Shown: positions 1-64,000 of the stretch, in pieces | How positions within the stretch are numbered: the first letter of the stretch is position 1 | Layout of the letters: every line of letters begins with the position of its first letter | NCBI GenBank assembly: GCA_964291215.2 | Contig: OZ219791.1 | Location: 736,001-800,000, forward strand | Direction of reading: 5' to 3' | Origin: Alphaproteobacteria bacterium | GTDB lineage: Bacteria; Pseudomonadota; Alphaproteobacteria; MPNO01; UBA830 | Length of the DNA stretch: 64,000 nt | Notes under the pieces: model-generated | Told to the model about the DNA's origin: nothing | What the model saw: the letters and a program-made list of their open reading frames with translations, nothing else | Database searches by the model: none | Made by a program: the position numbers and the translations under genes

Positions 1-253
1 ACGCCGTCCCGGGAAGCAGTCAATCCCTGCAGGGGTTCATACACCAATGCAAACGGCTGCTCATGCGTGCCCTTCGGCGACGCTCCCAAAAGGACTTCAC
101 CGGGGACATAGACACCCTTGCCGCCGCCCACTGGCCCAAAGCCAGCATCCGTGGCCAAACCAGCGCCTTGTCGTCAGGGGAGGAGCCGGATGCGAACAGC
201 GCATGTCCGGTTCTGTGCGGGGGGACCGGGGCAACCCGGTTCCCTACCGCAAT
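1..253 (+). mobile_element. Group II intron, 3' end (maturase C-terminus remnant plus domains V/VI)
   Basis: Domain V-like GAGCCGGATGCG...GTCCGGTTCTGTGCGGGGGG and a domain VI hairpin ending CCCTACCGCAAT; near-identical to 23160-23232. Confidence 0.85.
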
Positions 254-1573
254 GTGCGCCAGGCAAACTGGTGGAATGTGGCCGGGTGCAAGTCCCGAGA
301 GAGGCTAACCACCACTTTCTCCGTGAACCATGCGTCGTGAGGCGAAGCGTTGGGGAGCGGCAGGCCAGGCTATTGAGCCACGAGATGCTTTGAAACCGGA
401 GTGCCGAGGTCGTGGCCGAAGGCAACGAGCCGCGTTGGTGAGGGGGGCTCCGCGGGGTCCGAGAACCATGGCCGAAGCAGGGACCTGGGAGGTCTTGCCC
501 CTCTGTCGTGGAGGGGCCGCAGAGGAAATTCCGTAAGCCGATGATGAACGAGAAGTCAGATTCGGCCATAGTACCGCTGAAGGCGGCGAACAAGGGCTCT
601 CCGGAGCCTGCGGAGTTGCTGGAGGGAAGGGCAATGCGGTTGGCCCGCGCCGCGCGCAGAAGCGGGGGTCACAGGCGGCAGGTAGCGAAGAGGAACCCGG
701 AAGAGCGTCTTTACTCCACCACGTGATGTTCTGCGTTCCATTCCTTGAGGAAGGATGCGGCGGCGGGGCGTTGTGTGGCAAACGTACGGGGTGGAACTGC
801 CTGCACGCCCGTGTGCACAGGGGCGGGCGCCTCCAGGGTCTACATTCCCAAGGAGGGGCAACTTGCCTCGGACAAGATTCTTCAGCGGGCGGTGTGATTC
901 TGGTGCCGCGAAACGGAGTTCCTCGGTTCCGGCCGGGGCGCATCATGCGCCGTCACGGTGGAACGGCGGAAGGTCAACTGGATCGTTGACGCCCCTTCGA
1001 CAACCGCGACCATCTGGTTGCGATGCTCGGGAAACGGATCGGGGGGTCTGATCATCAAGTGACGCCGGCGTCATGGAAGGGACCGACTGGCAAGGGAACA
1101 CCGCAAGGGGCGGCGCCCTGCCTTGCGAACCTGCACTACGTGCGACTGGTTCCAGAACCACTGGCGCAAGCGGGACACGATCATTATGCGGACGACTTCG
1201 TGTGCGGCTTTCAGCATCTGGGCGGCGCTGGGACCTTGGGGAGAGACTGGCCCACTTGAACTGCACCCGGAAAATCATCGAGTTCGGTCGGTTTGCCAGA
1301 GCGAACCGCCGGAAGCGTGGGCAAAACGTTCGACTTCCTCGGCATGACGCACTTCTGCGAACAGACGAGGAAAGGCAGGTTCAGGGTCGGTCGCAAACGG
1401 GCACCCTGCGGCGGATCAAGGAGGCCTTGCGCAAGCGGTGGCACGACAACCGGCACGAAACGGCCAAGTGGTGAGTTATCAACGGCTGCTACTACGCCGT
1501 TCCAGGAAGCAGCCTGCAGAAGTTCATACACCAATGCAAACAGCTGCGTGCCCTTCGGCGACGCTCCCAAAAG

Positions 1574-3117
1574 GTAACTGCTCACCCCCTGGTTCCGGCT
1601 TGATGTCGGGGTAGAGCAACGAACGGGTTTTCGTGGAGATTTGACACTGTAGGCCGATTCGTTTAGTGGTGGTAATCGAGAACGACGGGGACCGCCAGTG
1701 AGCTACTTTGGATCGAAGGCGACGAGCGGGCTGTGCCAGCTGCTTCCGGGGCTCCAGCCTCCGCATGATCTGTATGTGGAAACGCACCTCGGAAGCGGCG
1801 CGCTGATGAAGCGCAAGGCGGAGTACCGGAAGATGCCGCCGGGTGAGCGCCAGGCAATGCTCGCAACGATCATGACCGTCGAGGCCGGGTGATGGCGACG
1901 GGCGGCGCGCGAGGAGTTCGAAGCGGCCAAGACCGCGGCGCTGCCGGCAAGGTGCCGAAAGAGGCCGTGATCCGCGTCTTCGTCATCCTGCTCGACATCC
2001 TCATCGTCGTCCTTCTGGAGAAGACTACACGCAAAACGAGCCGGAACTCCGGTCTGCCGCCGTCACAGACGGACAAGAGCGCGAGGCATGCCGGGAGCAA
2101 CGGCAAGGGCCCGAAGCCGAACCGGCAGATGGGCGACAACCTGCGCAAGACCATCGTCGAGGAGACGGTCGCGGCCTGCGACGCCTGCGGCGCCGACGGC
2201 CCCGTCGATCGGGAGCGCCGCACGACATCGTGTTCGAGGTCGTGCTGCGTCGACGCCGAGGAATGCCCGAAGTGCAAGGCCCGGTTCCCCGACAACATCC
2301 CGTGCAGTACGGCATCCAAGCCCTCGTCCCTGCTGGTCGCCCAGATGCTGTCCCTGCGCCGTCGCGCTCGTGCAGGCGATCTCCGGCATCAAGCTCTCCG
2401 AGGCCTCGGCCATGCTTTCACGATGCGCCATGGGAGGAGGCCGCCGTGGCGCACCTCCTGCAACGCCCGATGTCGACGATTTCGGATCAACGGCAAGTGG
2501 CTCTATGTCGTCGGGACGTGCAAGTTCCCGCACCGCAAGCGCGGGCAAGAGATCGGCCCGTGCTACAAGGGCGTCCTGGGCCTCGTACATGGCAGTGTAG
2601 CCACCAGTTGTGCGGCAGCCACCTGCTGCGCGAACTGACCTTTGTCGTCGAGGCTACCGCGCGACTGATGAAGAGCCTGCTCCGCGAGGTCTGCCACAAG
2701 ATCAACAAGAGCGCATCGAAGACCCTGAACGACGCCGGGCGCAAGCGCTACCGCACCATCAGGGCGCCAGGGAACTGCCCGACATTCCGACGAAAGGAAA
2801 ACGTGGAAGCAAGTCCGACGCGCACAACCTGCACGAACGTCTCGTGAAACACGAAAACCTGCGCTTCACAGACGACCCTGATGTCAGCTTCACCAACAAT
2901 GCCGGAGAACAGAAGATCAGGATGGCAAAGGTCAAGGTGTCCGGATGCTTCCGCTCCACGCAAAAGCATGGTGCCGGGGCTCAAGCTACCCCACCTCCAT
3001 GGCCGCACTCGGCTACAACCCACTCGTCGCCACCCAGATCGCCCTCGACGGAAAAGCCGCAGACATCATCAACGAGCACCACGACCAATCAGAACCCAAC
3101 TAGGGGTGAGTAGATAC
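1574..3117 (+). mobile_element. IS66-family element (degenerate), copy 1
   Basis: Terminal IRs GTAACTGCTCACCCC and GGGGTGAGTAGATAC; 8-bp TSD CCCAAAAG at 1566-1573 and 3118-3125; TnpC remnants (NSGLPPS, QLCGSHLLREL, FTNNAGEQKIR, KVSGCFR). Confidence 0.9.
1698..1892 (+). pseudogene. Internally deleted Dam/D12-like DNA adenine methyltransferase carried in IS66
   Basis: N-terminus YFGSK...PPHDLYVETHLGSGALM resembles the motif X/motif I region of D12-class MTases; no DPPY region. Confidence 0.55.
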
Positions 3118-3273
3118 CCCAAAAGGACTTCACCGGGGACACAGACAACCTCACCGCTGCCCACTGAGCCAGCATCCGTGGCCAAACCAGCGCCTTGTCG
3201 TCAGGGGAGGAGCGAACAGCGCACGTCCGGTTCTGTGCGGGGGGACCGGGGTAACCCGGTTCCCTACCGCGAT

Positions 3274-4545
3274 GGTTGTCTATGAAGCGCAGGTTTTCGT
3301 GTTTCACGAGACGTTCGTGCAGGTTGTGCGCGTCGGACTTGCGTCCACGTTTTCCTTTCGTCGGGATGTCGGGCAGTTCCCTGGCGCCCTGATGGTGCGG
3401 TAGCGCTTGTGCACGGCCCGGCGTCGTTCAGGGTCTTGGATGCGCTCTTGTTGATCTTGTGGCAGACTTCGCGGAGCAGGCTCTTCATCAGTCGCGCGGT
3501 AGCCTCGACGACAAAGGTCAGTTCGCGCAGCAGGTGGCTACCGCACAGCTGGTGGCTACACTGGCCCATGTACGAGGCCCAGGACGCCCTTGTAGCACGG
3601 GATGATGCCGATCTCTTGCCTCCCGGCCGCGCTTGCGGTGCGGGAACTTGCACGTCAGGGTCCCACGACATGGAGCCACTTGCTATTGATCCGAAATCGT
3701 CGACATCGGGCGTTGCAGGAGGTGCGCCACGGTGGCCTCCTCCCATGACGCATCGTGAAAGCATAGCCGAGGCCTCGGAGAGCTTGATGCCGGAGATCGC
3801 CTGCACGAGCGGCACGGCGCAGAGACAGCATCTGGGCGACCAGCAGGGACGAGGGCCTGGATGCCGTACTGCACGGGATGTTGTCGGGGAACCGGCCTTT
3901 GCACTTCGGGCATTCCTCGGCGTCGACGCGGCACGACCTCGAACACGATGTCGTGCGGCGCTCCCGATCGACGCCGTCGATGTCGGCGCCGCAGGCGTCG
4001 CAGGCCGCGACCGTCTCCTCGACGATGGTCTTGCGCAGGTTGTCGCCCATCTGCTGGTTCGGCTTCGGGCCGTTGCTCCCGGCACGCTCTTGTCCGTCTG
4101 TGACGGCGGCAGACCGGAGTTCCGGCTCGTGCGTGGTCTTCTCCAGAAGGACGACGATGAGGATGTCGAGCAGGATGACGAAGATGCGGATCACGGCCTC
4201 TTTCGGCACCTTGCCGGCAGCGCCGCGGTCTTGGCCGCTTCGAACTCCTCGCGCGCCGCCCGTCGCCATCACCCGGCCTCGACGGTCATGATCGTCGCGA
4301 GCATCGCCAGGCGCTCGCCCGGCGGCATCTTCCGGTACTCCGCCGCCCGGCCTTGCGCTTCATCAGCGCGCCGCCTCCGATGGCACAGCCCGCTCGTCGC
4401 CTTCGATCCAAAGTAGCTCACTGCCGGTCCCCGTCGTTCTCGATAACCACCACTAAACGAATCGGCCTGCAGTGTCAAATCTCCACGAAAACCCGTTCGT
4501 TGCTCTACCCCGACATCAAGCCGGAACCAAGGGGTGAGCAGTTAC
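3274..4545 (-). mobile_element. IS66-family element copy 2, cut by the group II intron at 3273/3274
   Basis: Reverse-complement homology to 1574-2877; end IR GGGGTGAGCAGTTAC at 4531-4545. Confidence 0.88.
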
Positions 4546-5163
4546 GAGATTTTTTTGCAATTTTCGCTGACGTTCTTGCACGGAAGTTGTCATGGTGCGG
4601 GGATGTCGGTTCGCAAGAACATCGCTTCCTGTCCGATTCACGTGGCAGCTCCGGAAGGGTCTGTCCGTGCATCCATGTTGCTTGGCAAGGTTTTTGCGGG
4701 TGTCCGCGGTGATGTTTTCTGTGGTTGTCCACAAGCGGTGTGGGGTTCCGCCTTGCCCTGCGAGCGAGGCGACATGAAGCTTGTGCTCCCGGCGGCGGGT
4801 TGCCGTCCATTGGTCACGTGACCGGTGAGCGCGGCTACCTTGCCGTCCAGCGTCCCCGGGCATGGTAACGTGACAGTCCGGGTTCCAGGTGTCCCGTCCA
4901 CAAGGCGGTTCGATCTCCTCGATGTCGGCCTCGACGATGATCTGCAGACATTCTCCCCAAGCCGTGTCGTAGAGGGAGACTGTTGAGACAGTCCCGATAG
5001 TGCTCCTGCACCGCACCGAGCCACCGCATCGCACCAGCGTTGCGCACGGGAATGACGGTCGCAGGGCTTTCGGTGGTGGGAGATGAGGGGCCTTGCGGCG
5101 TTCCCGATCGCGGCGCTGCTTCTCGGCAGGGGTGAGGGCCATGAGGGTGTCTCCTTCGCTCAC

Positions 5164-5947
5164 TCACCGTGCCGGTGCTTCAGGCGCCCAGCAACGCTGC
5201 TGTCGCAGCAAGGTGTTCGCCAGCACGTTGCGCATCACGGCGACGATCGCAACCTTGTGGGCCTTGCCGGCGGTCTTGAGGCGCTCGAACACCAGGTCCG
5301 CGTTGAAGCGTGCCGCCGAGGTTGCGGCCATGAACAGGAGATCACGTGGCCTTCGGCGCCCGCCACGGATGTGCCGAGCACCGTGGTGCTGGCCGCTGTC
5401 GTTGGCCATCGGCGCCACCTCGATCAAGGCTGCCGCCTGCCGACGCTGCCGAGTTCGGGCATCCAGCAAAGAAGGGCTGCGGCGGTCACCGGACCGAGGT
5501 CAGGATGGCGTAGCTCTGCTCGGGATCACCGGCGATCACCGCTTTGATCGCCGCGCCGGCGGTCATCGAGATCGGCCGCCGAGGCCCTTGTGACGGTCTC
5601 GCCATCCACCTCATCTGCCACGCGTCGACAAGCGCGGCACCAGGAGATCCTCCAGGCTCTTGAGGAAGGCGGAGCCACAGGCTCAAGATCGCCCAGCCGA
5701 TCTTGGCGTCGACGCGGTTGGCGCCTCGGCGAAGCGCCCGCAACGGGTTGACGAGAATAACCTCGAAGCCCCGGTCATGAAGACACTGGTGAACCTTGCG
5801 GTGATAGCGGCCTGTCGCCCACCACCCGGCTCACCCCGAGGCCGCGAAGCCACCTGCTCAGCGCCCGCCAGCTCGTGGCGTCGTTCGCAAAACAATGCGC
5901 CAGATGTCCAGACTGGCCTTGCTGACCCCTGCTACTACCTTGATCAT
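5164..5947 (-). pseudogene. IS110-family transposase remnant
   Basis: N-terminal VAGV-SKASLD (GxDVSK-like); C-terminal VAPMANDSGQHHGARHIRGGR...GKAHKVAIVAVMR; multiple frameshifts. Confidence 0.8.
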
Positions 5948-6236
5948 CGTCCCTCTTGCTCTTCGCCTTACGATGATACGGGTTCAAACCCAAGCATCCA
6001 TTCAGGACGCGAGGGACGTCAAGGGAAGTTGGCCGACCAAACTCGGACGCGGCTCTGTCAAGGTCGAAACGGCAACCTCCGCGGAGATCGTTTGATCCCC
6101 GCTCCCCTGTGCGTGTTCGTTCAGGGGAGCGGAATCTCTCTGTAACCATAGACCGGACGCTCTCCCACAGTCGGAGTTGTCCACATTTTCCCGCCCCCAA
6201 CCGCTGTGGATGATTGCATCATCAAAGGGACAAAAC

Positions 6237-8675
6237 CTAGTGTTATGTCAGCAATGATATGTCGTACATTTGGTGCTAGACTGTCCGTCCATTCGGGATG
6301 GAGGTCGGAGTATGAAACGCTACGTGGTGACCCTGGACTAGTAGTCTGACATTATTGTATTAATGGATATAGAGACTTCAGTTTCGTCCGGGTATCCTTC
6401 GTCGTGAAACGCCAGTCGACAGTGACATCGGCCGCATTGCGGCGCTCGACCCACGCCACGGTCTCCCGCAGCATGGTGTCGCGGTCGGGGATGCGTTGCC
6501 GAAGGCACTGCCGCGACAGCGCACCGATCTCGATTTCGGCCATGTTGAGCCAGCTTCCGTGCTTCGGCGTGTAGCGAAACTCGAACCGCTTTCGTACCCG
6601 CCTCGCCTCCTCGGGCTCGAAGGCTTCATACAGTGACTGTGCGTGTTCAGATTATCCATGACCAGCACGATCTTCCTGTCGGGGAAATGGTCGTTGGCAA
6701 GCTCCCGGATGAAGTGCGCCCAGTCCCGCGGCGGTCGGTGACTTTCACCGTGCGCCAGTTCTCGTTGGGCGCAAAGGCCATGAAGAGGTTGGCCGTACCG
6801 TTGCGCTCATATTCATAGTCGACCACCTCCGGCTGACCGGGGGATGCGGGTTTCCTGCTGCCGGCTGGTTTCGCACACCAGCACCTCGTCCCCGGCAAAC
6901 TCCCGCTGATAAATGTCAAGCACATCCTCCATCGCCGCCACGAACTGTGCGCTCCGGTGCGGTGGAATGCACCAGTACTGCTTCAGCCACGGCTTGATCT
7001 CTTTTTTTTAGCGTCTTCCTGACCGTCTCTTCTGAAATGCGCTCGACAATCTCCATCTCCACCAGACGGCCGGCAAGCAGCTTCAGCGTCCAGCGCGCAC
7101 AGCCCTCGGGCGGGGACGAACAGGCCAGGGCGATCAGCTTCGCCTCCATCGCCCCGTCCAGCCGTTTTGGCCGGCGGTTCACCTGCTCCTTGCGGCTGAG
7201 GGCGGCGTCCAGCCCCTCCAGGACGCAGCGCTTGCGCAAACGCTCAATCGTCGCCGTGCCGATGCCCAGCCCTTGCGCAATGTCGGCATCGACAAGCCGA
7301 GCGCCGTCGCGCCCCTCGTCGGCCAGCATCAGGACCTGTGCCCGGCGCCGACGCCAGGCGGCCCCGGTGCCGTCGACGATCGCCTTCAAATCCTGGCGCT
7401 CCTGCGCCGAAAGGGTCACGCGGTAGAGCTTCCTGCCCCGAGAGTTGGCCATATACGTTGCTCCTGTCATTGCGCCGCTCCCGTTGTCCGGACCTGCACA
7501 TGGGGCTGCGGCTGCCTGCCTGTTCGGTATCTTGCCCGTGTGGATATCGGCACTGTCCGGATTCCAACAGATGCCGACACAGGAATACTACCCACCAAAA
7601 ACCATCAATACAATGCCGGTGGACTACTAGGCGGAACGGAAAGAACTTTCGGAGATCACGACCAAGGGCTCGCATCTGTCGCAAAAGGTAATCAACGCCC
7701 TGCTCAACTGCGACGAGGGCGCGTTCAATGAATGCCAGATGACCGGGAAGGTCATTGCCAAGATTCTGCGCATCAGCATGCGCAAAGTAGACCGGGTGAA
7801 AAAGCGTTTCGTTGAAGAGGGGTTGGGGGCGGCATTGGGTGGCCGGCAAGGACGCCGTCCTACCTACATGCGAAAAGCCGACGGCACCTTCGAGGCGCGC
7901 TTGGTGGCCCTGAGTTGTGGTGAACCGCCCGAGGGTCACGCGCAATGGTCGTTGCGGCTGCTGGCCGACCGCGTTGTCGAGCTTGGTTACACCGTGTCAC
8001 ACGAGACGGTGCGGCGTGTTCTAAAAAAAACTGCCTCAAGCCATGGCAGCGGGTGGGTGATTCCTCCTCAAGGGAACGCCGACTTCGCCGCAGCGAAGGT
8101 GCTCGATGTCTATCGCCGCCCCGCCGCCTTCCCCGTGGTCTGCATGGACGAAACGCCCCGACCGGCGAGACACGGCAACCGATCGCCATGGCGCCGGGAC
8201 GGCCAGCGCGTAACGACTACGAGTATCGACGTTGCGGCACCTGCAACGTCTTCACGGAACCCCTGGCCGGCAAGCGCATGACCAAGGTAACCGAGCGCAA
8301 GATCGACTGGGCGCAGTTCCTGGCCGACATCGCCGAGCGCTACCAGGATGCTACCACCATCACCCTGGTGATGGACAATCTCAACACTCCCCGGCGCCCT
8401 CTACGAGGCCTACCCGCCGGACGAGGCCTTGTGGGACCGCTTCGAGTTCGTCTACACCCCCAAGCACGGCAGTTGGCTGAACGTGGTCGAACTCAACGTC
8501 ATGATCCGCCAGTGCCTGAACCGCCGCATCGACTTCATCGAGGTGCTACGCCGGGAAGTCGCCGCCTGGCAGGCGACCGCATCCAGGCCAAGGTGGATTG
8601 GCAGTTCACCACCGACGATGCCCGCGTGAAACTCAAACGCCTTTATCCAACATTTGACGAATGACAAGACACTAG
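6237..8675 (+). mobile_element. IS630-family element A (degenerate), disrupted by element B
   Basis: CTAG-bounded IRs CTAGTGTTATGTCA and TGACAAGACACTAG; MKRYVVTL start; A8 slippery tract near 8023; MDET, VMDNLNT and YTPKHGSWLN motifs. Confidence 0.85.
6338..7630 (-). mobile_element. IS630-family element B nested in element A
   Basis: IRs CTAGTAGTC and GACTACTAG; HTH ORF 6916-7470; A8 frameshift tract near 7002-7009; DDE fragments 6352-6925. Confidence 0.85.
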
Positions 8676-8721
8676 TCATATAAGGGTCTCTTGGCACCTC
8701 ATGGTCTGGCCCGGAAGCAGA

Positions 8722-9204
8722 TCAGCTTTGCGTAAGTCGGGTCAATCCGCTCACTATGGTGGACAATAGTAACTTTTGAACGAAAGGTGTCCGAAGTAGA
8801 TATCCAATCACTGCACCGGAGATTACACTCAAACCAATCCCTATCGCCACAGGAGTCAATGGATCCACAAACGATAGGCTATCACTTATAGCGTAGAACC
8901 AAGCAATCGGCATCGCTAAACCGATGAGCACATGCACAGCTCGCACGGTTCGCTTAACAAGAAGAGCTAGTCTGCGAATCCTTTTTTCTGTTTCAGCTAA
9001 GTGCGAGAACAAAACGGTTTGTCCTAATGCGGGCCGCGCCACGAAAACGGTTATGTCGCCGTCCAATTGTATCGTGGACTGAATTGCGATGGAGCCCGGC
9101 GCCTCCGCGGATTCAATGACCAAGCCTCCGCGGCAAAGCAGAGCAGCCAAATCCGCGAAGACCGAACACTCTTTTCGCAGATTCGATTCTATGTCTGTTG
9201 TCAC
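8722..9204 (-). CDS. Hypothetical membrane protein (paralogue 3; two C-terminal TM helices)
   Basis: Intact 160-aa ORF; hydrophobic segments at about aa 90-110 and 118-138; QSTIQLDGDI motif. Confidence 0.75.
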   Translation of the reverse strand: MTTDIESNLRKECSVFADLAALLCRGGLVIESAEAPGSIAIQSTIQLDGDITVFVARPALGQTVLFSHLAETEKRIRRLALLVKRTVRAVHVLIGLAMPIAWFYAISDSLSFVDPLTPVAIGIGLSVISGAVIGYLLRTPFVQKLLLSTIVSGLTRLTQS

Positions 9205-9222
9205 GAGCGTCCTAGTGCACTA

Positions 9223-10002
9223 TTACCGCCGAGCGATCAGCCTCGCGAACGCGCCGGTCATTGATACAAGAGTCTCGGCAATCAGTTTCCACATGCGTGT
9301 TCCTGACACGATGCCTTCACGATGGAAATCGAGAAGGACAGCCATTTCTTTGGGCTCCAATCCACTTTGGATCCGATTGATCACGTCTCCCGACAAGGAC
9401 ACGGTGCTCTGCATAACTACTTCCTCCACTCCAATGTCCCAGATTTTGCGAAGGAGGGACATTTCATCAGGGTGAAGGTTTGGTTGGGGATGGCGCCCGA
9501 GAGTCGTCTCTCGATCAAGCAGTTCTCGACGGTTGCAACCTAGAAAATTGTCATTTGAGTTGCGACGCGAACGAGGTCGCTTTTTCAAATTCCTCAGCAA
9601 CCCACGAACTTGATCAGAATTGCGCCTGATCCTCTCGACGATAACTCGATCACGATCTTTGAGATCCAGATAATCTTCTAGGATACGGTAGGCAGCGCGG
9701 CGGAGACGCTGAAACGTATAATCATCGCATCTAAGGGTGCCCCGCTCCACCCTTTCTTGCTGCCAGTGTTGTACATGTACAATGTCTCCCTCTGGTGGAT
9801 TCTGTTCAACGAACGGTGTAGCAAGCGGGATTTTCAAGTCGACCTGCAGCTTGTCGGTGTAGGTCGCAGCAATATCGAGAATCGCATGTCCAGGCGGTGG
9901 CATCTTACGCGCCGTCATGCTGTGCTTAACGATTGTGTTGATCTCGAGCGTCGTTAGATCTCGGGCGGTCAGTTTCAAGCTCTCCCGGACACTCGTCATC
10001 AC
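9223..10002 (-). CDS. Hypothetical protein (paralogue 2)
   Basis: 259-aa ORF with GAGG RBS; DLTTLEINTIV and QSTVSLSGDV...FH motifs. Confidence 0.8.
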   Translation of the reverse strand: MMTSVRESLKLTARDLTTLEINTIVKHSMTARKMPPPGHAILDIAATYTDKLQVDLKIPLATPFVEQNPPEGDIVHVQHWQQERVERGTLRCDDYTFQRLRRAAYRILEDYLDLKDRDRVIVERIRRNSDQVRGLLRNLKKRPRSRRNSNDNFLGCNRRELLDRETTLGRHPQPNLHPDEMSLLRKIWDIGVEEVVMQSTVSLSGDVINRIQSGLEPKEMAVLLDFHREGIVSGTRMWKLIAETLVSMTGAFARLIARR

Positions 10003-10048
10003 ACTCGTTTCCCTCGCCTAGCCAACCCCGCCGGGTAGCCAACCGAAG

Positions 10049-10375
10049 CTACCCGATATTGCGCAACTGTTTTACAAGGTCGACGATGACTTCGACGTTG
10101 CCCTTAACGATTGCCTGGCCCTTCTCAACCTGGCTCGCGTGAAATCCCCGGATGGGATGCAGTTCCTCGTCCCTCAGGAAGGCCTCGTTGAACGAGTTGC
10201 TGATATCGCCTTGGACCAAGTCGATCTTCGTCTTGATCTCCTTTGGCTCGTTGCCGATTACCGTAGTGGTGATCTCGAGTGTCATGAGATTGACGGCGGC
10301 TTGCTTCAAGTGATCGAGGATTTCCTGCCATCCTCCACCAGCCGCGGTGCCGCCTACCTCTCCGTCGTTTGCCAT
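10049..10375 (-). CDS. Hypothetical protein (paralogue 1)
   Basis: 108-aa ORF with GAGG RBS; NLMTLEITTTV and KTKIDLVQGDI...FH motifs. Confidence 0.8.
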   Translation of the reverse strand: MANDGEVGGTAAGGGWQEILDHLKQAAVNLMTLEITTTVIGNEPKEIKTKIDLVQGDISNSFNEAFLRDEELHPIRGFHASQVEKGQAIVKGNVEVIVDLVKQLRNIG

Positions 10376-10578
10376 TCTTCTGCCCTCTTGCTTCGAACAC
10401 GATTATATTGAAACCTAGCGTGATGGTGCCGCTACTACAAGATGTAGCGTGCGTTTCCAGAGTCCACAAAGGATATGGTGGCAGCGACCGGCAGATCAAG
10501 AGGCCAAACGGCTAGATGCCCAGCATGGTCTGGGCCAGCCGACGGCAATCGACGAGAGGGAGAGGGGACGAGCGTTGA

Positions 10579-12330
10579 TCAAAGGTCAAGGGCCTCGACG
10601 GCATTGGCGCCGAACCAACTGTTCACCGTCTGCAGGGCACCAGGGGGCAGTTCTTGAGTGAAGAGGATAGCTAGTCGTTTCTTCGGCCTTGAGCAGGTGA
10701 CGTAGAAGAGGTTACGATTGCGCTCGAAGGCGTCGTGTCTGTCTGGGGGAATGGAGAGGGGATCGGCCGCCAGTTCGAGCATTTGGCCGAAGTTGTATCG
10801 GTTCCAGCCTCTGCCGACGACCACCAGGACATTGTCAAATTCCGCACCCTTGACACCGTGTTTGGTCTCGAACGGGGAGTGCCCCGAGAGATAGCGGCAG
10901 AGTGCAACGATCTCGCGGTATGGCACGGCGCGGAGTTTCTCGAGCTCTTTCAGCGGGCGAGGCATGACCTCTTCAGCGTCCGGATCGAACTCCCGCAATT
11001 CACGCTCGCGCCGCTCCACAGCATCGGGAACGCGGGGGCGGCGCACTGCAAGCAGGTGCTCCAACACATCGCCGACCGTAGCGCGATCTCGCAACTCGAT
11101 CGTTCTGTCCATGGCTTCGGTCCACTTGTGCTTGTCGTCATGAGCACGGATCGCCGGAACGCTGGAGCCGAGCGCTCGAAACATTTCGCCGTATTTCTGT
11201 GAGAGGTAGGCATTACAGGCAGGTTCCAGAGCGTCGGCGAAGTAGGCGATGTGCGGATGCTCCTTCTTGGTGAAGGTATCGTTGAAGGCGAATACCGCGG
11301 GAATGCTGGGATAGCCTTGCCGGCCTGCGAGGACGCTGTGGGTGAGCATCAGGATTTTGGTGGTCTCGGGAGAGAGGTCCCAACCCTCCAAGTCAAGGCG
11401 GTAGAGGACGGTCTGAAGCGCGTTCTCCGCGGTCTCGGCAGGGAGATCGCCGAGCCAATAGCCGCCGCCGCCGGGGCGGCGTTCGCCAGGCCAAGCGTTG
11501 GTGTGAAAGATGCGGACCTCGCCCTCCGCGTCGGGATCGACGACGGACTGGGGTAGTTCGGGCCGCATGCGGTTGAGACAGTCGACGATGGTCGGAACGG
11601 AGCGAAAGTTCGCCTCCTTGCCGATCACGGTGAGGCCCGGATGGTCGATTTTTCCGCAGCCGTTGCCGTAGATCTTCTGCCAGTGGTCACCGAAGAACCC
11701 GAATTGTGGCGAGTTTGCTCGGCCAAGAAAGTGGTGCTTGATGGAGTCAATCCAGCCGTGGTCCGTGTCCTGGTATTCGTCGATCAGGATGATCGGATAC
11801 TTGTCGGCCAGGATGCTCCTGAATTTGGAATTGCCCATGAGCGCGATGGTCAGGATGAGGACATCGTCGTGATGGATGGAGATGCGGGCGTCGTTGATGC
11901 TTCTGTGCCCGAGCTCGTATTCAACTCGGCGTTCCCCGACGCCGCCGACTTCGGCGAGCTTCTCAGGCCAGTGTTCGAGGTCAGGCAGGCGTTCGCGGAG
12001 CTGTCTCTGGAACCCGACGATGAGTGACCAGCAGAAGGCGTGGATGGTGTTGCAATGGATGATCGGGCTGCGGTCGGTGCGGGCCTCGATTTCGTTCTTG
12101 GCAACATTCGTGAAGGTGATGCAGGCGATCCGTTGGTGGCGTTGCGGCAAGGCGTGACGGTAGCGGTCGATAAGGAATTGCAGCGCCCTCACGAGGGTGT
12201 AGGTTTTGCCGGCGCCGGCACCAGCTTCGACGAGGAAGCTCTCCCCGTGTTCGAGGCAGTGATGGACTTGGTCGAGGGCTCTCTGGCTGGCCTCCTCGGC
12301 CGGGTTCATGGGTTGGACGGGTTCAACCAT
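10579..12330 (-). CDS. UvrD-like SF1 helicase (GajB-like)
   Basis: EAGAGAGKT, IDEYQD, GDxxQKIY, NFRS, TKHGVKGAEFD and LFYVTCSR motifs; overlaps the upstream OLD gene. Confidence 0.92.
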   Translation of the reverse strand: MVEPVQPMNPAEEASQRALDQVHHCLEHGESFLVEAGAGAGKTYTLVRALQFLIDRYRHALPQRHQRIACITFTNVAKNEIEARTDRSPIIHCNTIHAFCWSLIVGFQRQLRERLPDLEHWPEKLAEVGGVGERRVEYELGHRSINDARISIHHDDVLILTIALMGNSKFRSILADKYPIILIDEYQDTDHGWIDSIKHHFLGRANSPQFGFFGDHWQKIYGNGCGKIDHPGLTVIGKEANFRSVPTIVDCLNRMRPELPQSVVDPDAEGEVRIFHTNAWPGERRPGGGGYWLGDLPAETAENALQTVLYRLDLEGWDLSPETTKILMLTHSVLAGRQGYPSIPAVFAFNDTFTKKEHPHIAYFADALEPACNAYLSQKYGEMFRALGSSVPAIRAHDDKHKWTEAMDRTIELRDRATVGDVLEHLLAVRRPRVPDAVERRERELREFDPDAEEVMPRPLKELEKLRAVPYREIVALCRYLSGHSPFETKHGVKGAEFDNVLVVVGRGWNRYNFGQMLELAADPLSIPPDRHDAFERNRNLFYVTCSRPKKRLAILFTQELPPGALQTVNSWFGANAVEALDL

Positions 12331-14374
12331 CGTGGGCCACCGCGGCGTCAGGGGCCTCGAGAATGGGGGCAGCTTGGTCGATTACCGCCCCGTCGTCCGC
12401 AATGTCGCCACGCGCGAGCCATCTCAATCCGTTGACGATGTAGCCCGGTGGGGACCAGTCGGTGTTGTCGATCGCGTGTTTGAGCGCGAACTCGGACTTC
12501 TTGATGGTGTTGAGCTGGTGCCACGCACACTGGGCCTGATCGTCCGGCTTGTCACCTTCGATCCCGAACATGGCTGGATTTGCCAGCATGAACGCGTCCT
12601 CAAAAGTGCGGCCGCATGGACCGCCCTCGGCCTCGGGCCGCTGGTAGGCGATGCGCCGGAGGTTCTGGACCTTCGAGGCGTCGTCTTTGGCGAGGAGGGC
12701 TGCGGGTGAACAGTCGCCGCCACCGAACCAGGATTTCAGACAAGCGTCGCTGGTCGCGGTCCTTTGGTGCACCGGGCAGGTCTTGCGATCAGCGGTGACG
12801 GAGTCGAGGTCGGTGATGATGAGGGTCCGCAGTTCCAGAAAGTCGAGAAGAGCGAAGAAGATGTGCGCGTAGGCACCGCCCACTTCCATCGTCGTCACGT
12901 ATTGGCTGGAGAGTTTGGGTTCAGCAGGCTCGGCAGCCTCCAGCTTGTTAATGATTACGGGCAGCAGCAGGCGCTCGCTCGCGCCTTCGATCAGCACGGC
13001 TTTGTCGGCAAAGAAGAGATCGCAGCGCGTCAGGGTCAGATACTGGTGGAGAAATCGCCTGTGCTCTTCGGGCGTATCGTGCAGCCCTTGGCGGAGATCC
13101 TTGGTTCTGGTGTGGCGCACCCCGTCGACAGACGCAGGGATGAAATAGCGGATTGCCTGGAACCCGGCCGCGTTTGCGACGTGGGAAGAATGGGTCGAAA
13201 CGATGAACTGGACCGGCCACGGCAGGGGAGCACCGTCCTGCGTGCTGAGCTGGTGGGCAATCTTTGAGACCTGGCGGATGAACACTTCCTGCATCTGCGG
13301 ATGCAGGTGGGCCTCGGGCTCCTCAATGAAGACGAGGTGGACTCCAGGCGCGGCCGGTTCAGCGCGGAAAGAGCGATAGAAACTGACTAGCTGGAGCAGG
13401 ATGAAGATAAGGTTGCGTATGCCGAGGCCGGTGTACGACTCCGGTAACTGGATGCCGTGATGGCCGGCGTACCTGACCTTGGTGTGGCGTGAGAGCAAGC
13501 GCTCGATGTCGAGTGTCGTTTCGGTTTCGAGCTCGGAGCCATCGAGACCGGGATAGCCGAAGGAGTGCAATGTCGGCATGAGCTTCTGCAGTTCTTCTCT
13601 GAAACCGCCTTGAATCGTGCTTTGGATATCGCGAACGGCATCCTGGAGTGCTTGGGCGATCAGCTGCTCTTGCTCGTCGGCGGTGGGCGACTGCGCGGCG
13701 GTAAAGAGGCCCTCGAGAATCTTGGCGAGGACATCGGTGTCTCTTGAGGTGTCATCGTCGAGGCCACGCTGGGCATTCACGAAACCTGTTTTCAAGAGCG
13801 AGCGGAGCGCGGTTACGGTCATCTGCTTTCGGTTGGCGTCGTCGTTGGGGTCTTCGGCCCATATGCTGGCGGTAAATAGGTCGGGTACGCGCTGGCGGAG
13901 TTCTTGGAAGAAGGCGATGCGATCGCGGTCGGTGAGATTGCCGGCCGGTTGATCGGCGAACAGCGAATCGATGGCGCCATCTCGCAGCTCGTAGCGCGCC
14001 ACGACCATGGTCTCGTTGCAGTCGGGGTCGAGATCGACGATGAAGTCGCTGAGCGCGCCGAGATCAGGTTGGTTGGGGTCGTAGCGGAACAGGAGTCGTA
14101 GCTCGATGCTCGGAATGAGGGTGCGGACCTCATCGTCAGGGCGCCCGGCACTCTTGGCCGTAAGCGCGTCGCAGAAGCGGTCATAGGAGGTGTTGGAGAA
14201 GTCCTCGATCTGGAACCTGGGATTCTGGTCGGCGAGGAACCGGCGAATTGCCTCGGACAGGGATGTCTTGCCGCTGTTGTTGCGCCCAACGATGAGGGTC
14301 GTCGGAGTTTCCAGCACTAGGTCGGCATCTGCTAAGAGGCGAAAGTTCCTGACTGTGACTTTGTGAAGGTGCAT
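12323..14374 (-). CDS. OLD-family ATP-dependent nuclease (ABC ATPase plus TOPRIM; GajA-like)
   Basis: GRNNSGKT, IEEPEAHLHPQMQ, STHSSH; TOPRIM LIEGASE and ITDLD. Confidence 0.92.
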   Translation of the reverse strand: MHLHKVTVRNFRLLADADLVLETPTTLIVGRNNSGKTSLSEAIRRFLADQNPRFQIEDFSNTSYDRFCDALTAKSAGRPDDEVRTLIPSIELRLLFRYDPNQPDLGALSDFIVDLDPDCNETMVVARYELRDGAIDSLFADQPAGNLTDRDRIAFFQELRQRVPDLFTASIWAEDPNDDANRKQMTVTALRSLLKTGFVNAQRGLDDDTSRDTDVLAKILEGLFTAAQSPTADEQEQLIAQALQDAVRDIQSTIQGGFREELQKLMPTLHSFGYPGLDGSELETETTLDIERLLSRHTKVRYAGHHGIQLPESYTGLGIRNLIFILLQLVSFYRSFRAEPAAPGVHLVFIEEPEAHLHPQMQEVFIRQVSKIAHQLSTQDGAPLPWPVQFIVSTHSSHVANAAGFQAIRYFIPASVDGVRHTRTKDLRQGLHDTPEEHRRFLHQYLTLTRCDLFFADKAVLIEGASERLLLPVIINKLEAAEPAEPKLSSQYVTTMEVGGAYAHIFFALLDFLELRTLIITDLDSVTADRKTCPVHQRTATSDACLKSWFGGGDCSPAALLAKDDASKVQNLRRIAYQRPEAEGGPCGRTFEDAFMLANPAMFGIEGDKPDDQAQCAWHQLNTIKKSEFALKHAIDNTDWSPPGYIVNGLRWLARGDIADDGAVIDQAAPILEAPDAAVAHDG

Positions 14375-14489
14375 GTGCGGGCCTGTGTGTCGGGGGATAT
14401 ACGTCGGGTAGGCGAGGTTGAGTTTCCCTGAAGATTCGAGAGTACGGTTCCCAGCAGCGGGAAGCGCCGTGATTCGAAGGAGACCTGGG

Positions 14490-15989
14490 TCAGGTGCATA
14501 GCGCAGATTTCGCGCGGCCGAACCTCATCCGGAGTTGCCGGTAGCGATACCTCATGCGAGTAGCCCAGCTGTCTTGCGGTTCATCGGTGAACGGGTAAGT
14601 GGGCCTTCCGTCTTTGCCGAGTCCTAGTCGTAGGTGCGAGAACTCGCAGCTGGCCACACAGCGGTCCGGGTGCTCAAACGGCTCAGTCTCGGCTTCGACG
14701 AAGCGGTGTTCGAATGACCATCGGCCGGCGGTCGAGGTCCCGTCGTGCCACCAGTCTTCGCCGATCGCGTAGCGCACGAGCATGCGCATCTCCTCAGCCG
14801 CCACCAGGTTGCAGAACGCGATGGTGTTCTGGCCCGGTTCCGGGCCGTCGGGGGCATCGTCGTTGATGTAGCGTCCGTGACGCCGGATGCCCATCCGTTC
14901 ATCTCGAGCATCGCCGCTGGTGTACTGGCCGCGGCACCGCAGGCATTGCATGTCGGGGCCGACCAGGTGGACGCGCCATTTGGCAGAGAGCAGACGGTCT
15001 CGTGATTCCACGAGGACCCCGCCGTCGATCAGGGGTAGGCAGTTTGCGTAGGCAACGTGATTGAGAACTTCGCGCGCCTCGGCATTGTCGACGCAGCACA
15101 TGATGAGGTCCGCGTCGGCTGCGAGGCGGTACGCACGCTCGGTGCGGATCGACAACGGAATCGCGCGAACGATCGGGCGGCGCGCGGTGGCAATTCTGCG
15201 AAGGTGGGCCGCGGCCAGAACCGCCTTGGGCAGTCCGAGGCAGTGCCGGTCAGCGTAGATCAGGCGATCGAGGTTCCTGTCCTCGACGAGGTCGGGGTCG
15301 ATCACGGTGATCTGCTCGAACCCGGTGCGTGCGAGGGATTCGAGGACGATCGAACCGACGCTACCCGCTCCGACGACGCAGACGTGGGTGCGAGCCAGGC
15401 GCGCCTGCGCGTCGATGCCCCAGCTGTCCACGGTGCGCACCAGGCTTGGACGGCGGGCGTAGGGCGGATGGGCGCCCGGAGCCAAGTCCGCGCCCGTGCG
15501 GCGCGGCCCGATCCGTCGAACGTCGCTGCAGTGCGCAGGCGCGATGCGGCCAGGCCCGGATTCCTGCCAGAACCGGGCGCTCCAGACGCCGTCGGAGCCC
15601 ATGGTGAGGCCGAGCAGCGGCAAGTCCGTCTCTCGGACGAAGGGCGCGACGATGTTGCGCTCGGTGTCGTCATCCATGCCGCTCAGGGCCTGCCAGCCGG
15701 GACCAGGATGGCTGTGAAGGACGGCAACGCCTGCCTTCGCCTTGAGCGCGCGATCGAGGACGCGGTTGAGATATCCGCCGTGCACGGTGACGTTGCCGTG
15801 CAGATCCCGGTCGCCGTCTTCCGGCAGAACGATGTCGGCGAGGATCCCCGTATAGCGGTTGAGCCCATCGCCGCGGCGCCAGAGCGCAAGACAAGCCTCC
15901 TCCTGCAGCCCACCGCGGCGCAGCCCGCTCAGGAGGTGATCCGCGAGCTGGCGGTGGAGGGCTTCACGCACTATGACGCGATGATTCAA
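14490..15989 (-). CDS. JAB/MPN peptidase-ThiF/E1 adenylyltransferase fusion
   Basis: N-terminal EEAC...HSHP-x7-SGMD JAMM motif; C-terminal VGAGSVGS, DPDLVEDRNLDR, CVDN and CLRC. Confidence 0.9.
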   Translation of the reverse strand: MNHRVIVREALHRQLADHLLSGLRRGGLQEEACLALWRRGDGLNRYTGILADIVLPEDGDRDLHGNVTVHGGYLNRVLDRALKAKAGVAVLHSHPGPGWQALSGMDDDTERNIVAPFVRETDLPLLGLTMGSDGVWSARFWQESGPGRIAPAHCSDVRRIGPRRTGADLAPGAHPPYARRPSLVRTVDSWGIDAQARLARTHVCVVGAGSVGSIVLESLARTGFEQITVIDPDLVEDRNLDRLIYADRHCLGLPKAVLAAAHLRRIATARRPIVRAIPLSIRTERAYRLAADADLIMCCVDNAEAREVLNHVAYANCLPLIDGGVLVESRDRLLSAKWRVHLVGPDMQCLRCRGQYTSGDARDERMGIRRHGRYINDDAPDGPEPGQNTIAFCNLVAAEEMRMLVRYAIGEDWWHDGTSTAGRWSFEHRFVEAETEPFEHPDRCVASCEFSHLRLGLGKDGRPTYPFTDEPQDSWATRMRYRYRQLRMRFGRAKSALCT

Positions 15990-16411
15990 CGCGCACTCCA
16001 GATTCTGCGGATGTGCTTGTTCAGGTAGGCTTCCATGTTCTTGCCGTTCGGGGTGTCGATCTGATCCCAGAAGTCGCTCGGCGGAGCGCTAATTGCCATC
16101 CAGTCGAGACCGTCATCGCACTGGAAGATCTGGATGGCGCCCGGGGAGTGAGACCCCTTTACCAGCTCCTCTAGGACGGGGTCGGGGGGCGAGAGGTAAA
16201 GCCAATGGGGTGCAACCTCGGGCCACTCGCCCTCGTTCTGGTGCATCGCGAGTGCCAGGGTCACGGTCTCCCCCGCGCGGCTGCCGTCCTCGATCCGGTA
16301 AGGGAAGCGGACGCCGTCCGCGCCGCCTTGCTGCTCGGGCGCCGCGAACGGGCTCGTGTCATAGCGCAGCGCGGCGAGTTCGGCAGCAATGCGCTTGGAA
16401 TTGTTGCTCAT
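15986..16411 (-). CDS. Prokaryotic E2/UBC-like protein (141 aa)
   Basis: ATGA and TTGA overlaps with both neighbours; WPEVAPHW resembles the UBC YPxxPP motif; WMAIS...FWD; position between Ubl and E1. Confidence 0.65.
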   Translation of the reverse strand: MSNNSKRIAAELAALRYDTSPFAAPEQQGGADGVRFPYRIEDGSRAGETVTLALAMHQNEGEWPEVAPHWLYLSPPDPVLEELVKGSHSPGAIQIFQCDDGLDWMAISAPPSDFWDQIDTPNGKNMEAYLNKHIRRIWSAR

Positions 16412-16650
16412 GCGAATGGCGCACCCTTCTCCGGAGCGGCCCGAAATACGTTGTACTTGTCGAGGTCGACCACTTGTCCAGAGACGAAGGTGAGGTCGGA
16501 GTCCGGTACTCTCAGCACGTACCCAGTCTTGTCCGGGTCCTCGCCGATGGCCTTGCCGGCGAAGGTGATCTGCAACAGAACGGCAGCATCGACGGCCTGC
16601 TGTTCGGCGAAGAAGGTCTCGCCGTTCACCTTGAATTCGAACTTGTCCAT
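16408..16650 (-). CDS. Ubiquitin-like (beta-grasp) protein
   Basis: 80 aa with GAGG RBS; FEFKVNG...YVLR...GQVVDL...F pattern of prokaryotic multi-ubiquitin-type domains; heads an E2/E1/JAB operon. Confidence 0.75.
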   Translation of the reverse strand: MDKFEFKVNGETFFAEQQAVDAAVLLQITFAGKAIGEDPDKTGYVLRVPDSDLTFVSGQVVDLDKYNVFRAAPEKGAPFA

Positions 16651-16740
16651 CTCGTTGTCCTCTGAGCTGAGCGTTGTCCGGCACCGTTGCGCGGTCCACG
16701 CTCAGGGCGATAAGGTCCGGCAGTAGGCACCAACTTGGAG

Positions 16741-16774
16741 TTTACATTACCACGCTATATGTATATCTTGTCAA
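16741..16774. promoter_or_regulatory. Overlapping divergent sigma70-like promoters
   Basis: Plus strand TTTACA-N17-TATCTT; minus strand TTGACA followed by TGGTAATGT; AT-rich patch between divergent genes. Confidence 0.55.
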
Positions 16775-16802
16775 CCACGGGTTAACGAGGGAGGAGGAAC
16801 GC

Positions 16803-17882
16803 ATGTTCGGACAACGACTCCGACTCGCCCGGAAACGGGCAGGTCTATCGATGCGGGAGCTCGCGGACGCGATGAGCCTGAAGGTGACCGCTCAGGCGAT
16901 CAGCAAGTACGAGGCGGGCAAGATGCTGCCCTCCTCGGCCGTGCTTGTCGGTCTCGGGAAGGCTCTCGACGTCTCGCTGGACTTTCTGATGAGCGCGCAA
17001 GTCGAGGCGCTCGAGGCGGTCGAGTTCCGCAAGCATTCCCGCGCGTCGGCCCGCGATCGCGCAAGGGCCGAAGCAGAGGTGATGGACAGCCTAGAGCGCT
17101 ACCTAGCGATCGAACACATCCTCGACATCGAGTCCAGCGTCGAATGGGTGGAGGGGCGCCGCTACGACAGCGTCGCGAGCGAATCCCAGATCGACGAGCG
17201 GGCCGACGAACTGCGCAGGGTCTGGGATCTCGGCCTCGACCCGATCCCCAGCTTGTGCGAGTTGCTCGAAGACAAGGGAATCAAGGTGGTGGAAGCCGAT
17301 CTCCCGGAGAGCATCAACGGGCTCTCGTGTCACGTTCTCCGGGGCGGCGAGATCGTCGCCGAGGCCGTCGTCGTGTCCAGCCGGATCAATGTGGAGCGCA
17401 AGCGCTTCACGCTGGCCCACGAGCTCGCGCACAGGATCATCCGCTCCACCGGCAATCCGGCGATCGACCTCGAACGGGCGATGAACCGCTTCGCCGGTGC
17501 GTTTCTGGTTCCCGGCCAGAGTCTTCGGGACGAAGTCGGCGCTGATCGCCACAGGATCACCCATTACGAGATCGTCTGCCTGAAACAAATCTACGGCGTG
17601 TCGGCCGCGGCCCTGCTGATGCGTCTCGGACAGGTGGGCGTACTGTCCCAAGGCTCTGTACAACATGCCTTCGCGACCTTCGCCCGGTCCTGGCGCAAGT
17701 CGGAGCCGGATCCGATCCGCCCCGACCATGGGTTCGCGGCCTTCGAGAAGCCTCGTCGCTTCAAGCGGCTTGTCTCGCGCGCGGTGGGCGAGGAACTGAT
17801 CTCACCCGTCCGTGCGGCCGCGCTTCTCAACCAGTCGCTCGAATCGGTCGAGCGGCAGATCAGCGGTCCTGCCATCCAGTGA
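16803..17882 (+). CDS. XRE HTH-ImmA/IrrE (peptidase M78) fusion regulator
   Basis: GGAGGAGG RBS; RLRLARKRAGLS...AISKYEAGK HTH; RFTLAHELAH HExxH motif. Confidence 0.92.
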   Translation: MFGQRLRLARKRAGLSMRELADAMSLKVTAQAISKYEAGKMLPSSAVLVGLGKALDVSLDFLMSAQVEALEAVEFRKHSRASARDRARAEAEVMDSLERYLAIEHILDIESSVEWVEGRRYDSVASESQIDERADELRRVWDLGLDPIPSLCELLEDKGIKVVEADLPESINGLSCHVLRGGEIVAEAVVVSSRINVERKRFTLAHELAHRIIRSTGNPAIDLERAMNRFAGAFLVPGQSLRDEVGADRHRITHYEIVCLKQIYGVSAAALLMRLGQVGVLSQGSVQHAFATFARSWRKSEPDPIRPDHGFAAFEKPRRFKRLVSRAVGEELISPVRAAALLNQSLESVERQISGPAIQ

Positions 17883-18412
17883 CCTGCGTCATCGTCAACG
17901 ACGCTTCGTGCTTGATCGACCTCCGTAAGGGAGGCCTGCTGGGCGTCGTTTGAGACCTGCCCTATCGGTTGGTGATCCCGTTGCCCGTGCGGGCTTTGGA
18001 AGTGCTCGACCTTTCGGAGGCCGAATGGCAGGCGCTCGACGAGGCCGGCATGATCACGCACGACCTGACTCTGGAGGAGGTCGGTCAGGCGTTCGCGGTG
18101 AAGAGGCGTCATGCGGGACTCTCCGCCAACGACTGCTTCTGTCTGGTCACGGCACGGATCTATCCGGGCATCCTGCTCACGGGCGACGCCCTACTGCGCA
18201 AGGTTGCCGCAGCGAATGGACTGCGGGTGCACGGCGTGCTCTGGGTGGTCGACGAGCTTGAGGCTGCAGCCGTTTGCAGCAGATCGCTTCTGAGTCGGGC
18301 GCTCAAGGCATGGCAGTCGGACGAGTCGGTGTTCCTTCCCCCGCACGAAATCAGCACGCGGCTTGAGTACCTGGCGAAAGCCGGGTCTCGGAGAAGCAGC
18401 GAAAATCGCTGA
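17879..18412 (+). pseudogene. PIN-domain nuclease/toxin with in-frame TGA at codon 25
   Basis: GTG start overlaps the upstream stop; IVNDASCLIDL, LSAND and LLTGDALLR motifs; TGA at 17951-17953 with the frame continuing. Confidence 0.75.
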
Positions 18413-18969
18413 TGGGGACATGGAAGGCCTGTCGTGGTCTGGGGTTTGATTTGATCCGATTACGGCACGATGACAGACGGCTCTGCTGATCCTGTGGATG
18501 GGGCGAAGATTCTAGGAATTCCGCGGGGTTGCGCGTGTCGCCGCTGCATCGGAACGCGATTCTGACGAAACAAGGGCATGTCGTGGCTTTCGGGACAAGA
18601 TCGCGGCCTGCGGTCCGGCGGCAGGTGAGCGGTGTTGGCCGCCGGCCTGCGATCGGGCCGCTAGCATGCGCCGCCGGGACAGTACCAATGAGCGTAGGCC
18701 GTCGCGGCGCCGGCGGCGGCGACGCAGTACACGGTGATCGCGGTAAAGATCCTGCGAATGCGGCGTTGGTTCATGTGCTCCCCCTTTCGGGCTTGCGGAT
18801 GTCGCCATTTCATATGGGTGGCATGGCGAACCGCGGCCAATACCGTTGTTGGTGGCACCCGTAAGTTTCCCATTTCTGGCAACCCAAAATTTCTCACTTT
18901 TGGCTTGTCGCTGAAGGTGCGTCGGGCCGCTCTGTTGGCTTTGCCAACGGAGCGGGGTGGGGTGCGCGG

Positions 18970-19992
18970 ATGTATGGATGGGAGATGAGGATGTTGTTGA
19001 AGCACTATCTGGACCAAGGCGTTTCGAAGGCGGAGCTGTCGCGCCGGTTCGGGGTGAACCGGCGCACGATCCATTACTGGATCGAGACGGGCCAACTGGA
19101 CCGTGATCTGTCGGTCGGCCCGCGAGATTATGCGCCGCGTCACCCGGTGGCTCACAAGCTGGATCCCTACAAGGGGATCATCGACGCGCGCCTTGAGGAG
19201 TTCCCGAAGCTCTCGGCGAAGCGTCTGTTCGACGAGGTTCGCGCGGCGGGCTACCCGGGCGGCTATCGCCGCGTGCTGGACTATGTGCGTGCGACGCGGC
19301 CGCGCGAGCCGGTCGAGGCGGTGGTGCGGTTCGAGACGCCGGCGGGTCGCCAGGGCCAGGTGGACTTCGGGACGTTCCGGCCTCCCTGGGGCCGGCGTCA
19401 TGCCTTGGTGGTGGTGCTGGGCTACTCCCGGCTTCTGTGGCTGCGGTTCTTCCCCCGGCAGACGATGGCAGTGCTGATGGAGGGACTGGAGAGCGCCTTC
19501 GGTCGGTTCGGCGGGGTTCCGGAGGAGCTGCTGTTCGACCAGATGCGCGCGGTGGTGCTGTCCGACGACCGCACCGGCGCCGGCGGCCTGGTGCTCAACG
19601 CGGAGTTCCTGCGCTTCGCCACGCACTGGGGGTTCATGCCCCGCTCGTGCCGCCCCTATCGGGCCCGGACGAAGGGCAAGGTGGAGCGTCCGATCCGCTA
19701 CATCCGCGAGAGCTTCTTCTACGGACGCAGCTTCGCGAACGACGACGATCTCAACCAACAGGCCGCGGGCTGGCTGGAGGGTACGGCCAACGTTCGCCGG
19801 CACGCCACGACCGGGGAACGCCCCGTCGACCGCTTCGAGCGCGACGAACGGGCGGCGCTTCGCCCCCTGGCCATCTCTCCCTACCGGCGTCTCGGCCTCC
19901 GCCAGGCTCCGGAGCCCGCACGACGGCGCTTTCCGACAAGTGTGGAGGTCGAACGGCGCCCGCTCAGCGTCTATGCGGAGGCGCTGCAATGA
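18970..19992 (+). CDS. istA: IS21 transposase
   Basis: RFETPAGRQGQVDFG, FDQM and TKGKVER motifs. Confidence 0.95.
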   Translation: MYGWEMRMLLKHYLDQGVSKAELSRRFGVNRRTIHYWIETGQLDRDLSVGPRDYAPRHPVAHKLDPYKGIIDARLEEFPKLSAKRLFDEVRAAGYPGGYRRVLDYVRATRPREPVEAVVRFETPAGRQGQVDFGTFRPPWGRRHALVVVLGYSRLLWLRFFPRQTMAVLMEGLESAFGRFGGVPEELLFDQMRAVVLSDDRTGAGGLVLNAEFLRFATHWGFMPRSCRPYRARTKGKVERPIRYIRESFFYGRSFANDDDLNQQAAGWLEGTANVRRHATTGERPVDRFERDERAALRPLAISPYRRLGLRQAPEPARRRFPTSVEVERRPLSVYAEALQ

Positions 19993-20786
19993 AGCCCCCG
20001 GCGTCGAGCCGGCGCGACAGGCTGCGGGCGATGCTGGCCGACCTGAAGATGCCCGGCGCGCTGGAGGCCGTCGACGGCATCCTGTCCGAAGCCGACGGCG
20101 GCTTGATCACCGCGGCCGAGGCCATCCAGCAGTTGCTGAACGCCCAGATCGTGCTCCGCAACAACCGCAGGCTCCAGACCGCCATGCGCTCGTCCAGGCT
20201 GCCCGCGGTCAAGACGCTCGACCAGTTCGACTTCGCCTTCCAGCCCAGCATCAAGCGCGAGCAGATCGAGAGCCTACACGAGCTCGGCTTCGTCGACCGT
20301 CGCGAGAACGTGATCCTGCTTGGTCCGCCCGGGGTCGGCAAAACGCATCTGGCCATAAGCCTCGCGATCGCCGCGGCCGAAGCTGGACGGCGCGTCTACT
20401 ACGGCACGCTCGCAGGGCTGATCGACTCCCTCACCGAGGCCAAGGCCGCCGGCAACCTGTCCCACCGGCTGCGCGTGCTCACACACCCGGCGCTGCTGGT
20501 GGTCGACGAGATCGGCTACCTGCCCGTCAACCAGGACGGCGCCGTGCTCTTCTTCCAGCTCATCAACGCCATGCACGAGAAGGCATCGACCGTGCTGACC
20601 TCGAACAAGGGCTTCGAGGACTGGGGCGGCGTGCTCGGCGACGAGGTCATGGCGGCGGCTCTCATCGACCGCCTGGTCCACCACTGCCACATCGTCAACA
20701 TCCGCGGGAACTCCTACCGGATGCGCGATCATCAGAACCTGTTGCAGTCCGGCTCGGACCGGCGACGCAGGAGGGCCGCGGCGTGA
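19989..20786 (+). CDS. istB: IS21 helper ATPase
   Basis: GPPGVGKT, VDEIGY and DRLVHH motifs; ATGA overlap with istA. Confidence 0.95.
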   Translation: MKPPASSRRDRLRAMLADLKMPGALEAVDGILSEADGGLITAAEAIQQLLNAQIVLRNNRRLQTAMRSSRLPAVKTLDQFDFAFQPSIKREQIESLHELGFVDRRENVILLGPPGVGKTHLAISLAIAAAEAGRRVYYGTLAGLIDSLTEAKAAGNLSHRLRVLTHPALLVVDEIGYLPVNQDGAVLFFQLINAMHEKASTVLTSNKGFEDWGGVLGDEVMAAALIDRLVHHCHIVNIRGNSYRMRDHQNLLQSGSDRRRRRAAA

Positions 20787-21115
20787 TCGTCGGTCAAAAC
20801 AAAAACGACAACCGTGACGGCCGCCCGCTATGGATAACCGGGTTGGCGCCGCCTGACTCGTGGCGGTCGCTGCGCCAACCCGGTTACCCACAGCTCCACC
20901 GAGGCCCACTCTCCCAGCACCGTGCCGGGCGAAAGGGGTCAAAGACAAAAGTGAGCAATTTTCACTTGCCAAAAATGCGCAATTTTCGGCTGCCATTGAC
21001 ACCGTTGTGTTCGGTTCCTCGATAAGGAAGTGCAATGGAATGGGGATGGACGGGCTGCGCGTCTCGGGCGCGAGAGAATCCCCGCGTTCCGGCAGGGGTT
21101 TGTAACAGCGGCGAG

Positions 21116-21591
21116 TCAGGCGCGCGCGCAGCGTAGCGGCAGGGACCGGAGGCCGCGCAGCACGATGTCGTTGCGATAGTTCGGGCGTCCGCCGAGCAGG
21201 TCGATCCGCGCGAAGCGCTCCAGCAGCATCTCGAACGCGATCCTTCCCTGAAGGCGGGCAAGCGGCGCGCCGAGGCAGTGGTGGATGCCGCGCCCGAGCG
21301 AGAGGTGGGGACAGTTGGCGCGGCCGACGTCGAGGCGGTCGGGCTCCTCGAAGATGTCGGGGTTCCGGTTGGCGCCGCCGAGCACGACGGCGATGTTGTC
21401 GCCGGCGCGGAGCTCGATCCCGTTCACCGCGCAGTCGGCGCGAACGCGCCGGAACGTCGTCTGCACCGGGAAATCGTAGCGCAGCAACTCCTCGACGGCC
21501 GCTGGCATGAGGCCCGGATCGTCACGGAGCCGGACGAGCTGGTTCGGGTGGTCGAGCAGCGCGAGCATGTCGTTGCCGATCAGGTTGGTGG
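21116..21591 (-). pseudogene. Cytochrome P450, C-terminal fragment truncated at an intron
   Basis: TNLIGN I-helix end, EELLR (ExxR), heme motif LGRGIHHCLG; N-terminal part absent. Confidence 0.88.
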
Positions 21592-23232
21592 GAGCGCCAG
21601 GCTAACTGGTAGGATGTCGCCGGGTGAGAGCCCCGGCAGGAAGAAAGGCTAACCACCACTTCCTCCGTGAGCCATGCGTCGTGAGGCGTCAGGCGAAGCG
21701 TTGGGGAGCGGCAAGCCGGGCTATTGAGCCACGAGAAACTGTGAAACCGGAGTGCCGAGGTCGTCCACCAGGCCGAAGGCAACACCCTGCGAGCCGCGTT
21801 TGGTGAGGCGAGCAGGGGCTCCGCGGGGTCTGAGAACCATGGCTGAAGCAGGGACCTGGGAGGTCTTGCCCCACTGTCGTAGAGGGGTCGCAGAGGAAAG
21901 GAACTATTCCGTAACCCGATGATGAACGAGAAGTCAGATTCGGCCATAGTACCGTCGAAGGCGGCGAACAAGGGTCCCTCGGAGCCTGCGGAGCTGCTGG
22001 AGGGAAGGGAAATGCGGTTGGCCCGCGCCGCGCGCAGAAGCGGGGGTCACAGGCGGCCGAACGCATACGACAAGTTGCGAAGAGGAATCCGGAAGAGCGT
22101 CTTGTGACGTTGCTCCACCACGTGATGTCCTGCACGCGGCGTTTCACTCCTTGAGAAAGGACGCGGCAGCGGGCGTGGACGGAGTTACGTGGCACGCGTA
22201 TGCGGAAGGTGTGGAACTGGTCGACCTGCCGTGTGCACAGGGGCGGGCGCCTCCGTCGGGTATACATACCCAAGGAGGGCAACGACTGCTTGCCTCGGAC
22301 AAGATTCTTCAGCGGGCAGTGACGGACACGATTCTGGTACCGCGAGACGGAGTTCCTCGGGTTCAGTTATGGTTTCCGGCCGGGACGCACAATGCGCTCG
22401 ATGCAGTCACGGTGGAACGGCGGAAGGTCAACTGGATCGTTGACGCCCCTTCGACAACCGCGACCACCTGGTCGCGATGCTCGAGAGACGGATCGGGGGG
22501 TCTGATCATCAAGTGACGCTGGCGTCATGGAGCGACACCGGTGTTGGTTCGCCGCAGGGCGCAGCCCCTGCCTGGCGAACGTTTACCTGCACTACGTGAC
22601 TGGTTTCAGAACCACTGGCGCAAACGGATGACTGACACGATCATCGTGCGTTATGCGGATGATTTTGTGTGCGGCTTCCAGGATCAGGGCGATGCGAAGC
22701 GCTGGGACCTCGAGGAGAGGTTGGCTCACTTGAACTGCACCCGGACAATCATCGAGTTCGGTCGGTTTGCGAGAGCGAACCGCCGGAAGCGGGGGCAAGA
22801 CGTTCGACTTCCTCGGTATGACGCACTATTGCGAGCAGACGGGGAAGGGCAAGTTCAGGGTTGGCCGCAAACCATCCCAGAAACGGGCACCCTGCGGCGG
22901 ATCAAGGAGGCGCTGCGCAAGCGGTGGCACGACAATCGGCACAAGACGGCCAAGTGGCGAGTGATCAAAGGCTGCTACTACGCCGTTCCGGGAAGCAGTG
23001 AGTCCCTGCAGGGGTTCATATACCAATGCAAACGGCTGCGTGCCCTTCGGCGGCGTTCCCAAAAGGATCGCACCGAATGGAGGGACATGGACACCCTCAT
23101 CGAAGCTCACTGGCCTAAGGCCAGCATCCGTGGCCAAACCAGCGCCTTGTCGTCAGGGGAGGAGCCGGATGCGAACAGCGCAAGTCCGGATATGTGCGGG
23201 GGGACCGGGGAAACCCGGTTCCCTACCGCGAT
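21592..23232 (+). mobile_element. Degenerate group II intron (same family as 254-3273)
   Basis: GAGCGCCAGG start; IVRYADDFV; domain V/VI ending CCCTACCGCGAT. Confidence 0.87.
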
Positions 23233-23495
23233 AAAAGAATGCGGGGCTCGCTGTCTTCACCTTGCCCGATGCTCACCGCAAGCGCATGCGAACCTCGAAC
23301 GGCATCGAGCGGCCGATTCAGCAAGAGCTCAAGCGGCGCACCTCCAAAGTCAGGGTCTTTCCGAACCTCGCCTCGTTGGAGCGCCTCTCAACCGCAGTCC
23401 TCATCGACGAAAAATGGGAAACCGAAACCAAGGCATACATCAAATGGGAACGGCTCGATCAGCTTCACGACAATTTCCAGACATCAGGTTGCGTA
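23233..23495 (+). pseudogene. IS256-family transposase C-terminal remnant
   Basis: HRKRMRTSNGIER...ELKRRTSKVRVFPNLASLERL. Confidence 0.8.
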
Positions 23496-23750
23496 ATCCA
23501 ATCCACACAGCCAACCGCTCAAAAGCGCGGTTTTCCGCCGATATCCCGCCGTTCTGAATCGCCGTCAACACCGTATCGTCCACCGCGACGAGATTACGGT
23601 CCTGAACATCCACAAGCCCGTCAGACGGCGCCAACCGCGTGGACCTCCCGACCCCGAACCAACCATCGAAGCCTTCGTCGTCGATGTCGCACGCCTGGCA
23701 GGCTTCATCCCCAGCAAACGCCAACCCCTGCCGGGAACCCAGAAACTCTG

Positions 23751-26141
23751 GTGCGCCAGGCGAACTGGCAGAAGGTAGGGGGTGTAAGTCCCCCGAAACG
23801 AAGGAGTAGCCAAACCACGTTTCTCCGCGAGCGTCGGTCCCCGTGAGGGGGCGGGCGAAGCGTCGGTAGCGGTGCGGATGGGCGGGGCTAATGAGCACCG
23901 AAAAAGAGATGATTCGGGGTGCCGAGGCTTTCAGAGTGGCCGAAGGCAACATCGCAGACATCGATATGGTGAGATGAGCCCCGCGGTGTCCAAGAACCCG
24001 TCCGTACGCCTTCTGTTGGGGCCCTGGGAGATCTTCAAACTATCCCGCCTGTCGGGACCGTGTAGGGAAAGGAGAAAGCCTATGACGAACGGTTTGAAGA
24101 AGAGGCCCTGTGAAGGCGGCGAACAAGGAAGCTTCTGCGGAGGAGGAAAGGGCCTCAACCAAGGGGAATTCGGGACGTCGAAGCACGCGCCGAACACAGA
24201 GTCGGGTGCCACAGGAGGCGGACCGGAGCTGCAAAGAGGAACCCGAAGGAGCGTGCGCTCTTCCACCACGCCGGATGCACTCCGGTCGGCCTGAAGAAGG
24301 AAGCCGCGGCAGGGGGCGTGATGGCGAAGATCTGGACGAGCGCCTGCTCGACTTGCACTCGCGCCTGCATCGAGGGGGAGCGTACCGGACGTCGCCGGGG
24401 GTGGAGATACCCAAGCCGGGATACGACCGCTTGCTGCACTGGAAGACAAGATCGTCCAGAAGGCAGTTGTGGATGTGATCCTGACACCGATCTACGAGGT
24501 GGAGTTCCTTGGCTACGGGTTCCGGCCGGGCCGAGGGACGCTCTCGACGCCTTGGCGTACGGGATCGAACGGCGCAAGGTCAACTGGATTGTTGATGCGG
24601 ACATTCGGGCATACTTCGACACAATCCCGAGGGATTGGTTGATTACGTTCCTCAAGTACCGCATTGGCGACAGGCGAGTGCTGATCCGCAAGTGGCTGAA
24701 CGCTGGCGTCATGGAGCGACACAGGTGTCGGGACGCCGCAGGGCGCGATTGTCAGCCCCTGCGAACATATTCCTGCACTACGTGCTTGATCTGTGGTTCC
24801 ACAAGGCGTCCGAAGGTTCCGGACGGCCAAGCGATCATTGTCCGGGACGATATCGTGGTCAGGTTTCAGCACAAGCGGGATGCGGAGCAATACCTTCGCG
24901 ATGTTCGGGAAAGGCCGCTTCGGTCTCGACCTGCACCCGGACAAGACTCGTCTTGTCGAGTTCGTCCGGTTCGCCATGGCGAACTGCCTGAAGCGCGGGT
25001 TCGACTTCCTGGGCTTCAGGCACTTCTGCACGAGGACCCGGACAGGACGGTTCAGGCTCGGTCGCAAAACGGGTCGCAAGGACCCTAGCGCGTATCGAGG
25101 AGGGGCTTCGCAAACGGTAACTGCTCACCCCTGCTGGTCATGGATTGCCGTTCCTGACGGCGTTCGGGGTCAAGCATCTTTTCTCGTCCCCTTCCCTCGC
25201 CGATTGCCGGAAACCGGAGGTGCGGGTTCCGATGGCAAGAACCGTTCCGGTCTTCGGCCGGTCTTGCTTTCCAGCCGGTGTCGCCGGGTCTGCAATGCGG
25301 TACCGAGCCCGCGGCGCGGGTTCCATCGTGCCGGCTGAGGAATCCGGCGGTGCAGCTTCAGATGTCCTGACCTCGGGATTCTGGCAGCCAAGAACCATGA
25401 GCTTCCGGCGGCCGTTCAGGCGGGCTTCGGAGGCAGTTCGTAGACCATGCGGAGCTCGGTTCCGGGAAAGCAGGTGCCGGTTTCGTTGAGTTCCTTCAGC
25501 AGCCCTGCGATGGCGGCGTTGCAGGCGGATCCGGGGATGCGCACCCGGAGGATCCCCGGTTCAGGTTCGGGGAGGATGTCGGCGTCGGCCTGCAGGAGGG
25601 CGCGGAGGGGTTTTCGCGGGCGCGGTTTCCTGCCCTGCTCCTTCGCCACGGCCGCCATCGTCCGGGTTTCGGCGCGGTAGGCGATCATGCGCAGGATGTC
25701 GAGCCGGTGCTTCTCCCGGAACGGAAGAGCATCGAGGGCCGGATCGGCGGCGAGTTCCTAGATGCGAACGCCGTCAGGAAAGGCGGCCAATGATCAGCAG
25801 GGGCGAGCAGTTACCGCAAACGATGGCATTACGACATATGGGAGGTTGGCAAATGGCGAGTCTGTCAAGGCTGGCTCAACTACTTCGCCGTTCCGGGTCG
25901 ATGGCTGTACACGTTCCGTCAGAGGCTGAAACGCCGGTGGATGCGGGCGATACGCCGCCGCTCCCAACGCCACCGCTTCAACTGGAAGCGATTGGAGCGC
26001 ATGACCGAACTTCTTTGGCCGCCCATCCGTCACCCATGGCCGGACCAGAGGTTTGTCGTCAAGCACCCGAGGCCGGATGGATTAGCGTCCAAGTCCGGAT
26101 CTGTGCGGGGGGTGCGCAGCAATGCGCATTCCTACCGCGAC
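23751..26141 (+). mobile_element. Degenerate group II intron, second family, interrupted by a short IS66-type element
   Basis: GTGCGCCAGG start; EDKIVQ, VDADIRAYFD and FDFLG; domain V/VI ending CCTACCGCGAC. Confidence 0.87.
25117..25814. mobile_element. Non-autonomous IS66-type element (698 bp) carrying a foreign transposase-like fragment
   Basis: 24-bp IRs GTAACTGCTC(A/G)CCCCTGCTG(G/A)TCA; 8-bp TSD CGCAAACG; internal ORF remnant 25416-25688. Confidence 0.85.
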
Positions 26142-26489
26142 GCAGGGATACACACTCCTCCTCTACTTCGTCGAGCATCACAGAAAAATGCGGGAACACG
26201 ATATGCAGGAATCAGAGGCCTCGGTAGTGTCAGGTTGAAAGCCCCGGCACTGGCCGCATGAGATGAACAAATGGAAATGAGCCTACAACTGCCATACGAG
26301 ACTCTCACCCTCCTATTCTTGGTGATGTGAAGTGATCGGAGGCTCAACCGTGGCCTGGGTCGAGGTTGTGCCTGCGGTTTCGAGGTTCTGCTGACGCGTG
26401 CTCTTCTGTTGCGGCGACGCGTGCGGCGCCATTGGCCGGGTTTGGTGTGTCTGGGGTGCCGACCATGCGGCCCGGAGCCTCCTCCGCGG

Positions 26490-27404
26490 TCAGCCCAGGC
26501 ACCAGGCAAGGATGCCCTTCTGTGCATGCAGCCGGTTCTCCGCTTCGTCCCAGACGACGGACTGCGGACCGTCAAGCACGCCTGCTGATACCTCTTCCCC
26601 CCTGTGCGCCGGCAGGCAGTGCATGAAGATGGCGTCGGGTCCGGCGTGGGCCATCAGCTCCTCATCCACCCTGTAAGGCGCGAGCACCCGTTTCCTCTTT
26701 TCGGCCCCGGACTGGCCCATGGAGACCCATGTATCGGTGACCACGCAGTCGGCACCGTCGACAGCCTCACGGGGGTCTTCGTAGATCTCGACCGTCGCGC
26801 CTTCGCCACGCGCCCAGGCGACGCTATCCGCAGGCGGCGCGAGTTCGGCCGGACATGCAAGCCGCATGCTGAATCCGAAACGGCCGGCAGCCTCGATCCA
26901 CGTCCGTGCCATGTTGTTGCCGTCCCCGCTCCACGCGATCCGGCGGCTGCTGATATCGCCGCGATGTTCCTCGAAGGTCATGATGTCGGCCATGAGTTGG
27001 CACGGGTGCGAGCGGTCAGTCAGGCCGTTGATCACCGGGACGCCGGCGCCTGCCGCGAGTTCTCGGAGCACCGCATCGTCGGCGGTGCGGATCATGATCG
27101 CGTCGACATAGCGCGACAGCACCCGCGCGGTGTCGTTGACGGTCTCGCCGCGTCCGAGCTGCATTTCCGTTGCCGTCATCACCACAACGTTTCCGCCGAG
27201 CTGCTTCATCGCGATCTCGAACGAGACCCGGGTGCGGGTCGACGGCTTCTCGAAGATCATCGCGAGCGACTTGCCGGCAAGAGCCCGGGTTCCGGGATCG
27301 TCCGTCCCGTTGCGCTTGAAGCCGGCGGAGGCATCGAGGATGCGCCGGAGGACTGGCGCCTCGATCGCCGAGAGTTCCAGAAAATGTCGTGGCGCCGCCG
27401 TCAT
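26490..27404 (-). CDS. argF: Ornithine carbamoyltransferase
   Basis: [12 protein letters not shown] and HCLP motifs. Confidence 0.96.
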
Positions 27405-28585
27405 CTGGCAACGTTCTGGAAACATTCATCGAGTATCGCGACCGCCTCGCGGCAGTGGCTCTCCGCGGCCACGAGGGGAGGAAGAAGGCGGACCACATTG
27501 TCCGCCGCCGGCACCGTCAGCAGGCCGCGTTCGAAGGCGGCGGCCACGATCTCGGCATTAGGAACGATGCATTTCAGCCCCCACATCATGCCGACGCCGC
27601 GCGCCTCGGCGATCGCTCCGGGGTGTCGTTCGGCAAGCCGGCCGAGCTCGGCGCCGAGGAAGCTGCCGGTTGCCGCGACGCCCGCGAGAAAGCCGTCTTC
27701 GAGCAGGATGTCGAGCACGGCATTGGCCGCTGCCGCCGCGAGGGGGTTGCCTCCGAACGTGCTGCCGTGGGTTCCTGGCGTTATGCCGTCGGCCGCGGCC
27801 GCCGTTGCCAGGCAGGCGCCGATGGGAAAGCCTCCGCCCAGCCCCTTGGCAAGGGCCATCACGTCCGGCTCGACGCCGGACAGCTGGTATCCCCAGAGCT
27901 CGCCCGTGCGGCCGACGCCGGTCTGCACTTCGTCGAATATCAGCAGCAGCCCGTACTCGTCGCAGGCCGCCCTGAGATCCCGCAGGAACGCCGGATCCGT
28001 CGGGCGCACGCCGCCCTCGCCCTGGACCGCTTCGACGATGATTCCCGCGGTCTCCTCGCTGATCGCGTTCCGTACCTCGTTCATGTTTCCGAAAGCGACA
28101 TGATCGAAGCCGTCCACCGCTGGGCCGAAGCCGGCGCGATGGGCGTCGCTGCTGCCGGCCGAAATGGTTGCCAGTGTTCGGCCGTGGAAGCTACCGTCGA
28201 ACGAAATCAGGCGGTAGCGCTCGGGATTGTCGTTGTTGCTGTGATGCTTGCGCGCGACCTTGATGCTGGCCTCGACCGCCTCGGCGCCGGAATTGCAGAA
28301 GAACACGGTGTCGGCGAAGGAGTGTGCGGTCAATCTGTCCGCCAGCCTTTCCTGGCCCGGGATGCGGTACAGGTTGGAGGTGTGCCAGAGACGGCCGGCC
28401 TGTTCGGTGAGCGCCGCGACAAGATGCGGATGGTTGTGGCCGAGCGATACGACCGCCACGCCAGCCCCGAAATCGAGGAATTTCCGGCCGTCGGCGGCAA
28501 GGAGGTAGACGCCGTCGCCGCGCTCGAACGCCACGTCGGTTCGCGCGTAGGACGGCATTATCGCCCGGTTCGCCACTTGGCTCAC
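27401..28585 (-). CDS. argD: Acetylornithine aminotransferase
   Basis: [18 protein letters not shown] and HGSTFGGNP; adjacent to argF. Confidence 0.94.
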
Positions 28586-28701
28586 GGCCTGTCTCCCGTT
28601 TCTGTGTCAATGGGCCCCGGGACCGGGGCGGCTCGAATATGTTCACGCTGCTGCCCGCTGTCAATCGACTGCGGGGCGCGGGATCCCCGGCGCGGCGGCG
28701 G

Positions 28702-29775
28702 TCAGGGCTCAGCCGCGGCTCCCGTCGCGTCGGCCTGTTCCGCGGCTGCGAGGCGCCGTCTGACCGGGAAGAGCTGCAGGTTGTAGCGCTGCGACACGTA
28801 GCCCCAGATGCCTTGTGGCGCGAACAGCATGATGGCGATCGCCATTGCGCCGAGCAGCATCAGGTACCAGGTCCCGTAGTCCGAGAGATAGTTCTGCAGG
28901 ACGAAAAACACGAGTACGCCGATGATCGGCCCCTCAACGGTGCCGATGCCGCCGATGACGACGATGAAGATGACAAAGGCGGTCCAGTCGATGACCGAGA
29001 ATGCGGCGTCGGGAGAGATCCGCGCCTTCTGGAAATAGATCAGAGCGCCGGTGATGCCGGTGCCGAATGCGGCAACCACGAACACCCAGAGCTTGGTCCT
29101 GAAGCCGCGTACGCCGAGGCTGCCCGCCGCCGCTTCCGAGTCCCGTATCGCGGCGAGGGCGAGCCCGTGGCGGGAGCGCAGGATCGCGCAGACGAGCACA
29201 ATGGTCCCCGCGGCGAGCAGCAGCGCAAGCCAGTAGGCCTCGATGTCGCGGGCGGCCGAGGTGCGCACGCCGAACAGGTCCTTGATGAAGTCGAGGCCGT
29301 AGATCCCGCTTGTCGCGCTGCGCGGCAGCGAGGTGCCGGTGCCGCCACCGACGCTCTTCCATTGCGCGAGCACGAGGCGCGCGACCTCCGCCGCGACCCA
29401 GGTGCCGATGGCGAAATAGGCGCCGCGCAGGCGGAAAATCACGAGCGCCGTCGGCACCGCCAGCGCCGCCGCGACGAAGCCGGCAAGCATGACCGCGATC
29501 AGCGGATCGAGACCGTACAGGATCGTGGCCGCGAACAGCGTGTAGCCGCCGAGACCAACGAAAGCCTGCTGGCCGACGGAAACCAGGCCGGCATAGCCGG
29601 CGAGGAGGTTCCAGTACTGCGCCAGCGCCAGCATCGTGAACACGAAGAAGAGATCCTGGATGATGCTTCGGGAAACAAAGGCCGGAGCGACGATCAGAAG
29701 CACGAGGAGGCCGGCGCCGGCCAGCGCGGTGGCGGACGAGAGGCGTGTGCGCGTTTCTATGCGGAAGCGGGACAT
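28702..29775 (-). CDS. Branched-chain amino acid-type ABC permease (LivM-like)
   Basis: GYAGLVSVGQ, LRGAYFAI and GGIGT motifs. Confidence 0.9.
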   Translation of the reverse strand: MSRFRIETRTRLSSATALAGAGLLVLLIVAPAFVSRSIIQDLFFVFTMLALAQYWNLLAGYAGLVSVGQQAFVGLGGYTLFAATILYGLDPLIAVMLAGFVAAALAVPTALVIFRLRGAYFAIGTWVAAEVARLVLAQWKSVGGGTGTSLPRSATSGIYGLDFIKDLFGVRTSAARDIEAYWLALLLAAGTIVLVCAILRSRHGLALAAIRDSEAAAGSLGVRGFRTKLWVFVVAAFGTGITGALIYFQKARISPDAAFSVIDWTAFVIFIVVIGGIGTVEGPIIGVLVFFVLQNYLSDYGTWYLMLLGAMAIAIMLFAPQGIWGYVSQRYNLQLFPVRRRLAAAEQADATGAAAEP

Positions 29776-29780
29776 GGGCT

Positions 29781-30650
29781 TCAGTCCACCGCGCGCGGAA
29801 ACAGCCCGCGCGGCCGCAGTACCAAGATGACCAGGAACACCACGTGCCCGGAGAGAATCTGCCATTCGGGATTGATCTTCGCGCCGATGGTCTGCGCCAC
29901 CCCGAGAATCACGCCGCCGGCGAGCGTGCCCCAGAGGCTGCCGAGGCCGCCGATGATCACCGCCTCGAACGCGTAGAGGAGGCGGAATGCGCCAATCGTC
30001 GGGTCGAACTGGGCGCGGTTTCCAAAATAAAGCGCCGATATCGCGACGACGACGAAGGCCACGGCGGTCGCGATGGCGAATATCCGCCGGTTGTCGATGC
30101 CCATCAGCTGGGCGGTCGCCGGGTCATCCGAAGTCGCCCGGAAGGCGCGCCCGAGTTCGGTCCGGTACATCATCCAGTTGAGCGCGACGATCGCCGCGAC
30201 CGCAGTCGCGAAGGTCATCAGTGGAAGGACGCCGACGGCGATGCCGCCGCCCAGCGACCATGACGCGGTCTCGATGTCGAAGGCCTGCAGCCGCCGGCTG
30301 TCGGCGCTGAAGCTCTCGAGGAGGCCGTTCTGGATGACGATCGAGATGCCGAAGGTCACGAGAAGCGGCGGCAGGATGTCGCGGCCGAGCGTCAGGTTGA
30401 GCAGGTAGCGCTGCGTCGCGTAGCCGAGTGCGAACATCACGGGCAGGACGGCGGCGGCGGCCAGGAACATGTTGGCACCGAACGAGTCGGCGACCAGGAG
30501 GATGAGGAACGCCGCGAGCACGATGAGGTCGCCGTGGGCGAGATTGACCAGCCGCATGATGCCGAACATCAGCGACAGTCCCGCTGCGAACAAGGCGTAG
30601 AGCCCGCCCAGCAGGACGCCCTGCAGGATCGCGTCAACCCAGCTGAGCAT
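29781..30650 (-). CDS. Branched-chain amino acid-type ABC permease (LivH-like)
   Basis: VNLAHG and IIGGLGS motifs. Confidence 0.9.
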   Translation of the reverse strand: MLSWVDAILQGVLLGGLYALFAAGLSLMFGIMRLVNLAHGDLIVLAAFLILLVADSFGANMFLAAAAVLPVMFALGYATQRYLLNLTLGRDILPPLLVTFGISIVIQNGLLESFSADSRRLQAFDIETASWSLGGGIAVGVLPLMTFATAVAAIVALNWMMYRTELGRAFRATSDDPATAQLMGIDNRRIFAIATAVAFVVVAISALYFGNRAQFDPTIGAFRLLYAFEAVIIGGLGSLWGTLAGGVILGVAQTIGAKINPEWQILSGHVVFLVILVLRPRGLFPRAVD

Positions 30651-30704
30651 CGTTCCACCCTGCGTGGTGACTGGCCGGTTCCGGTGAAGGCCGTCGGTGA
30701 ACGG

Positions 30705-31433
30705 TCATGTCGTCTGCATCCCGAAATAGGCGCGCCGGATATCGGCGATATCCAGCTGCGCGGGCTTTCCTTCGAGCGTGACGCGACCCTCCATCAGGCA
30801 ATAGACGCGATCGGCGACCTCGAGGGCGCGCTGGAGATCCTGCTCGACGAGGAGCACCGTGGCGCCGCTTTCCCTGATCGCGGGCAGCGCTGCGTAGATG
30901 TCGCGCACCACGGCGGGTGAGAGGCCGAGCGAGACCTCGTCGCACAGCAGGAGACGCGGGTTGGACATCAGCGCCCGTCCGAACGCCGTCATCTGCTGCT
31001 GGCCACCCGACAGGCGGTCGGCCGGCAGGCGCCGCCGTTCGGCGAGCACGGGAAAGAGATCGAAGACGGCATCGAGGGTCCAGTGGCCGGCGCGCCCCGC
31101 GCGCTTGCTTCCGTACCCGCCGATCAGCAGGTTTTCCTCGACGCTGAGCGAAGTGAACAGGCGGCGGCCCTCGGGGACAAGAGCGATCCCGAGAGCGACG
31201 ATTTCGGCGGCTGACAGGTGGCCGATGACCCTGCCGTCGAAGCGGACGGCGTCGCCGGATCCCGGGTGGAGGCCGGCGACGCTGTGCAGAAGCGTCGACT
31301 TTCCGGCGCCGTTGGCGCCGATGACCGCCACCGTCTGGCCTTCGGAGATGGCGATGTCGACGCCGTACAGCGCCTGGAAATCGCCGTAGCGGGCGACCAG
31401 CCCGGTGGTCTCGAGAAGCGCTGCCGCCGTCAT
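30705..31433 (-). CDS. ABC ATPase (LivF-like)
   Basis: GANGAGKST and LSGGQQQM. Confidence 0.9.
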   Translation of the reverse strand: MTAAALLETTGLVARYGDFQALYGVDIAISEGQTVAVIGANGAGKSTLLHSVAGLHPGSGDAVRFDGRVIGHLSAAEIVALGIALVPEGRRLFTSLSVEENLLIGGYGSKRAGRAGHWTLDAVFDLFPVLAERRRLPADRLSGGQQQMTAFGRALMSNPRLLLCDEVSLGLSPAVVRDIYAALPAIRESGATVLLVEQDLQRALEVADRVYCLMEGRVTLEGKPAQLDIADIRRAYFGMQTT

Positions 31434-32146
31434 TCGGTCAGCCCCATGTAGATTTCCTGCACGTCGCGCGACGCCATGACCTCTTTCGGGACGCCGTCGG
31501 CAATCAACCGTCCGAAATTGAGCACGACCAGACGATCGACGGCGGCCAGCAGGGCGTGGACGACATGCTCGATCCAGATGATGGCGACGCCGCCGGCGTG
31601 GATGTCGGCGATCGCGGCGACCAGCTCCTCGCATTCGCGTTCGGTCAGCCCTCCCGCGATCTCGTCGAGCAGCAGGAGGCGCGGTCCGGTCGCCAGCGCA
31701 CGCGCCATTTCCAGGCGCTTGCGCTCGAGCAGCGACAGCGAACCGGCGACGCGGTTGGCCCGGTCCATCATCCGCGTGCGTTCGAGAACCTCGCCGCAGC
31801 GCCGCACGGCTTCGGCGGTGCCGAGGCCGCTGCCGTAGATCGCGCCGACCATCAGGTTCTCGAACACGGTCAGGGTCTCGAATGGCTGCGGGATCTGGTA
31901 GGATCGGCCGATGCCGGCATTGCAGCGTTCGGGCGGCGGAGCACCGCCGAGATCGCGGCCGTCGAGCTGGATCGTTCCCGAGTCCGGCGCCAGTTCGCCC
32001 GTCATCAGGTTGAACAGCGACGACTTGCCCGCCCCGTTGGGGCCGATGATGCCCACGGCTGCGCCTTCGGCGACGGACAGGCTCACCCCGTCGGCGACGA
32101 CGACGGATCCGAACGCTTTCGAAAGGCCGGTGATCTCGAGCAGCAT
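31430..32146 (-). CDS. ABC ATPase (LivG-like)
   Basis: GPNGAGKS, LLDE and IEH. Confidence 0.9.
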   Translation of the reverse strand: MLLEITGLSKAFGSVVVADGVSLSVAEGAAVGIIGPNGAGKSSLFNLMTGELAPDSGTIQLDGRDLGGAPPPERCNAGIGRSYQIPQPFETLTVFENLMVGAIYGSGLGTAEAVRRCGEVLERTRMMDRANRVAGSLSLLERKRLEMARALATGPRLLLLDEIAGGLTERECEELVAAIADIHAGGVAIIWIEHVVHALLAAVDRLVVLNFGRLIADGVPKEVMASRDVQEIYMGLTE

Positions 32147-32186
32147 CGGCGGACAGGCCGGCCGCTGTCCGCCGCCTGCGGGCCGC

Positions 32187-33509
32187 TCAGGAAAGCGCCT
32201 GCATCTCGGCGGTGACCGGGATCTGCGGCGCCGTGCGGTTGTCGGTGATCACGAGATCGTACTTGCCGCCGCCGACATGCCGCCACTGCCCGCCGACCAG
32301 CGGGGTCTTGGAAATGTTCTTGGCGGCGAACGGCGGCACGCCCTTCCCGTCCCAATGGACATTGCCGACTATGGTGTCGAGGTTGGTGGAAGCGATGGCG
32401 TCGCGAATGGCCTCGTTGCTGCCGATGTCGGCGGTCCGCTTGAGCACGTCGACGGCCATCTCGAACAGGCTGTGCACGAAACCGATCGGCTGCGTCCACT
32501 GCTTCCCGGTGGCCTTGCTATAGGCCCTTGCGAGCTCGGCGGACGACTGTCCGGTCAGCGACGAACGGAACGGATGCGCCGGTGTCCACCAGACTTCCGA
32601 GGACAGGTTGTGCCCGGCCTTGCCGAGGGCCTCGACCGAGACCGGGAACAGGATCGCCTTTCCGACGCTCGCCGCCTTGGGGCGGAAGCCCTGCTGGCGC
32701 GCCTGGGTCCAGAAGGTGGTGAAGTCGGGCGGCAGCATGACGCCGGTCATGATCTCCGCGCCGGCATTCTTGTAAGCGGTGATCTGGGCCGTGAAATCGT
32801 CCGTCAGATTCTGGTAGCGGCCGGGATCGATGAGCTTGAAGCCCTTGGCGGCCAGCGCCGGCGGGAAGCCCACATTCTTGTCGCCCCAGGCATTGCCGTC
32901 TGCGTCGTTGGGAAAGGCGGCGCCGACCACCTTGTTGGTGTCGAGCTGTGACCACATGTTGGTGAACACCGCGATGACGTCCTCAAGCCCCCAGAAATAG
33001 TGATAGGCCCAGTCGAAGCGCTTCCAGGTCTTCGGATCGCCCGGATTGCCCTGCTGGCCGATGAACCAGGGCTGCCACGGGCAGTTGGTCGAGATGCAGG
33101 GCACCTCTTCGATCTCGCACTGCGTCGCGACCGGGTTGGTGGTTTCCGGGGTGTTGGCGACCATGATCAGGTCGACCTTGTCGTCGACGATCAGCTCCTT
33201 GGCCACTTCGGCCGCGCGGTTCGGGTTGGATTGCGAATCCTTGACGATCACCTCGATCTTGTGGGTCTGCTTGCCGAGCTTGAGACCGTTGCGCATCACC
33301 GCGCGGAAGGCATCGGCGGTGAAGTTGTCGCTTTCGCCGAACGGTGCGAGCGGGCCGGTCTGCGGGCTTACATAGCCGAGCTTGATGGTCCGCGCCTGCG
33401 CGATCGCGGGGGCCGGGAACTGGGACATGGCCGCCGCCGCGCCTGCCGCTGCCGATGTCGCCACGAAGGTGCGGCGCGTGACCCTGCACCCCTTTTCGTC
33501 TGTCTTCAT
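32187..33509 (-). CDS. ABC substrate-binding protein (LivK-like, Tat signal)
   Basis: TRRTFV Tat motif; SPQTGPLA and DSQSNPNRAA. Confidence 0.9.
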   Translation of the reverse strand: MKTDEKGCRVTRRTFVATSAAAGAAAAMSQFPAPAIAQARTIKLGYVSPQTGPLAPFGESDNFTADAFRAVMRNGLKLGKQTHKIEVIVKDSQSNPNRAAEVAKELIVDDKVDLIMVANTPETTNPVATQCEIEEVPCISTNCPWQPWFIGQQGNPGDPKTWKRFDWAYHYFWGLEDVIAVFTNMWSQLDTNKVVGAAFPNDADGNAWGDKNVGFPPALAAKGFKLIDPGRYQNLTDDFTAQITAYKNAGAEIMTGVMLPPDFTTFWTQARQQGFRPKAASVGKAILFPVSVEALGKAGHNLSSEVWWTPAHPFRSSLTGQSSAELARAYSKATGKQWTQPIGFVHSLFEMAVDVLKRTADIGSNEAIRDAIASTNLDTIVGNVHWDGKGVPPFAAKNISKTPLVGGQWRHVGGGKYDLVITDNRTAPQIPVTAEMQALS

Positions 33510-33525
33510 CTGCTGTTTCCTCCGG

Positions 33526-35130
33526 TTACTTGTCCTTGGCGACGTGATAGCTCAGTGCGCCGGGATCGGTGAGGTCGGGAACGGTCCAGCCGTCGAGATC
33601 GTATTCGGCCATGCACTGTTCGGCGAATCCCTTCATCTTGTCGACATCGCCGCTCGCCATGGCGCCGAACAGCGCGTAGCGGCGGATCTCCTCGGTCGAA
33701 CCGGAATAGTTGATCTCGTAGAGCTCGTGCCGGCCTCCGAACTCGGTTCCGATGGCGTCCCACAGGAGCTTCATCAGCTTGACCCTGTGCTCCGCATCAT
33801 AGCCGTTCGAGCCCCGGAGATAACGGTCCAGATAGGGCCGCAACTCGGGACTGGCGAAGTCCCTGGCGTGCGAGTTCAGGAAGATCAGGCCCGAGGCCGC
33901 CGTCTCCTCGATGATATACTTGATCTTCGAATAGGCGAAGCTCATCAGCACCTGGTAGGCGCTCGCCGGCGTCATGTTCGGCAGCAGGTAGTCGCCGAGC
34001 CACGGCATCGGGTTGCGCACCATGGCGTCCGTCAGCGACCAGAACATGTTGCGCCAGGCGATGATCTCGCCGACATTGGCCTGGACACCGCGGAAATCCT
34101 TGGTGCCGGCGGCGTCGATCGCCTTGAGAATCAGCCCCGCGATGAAGTCGAGCTTCACCGCCAGGCGCGTGCAGCCGTGCAGCAGCGCACGCGGCAGGAA
34201 TCCGGTTTGCGGGAAGAAGTTGTTGGCCGTGTCGATGTCACCGTAGACGAAGACATTTTCCCATGGAATCAGCACCTTGTCGAGCACGAAGATCGCGTCG
34301 TTCTCGTCCATGCGGCTCGACAGCGGATAGTCGAACGGACTGCCCATGACGGTCGCGGTCAGTTCGAACGAGGTGCGGCAGATGAACTTCACGCCTGGTG
34401 CGTTGGACGGGATCATGAAGATGGCCGCGAAGTTCTTGTCCTGGATCGGGATCAGGCCGTGATGGGCGACGAACGTGTAGTTGGTCAGGGCCGATCCGGT
34501 GGCGACGACCTTGGCGCCGGAAACGACGATGCCGGCGTCGGTCTCCTTCTCGACATGCACGCAGACATCGCCGACCTCGTTCGGCGGCTTGTCGCGGTCC
34601 ATCGGGGGATGAATGATCGCGTGATTGACGAACGGCACCCGCTCCTGGCTGAACCTGTACCAGCGCTGCGCGTTCTCCTGGTAGGGGTTGTAGAACTCGG
34701 CGTTGGCGCCGAGCGTGGCGAGAAACGCCGCCTTGTAGTCCGGTGCGCGGCCGGCCCAGCCATAGGTCAGGCGCGCCCACTGGGCGATGGCGTCGCGCCC
34801 GGCAACCGAGTCCTCGACCGTCTTCGGCGCCTTGAAATAGGCCTGGGTCATGCCGCCGGAGCCGGTGTCGGTTGGCGTCATCAGGTTTCCGGCGAGTTCC
34901 GGATCGTGCATGGCGTCGTAGAGCCGCGCGATCATGCGCGCCGTGTTGCGGAAGGCCGGGTGCTCGGTAACCTTGCCGACCCGCTCGCCGTAGATGTAGA
35001 TCGCGCGGCCGTCGTCGATCGAGTCGAGAAACTCGGCCCCGGTCATCGAAGAGGATGCCGTCACGTTGCCGATGGTTTCCGGCCGGGCCGCGTACGCGAC
35101 CTTCTCTTCGAAATGGCGAATGTCGTCCAT
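33526..35130 (-). CDS. 4-hydroxyphenylacetate 3-hydroxylase (HpaB)-family flavin monooxygenase
   Basis: [23 protein letters not shown] and GGRHELYE motifs. Confidence 0.9.
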
Positions 35131-35295
35131 GAACTGCCTCCGCTGGCGCTGGGGTTCGGCCGATATTGGCTTGTTTGCCGGTCGTGGGCAAGCGCAGCGG
35201 AGTGCGCGCCTTGAAGTCGGGCCGACACTCCCGGATACTGTGGCCGGCACGGTCCGGCGGCCGTATGTGGACGCCGGTTGTAGAGGAGAACGGAA

Positions 35296-36564
35296 TTGCA
35301 GCACGACGACACGACTGCGGCCGGAACCGACGGCGCCGTGCCGGTTCCCGGCGCGTGGCCCGCCGACATGACGCTGATTCCGGACTGGATCTACACCGAC
35401 CCCGACATCTACGAACGCGAAAAGGACAGGATATTCCTCGGAGCGCACTGGAACTATGTCGGCCTCGAATGCGAAGCGCCGAACCCCGGCGACTATTTCC
35501 GTTCCTATGTGGGCCCGTTCCCCGTGGTCGTCGCGCGCGACGAGGACGGAGAGATCCATGTCTTCGAGAACCGCTGTGCCCATCGCGGTGTCGAGTTCTG
35601 CCGCGCCTACCGCGGGTCCGGTGAACGCTTCATCTGTCCGTATCACAACTGGACCTACAACCTTCGCGGCGATCTCGTCGCGGTGCCGTTCCGCCGCGGG
35701 GTGCGGGGCCGGGGCGGGGCGCCCGCCGGCTTCGACATGGCCGCGCACGGGCTGGCAAGGTTTCGGGTGGCGCGCCGCGGCGGCGTGGTCTTTGCGACCG
35801 TCGGCGACGAGGTCGAATCCCTCGAGGATTATCTCGGGCCGGGCATCCTCAAGGAGTTCGACGCCACCTTCGACGGCGGCGAGATGCGGCTCCTCGGCGT
35901 CCACCGCAATCTCGTCCGAAGCAACTGGAAGCTCTACCAGGAGAACCTCAAGGATCCCTATCATGCGACGCTGCTGCACACCTATCTGACGACGTTCGGC
36001 CTCTTCGTCACCAGCAATGAGACCAGCATTCCAACCGACGCGCGCGGCCGCCATGGCGGCCTTCTGACGCGGCGGCCCGAAGGTCGGCCGGAGGTCACCG
36101 AAGAGGAGCAGAGCGACATGCAGGCGTTTCGCGCCGCGATGGAGCTGAACGACCCCCGCGTGCTCGATTTCGTGCGTGAATTCGAGTCCGAATGGTCGGC
36201 CTCGGTGCTGACGATCTTCCCGACGCTCACGGCGTTGCGCCAGACCAACATTCTCAACACGCGGCTCCTGGTCCCGCGCGGCCCCGATTCCTTCATGATG
36301 GTCTGGACCGTGTTCGGGCGCGCCGGGGACGACGACGAGATGGTCCGCCACCGGCTCCGCCAGAACAACATCTTCGGCCCTGCCGGCTTCCTCGGAATCG
36401 AGGACAACGAGGCGCTCGCCTTCCTCCAGCAGGGCGTGCGGAGGTCGCGCCCGGGCTACGGGCTCGCGATGCTCGGCGACGACGGCGAGCCGGTCGACAC
36501 CATGATCACCGAACGCGCCATTCGCGGCATGTACCGCTACTACCGCGACGTGATGGATCTCTGA
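35296..36564 (+). CDS. Rieske aromatic ring-hydroxylating oxygenase alpha subunit (salicylate 5-hydroxylase-like)
   Basis: CAHRG...CPYH Rieske ligands; [13 protein letters not shown]. Confidence 0.92.
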
Positions 36565-37064
36565 TGACGGCGGCCGTCATGACCCCGGCCGCCGAGTGGC
36601 GCGAGATCCGCTTCGCGATCGAGGAATTCCACACCGAATATGCCGCCGTGCTCGACCGCTTCGACCTCGACCGGTGGGTCGAGTTCTTTACCGAGGACGC
36701 CGTGTACCACGTCGTCGCCCGCGACAACGAGGAGTCCGGCCTGCCGCTGGGGCTCATTTACTGCGAGGGCAAGGCGATGCTGAAGGATCGCGCCTATGCC
36801 ATCCTGAACACCGAGATGTTCGCACCGCGCTATCTCCAGCTCTCGGTGACCAACACCCGGATCCGCGCCGTGGAGGGGCAGCTGGTGCGCGCGGAAGCCA
36901 ACTACCAGCTCTTCGAGACTCTCGTCGAGGAGCCGACGCGTGTGCAGCAGGTCGGAAAGTACCGCGACCTGTTCGTCGTGGACGGCCGCGCGGTCCTGCT
37001 CAAGGAGCGTCGGTGCGTCTATGACAGCGTGATGATCGACAATTGCCTGGTGTTTCCGGTCTGA
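36564..37064 (+). CDS. Ring-hydroxylating oxygenase beta subunit
   Basis: TGATG overlap with alpha; [11 protein letters not shown] and GKYRD motifs. Confidence 0.9.
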
Positions 37065-37096
37065 CCGTGGCACCTGGCCGGCGAAAGGACTCCGAC

Positions 37097-37468
37097 ATGG
37101 CACAGCAGCCGCTCGCAACCAAGGGCAACTACTTCCACATCTACGACTTCCGGGTCAGGCCGGGGACCGGCCCCGAGTTCCTCAGGAAATTCGAGGAGTT
37201 CGACTATTCCGATGACAATCCGATGCACAAGTCGCCGGCCCAGGTGAAGGACGGCGTCATGCTTCAGGACATCGACGACCCGGACCATTTCTACCTCATC
37301 GCTGAATGGGCCGATGTCGAGGAACACCGGAGAATCCTGAACGAGGTGCAGGCGATGGCGCCCGAGTTCGCCGGCTACATCGAGGATCTCGACAAGGGTG
37401 CCTTCATTCCCAAGTATGCCGAAATCGTGTCGTCGACGCCGCAGCACATTCTCGACGCGGCCGAATGA
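37097..37468 (+). CDS. ABM-like dimeric alpha/beta barrel protein
   Basis: AAGGA RBS; FRVRPG...DPDHFYLIAEW pattern. Confidence 0.65.
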   Translation: MAQQPLATKGNYFHIYDFRVRPGTGPEFLRKFEEFDYSDDNPMHKSPAQVKDGVMLQDIDDPDHFYLIAEWADVEEHRRILNEVQAMAPEFAGYIEDLDKGAFIPKYAEIVSSTPQHILDAAE

Positions 37469-37527
37469 CGCGGCGGCGGTCCGCGCACCTTCGGCGCTGC
37501 CGCCCGGCCGCGCCCGAAGCGTAGACC

Positions 37528-39822
37528 TCAGTCGCCCCCGTCGGTCGCGTCCGGAGTACCCGGCCGCAGGACGCCGGGGCCGGTTGCGGCTCGCGCCGCC
37601 GGAGGCTGGTTCGCCGGTTGCGGCGGACGGGCCTCCTCGAGCCGCACCGACGCGGCTGGCGCGCGGCCCGACTTGTCCTCGCCGAAATACACCGTCTGGT
37701 GGGGGAACGGAATCTCGATCCCGAGCTCGTCGAAACGGTGCTTGACGCGGCGGTTGAACTCGCGCCCCACGGACCACTGCATACCGGGATCCGTCATGAT
37801 CCGGCCGCGGATGACGACCGCCGAATCGGCAAGCGCATCGAGCCCCATGATCTCGAGCGGTTCGCGCACCACCGGGCCGAAGATCGGGTCGGCCCTGAGC
37901 TCCTCGCCGATGACGGACAGTATCCCGATCACCTCGTCGACATCTTCGCGATAGGCCACGCCGATGTTGAAGACATGCCGCGAATAGTCCTTGGTCATGT
38001 TGGTGACCGTGGAAACCGAGCTGAAGGGGAGGACATGCACGTTGCCGCCGAGATCGCGGAGACGGATGGTGCGGATCGTGATGTCCTCGACGGTGCCGGT
38101 GATGCCGCCGACCGAGATCACGTCGCTGACGGCGAACTGGTCCTCGGCGAGTATGAAGAAGCCGGTGATCACGTCCTTGACCAGCGTCTGTGCGCCGAAT
38201 CCGACCGCGAGGCCGACGACGCCGGCGCCGGCGAGCAGCGGTCCGATATCGACCCCGATCTCCGACAGGACCACGAAACCCGAGATTGTCACGGTGACGA
38301 TCAGCAGAGTCCGGCGGAGCAGGGGAAGCAGCGTGCGCGCCCGGGCGCCCGGCTCGCGGTCACCGGCGAGCTGGCGCTCGATCATCGCGCTCGCGATCTC
38401 CCAGAACAGGGCGGCGGCGGCGCCGACGACGGCGATCGAGACCGCGGCGCCGATCACCCTGCGTCCGGCGTCGGTGGCGATCCAGTCGAAGGCCTCGATG
38501 CCCCAGGCTTCCAACGCCGCCAGCGCCGCGAACACGGTGACGAGCGCCGTTGCAGCGACATGCAGGATCGCGAAATACCGGTCCGCTCGGGTGGCGAGAG
38601 CAGGATAGCGGGCGATGATGTCGGCGCGCAGCCCGAAGACATGGTTGAGGATCCGGTGCGCGGCGATGATCAGGAGCTTGGCCGCGATCACGATCGCGAG
38701 GCTGATCGCGCTGGCCTGCAGGACGTACGCGAAGCCGCCCGGAATGCCGAGCATCCAGACGGCGTAGACGGCGCCGAAATAGATCACCGCGAGCACGTGC
38801 CAGATGTCGGCGAACCGCCTGCGGAGCAGCCGCAGACCGGCGAACCCGCCCCCCTCCGGTCCGCGGAGCCAGGCGCCGACGGCCTCCCGGTTCTGAAGCA
38901 CGAAGATCATTGCCAGCAGCGCGAAAACCAGCCCGATGATCCGCGTCAGCGCCATGTAGGCGCCCGCCGCGAGGCCCAGTGACAGCGAGGCCTCGGCCAG
39001 GAAGTAGCCGGCGGCACCGACCATGGCGAAGCGGCGGACCCACGCCATGAGGTAGTTCGCGCTCTCGTCGCCGAGGCCGACGATCCGCAGATTGACGGCC
39101 CGCGGCGCAAGGACCGTCCTCCCGGCCGTAATGACGAGACTGGCGGCAATCGCGGCGTTTGTCGTCGCCAGCGCGATGATGCGCGTGAACTCCCGCGGCT
39201 CCAGGAGCGCGAGGAGGACGTAGCCGGCGGCGGCGAAGGCGGCCACCGGGAGGAGGTCGAGAATCATCCTCACCGCGAGGAACGGCAGGCGCGTCCAGGC
39301 GCTTTCCCTCTGCTGCCCCTCCACCGCCGCGCGCGGCGCCGCGAGAAGCCGGTGTGCGGCCGCCCGGATCAGGATGGCGGCGGCAAGGATGAGCGCCAGC
39401 TTCCAGAGGAAGTCGAGCCATGTGCGGCGCGCCTCGGGACTTGCCGCCTGATCGCGGAGCCACGCCGCCGTCTGCGACACGCTGAACAGAACCGAGGTGC
39501 CGGCGACGAGGTCTGCGGCGAGCCTTCCGGCGCGGCCCTGAAGGCCGCCCGGAGTCGGGTCGCCATCCCGGGCGGTTGCGCCGCGCAGCAGTTCGAGCTG
39601 GCGCAGCAGCCGCGCGCGGGCCTCCGGATCCCTGAGCGTGGCAGCGAGATCGTCGATCTCCGCGGCCTCCGCCCGCAGCGCGGAGCTGGCAGCCCGCTGC
39701 GCGGCCGTGCTCTGCGTCCCTTCATCCGCGCCCTGCGGCTGCGCCGGCAGGGGTAACGCGAGAAGCAGGGCGACGACGGCCGGCGCGAGCAGCTTCGGGA
39801 CGAGGCGGAGCAGCAGTTTCAT
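37528..39822 (-). CDS. Large MscS-family mechanosensitive channel (YbiO-like)
   Basis: LLAGAGVVGLAVGFGAQTLVKD and GIEIPFP motifs. Confidence 0.92.
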   Translation of the reverse strand: MKLLLRLVPKLLAPAVVALLLALPLPAQPQGADEGTQSTAAQRAASSALRAEAAEIDDLAATLRDPEARARLLRQLELLRGATARDGDPTPGGLQGRAGRLAADLVAGTSVLFSVSQTAAWLRDQAASPEARRTWLDFLWKLALILAAAILIRAAAHRLLAAPRAAVEGQQRESAWTRLPFLAVRMILDLLPVAAFAAAGYVLLALLEPREFTRIIALATTNAAIAASLVITAGRTVLAPRAVNLRIVGLGDESANYLMAWVRRFAMVGAAGYFLAEASLSLGLAAGAYMALTRIIGLVFALLAMIFVLQNREAVGAWLRGPEGGGFAGLRLLRRRFADIWHVLAVIYFGAVYAVWMLGIPGGFAYVLQASAISLAIVIAAKLLIIAAHRILNHVFGLRADIIARYPALATRADRYFAILHVAATALVTVFAALAALEAWGIEAFDWIATDAGRRVIGAAVSIAVVGAAAALFWEIASAMIERQLAGDREPGARARTLLPLLRRTLLIVTVTISGFVVLSEIGVDIGPLLAGAGVVGLAVGFGAQTLVKDVITGFFILAEDQFAVSDVISVGGITGTVEDITIRTIRLRDLGGNVHVLPFSSVSTVTNMTKDYSRHVFNIGVAYREDVDEVIGILSVIGEELRADPIFGPVVREPLEIMGLDALADSAVVIRGRIMTDPGMQWSVGREFNRRVKHRFDELGIEIPFPHQTVYFGEDKSGRAPAASVRLEEARPPQPANQPPAARAATGPGVLRPGTPDATDGGD

Positions 39823-39977
39823 GGCCTCAGGAGCTTGGTCGAGCGATGTGAAAGCCTATATGCTCCGCATCGCCATGTCACATGATCCGGCCGTGCCGGT
39901 GCGTGGTCGCCCGCGGTCCTGCCGGCACGTGCCGGGGCGGTGCGCCCTGCGCTCTACAACAACAGGATCGTCCTTTC

Positions 39978-40898
39978 GTGTCTGGCCGCATCTCCGCGAC
40001 ATGGCTCCGGCTGCCGCCCAATCTGCGGGGGATCCTGTGGATCCTGATGGGCACACTTTCCTTTGCCGCCAACGATGTCATGGTCAAGTCGCTTGGTCAG
40101 ACCATGACGCCGTTCCAGCTGGCGTTCTTCCGCTATTCGCTGGGCTTTCTCGTAATGATGCCGATCTTCCTGCGCATGGGGCTGCCGGCGCTGAAGACGA
40201 GCCGGCCCGGAATCCACGGCGCCCGTCTCATTGTCGCCTGCATCGCCCAGGTCGGCGTCTTCACGTCGGTCGTGCACTTGCCGCTGGCGGATGCCACGGC
40301 GCTCGCCTTCTCGCGCATCCTGTTCACGACGGTTGTCGCAGTGATAATGCTCCGCGAGATCGTGGGCGGGCGGCGCTGGACGGCGACCGCGGTCGGCTTC
40401 GTCGGCGTCATCATCATGGTGCGCCCGGGCGGGGACATTGATCCGGTGGCGCTGATCGCGATCGGCGCCGCCTGCATGTTCGCGGTGGCCAACGTCATGA
40501 TACGGATGATGGCGACCACGGAACCGCCGAACCGGATCCTCTTTTTCTACCAGTGCGGTGGCGCGCTGGTGTTCCTCGCCCCGACCATCTGGCTCTGGCA
40601 GACGCCTCCGACCATCCATCACTGGGGCATGGCAGGCGCCATCGGCGTCCTGACGACGCTCGGGATGGTCGGGTTCATCCGCGGATTCGCGGTCGGCGAG
40701 GCCAGCGTCATCGGACCGGTGGAATATGTCCGGCTGATCTTCGCCGTCCTTCTCGGGCTGTTGATTTTTGGCGAGGTTCCCGATCTCTGGACCGTTGTCG
40801 GCGCGCTGATCATCGTCGGGTCCACGGGCCTGCTGGCCCGCGCCGAGGCGGCGTCGAGCCAGCGACAGGATGCCGGCGGCGCCAGCCCGGCCGGCTGA
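39978..40898 (+). CDS. DMT/EamA-family transporter
   Basis: About ten TM helices; LREIVG and GEVPD motifs; start approximate. Confidence 0.85.
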   Translation: MSGRISATWLRLPPNLRGILWILMGTLSFAANDVMVKSLGQTMTPFQLAFFRYSLGFLVMMPIFLRMGLPALKTSRPGIHGARLIVACIAQVGVFTSVVHLPLADATALAFSRILFTTVVAVIMLREIVGGRRWTATAVGFVGVIIMVRPGGDIDPVALIAIGAACMFAVANVMIRMMATTEPPNRILFFYQCGGALVFLAPTIWLWQTPPTIHHWGMAGAIGVLTTLGMVGFIRGFAVGEASVIGPVEYVRLIFAVLLGLLIFGEVPDLWTVVGALIIVGSTGLLARAEAASSQRQDAGGASPAG

Positions 40899-40914
40899 AC
40901 CGGACCGTGGCGCC

Positions 40915-41199
40915 TTATCGCTGGGCGCGGCGGCCGGGTTGTCGGAGCCAGCCGAACTGCCGTTGGGCTGCCCCGACGGCATCATCGAGCCTGTCGAAGG
41001 CAGCCGTGCCGATGGCGCCCGTTGGGCGCCATCCGGCCGGATCCTCGGGGTCGCGCCGCCATTCGTCATAACGGTAGCGGCCGTCGCCGGTCCGGAAGAT
41101 GTCGACGCAGCGCAGCCCGTCGGCGCTCTCGATCGATCTGACGATGGTTCGCGTCCCGCCCGGGCGGCAGGATTCGCGTCCGTCGGATTGCCCGGACAA
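40915..41199 (-). CDS. Small hypothetical protein
   Basis: TTG with purine-rich RBS; protein-like CVDIF...WRRDPED...GW segment; start uncertain. Confidence 0.55.
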   Translation of the reverse strand: MSGQSDGRESCRPGGTRTIVRSIESADGLRCVDIFRTGDGRYRYDEWRRDPEDPAGWRPTGAIGTAAFDRLDDAVGAAQRQFGWLRQPGRRAQR

Positions 41200-41300
41200 T
41201 TCTGTTCCCCCGTCTGTGCCGTGCTGTTGACCGGCGCCAGCCGAACCTATATACAGCGTCTGACTTGCATTGAAACCGAACCGCAAGCCGGGGTTTAGCC

Positions 41301-41435
41301 TTGAAACGCACTTTCCAACCCAGTGTCCTGGTCCGCAAACGCCGGCACGGCTTCCGCGCACGCAAGCAGACGGTCGGGGGCCGCCGGGTTCTCGCCCGTC
41401 GCCGCGCCAAGGGTCGCAAGCGTCTTTCTGCCTGA
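41301..41435 (+). CDS. rpmH: 50S ribosomal protein L34
   Basis: (M)[20 protein letters not shown]...GRKRLSA; too short for the ORF track. Confidence 0.96.
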
Positions 41436-41447
41436 CCGGGCGGCGCC

Positions 41448-41804
41448 GTGCTTGAGCGCCTGAGGACCCGTCGGCAGTTTCTTCGCGTTGCTGCAGGCAA
41501 CAGGAAATGCGCCATGCCGGGAGTCGTGCTGCAGGTCGTGGCGCAGCCGCCGCATGACCGCTCGTCCCGGGGCGCCATGCGCTATGGCCTGACGGTGAGC
41601 CGGCGGGTTGGCAACGCGGTGGTGCGCAACCGGGTGCGCCGCCGTCTGCGCGCAGTGGCCGAGAAGGTCCTGCCGTGCGCCGCCGCCGACGGGCACGACT
41701 ATGTGCTGATCGGCCGCAAGGCGTCGGCGGGCCGGCGGTTCGACGCGCTGGAGCGGGATGTCGAGACCGGCCTGCGCCAGCTCGGCGCGGCAAGGGAATC
41801 GTGA
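41448..41804 (+). CDS. rnpA: RNase P protein component
   Basis: [14 protein letters not shown] motif. Confidence 0.95.
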
Positions 41805-41805
41805 G

Positions 41806-42087
41806 ATGGCCGAAACGCGGCGCTCAGGCATGATGGTGTGCGCGACGGCATCGCTGCGCCGGTTCGCGACCGGTATCCTGGTGTGGCTGGTCAGGGGTTA
41901 CCGGCTTCTCGTCTCGCCGGTGCTGCCGCCGTCCTGCCGCTTCCACCCGACCTGCTCGGGCTATGCGATCGAGGCCCTCAGGGCCCACGGCCCGTTGCGC
42001 GGCGGCGCCATGGCGCTCGCTCGCATCGCGCGCTGCCACCCTTGGGGCGGGCAGGGTTTCGACCCGGTTCCCCCGGCGCGGAAATAG
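41806..42087 (+). CDS. yidD: Membrane protein insertion efficiency factor
   Basis: CRFHPTCS...RCHPWGG motif. Confidence 0.95.
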
Positions 42088-42093
42088 GCGGTC

Positions 42094-44022
42094 ATGGACC
42101 AGCGCAACCTCGTCGCCGCCATCGCGTTTTCCGTCGCCATCCTGCTGGGTTGGCAGATCTTTATCGAGGCGCCGAGAATCGGGCAGGAACAGGCGCGGCG
42201 CCAGGCCGAGGCCGAGCGCGCCGCCGTGCTGCCGCCCGCCGCCGGCGTCACGCCGCCCGCCGCGCAGGCCCCGCCGCCGACGGCTGGCGCTCCGGTCGCC
42301 GGCGCGCCCGTAGTGCAGACGCCGCGCCGCGAGGATGTGCTGGGAGCGTCGCCCCGGGTGCGGATCAACACCGACCGGGTGACCGGGTCGATACGCCTGG
42401 AAGGCGCGCTCATCGACGATCTCACCCTGACCGAATACCGCCAGGAGGTCGAGGAGGACAGCTCCCGCATCATCTTGCTGTCGCCGCCCGATACAGAGAA
42501 GCCGTACTTCGCGCGGTTCGGCTGGGTCGCCGCGACGCCCGGGGTCGAGGTTCCGGGTCCCGAGACGGTGTGGCGGGCGGACCGGGCGGAGCTGACGCCC
42601 GACAGGCCGGTGACGCTGACCTGGACGAATCCCGCCGGTGTCGAGTTCAGCCAGATAATCTCCATCGACCGCAATTTCATGTTCTCCGTCGTGCAGCGGG
42701 TTCGCAACGCCAGCGCGGGCTCCGTCTCGGTCAGTCCCTACGGGCTGGTCTCGATGACCGGGACGCCGGAGACATCGGGTTTCTGGATCCTGCACGAGGG
42801 CCTGATCGGCGTCTTCGACAACCAGCTGAAGGAAGTCGATTACGACGATGTCCAGGACGAGGACGGCGGCCAGATCAGGATCGCGGCGACGGGCGGCTGG
42901 CTCGGCATCACCGCCAAGTATTTTGCGACTGCGCTGATCCCGGACCAGAAGGCCGCCAACACCAGCCGGTTCGTGCATACCGCGCCGCAGCAGACCGACA
43001 AGTACCAGGCCGACTTTCTGGCGGCGGCGCTGACGGTGGCCCCCGGGGAGGCGGCGGAATTTCCGGCGCGCCTGTTCGCCGGCGCCAAGGAGGTGCTGCT
43101 CCTTGACGCCTACGAGGAGGAGCTGGGGATCCCGCGGTTCGACCGCATGGTGGATTTCGGGTGGTTCTACTTCCTGACCAAGCCGATCTTCTACGTCATC
43201 GAGTATTTCTACAGGATGCTGGGCAATTTCGGGCTCGCGATCCTGCTCCTGACAGTCATCATCAAGATCTTCTTCTTCCCGCTCGCCAACAAGTCCTATC
43301 GCTCGATGAGCCGGCTCAAGACACTCCAGCCCAAGATGATGGAGATCCGCGAGCGCTTCAAGGAAGACCGCCAACGCCAGCAGCAGGCGATGATGGAGCT
43401 GTACAAGAAGGAAGGGGCAAACCCGATGTCGGGCTGCTTCCCCATCCTGATACAGATCCCGGTGTTCTTCGCGCTCTACAAGGTGCTGTTCGTCACCATC
43501 GAGATGCGCCACGCTCCGTTCTTCGGCTGGATACAGGATCTCTCGGCCCCTGACCCCCTGGGCATCCTGACCCTGTTCGGTCTGGTTCCATGGGACGTTC
43601 CCCAGGCGTTGATCATCGTCAATATCGGTATCTGGCCCATCATCATGGGCGGTACGATGTACCTGCAGCAGAAGCTCAACCCGCAGCCGGCGGATCCGAT
43701 GCAGCAGAAGATATTCATGCTGCTCCCCATCGTCTTCACGTTCCTGCTCGGGAGTTTCCCGGCCGGGCTGGTGATCTACTGGGCCTGGAACAATCTTCTG
43801 TCGATCGCCCAGCAATGGCTGATCATGCGTCAGATGGGGGTCAAGGCATCCGGCGAACTCGTGAGCGCGTCCGCGCCGACCCCGCCGCCGCGCGGCGGCG
43901 GGGCCAAGGCCGCGGATGCCGGAGAGAAGACGGCGGCCAAGGCGGACGGCGGCGCTGCCGAGGCCGCGCAACCCAAGAACCAGAACCGCCGGAAGACGCG
44001 GCGCCAGCGCCGCCGCCAATAG
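42094..44022 (+). CDS. yidC: Membrane protein insertase
   Basis: DFGWF, NPMSGC and GLVIYW motifs. Confidence 0.96.
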   Translation: MDQRNLVAAIAFSVAILLGWQIFIEAPRIGQEQARRQAEAERAAVLPPAAGVTPPAAQAPPPTAGAPVAGAPVVQTPRREDVLGASPRVRINTDRVTGSIRLEGALIDDLTLTEYRQEVEEDSSRIILLSPPDTEKPYFARFGWVAATPGVEVPGPETVWRADRAELTPDRPVTLTWTNPAGVEFSQIISIDRNFMFSVVQRVRNASAGSVSVSPYGLVSMTGTPETSGFWILHEGLIGVFDNQLKEVDYDDVQDEDGGQIRIAATGGWLGITAKYFATALIPDQKAANTSRFVHTAPQQTDKYQADFLAAALTVAPGEAAEFPARLFAGAKEVLLLDAYEEELGIPRFDRMVDFGWFYFLTKPIFYVIEYFYRMLGNFGLAILLLTVIIKIFFFPLANKSYRSMSRLKTLQPKMMEIRERFKEDRQRQQQAMMELYKKEGANPMSGCFPILIQIPVFFALYKVLFVTIEMRHAPFFGWIQDLSAPDPLGILTLFGLVPWDVPQALIIVNIGIWPIIMGGTMYLQQKLNPQPADPMQQKIFMLLPIVFTFLLGSFPAGLVIYWAWNNLLSIAQQWLIMRQMGVKASGELVSASAPTPPPRGGGAKAADAGEKTAAKADGGAAEAAQPKNQNRRKTRRQRRRQ

Positions 44023-44060
44023 GCCGGGACCGGCTGCCGTGAACGGGCGGGACGGGCGAC

Positions 44061-44720
44061 ATGACCGGTGACGGGCCGCAGCAGAGCGGGTTCGATGCCG
44101 ACGCGATCGAGCGCGGACGCTGGCTGTTCGCGCAGGACTGCGTCTTTGTCGCCGGCGCCGTGGACCATGCGGGCCTTCCCGAGGCGGCGCTGCCCGAGGT
44201 GGCGTTCGCCGGACGCTCGAATGTTGGCAAGTCGAGCCTGATCAACGCCCTCACGGGGCGGCGGGCGCTGGCGCGGATCTCGAACACGCCGGGGCGGACG
44301 CGTCAGATAAACTTCTTTCGCCTTCGCGACAGGCTCATGCTTGCCGATCTTCCCGGTTACGGCTACGCTCGGGCGTCGAAATCCGAGATCCGGAACTGGA
44401 CGAAGCTGATCTTCGCCTATCTGCGCGGCCGTCCGACGCTGCGCCGGGTCTGTCTTCTCATCGATGCCCGCCACGGCATCAAGGACTCCGACGAGGGTGT
44501 CATGCGGCGGCTGGACGACGCCGCGGTGTCGTACCAGATCGTCCTCACGAAATGCGACAAGGTCCGGGCCGGCGAACTCCAGCAGATCGAGGCCGGCGTG
44601 TCTGCCCGGATCGGGCGGCGCGTCGCGGCTCATCCCCATGTTCTGCGCACCAGCGCCATCCGGCCCGAAAGCATGGTGGATCTGCGTGCGGAGCTGGCGC
44701 TTCTGGCGGCGGCCGGATAG
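44061..44720 (+). CDS. engB: Ribosome biogenesis GTPase EngB/YihA
   Basis: GRSNVGKSS, DLPGYG and TKCD. Confidence 0.94.
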   Translation: MTGDGPQQSGFDADAIERGRWLFAQDCVFVAGAVDHAGLPEAALPEVAFAGRSNVGKSSLINALTGRRALARISNTPGRTRQINFFRLRDRLMLADLPGYGYARASKSEIRNWTKLIFAYLRGRPTLRRVCLLIDARHGIKDSDEGVMRRLDDAAVSYQIVLTKCDKVRAGELQQIEAGVSARIGRRVAAHPHVLRTSAIRPESMVDLRAELALLAAAG

Positions 44721-44821
44721 CCGCTCCGCCCATCGCGCCGCCCGACCGACAGATTCGCCAGCACGGGGCGTTTCTGCGACGATGACGAAAAGGCGCGGGG
44801 AAGAATGAAGGATGCCTCCAG

Positions 44822-45328
44822 ATGACGGCCAAACCGCCCGCCCGGGATCGGGTCGCGCACGCATCGTAGGCCCTCGGCCTGTCGCTCGATCCGGCAGATC
44901 TGGATGAATTCGTCGAGATGGTCTGCGGCGCCGTCGAGACCTGTTGTCGGCCGCTCGACCGACTGCCCGACAACCTGCCGCCGGTACAGTATCCGCGTAC
45001 CGCCGGGCGCATCCCGGACGATGCCGAAGACCCGCTGCGCGCCTGGCACGTCATATCGACCATCAAGGGTAGCAGGCGCGGAAAGCTGAGCGGCAAGACG
45101 GTGGCGATCAAGGACAACATCGGCGTCGCCGGCCTGCCGATGATGAACGGCGCTTCGGTGCTCCAGGGCCGCGTGCCGGAGGCCCACGACCTTTCGGTCG
45201 TGCGCTGCCTGTGCGGCCGGGTGGCCATCATGAATCGCGGCCGCATCGTCGAGCAGGGGGCGACGGAGCAGGTCTTCCGCGCGCCACGGCACGACTGTAC
45301 CAGGGCCTTGCTTGCGGCCGCCCCCTGA
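44822..45328 (+). pseudogene. Chimeric relic: amidase N-terminus fused to peptide-ABC ATPase C-terminus
   Basis: In-frame TAG at 44867; GKTVAIKDNI (amidase), then HDLSVVR...GRIVEQG...TRALL (OppF/DppF tail). Confidence 0.75.
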
Positions 45329-45480
45329 CCGACTTCCTGCCGGGGCCGGCTGATGTTCGGTGGAAAACGCGGTATCATGGCAACCTCGGCTTGCCGGCCG
45401 GGTTTCGGGCGAGCGCAGTCCTTGCGGGCCGGCATTCCCTCGTCATGAACGGCCATTGCGCCCCACCCGGGACACGTCCT

Positions 45481-46206
45481 GTGAAGCTGACCGATTTCAA
45501 GGTGTTGACCTTCGACTGCTACGGAACCCTCATCGACTGGGAAAGCGGCATGATCAGGGGGCTCGGGGACCTGGTACGGAGAGCCGACCGCGAACTGACG
45601 CGCGACGAGATTCTCGGGGCGCATGCTCGCCACGAGAGCGCGCAGCAGAAATGGACGCCGGCCAAGCCCTACGACGAGCTGCTGCAGACCGTCTACAGGC
45701 GCCTGGCGGAGGAATGGGGCGTGAGCGTGACCCGGGCGGAGTGCGAAGCCTACGGCCGCTCCGTCAGGAACTGGCCCGCCTTCGCGGACTGCCGGGATGC
45801 GCTCGGCTACCTGAAGCGGCATTACAGGCTTGTGATTCTGTCGAATGTGGACAATGACAGCTTCGCTGCGAGCAGCGAGAAGCTCGATGTCGAGTTCGAC
45901 GCGATCTACACCGCCGAAGACATAGGGTCCTACAAGCCAGCGGACCGGAACTTCGAGTACATGCTGGAGAAGCTTGCGGCCATGGGCATCGGGAAGGGCG
46001 ATATCCTGCATACCGCGGAGAGCATGTTCCACGACCACGGCCCCGCAAACAGGTTCGGCCTGACATCGTGCTGGATCTACCGCCGCCATGCCGAGGGCGG
46101 TTTCGGCGCCACCATGACTCCCGGAGAAATGCCGGGATACGAGTTCCGTTTCGACTCGCTGGCTGCAATGGTCGGGGCGCACAGCGAAGCGCTGGATGGT
46201 AGCTGA
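45481..46206 (+). CDS. Haloacid dehalogenase type II
   Basis: FDCYGTLIDW, LSN, YKP and ESMFHD motifs. Confidence 0.9.
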   Translation: MKLTDFKVLTFDCYGTLIDWESGMIRGLGDLVRRADRELTRDEILGAHARHESAQQKWTPAKPYDELLQTVYRRLAEEWGVSVTRAECEAYGRSVRNWPAFADCRDALGYLKRHYRLVILSNVDNDSFAASSEKLDVEFDAIYTAEDIGSYKPADRNFEYMLEKLAAMGIGKGDILHTAESMFHDHGPANRFGLTSCWIYRRHAEGGFGATMTPGEMPGYEFRFDSLAAMVGAHSEALDGS

Positions 46207-46342
46207 CCGGCGGCCGTGAAGCGGGCCCGTGCGGGCGCTCCCGGATCGCGCGGCGCTGAAGAACGCCCGGCGCGGCTGTCTTCGCCCCGCGAGCGGGTGT
46301 GTGATATACCGCGCACACCAATTTCCTCCCGAGGGTTTCAGG

Positions 46343-47287
46343 ATGGCCCCAGCCGCGAAGGACGACGGTTCGATGGATCCGGCGAACGCCAGATCACTCT
46401 TGCGCACGGCCCGGACGCTGTCGGAAGCGCTGCCCTATCTGCAGGAGTTCTCCGGCCGGACTTTCGTCATCAAGTATGGCGGGCATGCGATGGGCGACCC
46501 GAGGCTCGCGGGGCTGTTCGCGCGCGACATCGTTCTCCTCAAGCAGGTGGGAATCCACCCGGTCGTCGTTCACGGAGGCGGACCGCAGATCGGCCGCATG
46601 CTCGAACGGCTCCAGATCAAGAGCCAGTTTGTCGACGGGCTCCGTGTCACCGACCGCGACACGGTTGAGATCGTCGAAATGGTCCTTGCCGGCGCGATCA
46701 ACAAGGAAGTCGTGTCTGAAATCAACCGGGCGGGCGGGGCCGCGGTCGGGATCTCCGGAAAGGACGGGAATCTGATCCGGGCGCGCAAGCTCCGCCATGA
46801 GCGCAAGACGGATTCGAACATCGAAAAGGTGGTTGATCTCGGTTATGTCGGCGAACCGGTCGAGATCAACAATCTCGTGCTCGATGTGCTGGCGGGCTCG
46901 CACATGATCCCGGTGATCGCGCCGCTCGGCGTGGGCGAGGACGGGGAGACCTTCAACATCAACGCCGACACCGCGGCCGGCGCCATTGCCGGCGCCGTCG
47001 GCGCCGCACGGCTCATGATGCTGACCGACGTGGCCGGCGTGCTTGATACCGGCGGCGACCTGGTCAGCGAGATCGACACCAGCCAGGCGCGGGCCATGAT
47101 CGGGGAAGGAACAATCTCCGGCGGGATGATCCCCAAGGTCGAGACCTGCCTCGATGCTGTCGCAGGCGGTGTCGAGGCTGCGGTCATCATGGACGGGCGG
47201 GTTCCGCATGGTCTCCTTCTCGAGTTGTTCACCGAACACGGGGCCGGAACCATGCTCCGGCGCGAGGCGGAAAGCTCCGGCCCATGA
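46343..47287 (+). CDS. argB: Acetylglutamate kinase
   Basis: IKYGG, VHGGG, NINAD and GGMIPK. Confidence 0.95.
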
Positions 47288-47991
47288 AGCCCGGAAACCT
47301 GCCGCAGGCCCGCGGGCTCGGCGATGTCGATACCTGGATCTTCGACCTCGACAACACGCTCTACCGGATGAGCAATCGCATGACGGCCCAGATCGACGAT
47401 CTCATGGGTTCCTTCATTCGCGAGCTCCTCGGCGTCGGCAGGGACGAGGCCTACAGGGTGCAGAAGGACTATTTCCGGAAATACGGGCTCACGCTGCGCG
47501 GCCTGATGCTGCATCACGCCGTTGACCCCGACACCTACATGGAGCATCTCTCGGCGCTCGATCTCTCGGACATCGGGCCCGATCCCGATCTCGGAAGGGC
47601 GATCGGCAGGCTGCCCGGGCGCAAGATCATCTATACCAACATGTTTTCCGGCCATACCGAGAAAGTCATCCGGCGCCTCGGTTTCTCCGGGCATTTCGAC
47701 GGGGTGTTCGACATCGGCACGGCCGACTATATTCCGAAGCCCGCGATCGAACCCTATCGAACCCTCTGCAACCGCTACGATGTCGATCCGCGGCGCGCCG
47801 TCATGATCGAGGACATTGCGAGAAACCTCGAACCCGCAGCGGAGCTCGGCATGGGCACGGTGTGGCTTCGTAGCGGCCCGCGGAGAGGGCCGGAGGTCAT
47901 CAAGACGGAGCACATCGACTATGTCATTGACGATCTTGTCGCCTGGCTGGACGCCGCGGCGGACGGTCTTTCTTCGGCTGGCGCGACGTGA
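47284..47991 (+). CDS. Pyrimidine 5'-nucleotidase (HAD family)
   Basis: [11 protein letters not shown] and EDIARNL; usual position after argB. Confidence 0.88.
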
Positions 47992-48061
47992 CGGCGCTGG
48001 CCAGCTGCACGGGCCCTGATCATGGGCCGCGGGGCTGCGAGAACTGCGGGAGAGGAACGAC

Positions 48062-48919
48062 ATGAACGCATGGGAACTTGAAAAGGCGATCGACGAGATC
48101 TGGGAGGACCGCGACGCCATCGGGCCGGACGGTACAGGCCCTGGCTGCGACGAGATCGAGGCGGCTCTCGACGGACTCGATTCCGGAATGTTGCGTGTCG
48201 CCGAGAGGCGCGGCGATGGCTGGTCTGTCAACCAGTGGCTGAAAAAGGCGGTGCTGCTGTCGTTTCGCATCTACGACATGACGCCGCTGCCCGGGGGCCC
48301 GACCTTCCCGGGCATCGGCGAAAGCCCCTGGTTCGACAAGGTTCCCTCGAAATTCGCTGGCTGGGATGACGCGAGGTTTCGCGAGGCCGGATTCCGCGCC
48401 GTCCCCAACTGCACCGTCCGCCGCTCGGCCTATCTCGCCCCGGGCGTGGTGCTCATGCCGAGCTTCGTCAATCTCGGCGCGTATGTCGATTCGGGAACGA
48501 TGGTCGACACCTGGGCGACCGTCGGCTCCTGCGCGCAGATCGGCAAGAACTGCCACATATCTGGCGGAGCGGGCATCGGCGGCGTGCTTGAGCCGCTGCA
48601 GGCGGATCCGGTAATTATCGAGGACGACTGTTTCATCGGCGCGCGTTCGGAAGTAGCCGAGGGCGTCATCGTCGAACGCGGCTCCGTCCTCTCAATGGGC
48701 GTGTTCTTGGGCCAGTCGACCCGGATCGTCGACCGCGCGACGGGCGAGGTCCATTACGGTCGCGTTCCGGCCTATTCGGTGGTCGTTCCGGGAACGCTGC
48801 CGGGACGGAAACTGCCGGACGGGAGTGACGGGCCGTCACTCTACTGCGCGGTGATCGTCAAGCGCGTGGACGAGCAGACACGTTCGAAGACGTCACTCAA
48901 CGAACTGCTCAGGGACTGA
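48062..48919 (+). CDS. dapD: Tetrahydrodipicolinate N-succinyltransferase
   Basis: [20 protein letters not shown] and NELLRD. Confidence 0.96.
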
Positions 48920-50076
48920 TCGCCATTATCGACGCTCTCGAACTCGCGCGCGATCTGATCCGCCGGCCGAGCGTGACGCCGGCGGATGCCGGTGCGCTCG
49001 ATGTCCTCCAGTCCGCCGCCGAGGGGCTGGAGTTCGCCTGCCATCGGCTGACCTTCAGCGAGGCCGGCACCGACGATGTCGACAATCTCTATGCGCGCCT
49101 CGGCACCGGGGCGCCGAATTTCTGCTTTGCCGGCCACACCGATGTGGTTCCGCCTGGCGATGCCGAGTCGTGGAGTTCCGACCCGTTCGGTGCCGTGGTC
49201 GCCGACGGCGTGCTCTACGGGCGCGGCGCAGCCGACATGAAGAGCGCGATCGCTGCCTTCATGGAGGCGGTGGCGCGCTTCCGGGGACGGCGCCGCGGCA
49301 GTTTCGACGGCTCGATCAGCCTCCTGATCACGGGCGACGAGGAAGGCAAGGCGATAAACGGGACCAGAAAGGTTCTCGAATGGATGGCTGGCCGCGGCGA
49401 GACCATCGATGTCTGCCTGGTCGGTGAGCCGAGCAACCCGCTGGCGCTTGGCGACATGATCAAGATCGGGCGTCGCGGAAGCCTGACCGGAAAGCTCGTC
49501 GTTACCGGCGTCCAGGGGCACACCGCTTATCCGGACCAGGCCGACAACCCACTGCCGCGCCTGATCGCCATGCTGTCGGCGATCGTCGGGACGCCGCTTG
49601 ACGAAGGCACTGCCCATTTCCAGCCGTCCAATCTGCAGTTGACGACGATCGATGTCGACAACCCCGCGCCCAATGTCATCCCCGAGCGGGCGAGCGCGGG
49701 TTTCAACATCAGGTTCAATGACCTGCACACGGGCGACAGCCTGACATCGTGGCTGCGCGAGCAAATGGATGGCGTCGGCGGGGATTACGACCTTGATATC
49801 CATGTCTCGGGCGAGGCGTTTCTTACCCCGCCGGGTGAATTTTCCGAGCTCATCGTTCGCGCGGTGCGCGAAGTCACGGGCAGGGTGCCGGAGTTGGGCA
49901 CCACCGGCGGCACCTCGGACGCCCGCTTCATCAAGGACTACTGTCCCGTGGCCGAGTTCGGACTCGTCGGTCAGACCATGCACAAGGTTGATGAGCGGAT
50001 TGCGGTCTCTGACGTGCGGGTGCTGGTCGAAATCTATGAATCAGTGCTGGAGGAGTATTTCGCCGGCGTTGCCTGA
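48916..50076 (+). CDS. dapE: Succinyl-diaminopimelate desuccinylase
   Basis: [18 protein letters not shown] and GGTSDARF; start uncertain (CTG/ATT upstream of GTG 48973). Confidence 0.94.
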
Positions 50077-50109
50077 CGGTCTCTCCGTCAGACAAGATCG
50101 CCGTGGCTG

Positions 50110-51014
50110 CACCGGCGCATCAGCACATCTGGCAAGCGTTCGTTCGTGCGGTGAGGGGTTGTTGTTTCCGTCCGTTCGAGGGGCTTTTGTCAGGGAGTTC
50201 CAGCGTTACCCGGAGCAGTTTCGTGCACGGCTGGGCGGGATGCGCGGTGAGGTTGGGCGAGCACTGGCGCCATGCGGTGTTTTCCGCATTGGTTGCGGTT
50301 TTGTCCCGGCGCTGCGAGAAGGAGCTGAGCGTCATCCTGTGCTGGCCGCGCTTCGATGACGCCCGCTACCCCTTCTCGCTCTTGCGCCCGTACATCGACG
50401 ACCTGCTCGAACGAAGCTTGTTGCGCTCCGCCTCAAGCGCCCTAACTCGCTCCTTCAGAACCTTCTCCTTGGTCTTCAGGCCGGCATTCTCCATGCGCAG
50501 CGACACCACCGTCGACCGCTTCCGCGCGTCAACGCCGGCCTCGGCAAGAAGCCCGCCTGGACGCGCAACCTGCTGTTTCAGCGCAAGAGACTGCTTTGCT
50601 GTCCGCCGAACTTCCTTGATCTCCGCACGGGCAGCTGACAGCTTCTCACGATTGCTCTCGAAAATCGCCTTCAGGGAATTCGCGCGGCTGCGCTCCTCCA
50701 CCTCCTGCAAGCGCAGCTCCTCACAGCGACCCTCCGCAGCCTCGGCTCGAATACGCTCGCGATCGTACAGGGACTTCCAGGTGGCCGAATCACGACACGA
50801 CGACTGCGGCATGTCGCCAGCGGCGTCCGCACCCGATGATGACACGAAATCCTCGATGCACATGACCATGCACGACCTGATGCAGGGCTCTTCTTTTGTC
50901 CGGTTCCGTCCGACGAGGGGGCGTTGTAGGCAGATCTGGAGGTCCATTCGGGGGCGGATTTCGTTGTCGATATGCCGGTTCCGACCTTGAGACGGTGCCA
51001 CCAACTTCAAGAAC
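50110..51014 (-). mobile_element. IS66-like transposase remnant with upstream end sequence
   Basis: Coiled-coil ORF ending YGRKSEK (TnpC N-terminal motif); 50882-51014 repeated inverted at 63843-63973. Confidence 0.55.
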
Positions 51015-51200
51015 GGTCACTCTGACACGCATGTCCGTCGCCGATCGCGACAACAGAATGGTCCTGCGACTTGATGGCACCGCCAAAAAAATTTACAGCC
51101 CCCTTCTCCGAATCACCAAAATAAACCTCGGCGCAGATCGTCATCACCGCACGAACGAACGCTTACCATATCTGAGCATCATTGTAATAACTTTTCCGGC

Positions 51201-51452
51201 ATGAGAACCACATTGAACATCGGCGACGAGATCCTTGAGACGGCGAAGTCGATTGCCGGAGAACGAAATCTCTCGGTGGGCGCGGTGCTGTTCGAGTTAG
51301 CGCGACGCGGATTGCAGCAGGCGACGACAATCCGGCCCGAGCGAAAAGGGGGCCCGTGTTCGGCATCTTTGACGACAGCACGCCTCTCATCCTTGATCGC
51401 GTCAAGCGGCATGAGAACGAGTCCTGACCTTCCTTCTCGATGCCCAGATTAA
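51201..51452 (+). pseudogene. RHH/VapB-like antitoxin, probably degenerate
   Basis: MRTTLNIGDEILETAK...ELARRG; no partner toxin seen. Confidence 0.6.
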
Positions 51453-51508
51453 ACTCCGAACCGAAGCACATTGATTGTCTCTCCACGGAGGTGGTGTAGA
51501 GGGCGGGT

Positions 51509-52249
51509 TCAATCGTATTTCACCGCTCTCAGACAGAGTCCGCTGGCGGGCGCGGTCGGCCCTGCTGCGCCCCGATAGCGGGCCTCGAGCGCTGCCGCGA
51601 CATCGTCCGTGGACCATCGTCCCGCGCCGACGCACTCGAGCGTCCCGACCATGCTGCGGACCTGGCGGTGGAGAAACGAGCGCGCCTCGGCCGTTACGCG
51701 GATCTCGTCGCCGACCCGGCGGACCTCCAGCAGGTCCAGGGTCTTTACCGGCGATTTTGCTTGGCATTCGCTCGCGCGGAAGGTGGTGAAGTCGTGGTGG
51801 CCAACAAGCCGCTGCGCGGCTAGGTCCATGGCATTTGCGTCGAGCGGCGGCCCGACATGCCATACCCGTCCCCGATCGAGGGCCGGCGGCGGCCGGCGGT
51901 TGAGAATGCGGTAGAGATAGATGCGCCTCGTGGCCGAGAATCGCGCGTCGAACCCGTCGTCGACATCTTCGGCTTCGACGACAGAAATCCTCTGGTTCCG
52001 AAGATGGGCGTTCACGGCGGAGCGAAGCGTGTCCGCATCGCCGGACCTGGCGAGATCGACATGGGCAACCTGACCAAGCGCGTGCACGCCAGCGTCTGTC
52101 CGCCCGGCGCCGAATACCCGCACGGTCTCGCCGGAGTATGCGAATACGGCCTCCTCGAGGGCGGCCTGAATGGATGGTCCGTTCCGCTGGCGCTGCCAGC
52201 CAACGTATCCGGTGCCGTCATATTCGACGGTCATGCGGTAGCGCGTCAT
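51509..52249 (-). CDS. truA: tRNA pseudouridine(38-40) synthase
   Basis: [13 protein letters not shown] and SFLHRQVR. Confidence 0.96.
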
Positions 52250-53160
52250 GCGAGCACGGTTCCCGGAGGGAGGGCATAGCCGCGCAGGAACTCTTCCACG
52301 GCCATTGCCGGCCTGCCGGCGCGCTGAATCTCGTCTATCGCGAGCGCATCCTTTCCGCAGGCGACGCGAAGCGGTTCGCTGATCACCGTTCCCGGCGACC
52401 CCGACCCCGGAAAGATTCGCGCCCTCAGGATCCGGAGGCGCGCGCCTTCGTGTTCGCACCAGGTCCCGGGCCACGGGTTGAAGGCCCGGATCCGGCGTTC
52501 TGTCGCGGCCGCGTCATCCGACCAGTCGATCCTGCCTTCGCCGCGCACGAGGCGCGGCGCGTGGGTCGCGTCTTCTTCGGCCTGCGCCCTCGGCTCCGGA
52601 AGGGGCGAACGCAACATTTCCGTTATCCGCCGTGCGCCCAGTTCCGCGAGCCGGTCGTGCAGAACCGGAGCCGTGATATCGGGACCGATTGCGACCGGGG
52701 CAGCGCGGAGGATGGGGCCGGTGTCGATGCCTTCGTCCATCTGCATGAGGGTTATCCCGGTTTCGCTGTCTCCCGCGGCGATGGCGCGCTGGATCGGCGC
52801 GGCGCCGCGCCAGCGCGGGAGGAGCGAGGCATGGACATTGATGCAGCCCTGGCGCGGAGCCGCGAGAATCGCGGCCGGCAGCAGCAGCCCGTACGCGACG
52901 ACAACGGCGATATCGGCATCGAGGCTTGCGAACGCCGCCTGCTCCTCAGCGGCCCTGAGGCCGGACGGGGTGCGTACCGCGATGCTGTTCGCCGAAGCGA
53001 ACTCATGCACCGGCGAGTGTTGTTCGCGATGCCCGCGGCCCGCCGGTCTGGGCGCGCGCGTATAGGCGCAGAGAATTTGGTGGCCGTCGACGACCAGCGC
53101 CTCGAGGGTGGCGACCGCGAATTCGGGCGTTCCCATGAAGACGATTTTCTGTGGCGGCAT
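52246..53160 (-). CDS. fmt: Methionyl-tRNA formyltransferase
   Basis: FMGTPEF and [15 protein letters not shown]. Confidence 0.96.
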
Positions 53161-53196
53161 TCTGCCGGGTCTCCCGCGTCTGCGCGGATCGCAGGG

Positions 53197-53730
53197 TCAG
53201 GCGTGAGCCCCGACCTTGCCCGCGCGGGCGCGCTTTTCCTTCTTCAGTTTGCGGAGAATGATGCCGCGACGCACGGTCGAGAGGTGATCGACGAACAGGA
53301 TGCCGTCGAGATGATCGATTTCGTGCTGGAGGCAGGTTGCCAGTATGCCGTGGAAATCCTCTTCCCGGCGGCAGTTGGAATGGTCGATATAGGAGATGCG
53401 CACGCGGGCCGGACGGTTGATCTCGGCATAATGCTCCGGCAGCGACAGGCATCCTTCCTCGTAAGCCAGCATCTCGTCCGACATGCTGACGATTTCGGGA
53501 TTGGCCATCTGGACGGGCTGCAACTCCTCGTCGTGACGGGCGACGTCTGCTACGATGACACGCTGCAGGCGCCCGACTTGCGGTGCCGAAAGGCCGATTC
53601 CCGGCGCGGCGTACATGGTCTCGAGCATGTCGTCCATCAGACGCCGAACATCGTCGTCGACGGCCGTCACGGCGGCCGATACCCTCTTGAGCCGCCGGTC
53701 CGGCGCGATCAGAATTGGCAGGATTGCCAA
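53197..53730 (-). CDS. def: Peptide deformylase
   Basis: GIGLSAPQ, EGCLS and QHEIDHLDG. Confidence 0.97.
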   Translation of the reverse strand: MAILPILIAPDRRLKRVSAAVTAVDDDVRRLMDDMLETMYAAPGIGLSAPQVGRLQRVIVADVARHDEELQPVQMANPEIVSMSDEMLAYEEGCLSLPEHYAEINRPARVRISYIDHSNCRREEDFHGILATCLQHEIDHLDGILFVDHLSTVRRGIILRKLKKEKRARAGKVGAHA

Positions 53731-53936
53731 GTGCCTGTCCTTCCATGCGGTGAGTTCCCGGGCGTTATACCATGTTCGGCAGGCCGCTGAAGCCCGCGGC
53801 TGGCCTCGTCCCGTCCCCTGCTTGCTGGTAAATTCGGGTTGCGTCCGCGCTTCGTTCGCGACGCTCGCGCCGTCCCGTCGCCACGGGCTCCGTTTGTCAT
53901 GCCGCCGCCGCGGCTCCGGCCGCCAGGAGGTCGTTT

Positions 53937-54764
53937 GTGCAGCCGATCATCGCTTCTCTGGAAAACGACGGGCTCGTTCTCGCCGGAGCGGCGGCAGTCG
54001 CCCTGATTGTCGCCATGCTGGCCGCGTCGAGGTCACGGCGGAACCGCCGCGACCTCGAATCGGCCAAGGATTCCATCGACCAGGTCCGGAGCATGCTCGA
54101 GCGCATTTTCAATGCGCCGGGCGCAATGGGCGCGTTCGGCGAGTTCTTTCTTCAGGAACTGGTGGAAGACGTTCTGCCGCAGTCCAGCTACGAGTTTCAG
54201 GCCAGGCTCGGCAACGGCAGGATCGTCGACTGCCTTGTCGCCTTTTCCATGCCGCCGGGCCCGGTCGCCATAGACGCCAAGTTTCCGCTCGAGACCTACG
54301 AGGCGTATCGCAAGGATCCCGACGACAGGACCGCGCGGGGAAAGTTCGAGAGGGCGGTGCGCGGCCATGTCCGGGACATTGCGGAAAGATACATCGTTCG
54401 CGGAGAGACTGCGGAATGGGCGCTGATGTACGTGCCGTCCGAGGGTATTTTCGCCACGCTTCACTCGGTGCCCTTCAGGGACGTCGTGAGGGAAGCGCAC
54501 AGCCGTCGTGTCGGAATCGTGTCGCCCGCAACGACGATGGCCCTGCTCCAGACAGTCCGCGCCGTCATGCAGCATGCGCACATGGTGGAGCGCACCGATG
54601 ACGTTCTCGAGAAGCTCGGCATCATCGCCGGAGAAACCGACAAGCTCGAGTTGCGTGCCCGCGATCTTGAGAAGCAGTTCAACAATGCCAGGGAGACGCT
54701 GCAGAAGATCCTGACGCTGGTCGCGGCCATCCTGCGGCGGACGAGGACGATCGGGGACGAATGA
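53937..54764 (+). CDS. rmuC: DNA recombination protein RmuC
   Basis: GAFGE, IDAKFP and VSPAT motifs; divergent from def. Confidence 0.85.
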   Translation: MQPIIASLENDGLVLAGAAAVALIVAMLAASRSRRNRRDLESAKDSIDQVRSMLERIFNAPGAMGAFGEFFLQELVEDVLPQSSYEFQARLGNGRIVDCLVAFSMPPGPVAIDAKFPLETYEAYRKDPDDRTARGKFERAVRGHVRDIAERYIVRGETAEWALMYVPSEGIFATLHSVPFRDVVREAHSRRVGIVSPATTMALLQTVRAVMQHAHMVERTDDVLEKLGIIAGETDKLELRARDLEKQFNNARETLQKILTLVAAILRRTRTIGDE

Positions 54765-54822
54765 CCGCGGAGAGATGGCGCGGTCGAAGCAGACCGGAGA
54801 CCGCCACGGCGGACCGCCGGTC

Positions 54823-55434
54823 CTATGCCGGAAGGCGCGCCTTCATTGCCGTCAGCAGCGTTCCGTCATCGAGATAGTCCAGCTCGCCGCCGACGGGAAC
54901 ACCGTGCGCGAGCCGGGTGACTTTCGGAACCTGTTCGCCGGAGACAGGTGTCTTGGCAATCCGGTCCGCGACGTAGTGCGCCGTCGTCTGTCCATCGACG
55001 GTCGCCGATATGGCCAGGATTACCTCCTCGATGCCGCCCGCCGCGACGCGTTCAGCCAGCTGCGCGATCCGAAGGTCTTCCGGCCCGCGCCCGTCGAGCG
55101 CCGACAATACGCCGCCGAGCACGTGATAGACGCCGTCGAAGGACCCGGCGCGTTCGAGCGCCCAGACGTCTGCGACACCCTCGACGACGCAGACAATCGA
55201 CCGGTTCCGCCGCGGGTCCGTGCAGATGCCGCAGGTGTCGGCGGTATCGAGGTTGCCGCATACGCCGCAGTCCCGCACCGACCGTGCGGCGTCGCTCAGC
55301 GCTTGCGAGAGCGGATCGAGCAGGGTTTCCCGATGCCGAATCAGGTGAAGCGCCGCCCGCCGCGCCGAGCGCGGACCCAGCCCAGGAAGCCGGGCCAGCA
55401 ACCGGATCAGCTGTTCGATCTCGTTGGGGGCCAT
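54823..55434 (-). CDS. recR: Recombination protein RecR
   Basis: [12 protein letters not shown]4 zinc finger and LDYLDDGT. Confidence 0.96.
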
Positions 55435-55461
55435 GCGAAGCCGATGAATCCGTGCCGCAGG

Positions 55462-55782
55462 TCAGAACGGGAGGGGCATTCCCGGGATCTGCAGTCCGCC
55501 GGTGACCTTCGACATCTCCTCGGTCCTGTGATCCCTGGACTTGGCCGTGGCGTCGTTGAAGGCGGCAAGCACAAGATCCTCGATCACGCCCGCATCCCCG
55601 TCGCCGAGCAGTGCCGGATCGATCGTCACCTTGCGGGCGTCTCCGAGCCCGTTCACGATGACGGTGACCATTCCGCCGCCGGAGGAACCCGGGATTTCGG
55701 TGCCGGAGAGCCGTTCCGTGGCCTCTTCCATGCGCGCCTGCATGTCCTGAACCTGCTTCATCAGGTTGCCGATGTTCTTCAT
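55462..55782 (-). CDS. ybaB: YbaB/EbfC nucleoid-associated protein
   Basis: GGGMV and EDLVLAAFNDA; lies between dnaX and recR. Confidence 0.94.
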   Translation of the reverse strand: MKNIGNLMKQVQDMQARMEEATERLSGTEIPGSSGGGMVTVIVNGLGDARKVTIDPALLGDGDAGVIEDLVLAAFNDATAKSRDHRTEEMSKVTGGLQIPGMPLPF

Positions 55783-55783
55783 T

Positions 55784-57613
55784 CTATCCTCCGCCGGTAG
55801 ACATCGCGCCGGGGTAGTCGCCGAATTCGTCGTCCTCGTCGGGAAGGGGAACCGTTTCGGCGTCCGGCAGCCCGGCACCTGCCGGTGGCGGGACGTTTCT
55901 CACGTCCACGACCCTGGCATCCGGAAACGCTTCGAGTGCGGTTCTGACGATGGGGTGCTGCAATGCGGCGTCCTTGCGCTGTTTCTCCCGTCCTTCCCGC
56001 TGTTGGCTCAGCGGCAACTCCCCCTCTTCGGGGCTGTCCTCGACTGTCCATGGGCGGCCGGTCCATTCCGTAAGGCACTGGCTGACCTGCCTCGGGAGAA
56101 CGCGCGGCGCATCCTTGGTGAGCCTCAGGGAAATCTGTCCGACGGCGAACCGGACGAGGTGAACATTGTTCGCGAGGTAGGCATGGAGCAGCGGGGCGCC
56201 GTTGATCCGGAACAGGTCGACGGCCTGCTCGAAGGTCATCGGCAGGCTGTTGCGGTCGTCGACCGGCGGCACATCGAATTCGGAGTTCGCCGGAAGCGCC
56301 GGCTCGCGAGCTGGCGGCGGCCGGGCGTCCGCCTCCGGGGCGCCGGATGGTTCCGGAGCCGATGCCGGCCTTTCGGCGGCCGGCGCGGCGGCTCTGGCGC
56401 TGTCTCCGCCCGCGGCCGGAGCGGATGCGGCCCGGCCGCGCTGGTCGGCAAGGTCCCGCACGATCTTTTCCGGCGGTGGCAGGTCGGCAGCAAACGCGAT
56501 GCGCACGAGAACCATCTCCGCCGTCTGCGCCGCCGACATCGCGCCGCTTACTTCGCCTATGCCCTTGAGGAGCAGCTGCCAGGTTCGCGTCAGCACAGGG
56601 ATTTTCAGGCGTTCCGCGATTTCCCTGCCTCGCTTGAGATCAATGTCGGAGGCAGGAATGGCGCGTGACCCTTGCGGGGCCGCCTTCAGGCGGGTCAGCC
56701 AGTGGGTGATTTCGGCGAGGTCGCGCAGAATGACGAGCGGATCCGCGCCGGCAACGTACATGGCATCGAAACGCTCGAGCGCTGCGGCGATGTTGCCCTT
56801 CATGAGGTGCTCGAAGAGATCGAATATCTGGACATGCTCGGCGACGCCCAGCATGTCGCGCACGAGCTGTTCGCCGATCTCGGAATCGGGACCGGCATGG
56901 GCGATGGCCTGATCGAGCAGCGACAGCCCGTCTCGGACCGATCCGTCAGCGGCGCGGGTGATGAGGGAGATGGCGCCCGGCGTGACGCGGACATCCTCCT
57001 TGCCGGCGATCGCGGCGAAGTGATCCGCCAGGACGTCGAAATCCACGCGCCGCAGGTCAAAGCGCTGGCATCTGGACAGCACCGTGACCGGCACCTTCCG
57101 TATCTCCGTCGTCGCGAAGATGAACTTTATGTGTTCCGGCGGCTCCTCGAGCGTCTTGAGCAGCGCGTTGAAAGAACTGGTCGAGAGCATGTGCACTTCG
57201 TCGACGATGTAGATCTTGTAGCGGCCGGCCGCGGGGCGGTAGAGCACACCCTCCAGAAGTTCGCGCATCTCCGCGACGCCGGTGTGGCTGGCCGCGTCAA
57301 TCTCCATGACGTCGACATTTCGGTCTTCCGCGATCGACGCGCACTGGTCGCAAACGCCGCACGGCGTCGCGGTCGACCCTCCCTTGCCGTCCGGACCGAT
57401 GCAGTTGAGCATGCGCGCGATGATGCGCGCGGTCGTCGTCTTGCCGACACCGCGCACGCCGGTCAGCATGAATGCGTGGGCAAGGCGTCCGGCTGCGATC
57501 GCGTTGGACAGCGTGCGCACCATCGCGCCCTGGCCGATCAGCGTGGAGAAGTCACGTGGTCGATATTTGCGGGCGAGAACGCGGTAGGGCTGGACGTCTG
57601 TCTGTGAGGTCAT
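55784..57613 (-). CDS. dnaX: DNA polymerase III gamma/tau subunit
   Basis: LARKYRP, GVGKTT, DEVHML and SRC. Confidence 0.97.
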   Translation of the reverse strand: MTSQTDVQPYRVLARKYRPRDFSTLIGQGAMVRTLSNAIAAGRLAHAFMLTGVRGVGKTTTARIIARMLNCIGPDGKGGSTATPCGVCDQCASIAEDRNVDVMEIDAASHTGVAEMRELLEGVLYRPAAGRYKIYIVDEVHMLSTSSFNALLKTLEEPPEHIKFIFATTEIRKVPVTVLSRCQRFDLRRVDFDVLADHFAAIAGKEDVRVTPGAISLITRAADGSVRDGLSLLDQAIAHAGPDSEIGEQLVRDMLGVAEHVQIFDLFEHLMKGNIAAALERFDAMYVAGADPLVILRDLAEITHWLTRLKAAPQGSRAIPASDIDLKRGREIAERLKIPVLTRTWQLLLKGIGEVSGAMSAAQTAEMVLVRIAFAADLPPPEKIVRDLADQRGRAASAPAAGGDSARAAAPAAERPASAPEPSGAPEADARPPPAREPALPANSEFDVPPVDDRNSLPMTFEQAVDLFRINGAPLLHAYLANNVHLVRFAVGQISLRLTKDAPRVLPRQVSQCLTEWTGRPWTVEDSPEEGELPLSQQREGREKQRKDAALQHPIVRTALEAFPDARVVDVRNVPPPAGAGLPDAETVPLPDEDDEFGDYPGAMSTGGG

Positions 57614-57668
57614 CAGCTGGCGTCTCTGGTCATCGGCGTCGACCGACGGATGGCTGCGCCGGCGGAGC

Positions 57669-57767
57669 GGGAGACCGGCGATATGCGACCCGGGAAGAAC
57701 TCGTTACGGCTGCTTCCTTCCGGACCTGACCGGGTTGGCGAGTTTCCCGTCCGCAGCCAGCCTCCCG
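57669..57767 (-). ncRNA. ffs: Signal recognition particle RNA (4.5S)
   Basis: GTCAGGTCCGGAAGGAAGCAGC core; terminal complementarity; upstream of dnaX. Confidence 0.96.
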
Positions 57768-57819
57768 GGCGAGATATACCATGATCGTGACCGCGCCAAA
57801 ACCATGATGTCGGGTCGGC

Positions 57820-58011
57820 CACGACGATCCCACGCTGCTAATCCAGCGGCGATCGGCGAGATTTTTCGGTCTGCGTCGCGCTGCAATCGTGCCGCCAAGG
57901 CTCAATGAGACCTTCTCGGCGCGAAAAATTGCGATCAAGAGGCGATCTGTGATGACGCGAGCCCCAACGCACTCGGATTTCGCGTCTCGGAATCGGCATG
58001 GGATCGCCGTG
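57820..58011. mobile_element. MITE copy 1 (192 bp)
   Basis: IRs CACGACGATCCCA and TGGGATCGCCGTG; 9-bp TSD CGGGTCGGC. Confidence 0.9.
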
Positions 58012-58066
58012 CGGGTCGGCTGGCGGTGCGCATGTGCCACGACGAGAGCGGTCGCGCGGTGGGTGT

Positions 58067-59182
58067 TCAGGTGGTTCCCGCCGCCTCTATATGGACATGG
58101 ACGGCTTCCGGCCCGTCCTGGATCTCGCGGCCGAGGACCCGGATTGCGGTATCGGCGTTGTCCACGGGGTAATGGTGGGTGCAGAGTTTCTGCAGCGTGT
58201 CGGCCTTGCGACGAATGACGTCGATGGCCTTTTCGACCGAGGACCAGCTCGAAGATAGGACGCCGAGCATCGAGATTTCCTTGGTGATCAGCTTGTCGGA
58301 GACGAAATCCGGAATCGGCCTGGAACTCTTGAGGCCGGCGACCACGACCTTGCCGCCCGGGCGCACCATCTCGATGGCTTGGGTGATCGGTTCGGTGGAG
58401 AACGCCGAGACATCGACGACGATATCGGCGAGTCTTCCGTCCGTGGCTTCAACAACCCGTTCCACGGGATCGTCGTCCTCGACAATGATCGTTTTGTCGG
58501 CGCCGAGTTCACGCGCCAGCGAAAGGCGAAACGTGTCCTGGCGCGTGCCGGTGACGATGATCTTGCCGGCGCCGGCCTCGCGCGCCGCGACCACCGAGAG
58601 CAGGCCGCGCTGGCCCGGACCCTCAATGACGACGGTGTCGCCGATTCCGGTTTCGGGGCGTTCCACGGCCCAGCGCACGGCGTTGGACATGGGATTGAAC
58701 AGGCTCATGATGTCGGTCGGAACGTCCGCCGGTGCCTTGTGAAGGGTCGTCTGCGGATGCAGGTACATGTGGGTCGCATACCCGCCCCAGAGATGCGGCG
58801 GGTTCTCGTAGCCCATGCGGAGGCCGTAGCCCATGCCGTTCCGGCACAGCACCGGGCGGCCGACCTGGCACTGGAAGCACTGGCCGCAGGGGATCGAGGC
58901 TTCCACCGTCACGCGGTCGCCTTCCTTCACCCCCCACCGTCTCGCGGCCTCCGGGCCGATCTTGTCGATCCATCCGAGAATCTCGTGGCCCGGGATGATG
59001 GGCCGCACCGACCAGGGTGTGTTGTCGAGATGGCCCAGATACTGTTCCCAGTCGGTTCCGCACAGGCCGGCGGCCTCGACACGGAGAATTCCCGAATCCT
59101 TGTCGATTTCCGGAATGTCCACTTCCCGATAATCGAATGTCCGTGGATCGGTCAGTACCGCCACCTTGGCCTTTTCCGTCAT
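58067..59182 (-). CDS. Zn-dependent alcohol dehydrogenase (MDR family)
   Basis: GLCGTD, GHE, CGQCFQC and GPGQRG. Confidence 0.92.
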   Translation of the reverse strand: MTEKAKVAVLTDPRTFDYREVDIPEIDKDSGILRVEAAGLCGTDWEQYLGHLDNTPWSVRPIIPGHEILGWIDKIGPEAARRWGVKEGDRVTVEASIPCGQCFQCQVGRPVLCRNGMGYGLRMGYENPPHLWGGYATHMYLHPQTTLHKAPADVPTDIMSLFNPMSNAVRWAVERPETGIGDTVVIEGPGQRGLLSVVAAREAGAGKIIVTGTRQDTFRLSLARELGADKTIIVEDDDPVERVVEATDGRLADIVVDVSAFSTEPITQAIEMVRPGGKVVVAGLKSSRPIPDFVSDKLITKEISMLGVLSSSWSSVEKAIDVIRRKADTLQKLCTHHYPVDNADTAIRVLGREIQDGPEAVHVHIEAAGTT

Positions 59183-59273
59183 CGCATCCTCCGGGGAAGC
59201 CGTTGTCGGCGTTCGTCCCGTTGGAAACTTTGCCACCGGCGCTGCGGCCGCACAAGCTACTGGCGCCCACCAG

Positions 59274-59465
59274 CACGACGATCCCACGCTGCCAATCCAG
59301 CGGCGACCGGCGAGATTTTTCGGTCTGCGTCGCGCTGCAATCGTGCCGCCAAGGCTCAATGAGACCTTCTCGGCGCGAAAAATTGCGATCAAGGGGCGAT
59401 CTGTGATGACGCGAGCCCCAACGCACTCGGATTTCGCGTCTCGGAATCAGCATGGGATCACCGTG
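59274..59465. mobile_element. MITE copy 2 (192 bp)
   Basis: Near-identical to copy 1; 9-bp TSD GCCCACCAG. Confidence 0.9.
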
Positions 59466-59564
59466 GCCCACCAGCGGGCCTGCGTGATCGGCCGACAACG
59501 CGCACCGGGGGCGGGCGCGTCGTGGAGCCGTTCGTCGCCGGGCTTCCGCGCCGTCTGGTCCGGT

Positions 59565-60053
59565 TCAGGCCTGGGCGTGGGCCTCCACGAGCCACAGGTT
59601 CTTGTCGATGTCGCGGGAGACGCCGGTAAACAGATCCTCGGTGTCGGCATCGCCGGTCTCTCCCGCCTTCGCGATCGCTTCGCGAACCGCCTTGCCAAAG
59701 CAGGCGAGCGCCGTGCTGACGGCTTCGACATGGTCGGCGCCGTCGTGGATCTCCGAGGGCCATGGCGGGAGTGTCGAATCGGTAGCGGCCGTCGCGGCCG
59801 TGCCCTGCGCCGTTCCGCCGAGCGCCGTCACGCGTTCGGCAATGTCGTCGACATGGACCAGGATGGCGCCGTGCACCGTGTCGAAAAGTTCATGCAGGGC
59901 AATGAAGTTCGGACCCCTGACATTCCAGTGAGCCTGCTTCATCCGGGTGGCAAGGTCGACGGCATCGGCAAGGCGGGCATTGAGAAGTCCGACCAGCGCC
60001 GCGCGAGCGTTCTCGGGAATGTCGATCTTTGTCGGGTGCAGTTTTGGCAACAT
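59565..60053 (-). CDS. dps: DNA starvation/stationary phase protection protein
   Basis: KQAHWNVRG, LHELFD and DDIAER. Confidence 0.95.
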   Translation of the reverse strand: MLPKLHPTKIDIPENARAALVGLLNARLADAVDLATRMKQAHWNVRGPNFIALHELFDTVHGAILVHVDDIAERVTALGGTAQGTAATAATDSTLPPWPSEIHDGADHVEAVSTALACFGKAVREAIAKAGETGDADTEDLFTGVSRDIDKNLWLVEAHAQA

Positions 60054-60124
60054 GACTCATCTCCTACATTGGAATGATTCCAATATAGGAGATGCGCCCG
60101 GTTTTTCAAGGGGCGCGTGAAATC

Positions 60125-60574
60125 CTAGACGCCGAGCCCCGGCGCCTCGAAAGGCGTGAAAGTCTCCGGAGTTACCCCTTCAGCCGCTGCGTCGAAAGCC
60201 ACTTCGACCAGTACCCCGTTGGGGTCGTGGAAGAACACCTGGACCAGTTGTCCGCTGGCGGCGAGCCTCTTGCAGTACTGCACATTGTGTTTCCTGAGCG
60301 TTTCTTCCGTGCCCTCCAGGTCATGGGCCGAAAGTCCGATATGGTCGAGGCCGTCGCCCATGCCCTCCGCAACCGTTCGCCGTTCGCTCTCGTCCTCGCT
60401 TGGCGAGAGATGAACGATGGCGACATCTCCGCAATAGAGCCAGTAGCCGTGATTGGGGAATTCGGGCCGGAAACCGACCTTGAGGCCCACCACGTCCACG
60501 AAGAAATCCCTAGTTTCCTCCATCAACAGGGTCCGGATATTGATATGATTGAGCTCGTCGACCGCCATTGTCAT
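60125..60574 (-). CDS. VOC/glyoxalase family protein
   Basis: LNHINI, LDHIG and FFHDPNGVLVE. Confidence 0.88.
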   Translation of the reverse strand: MTMAVDELNHINIRTLLMEETRDFFVDVVGLKVGFRPEFPNHGYWLYCGDVAIVHLSPSEDESERRTVAEGMGDGLDHIGLSAHDLEGTEETLRKHNVQYCKRLAASGQLVQVFFHDPNGVLVEVAFDAAAEGVTPETFTPFEAPGLGV

Positions 60575-60781
60575 ATCCTCCTGCCTGAAGACCGCGGCCG
60601 AACCGGTTTCCGGGCCCGCGGAACTGTCCGGAATTGTGCCTGCTTCATGATTGCGAGACAACCCCGTTTCCGTTCCCGAAACGGCGACCCGGGGAGGCGC
60701 GACATCGTGCCGTGTGCGGTGGACGGGCGGCGCTTCGGTTCGAGCATGCGGCACCGGGGATGTCGGCTCCCCGGGAGAGGG

Positions 60782-60973
60782 CGCGCTGATCCCAGTTTAA
60801 TTCGGAGACTCGAAATCCGAGTGCGTTGGGGCTCGCGTCATTACAGATCGCCCCTTGATCGCAATTTTTGGTGCCGAGAAGGCTTCATCGAGCCTTGGCG
60901 GCACGATTGCAGCGCGACGCAGACCGAAAAATCTTGCCAGTCGCCGCTGGACTAGCAGCGTCGGATAGCGGTG
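60782..60973. mobile_element. MITE copy 3 (inverted, diverged)
   Basis: Reverse-complement homology to copies 1 and 2; eroded IRs; GGAGAGG on both flanks. Confidence 0.8.
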
Positions 60974-61026
60974 GGAGAGGAGCAGGGATGTCGACCTGCC
61001 GGCTCCGATGTCCTATAGTCGCGGAC

Positions 61027-61992
61027 ATGCTTGATCATTACGATGCCCCGCCTGCCGGGGACTCGCCTCTGCCTTCCAAGTTCGGCGACCCGCACTGCAC
61101 CGCAAGCGGCGAAGTCCGGGCCAAGGTCGCGTTGACGAGGCTGGATACGCTCTGGTTCAACACCGGCACGCTCTGCAACCTGACCTGCGCCGGCTGCTAC
61201 ATCGAATCAAGTCCGCTCAACGACCGCCTGTCCTATATCTCGGTCGGTGATGTCCGGGCCTATCTCGACGAGATCGTGGATGAGGGCCTTGGCACACGGG
61301 AGATCGGGTTCACCGGCGGCGAACCCTTCATGAATCCCGAGATCATCGAGATTCTCGACCTTACGCTGGACCGGGGTTTCGAGGCGCTGGTGCTGACCAA
61401 CGCGATGAAGCCGATGTGGAAGCGGCGTGACGAGCTGCTCCGGCTGCGCGATGCCTACGGCGACATGCTGTGCCTGCGCGTATCGATCGATCATCACGAC
61501 CGGGCCCGGCACGAAGCCGAACGTGGCCCGCAGAGCTGGCAGCCGATGATCGACGGCCTTGTCTGGCTTTCGTCGCACGGTTTTCGCATCACCATCGCCG
61601 GCCGCACCTTCGACGGAGAGAGCGAGGATGCGCTCCGTGCCGGCTATGTGCGGCTGTTCGCCCGGCTGGGGGTCGGAAGCGATGCCCGGAACCCGGCCGA
61701 TCTGGTGCTCTTCCCGGAAATGGAAGACGGCGCCGATGTCCCCGAGATCACCACCGGCTGCTGGGATCTCCTCGAGGTCTCGCCGGATGCGATGATGTGC
61801 GCGAACTCGCGGATGGTGGTCAGGCGCAAGGGGGCCGACGGTCCGGTGGTGGTGCCGTGCACGCTGCTGCCCTACGGCCAGGAGTTCGAGATGGGCACGA
61901 CACTCGCCGCGGCTTCGGGAAGCGTTCCCCTGAACCACCCCTACTGTGCAAGCTTCTGCGTGCTCGGCGGAGGACGCTGTACCGGCGCGTGA
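61027..61992 (+). CDS. Radical SAM protein
   Basis: CNLTCAGC, FTGGEP and C-terminal CxxFC. Confidence 0.92.
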   Translation: MLDHYDAPPAGDSPLPSKFGDPHCTASGEVRAKVALTRLDTLWFNTGTLCNLTCAGCYIESSPLNDRLSYISVGDVRAYLDEIVDEGLGTREIGFTGGEPFMNPEIIEILDLTLDRGFEALVLTNAMKPMWKRRDELLRLRDAYGDMLCLRVSIDHHDRARHEAERGPQSWQPMIDGLVWLSSHGFRITIAGRTFDGESEDALRAGYVRLFARLGVGSDARNPADLVLFPEMEDGADVPEITTGCWDLLEVSPDAMMCANSRMVVRRKGADGPVVVPCTLLPYGQEFEMGTTLAAASGSVPLNHPYCASFCVLGGGRCTGA

Positions 61993-62010
61993 CCGTCGGG
62001 CTCCCGAAGC

Positions 62011-62718
62011 CTACAGGTTGGCGGCGAGCCAGGCAGCCATCTTTGCAAACGAATCGGAGGTTGCGGCGGCGCGGTAGCCGGCCGGGTTCGTGAAGTTCTG
62101 GAACGCGTGCCCGCAGCCATCATAGGCATGGAACTCGTGGATCACGCCAAGCTCGGTCAACCTCCTGTCGATCCTTGCGACATCCTCGGGAGACGGATTC
62201 TCGTCGTCATTTCCGAAGAAGCCGATGACCGGCCCGCGAAGCCGGTCAAGCTTCTCGAACGGCGTCGTGTCGCCATTGCCCCAGAGCCGGAACATGTTGC
62301 CGCCGTAATAGACGACATTGGCCTTGAATGCCGGGATCTCGCTCGCTCCCAGGAACGACACCCGTCCACCCATGCAGTGGCCGGCGATGACCACGCGGCC
62401 ACTATCGACCGTACCGAGTTCGTCGAGCCAATCGACGGCGGCTTGCAGGTCGGCGACGATCTCGATGTCGTCGAGCCGAGCCAGGGATTCGCGGGTGTCC
62501 TCGCCCTCGGGGCGCCGGTGGTGCAGGTCGGGTGCGACGGTGGCATAGCCGAGTCCTGCAAGATCCTGGACGAACTTGGTGGTGGCGACGTCCAGGCCCG
62601 CGCGGTGATGCGCCACGACGACCGCAGGGAAGGGGCCGGTTCCGGCCGGGAGGTCGACGAAGATCCGCATGTCGTTGCCGTCGACGGTTGTCATCCTGTA
62701 GGTCGCATTCGAGCTCAT
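62011..62718 (-). CDS. Dienelactone hydrolase family protein
   Basis: GHCMGG and GHAF. Confidence 0.9.
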   Translation of the reverse strand: MSSNATYRMTTVDGNDMRIFVDLPAGTGPFPAVVVAHHRAGLDVATTKFVQDLAGLGYATVAPDLHHRRPEGEDTRESLARLDDIEIVADLQAAVDWLDELGTVDSGRVVIAGHCMGGRVSFLGASEIPAFKANVVYYGGNMFRLWGNGDTTPFEKLDRLRGPVIGFFGNDDENPSPEDVARIDRRLTELGVIHEFHAYDGCGHAFQNFTNPAGYRAAATSDSFAKMAAWLAANL

Positions 62719-62727
62719 GGCTGATCC

Positions 62728-63708
62728 TCACGCGGTGTCCGCGCGCTCGCGGACACGGGGTTTCTGGCGCAGTTTCATATCGCGTTTCTCGCGGGTGAGC
62801 GGCTGGGCTTTCGAACGCTTGAGCCCGTCCGCCAGCATCCACTCGGCGAAGGTTTCGGGCGCTGGATCCCAGTGTCCGGGCGTCCAGTTCTCGGTCAGGA
62901 AATCCTCGTCGCAGAAGTACTCGGTGGTGCCGCCGGCCGAACAGTCGAAATACCAGAAATAGCAGGACGAAATATGATGGCGGCCCGGCCCCACCTGGAC
63001 CTTGTGACCCCGGTTCTGGAAATAGGTGCCGCCGGCGAAGAGTTCGTGCACATCCTGCACGCCGAAGGCGACATGGTTAATTGCAGGCCTGCCGTCGGCG
63101 CTTTCGAGATAGAACAGGTTGTGGTGCCCGCCGCGGGGTGCAGCGCACAGGAACACGCCGCGGCCCGTGTAGTAGTCGGAGACGTGAAAGTCCAGCCGCT
63201 CGGTATAGAAGGCTTCCATCTTTCCGATGTCGGGCGCCATGAACACGCAATGGCCGATATGGCTCGGGCGGGCGCGCTCGTGGTAGGTGGCGCGGGCATC
63301 CACACGGTCCGGCGTAGCCAAAGAATTCATCGGCTGGCGCCCGTCCCGAACACGCTTGCGGACGGTGTTGCGGAATGCGATCCCGAGATCGTCGGTGGAA
63401 TGGATGACGCCGTCGTCGTCGACCGTCACCTTACGGTCCCGCGCAAGTTCCCTCGCGATGCGCCGGAGATCCGCCTTCGACGTTGCGCCCCAGACGATCT
63501 CGCGAACCATCGATCCCCTCTGGATGGCCTTGGGCAGCGTCTTGTCGGTTCGGGACCGGAGAACGGCTTCACAGCCGTCCTCGGTGAGGAAGACGGCGGC
63601 ATCGGCCGATGACGAAGTCTCCCGGAGGCCCCAGTCGGTGAAGTGCTGCCGGCTTTTTTCCATGTTCGAGACACCGTAGACGACAGCGTCGATCCCAGTG
63701 AGTGCCAT
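62728..63708 (-). CDS. VOC-family extradiol dioxygenase-like protein
   Basis: IGHCVF, HHNL, NHVAF and GPGRH...YF...E. Confidence 0.85.
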   Translation of the reverse strand: MALTGIDAVVYGVSNMEKSRQHFTDWGLRETSSSADAAVFLTEDGCEAVLRSRTDKTLPKAIQRGSMVREIVWGATSKADLRRIARELARDRKVTVDDDGVIHSTDDLGIAFRNTVRKRVRDGRQPMNSLATPDRVDARATYHERARPSHIGHCVFMAPDIGKMEAFYTERLDFHVSDYYTGRGVFLCAAPRGGHHNLFYLESADGRPAINHVAFGVQDVHELFAGGTYFQNRGHKVQVGPGRHHISSCYFWYFDCSAGGTTEYFCDEDFLTENWTPGHWDPAPETFAEWMLADGLKRSKAQPLTREKRDMKLRQKPRVRERADTA

Positions 63709-63842
63709 GTCCTGTCCTCCGTCGGCGGCAGGGGGATGGCGTACACAAAAACTCTACTAGCGGGGTGGTTGCGGATCAACCCGGGCGATACAGGACCATT
63801 CTGTTGTCGCGATCGGCGGCGGACAACCGTGTCAGAGTGGCC

Positions 63843-63973
63843 GTTCTTGAAGTTGGTGGCACCGTCTCAAGGTCGGAACCGGCATATCGACAACGAAATC
63901 CGCTCCCGAATGGACCTCCAGATCTGCCTACAACGCCCCTCGTCGGACGAAACCGGACAAAAAAGAGCCCTGC
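63843..63973. repeat. ~130-bp repeat, inverted copy of 50882-51014 (IS end remnant)
   Basis: Near-identical reverse complement. Confidence 0.85.
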
Positions 63974-64000
63974 CGGGCGATGCGGCCGGGCCGTCCGTAT

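Follow-up and report, generated by a model that had tools for sequence, protein, structure and literature searches.

A rare but widespread cassette of three paralogous genes, one coding for a predicted membrane protein, lies next to a Gabija locus in an alphaproteobacterium

Genes of the locus

The window, by which we mean the complete stretch of 64,000 nucleotides that was analysed, carries on its minus strand three co-oriented open reading frames, which we call genes A (10049-10375), B (9223-10002) and C (8722-9204). Their positions and the spacing of 46 bp between A and B and of 18 bp between B and C agree with an earlier note on this DNA. Gene A encodes a soluble protein of 108 amino acids that belongs to an acidic family and consists of a minimal module. 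Gene B, with a GTG start followed by an ATG codon, encodes 258-259 amino acids, in which the module is combined with a helical insert of ca. 170 residues, and gene C encodes 160 amino acids comprising a partial module, two predicted membrane helices and a basic tail. The GC content of the cassette (52.4%) is lower than that of the Gabija genes (60.8%) and of the window (64.3%); the earlier note had described the three genes as less GC-rich than the core genes. All sequence motifs quoted earlier for the three proteins were recovered, and the insert of B spans about 172 amino acids between LTTLEINTIV and QSTVS. The cassette genes show dN/dS values of 0.09-0.33 against two close homologous loci, and A, B and C are real genes under purifying selection. 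Two independent contigs also carry the cassette. One, from another sequencing run, is identical over positions 8632-10562; the other comes from a second study, matches positions 8683-11019 at about 98% identity and bridges into gajB. The cassette is present as a single copy in its own genome, and no promoter- or terminator-like sites were found around it.

Upstream of A lie, on the same strand, gajB (10579-12330; PADLOC GajB, E 2.2e-257), which ends 203 bp before A, and gajA (12323-14374; PADLOC GajA, E 1.6e-280). The stretch upstream of gajA (14490-18412) contains a ThiF/E1 gene whose N-terminal part is unmatched and has an HSHP motif that appears JAB-like by eye, two small open reading frames that have no match (15986-16396 and 16408-16650) and that we take, from their position, to be E2- and Ubl-like, as well as a divergent HTH-M78 regulator and a PIN-like gene with a weak PIN match. 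The flanks of the island (1-8664 and 18970-25000), read by eye, are densely filled with often frameshifted fragments of mobile elements, presumably insertion sequences and group II intron-like reverse transcriptases. A transposase-like fragment ends 58 bp past the stop codon of C; the related contig has other DNA there.

A module shared by three paralogues

The proposal that the three proteins are paralogues was borne out by profile-profile comparison with hhalign, which gave 95.7% for A-B, 96.8% for B-C and 82.3% for A-C. Since single-sequence pairwise BLAST among A, B and C was non-significant (E 0.5, 0.046 and 6.4), the relationship is established only with deep alignments. The matches centre on a strand, a G-D turn, another strand and a helix with a near-invariant histidine. 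At E<1e-3 the profile of A picked up 51 of 153 B proteins, whereas reversed or shuffled decoys derived from the 420 A, B and C sequences gave no match. Homologues of B came from metagenomes (the best 80 of 189 confirmed) and from species genomes, where the best 80 of 106 yielded 79 loci. The alignment sets were defined by gene position (138 rows for A, 149 for B and 124 for C) and replaced an iterative C-seeded profile that drifted into A and B; locus L058, a mis-assigned B copy, had entered another C profile, whose C-versus-B counts were dropped, and was excluded from alignment A5.

The motif that had been given as common to the three proteins is exact in A (T-K-I-D-L-V-Q-G-D-I), whereas B and C have the variant S-T-[VI]-x-L-x-G-D-[VI]. 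Likewise, C contains only the later part of the domain; the first-strand motif LxxLE[IV]xT is missing, with a GG motif instead. AlphaFold2 models of A (pLDDT 84) and B (pLDDT 93.5) are alike. The A protein is modelled as a helix, three consecutive strands and a long helix, with the G-D turn in the three-strand part and the invariant His79 in the long helix, and the B model has the same order of elements with a helical bundle inserted after strand 1. According to the profiles, the part of the module present in C consists of strands 2-3 and the helix with the histidine. Profiles and the A and B fold models thus agree with the idea of a single domain occurring in minimal (A), insert-expanded (B) and membrane-tethered (C) form. 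The most conserved member is B (E20, K33, R124, R185, K186, W188, G191, Q198, G205, D206, R210, H227 and W238), and its invariant charged and aromatic residues suggest a site for a ligand or partner.

In the C protein of the window, membrane helices are predicted at about residues 89-107 and 116-137. Across the C family, hydropathy peaks at positions 89 and 128, and residues 141-150 have a mean charge of +3.2. At least one hydrophobic segment was found in 116 of the 124 members and at least two in 68, by a permissive cut-off, which 27 of 138 A and 34 of 149 B proteins pass as well. The A and B proteins are net acidic (median net charge of A -5), and signal-peptide-like N-termini occur in 1 of 138 A and 0 of 149 B proteins. 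From this scarcity of signal-like N-termini and from the basic flanks around the two hydrophobic segments of C, we infer that the module faces the cytoplasm. A complex prediction with B, C and residues 12-108 of A, in which A was scored, gave a median of 0.48 as compared to 0.38 for a control with B replaced, which is no evidence either way.

Distribution, gene order and variants

The triplet proved to be conserved: where both flanks were long enough, 104 of 117 homologous loci have the order A-B-C, and after grouping at 70% B identity it is present in 80 of 88 groups. Although the surveyed loci had also served to train the profiles, the initial detection of A came from an independent profile. 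The A family comprises 940 clusters at 50% identity, and the cassette occurs in Proteobacteria, Myxococcota, Planctomycetota, Acidobacteriota, Bacteroidota and Actinomycetota. It was found in none of 60 relatives and none of 400 genomes of its own phylum, and in two other phyla in 4 of 400 and 3 of 250 genomes besides the centres. No homologues were present on the viral records searched, phages included, the only plasmid matches are Azospirillum chromids, and no RNA source was among the matches listed. The cassette is likely self-contained and horizontally moved.

The distances among A and B proteins co-vary (Mantel rho 0.40, 0 of 300 permutations); co-variation is weak for B and C (rho 0.11, 3 of 300) and absent for A and C (rho 0.03, 91 of 300). 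A natural B-C fusion exists in four loci of Actinoplanes/Paractinoplanes (L140, 8331-9545; L137, 6991-8322; L147, 8216-9535; L148, 8246-9544), where it is followed by A and a second B. Six Bacteroidota loci (L153, L155 and L173-L176) have two more paralogues, giving up to five per locus. One of these, the fourth paralogue, is small and related to A (hhalign 96%); the other is a large protein of 512-549 amino acids that ends in a C-like module (hhalign 82%) and includes a weak peptidoglycan-binding-like segment (E 0.0025). The extended loci have the order small paralogue, large protein, A, B and divergent C, often with a CHAP or peptidoglycan-binding amidase. A lone member of the fourth-paralogue subfamily, with 13 close homologues, lies on the opposite strand near the cassette of L149 (342-671). 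An extra C match in L101 (E 7e-5), distant and on the opposite strand, is probably a false match due to hydrophobicity.

In Azospirillum the cassette is located on a chromid directly behind parA-parB, on the same strand and at 133 bp (L161, 9433-13483; NZ_CP012916.1). The genes are annotated as hypothetical proteins in Azospirillum and correspond to AMK58_RS24010/24015/24020 in Azospirillum brasilense Sp7. Its retention at a single site behind parAB suggests that its role in the cell is a stable one.

Relation to known families

As the earlier note had supposed, no named family was recognised; A, B and C have no match in Pfam, NCBIfam or PADLOC. The PADLOC library of 2023 gave no family for the three proteins at E<=0.1, and hence no homology to GajA (OLD-type ATPase/TOPRIM) or GajB (UvrD). 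Searching PHROG with 14 family proteins, including six C proteins and one B-C fusion, produced zero matches. The Pfam YbaB profile matched neither A, B or C at E<=1 nor any of 138 A members at E<=0.01. A search of PDB sequences with the A, B and D profiles found nothing below E 0.24, Foldseek found no match at E<=0.001 in the PDB or BFVD, the best VIA scores were Z 6.2-6.5, and the ESM Atlas returned nothing above 0.82. The recurring best alpha/beta fold match for both the A and the B model is YbaB/EbfC, a weak resemblance (VIA Z 5.8-6.5, rmsd 6-7 Å, 8-14% identity; Foldseek E 0.09-0.17). Structural matches to prefoldin, Mediator and WXG100 proteins reflect coiled-coil similarity only. A literature search that also used the Azospirillum identifiers, and that covered mostly papers outside subscription and their main texts, retrieved no paper on the cassette. 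The cassette is real and widespread but rare, and no prior description of it was found.

Genomic neighbourhood

The neighbour survey covered up to three genes per side with one locus per group, in total 430 genes from 91 loci. Gene calls were heuristic and cut to 420 amino acids; all were scanned with PADLOC, whereas the Pfam scan took in the first 150 neighbours plus 145 selected proteins, most of them from the remainder. PADLOC gave 23 matches, of which seven genes in six of the 91 loci are plausible defence genes. The other 16 are generic (sigma factors, ABC ATPases, MoeB, DnaQ, ankyrin/TPR proteins, sigma-54 activators and others, judged partly with Pfam and partly by eye). With Pfam, L135 and, just beyond the three genes, L002 are added, so that a plausible defence neighbour is found in 6-8 of 91 loci, raw counts that do not bear out a general proximity to defence genes. 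The neighbour clusters of 109 independent groups contain no conserved fourth gene; one recurring cluster (L094, L111, L128 and L132) consists of ABC transporters.

The earlier note had also suggested that the Gabija or ubiquitin-like modules next to the triplet might have it as their effector or target. A GajA homologue is near only one of the 91 loci, 5 kb away, and no gene of the island in the window recurs in the neighbour clusters of the 109 groups; the link is therefore unsupported, and the place of the cassette beside an anti-phage system in the window looks incidental. A second suggestion, that of a new anti-phage system, is weakly disfavoured for the family as a whole by the 6-8 loci mentioned above, but may hold for the clade of the window locus. 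This clade includes the two closest relatives with context, L001, which adjoins TIR/ThsB genes, and L002, with a type III restriction-modification pair. In L135 (2907-8868), a gene for a 985-amino-acid ThiF-JAB-patatin fusion and a GmrSD-domain gene are found upstream of a cassette bordering an integrase.

The neighbours are mainly metabolic genes, with wall-related enzymes as a recurring minority. A profile built from 20 independent peptidoglycan-binding domains detected five such domains in 389 kb at up to 2.5 kb from the cassette, as compared to two in 704 kb at 2.5-10 kb. Against a genome-wide rate of 30 in 36 Mb this is an approximately 15-fold enrichment within 2.5 kb, in five loci that represent about four independent events, because L153 and L155 share a locus type. 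About 10 of the 91 loci have a wall hydrolase or peptidoglycan-binding neighbour. In seven of these (L014, L044, L052, L071, L145, L153 and L155) the gene is co-oriented and adjacent, as it is in two of four further Bacteroidota loci. None of nine neighbouring wall hydrolase or peptidoglycan-binding genes has a signal-like N-terminus, the start of the one in L044 being uncertain. Loci with wall hydrolases are scattered over the B tree; there is no hydrolase next to the cassette in the window.

Other contexts occur in single or few loci. Directly downstream of C, L091 (11401-20723) harbors a contractile injection system (Pvc16, a sheath-like gene and a gp19 tube gene), and its close relative L093 lacks this system. 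The cassettes of L157, L130 and L013 are near PspA or SPFH genes. In L138 (1565-9157) and L133 (1534-9156) the cassette stands at the end of a cluster of about seven unnamed paralogues. These have in common an N-terminal helix motif with no Pfam match, some also have OmpA or PASTA domains, and they may be DUF2589-like.

Discussion

The constant occurrence of the paralogues as a trio, the natural B-C fusion and the predicted membrane hairpin together suggest that A, B and C co-assemble at the membrane, which we consider probable. The hetero-oligomeric membrane assembly proposed in the earlier note is in the same way plausible in view of the fixed triplet and the fusion. For the function of such an assembly, we tentatively favour a holin-like gate formed by C and controlled by A and B, which may serve lysis or release and possibly abortive infection in the lineage of the window. 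This reading was chosen because controlled membrane permeabilisation is the one output that would explain both the signal-less hydrolases and the defence contexts of the own clade.

In the proposed mechanism, the three products would come together at the cytoplasmic membrane, on its inner side, with C as a membrane hairpin that has both ends in the cytoplasm. Mutual binding could occur via the shared module, in the way YbaB-like folds pair through sheets and helices. With its invariant charged and aromatic residues, B might act as sensor or latch, and A as spacer or inhibitor. Upon a trigger, C would oligomerise and permeabilise the membrane. Where signal-less wall hydrolases are encoded alongside, the open gate would free them, leading to lysis or to release resembling that by type 10 systems; for a stand-alone cassette, opening would cause depolarisation or cell death, which in defence islands such as that of the window may amount to abortive infection.

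The closest functional parallel is with cassettes of a holin and a hydrolase or type 10 secretion systems (PMC9527704): C is small with about two helices and a basic tail, and a subset of loci adjoins signal-less wall hydrolases and once a contractile-injection cluster. As a small membrane protein C would fit the 1-4 helices seen in such systems, by prediction with a simple hydropathy scale. Unlike holins, C has no holin sequence match, about 90% of the loci are without a hydrolase, no viral copy was found, and C possesses a soluble module that is common to two obligatory soluble paralogues. We know of no holin that shares a soluble module with two such paralogues. In its action the cassette may resemble a holin-hydrolase or type 10 system, but by sequence it does not belong to them.

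The holin-like gate is favoured by the A-B-C order and the lack of a fourth gene, the B-C fusion, the co-variation of A and B, the hydrophobic segments and basic tail of C, the enrichment of peptidoglycan-binding domains, the co-oriented signal-less hydrolases, the peptidoglycan-binding-like paralogue of Bacteroidota and the injection genes of L091. Counting against it are the many loci without a hydrolase (about 10 of 91 have one), the lack of a match of C to any holin family, the small number of independent enrichment events, the weak B-C and absent A-C co-variation, the permissive hydropathy cut-off, the stable position in Azospirillum and the weak resemblance to YbaB.

Several other explanations have to be weighed. 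Two-helix membrane effectors of anti-phage systems, such as SLATT and Cap15-type proteins, are common in abortive infection, and the cassette could be a stand-alone system of this kind, with B as sensor of infection, A as regulator and C as the killing component. The hairpin protein with soluble partners as putative controllers, located here in a defence island, resembles such effectors, and the cassette is patchy, low in GC and accessory (0 of 60 relatives, 0 of 400 genomes of the phylum); it adjoins Gabija genes in the window, TIR/ThsB genes in L001 and type III restriction-modification genes in L002, and in L135 it has GmrSD or ThiF-JAB-patatin genes on one side and an integrase on the other. 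We nevertheless regard this as rather unlikely, as only seven of the 430 neighbours, from six loci (eight with Pfam), are plausible defence genes, the three close defence-adjacent loci are one clade, and A, B and C lack a match in PADLOC. From the known two-helix effectors the cassette also differs in that it has no match in Pfam or NCBIfam, includes no nucleotide-signal enzyme and has a defence context in less than 10% of loci. A separate explanation, in which the neighbouring Gabija or ubiquitin-like modules have the cassette as their effector, target or accessory, could draw on the shared strand, the distance of 203 bp to gajB without a terminator-like site being found, and the presence of the same junction in the approximately 98% identical relative. 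It is very improbable given that no island gene recurs, a single locus of 91 has GajA nearby, different genes adjoin the cassette in the two closest homologous loci, and the GC contents differ by 8 points.

A structural role, in which the proteins form a polymer or scaffold at the membrane (a coat, a filament or an envelope-stress lattice) without a pore, A being the main subunit, B the adaptor and C the anchor, would agree with the modelled long-helix/beta-hairpin shape of A, which may fit polymerisation, and with the up to five paralogues in Bacteroidota, one with a peptidoglycan-binding-like part, the few loci near PspA or SPFH genes and the stable retention in Azospirillum. The patchy, single-copy distribution does not agree with it, and the invariant charged residues of B suggest a site for a ligand or partner rather than a contact within a lattice; we think such a role fairly unlikely as well. 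The fold comparison leads to yet another possibility, of chaperones or export adaptors that pass signal-less proteins to a membrane anchor, or of membrane-tethered DNA-binding proteins. In a review (PMC6109436), YbaB is described as DNA-binding, and EspL, EspH and EspD as YbaB-like type VII secretion factors; the resemblance of the cassette to these ESX-1 factors is in topology only. The predicted order helix-strand-strand-strand-helix and the paired terminal helices are like those of YbaB/EbfC (PDB 1pug, 3f42, 1ybx and 1j8b), which recurs as best alpha/beta match for both models, and the Azospirillum cassette is located behind parAB. However, the fold scores are within noise (best Z 6.5; Foldseek E 0.09 or worse), Pfam YbaB is absent from 138 A members, A and B are net acidic, and in contrast to YbaB/EbfC there is no profile match, the conserved motif (G-D turn and His) is the cassette's own, and the genes form an operon of hetero-paralogues with a membrane member. 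We consider this explanation distinctly improbable.

Returning to the gate controlled by A and B, a further-reaching and rather doubtful proposal is that the cassette represents a new class of programmable membrane-opening machine, in which one ancient module would have given rise to three paralogues, B acting as the sensor that frees the pore protein C, and which bacteria would have redeployed both as a non-phage holin for the release of hydrolases or injection particles and as an abortive-infection effector in defence islands. The cassette is spread over six phyla with about 940 A clusters, yet has no family name, structure or function. Azospirillum brasilense Sp7 is a cultured model that carries it. 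If it is indeed a membrane gate under the control of its paralogues, the cassette would offer programmed lysis or release by a non-phage path, and it would also add a new type of defence effector.
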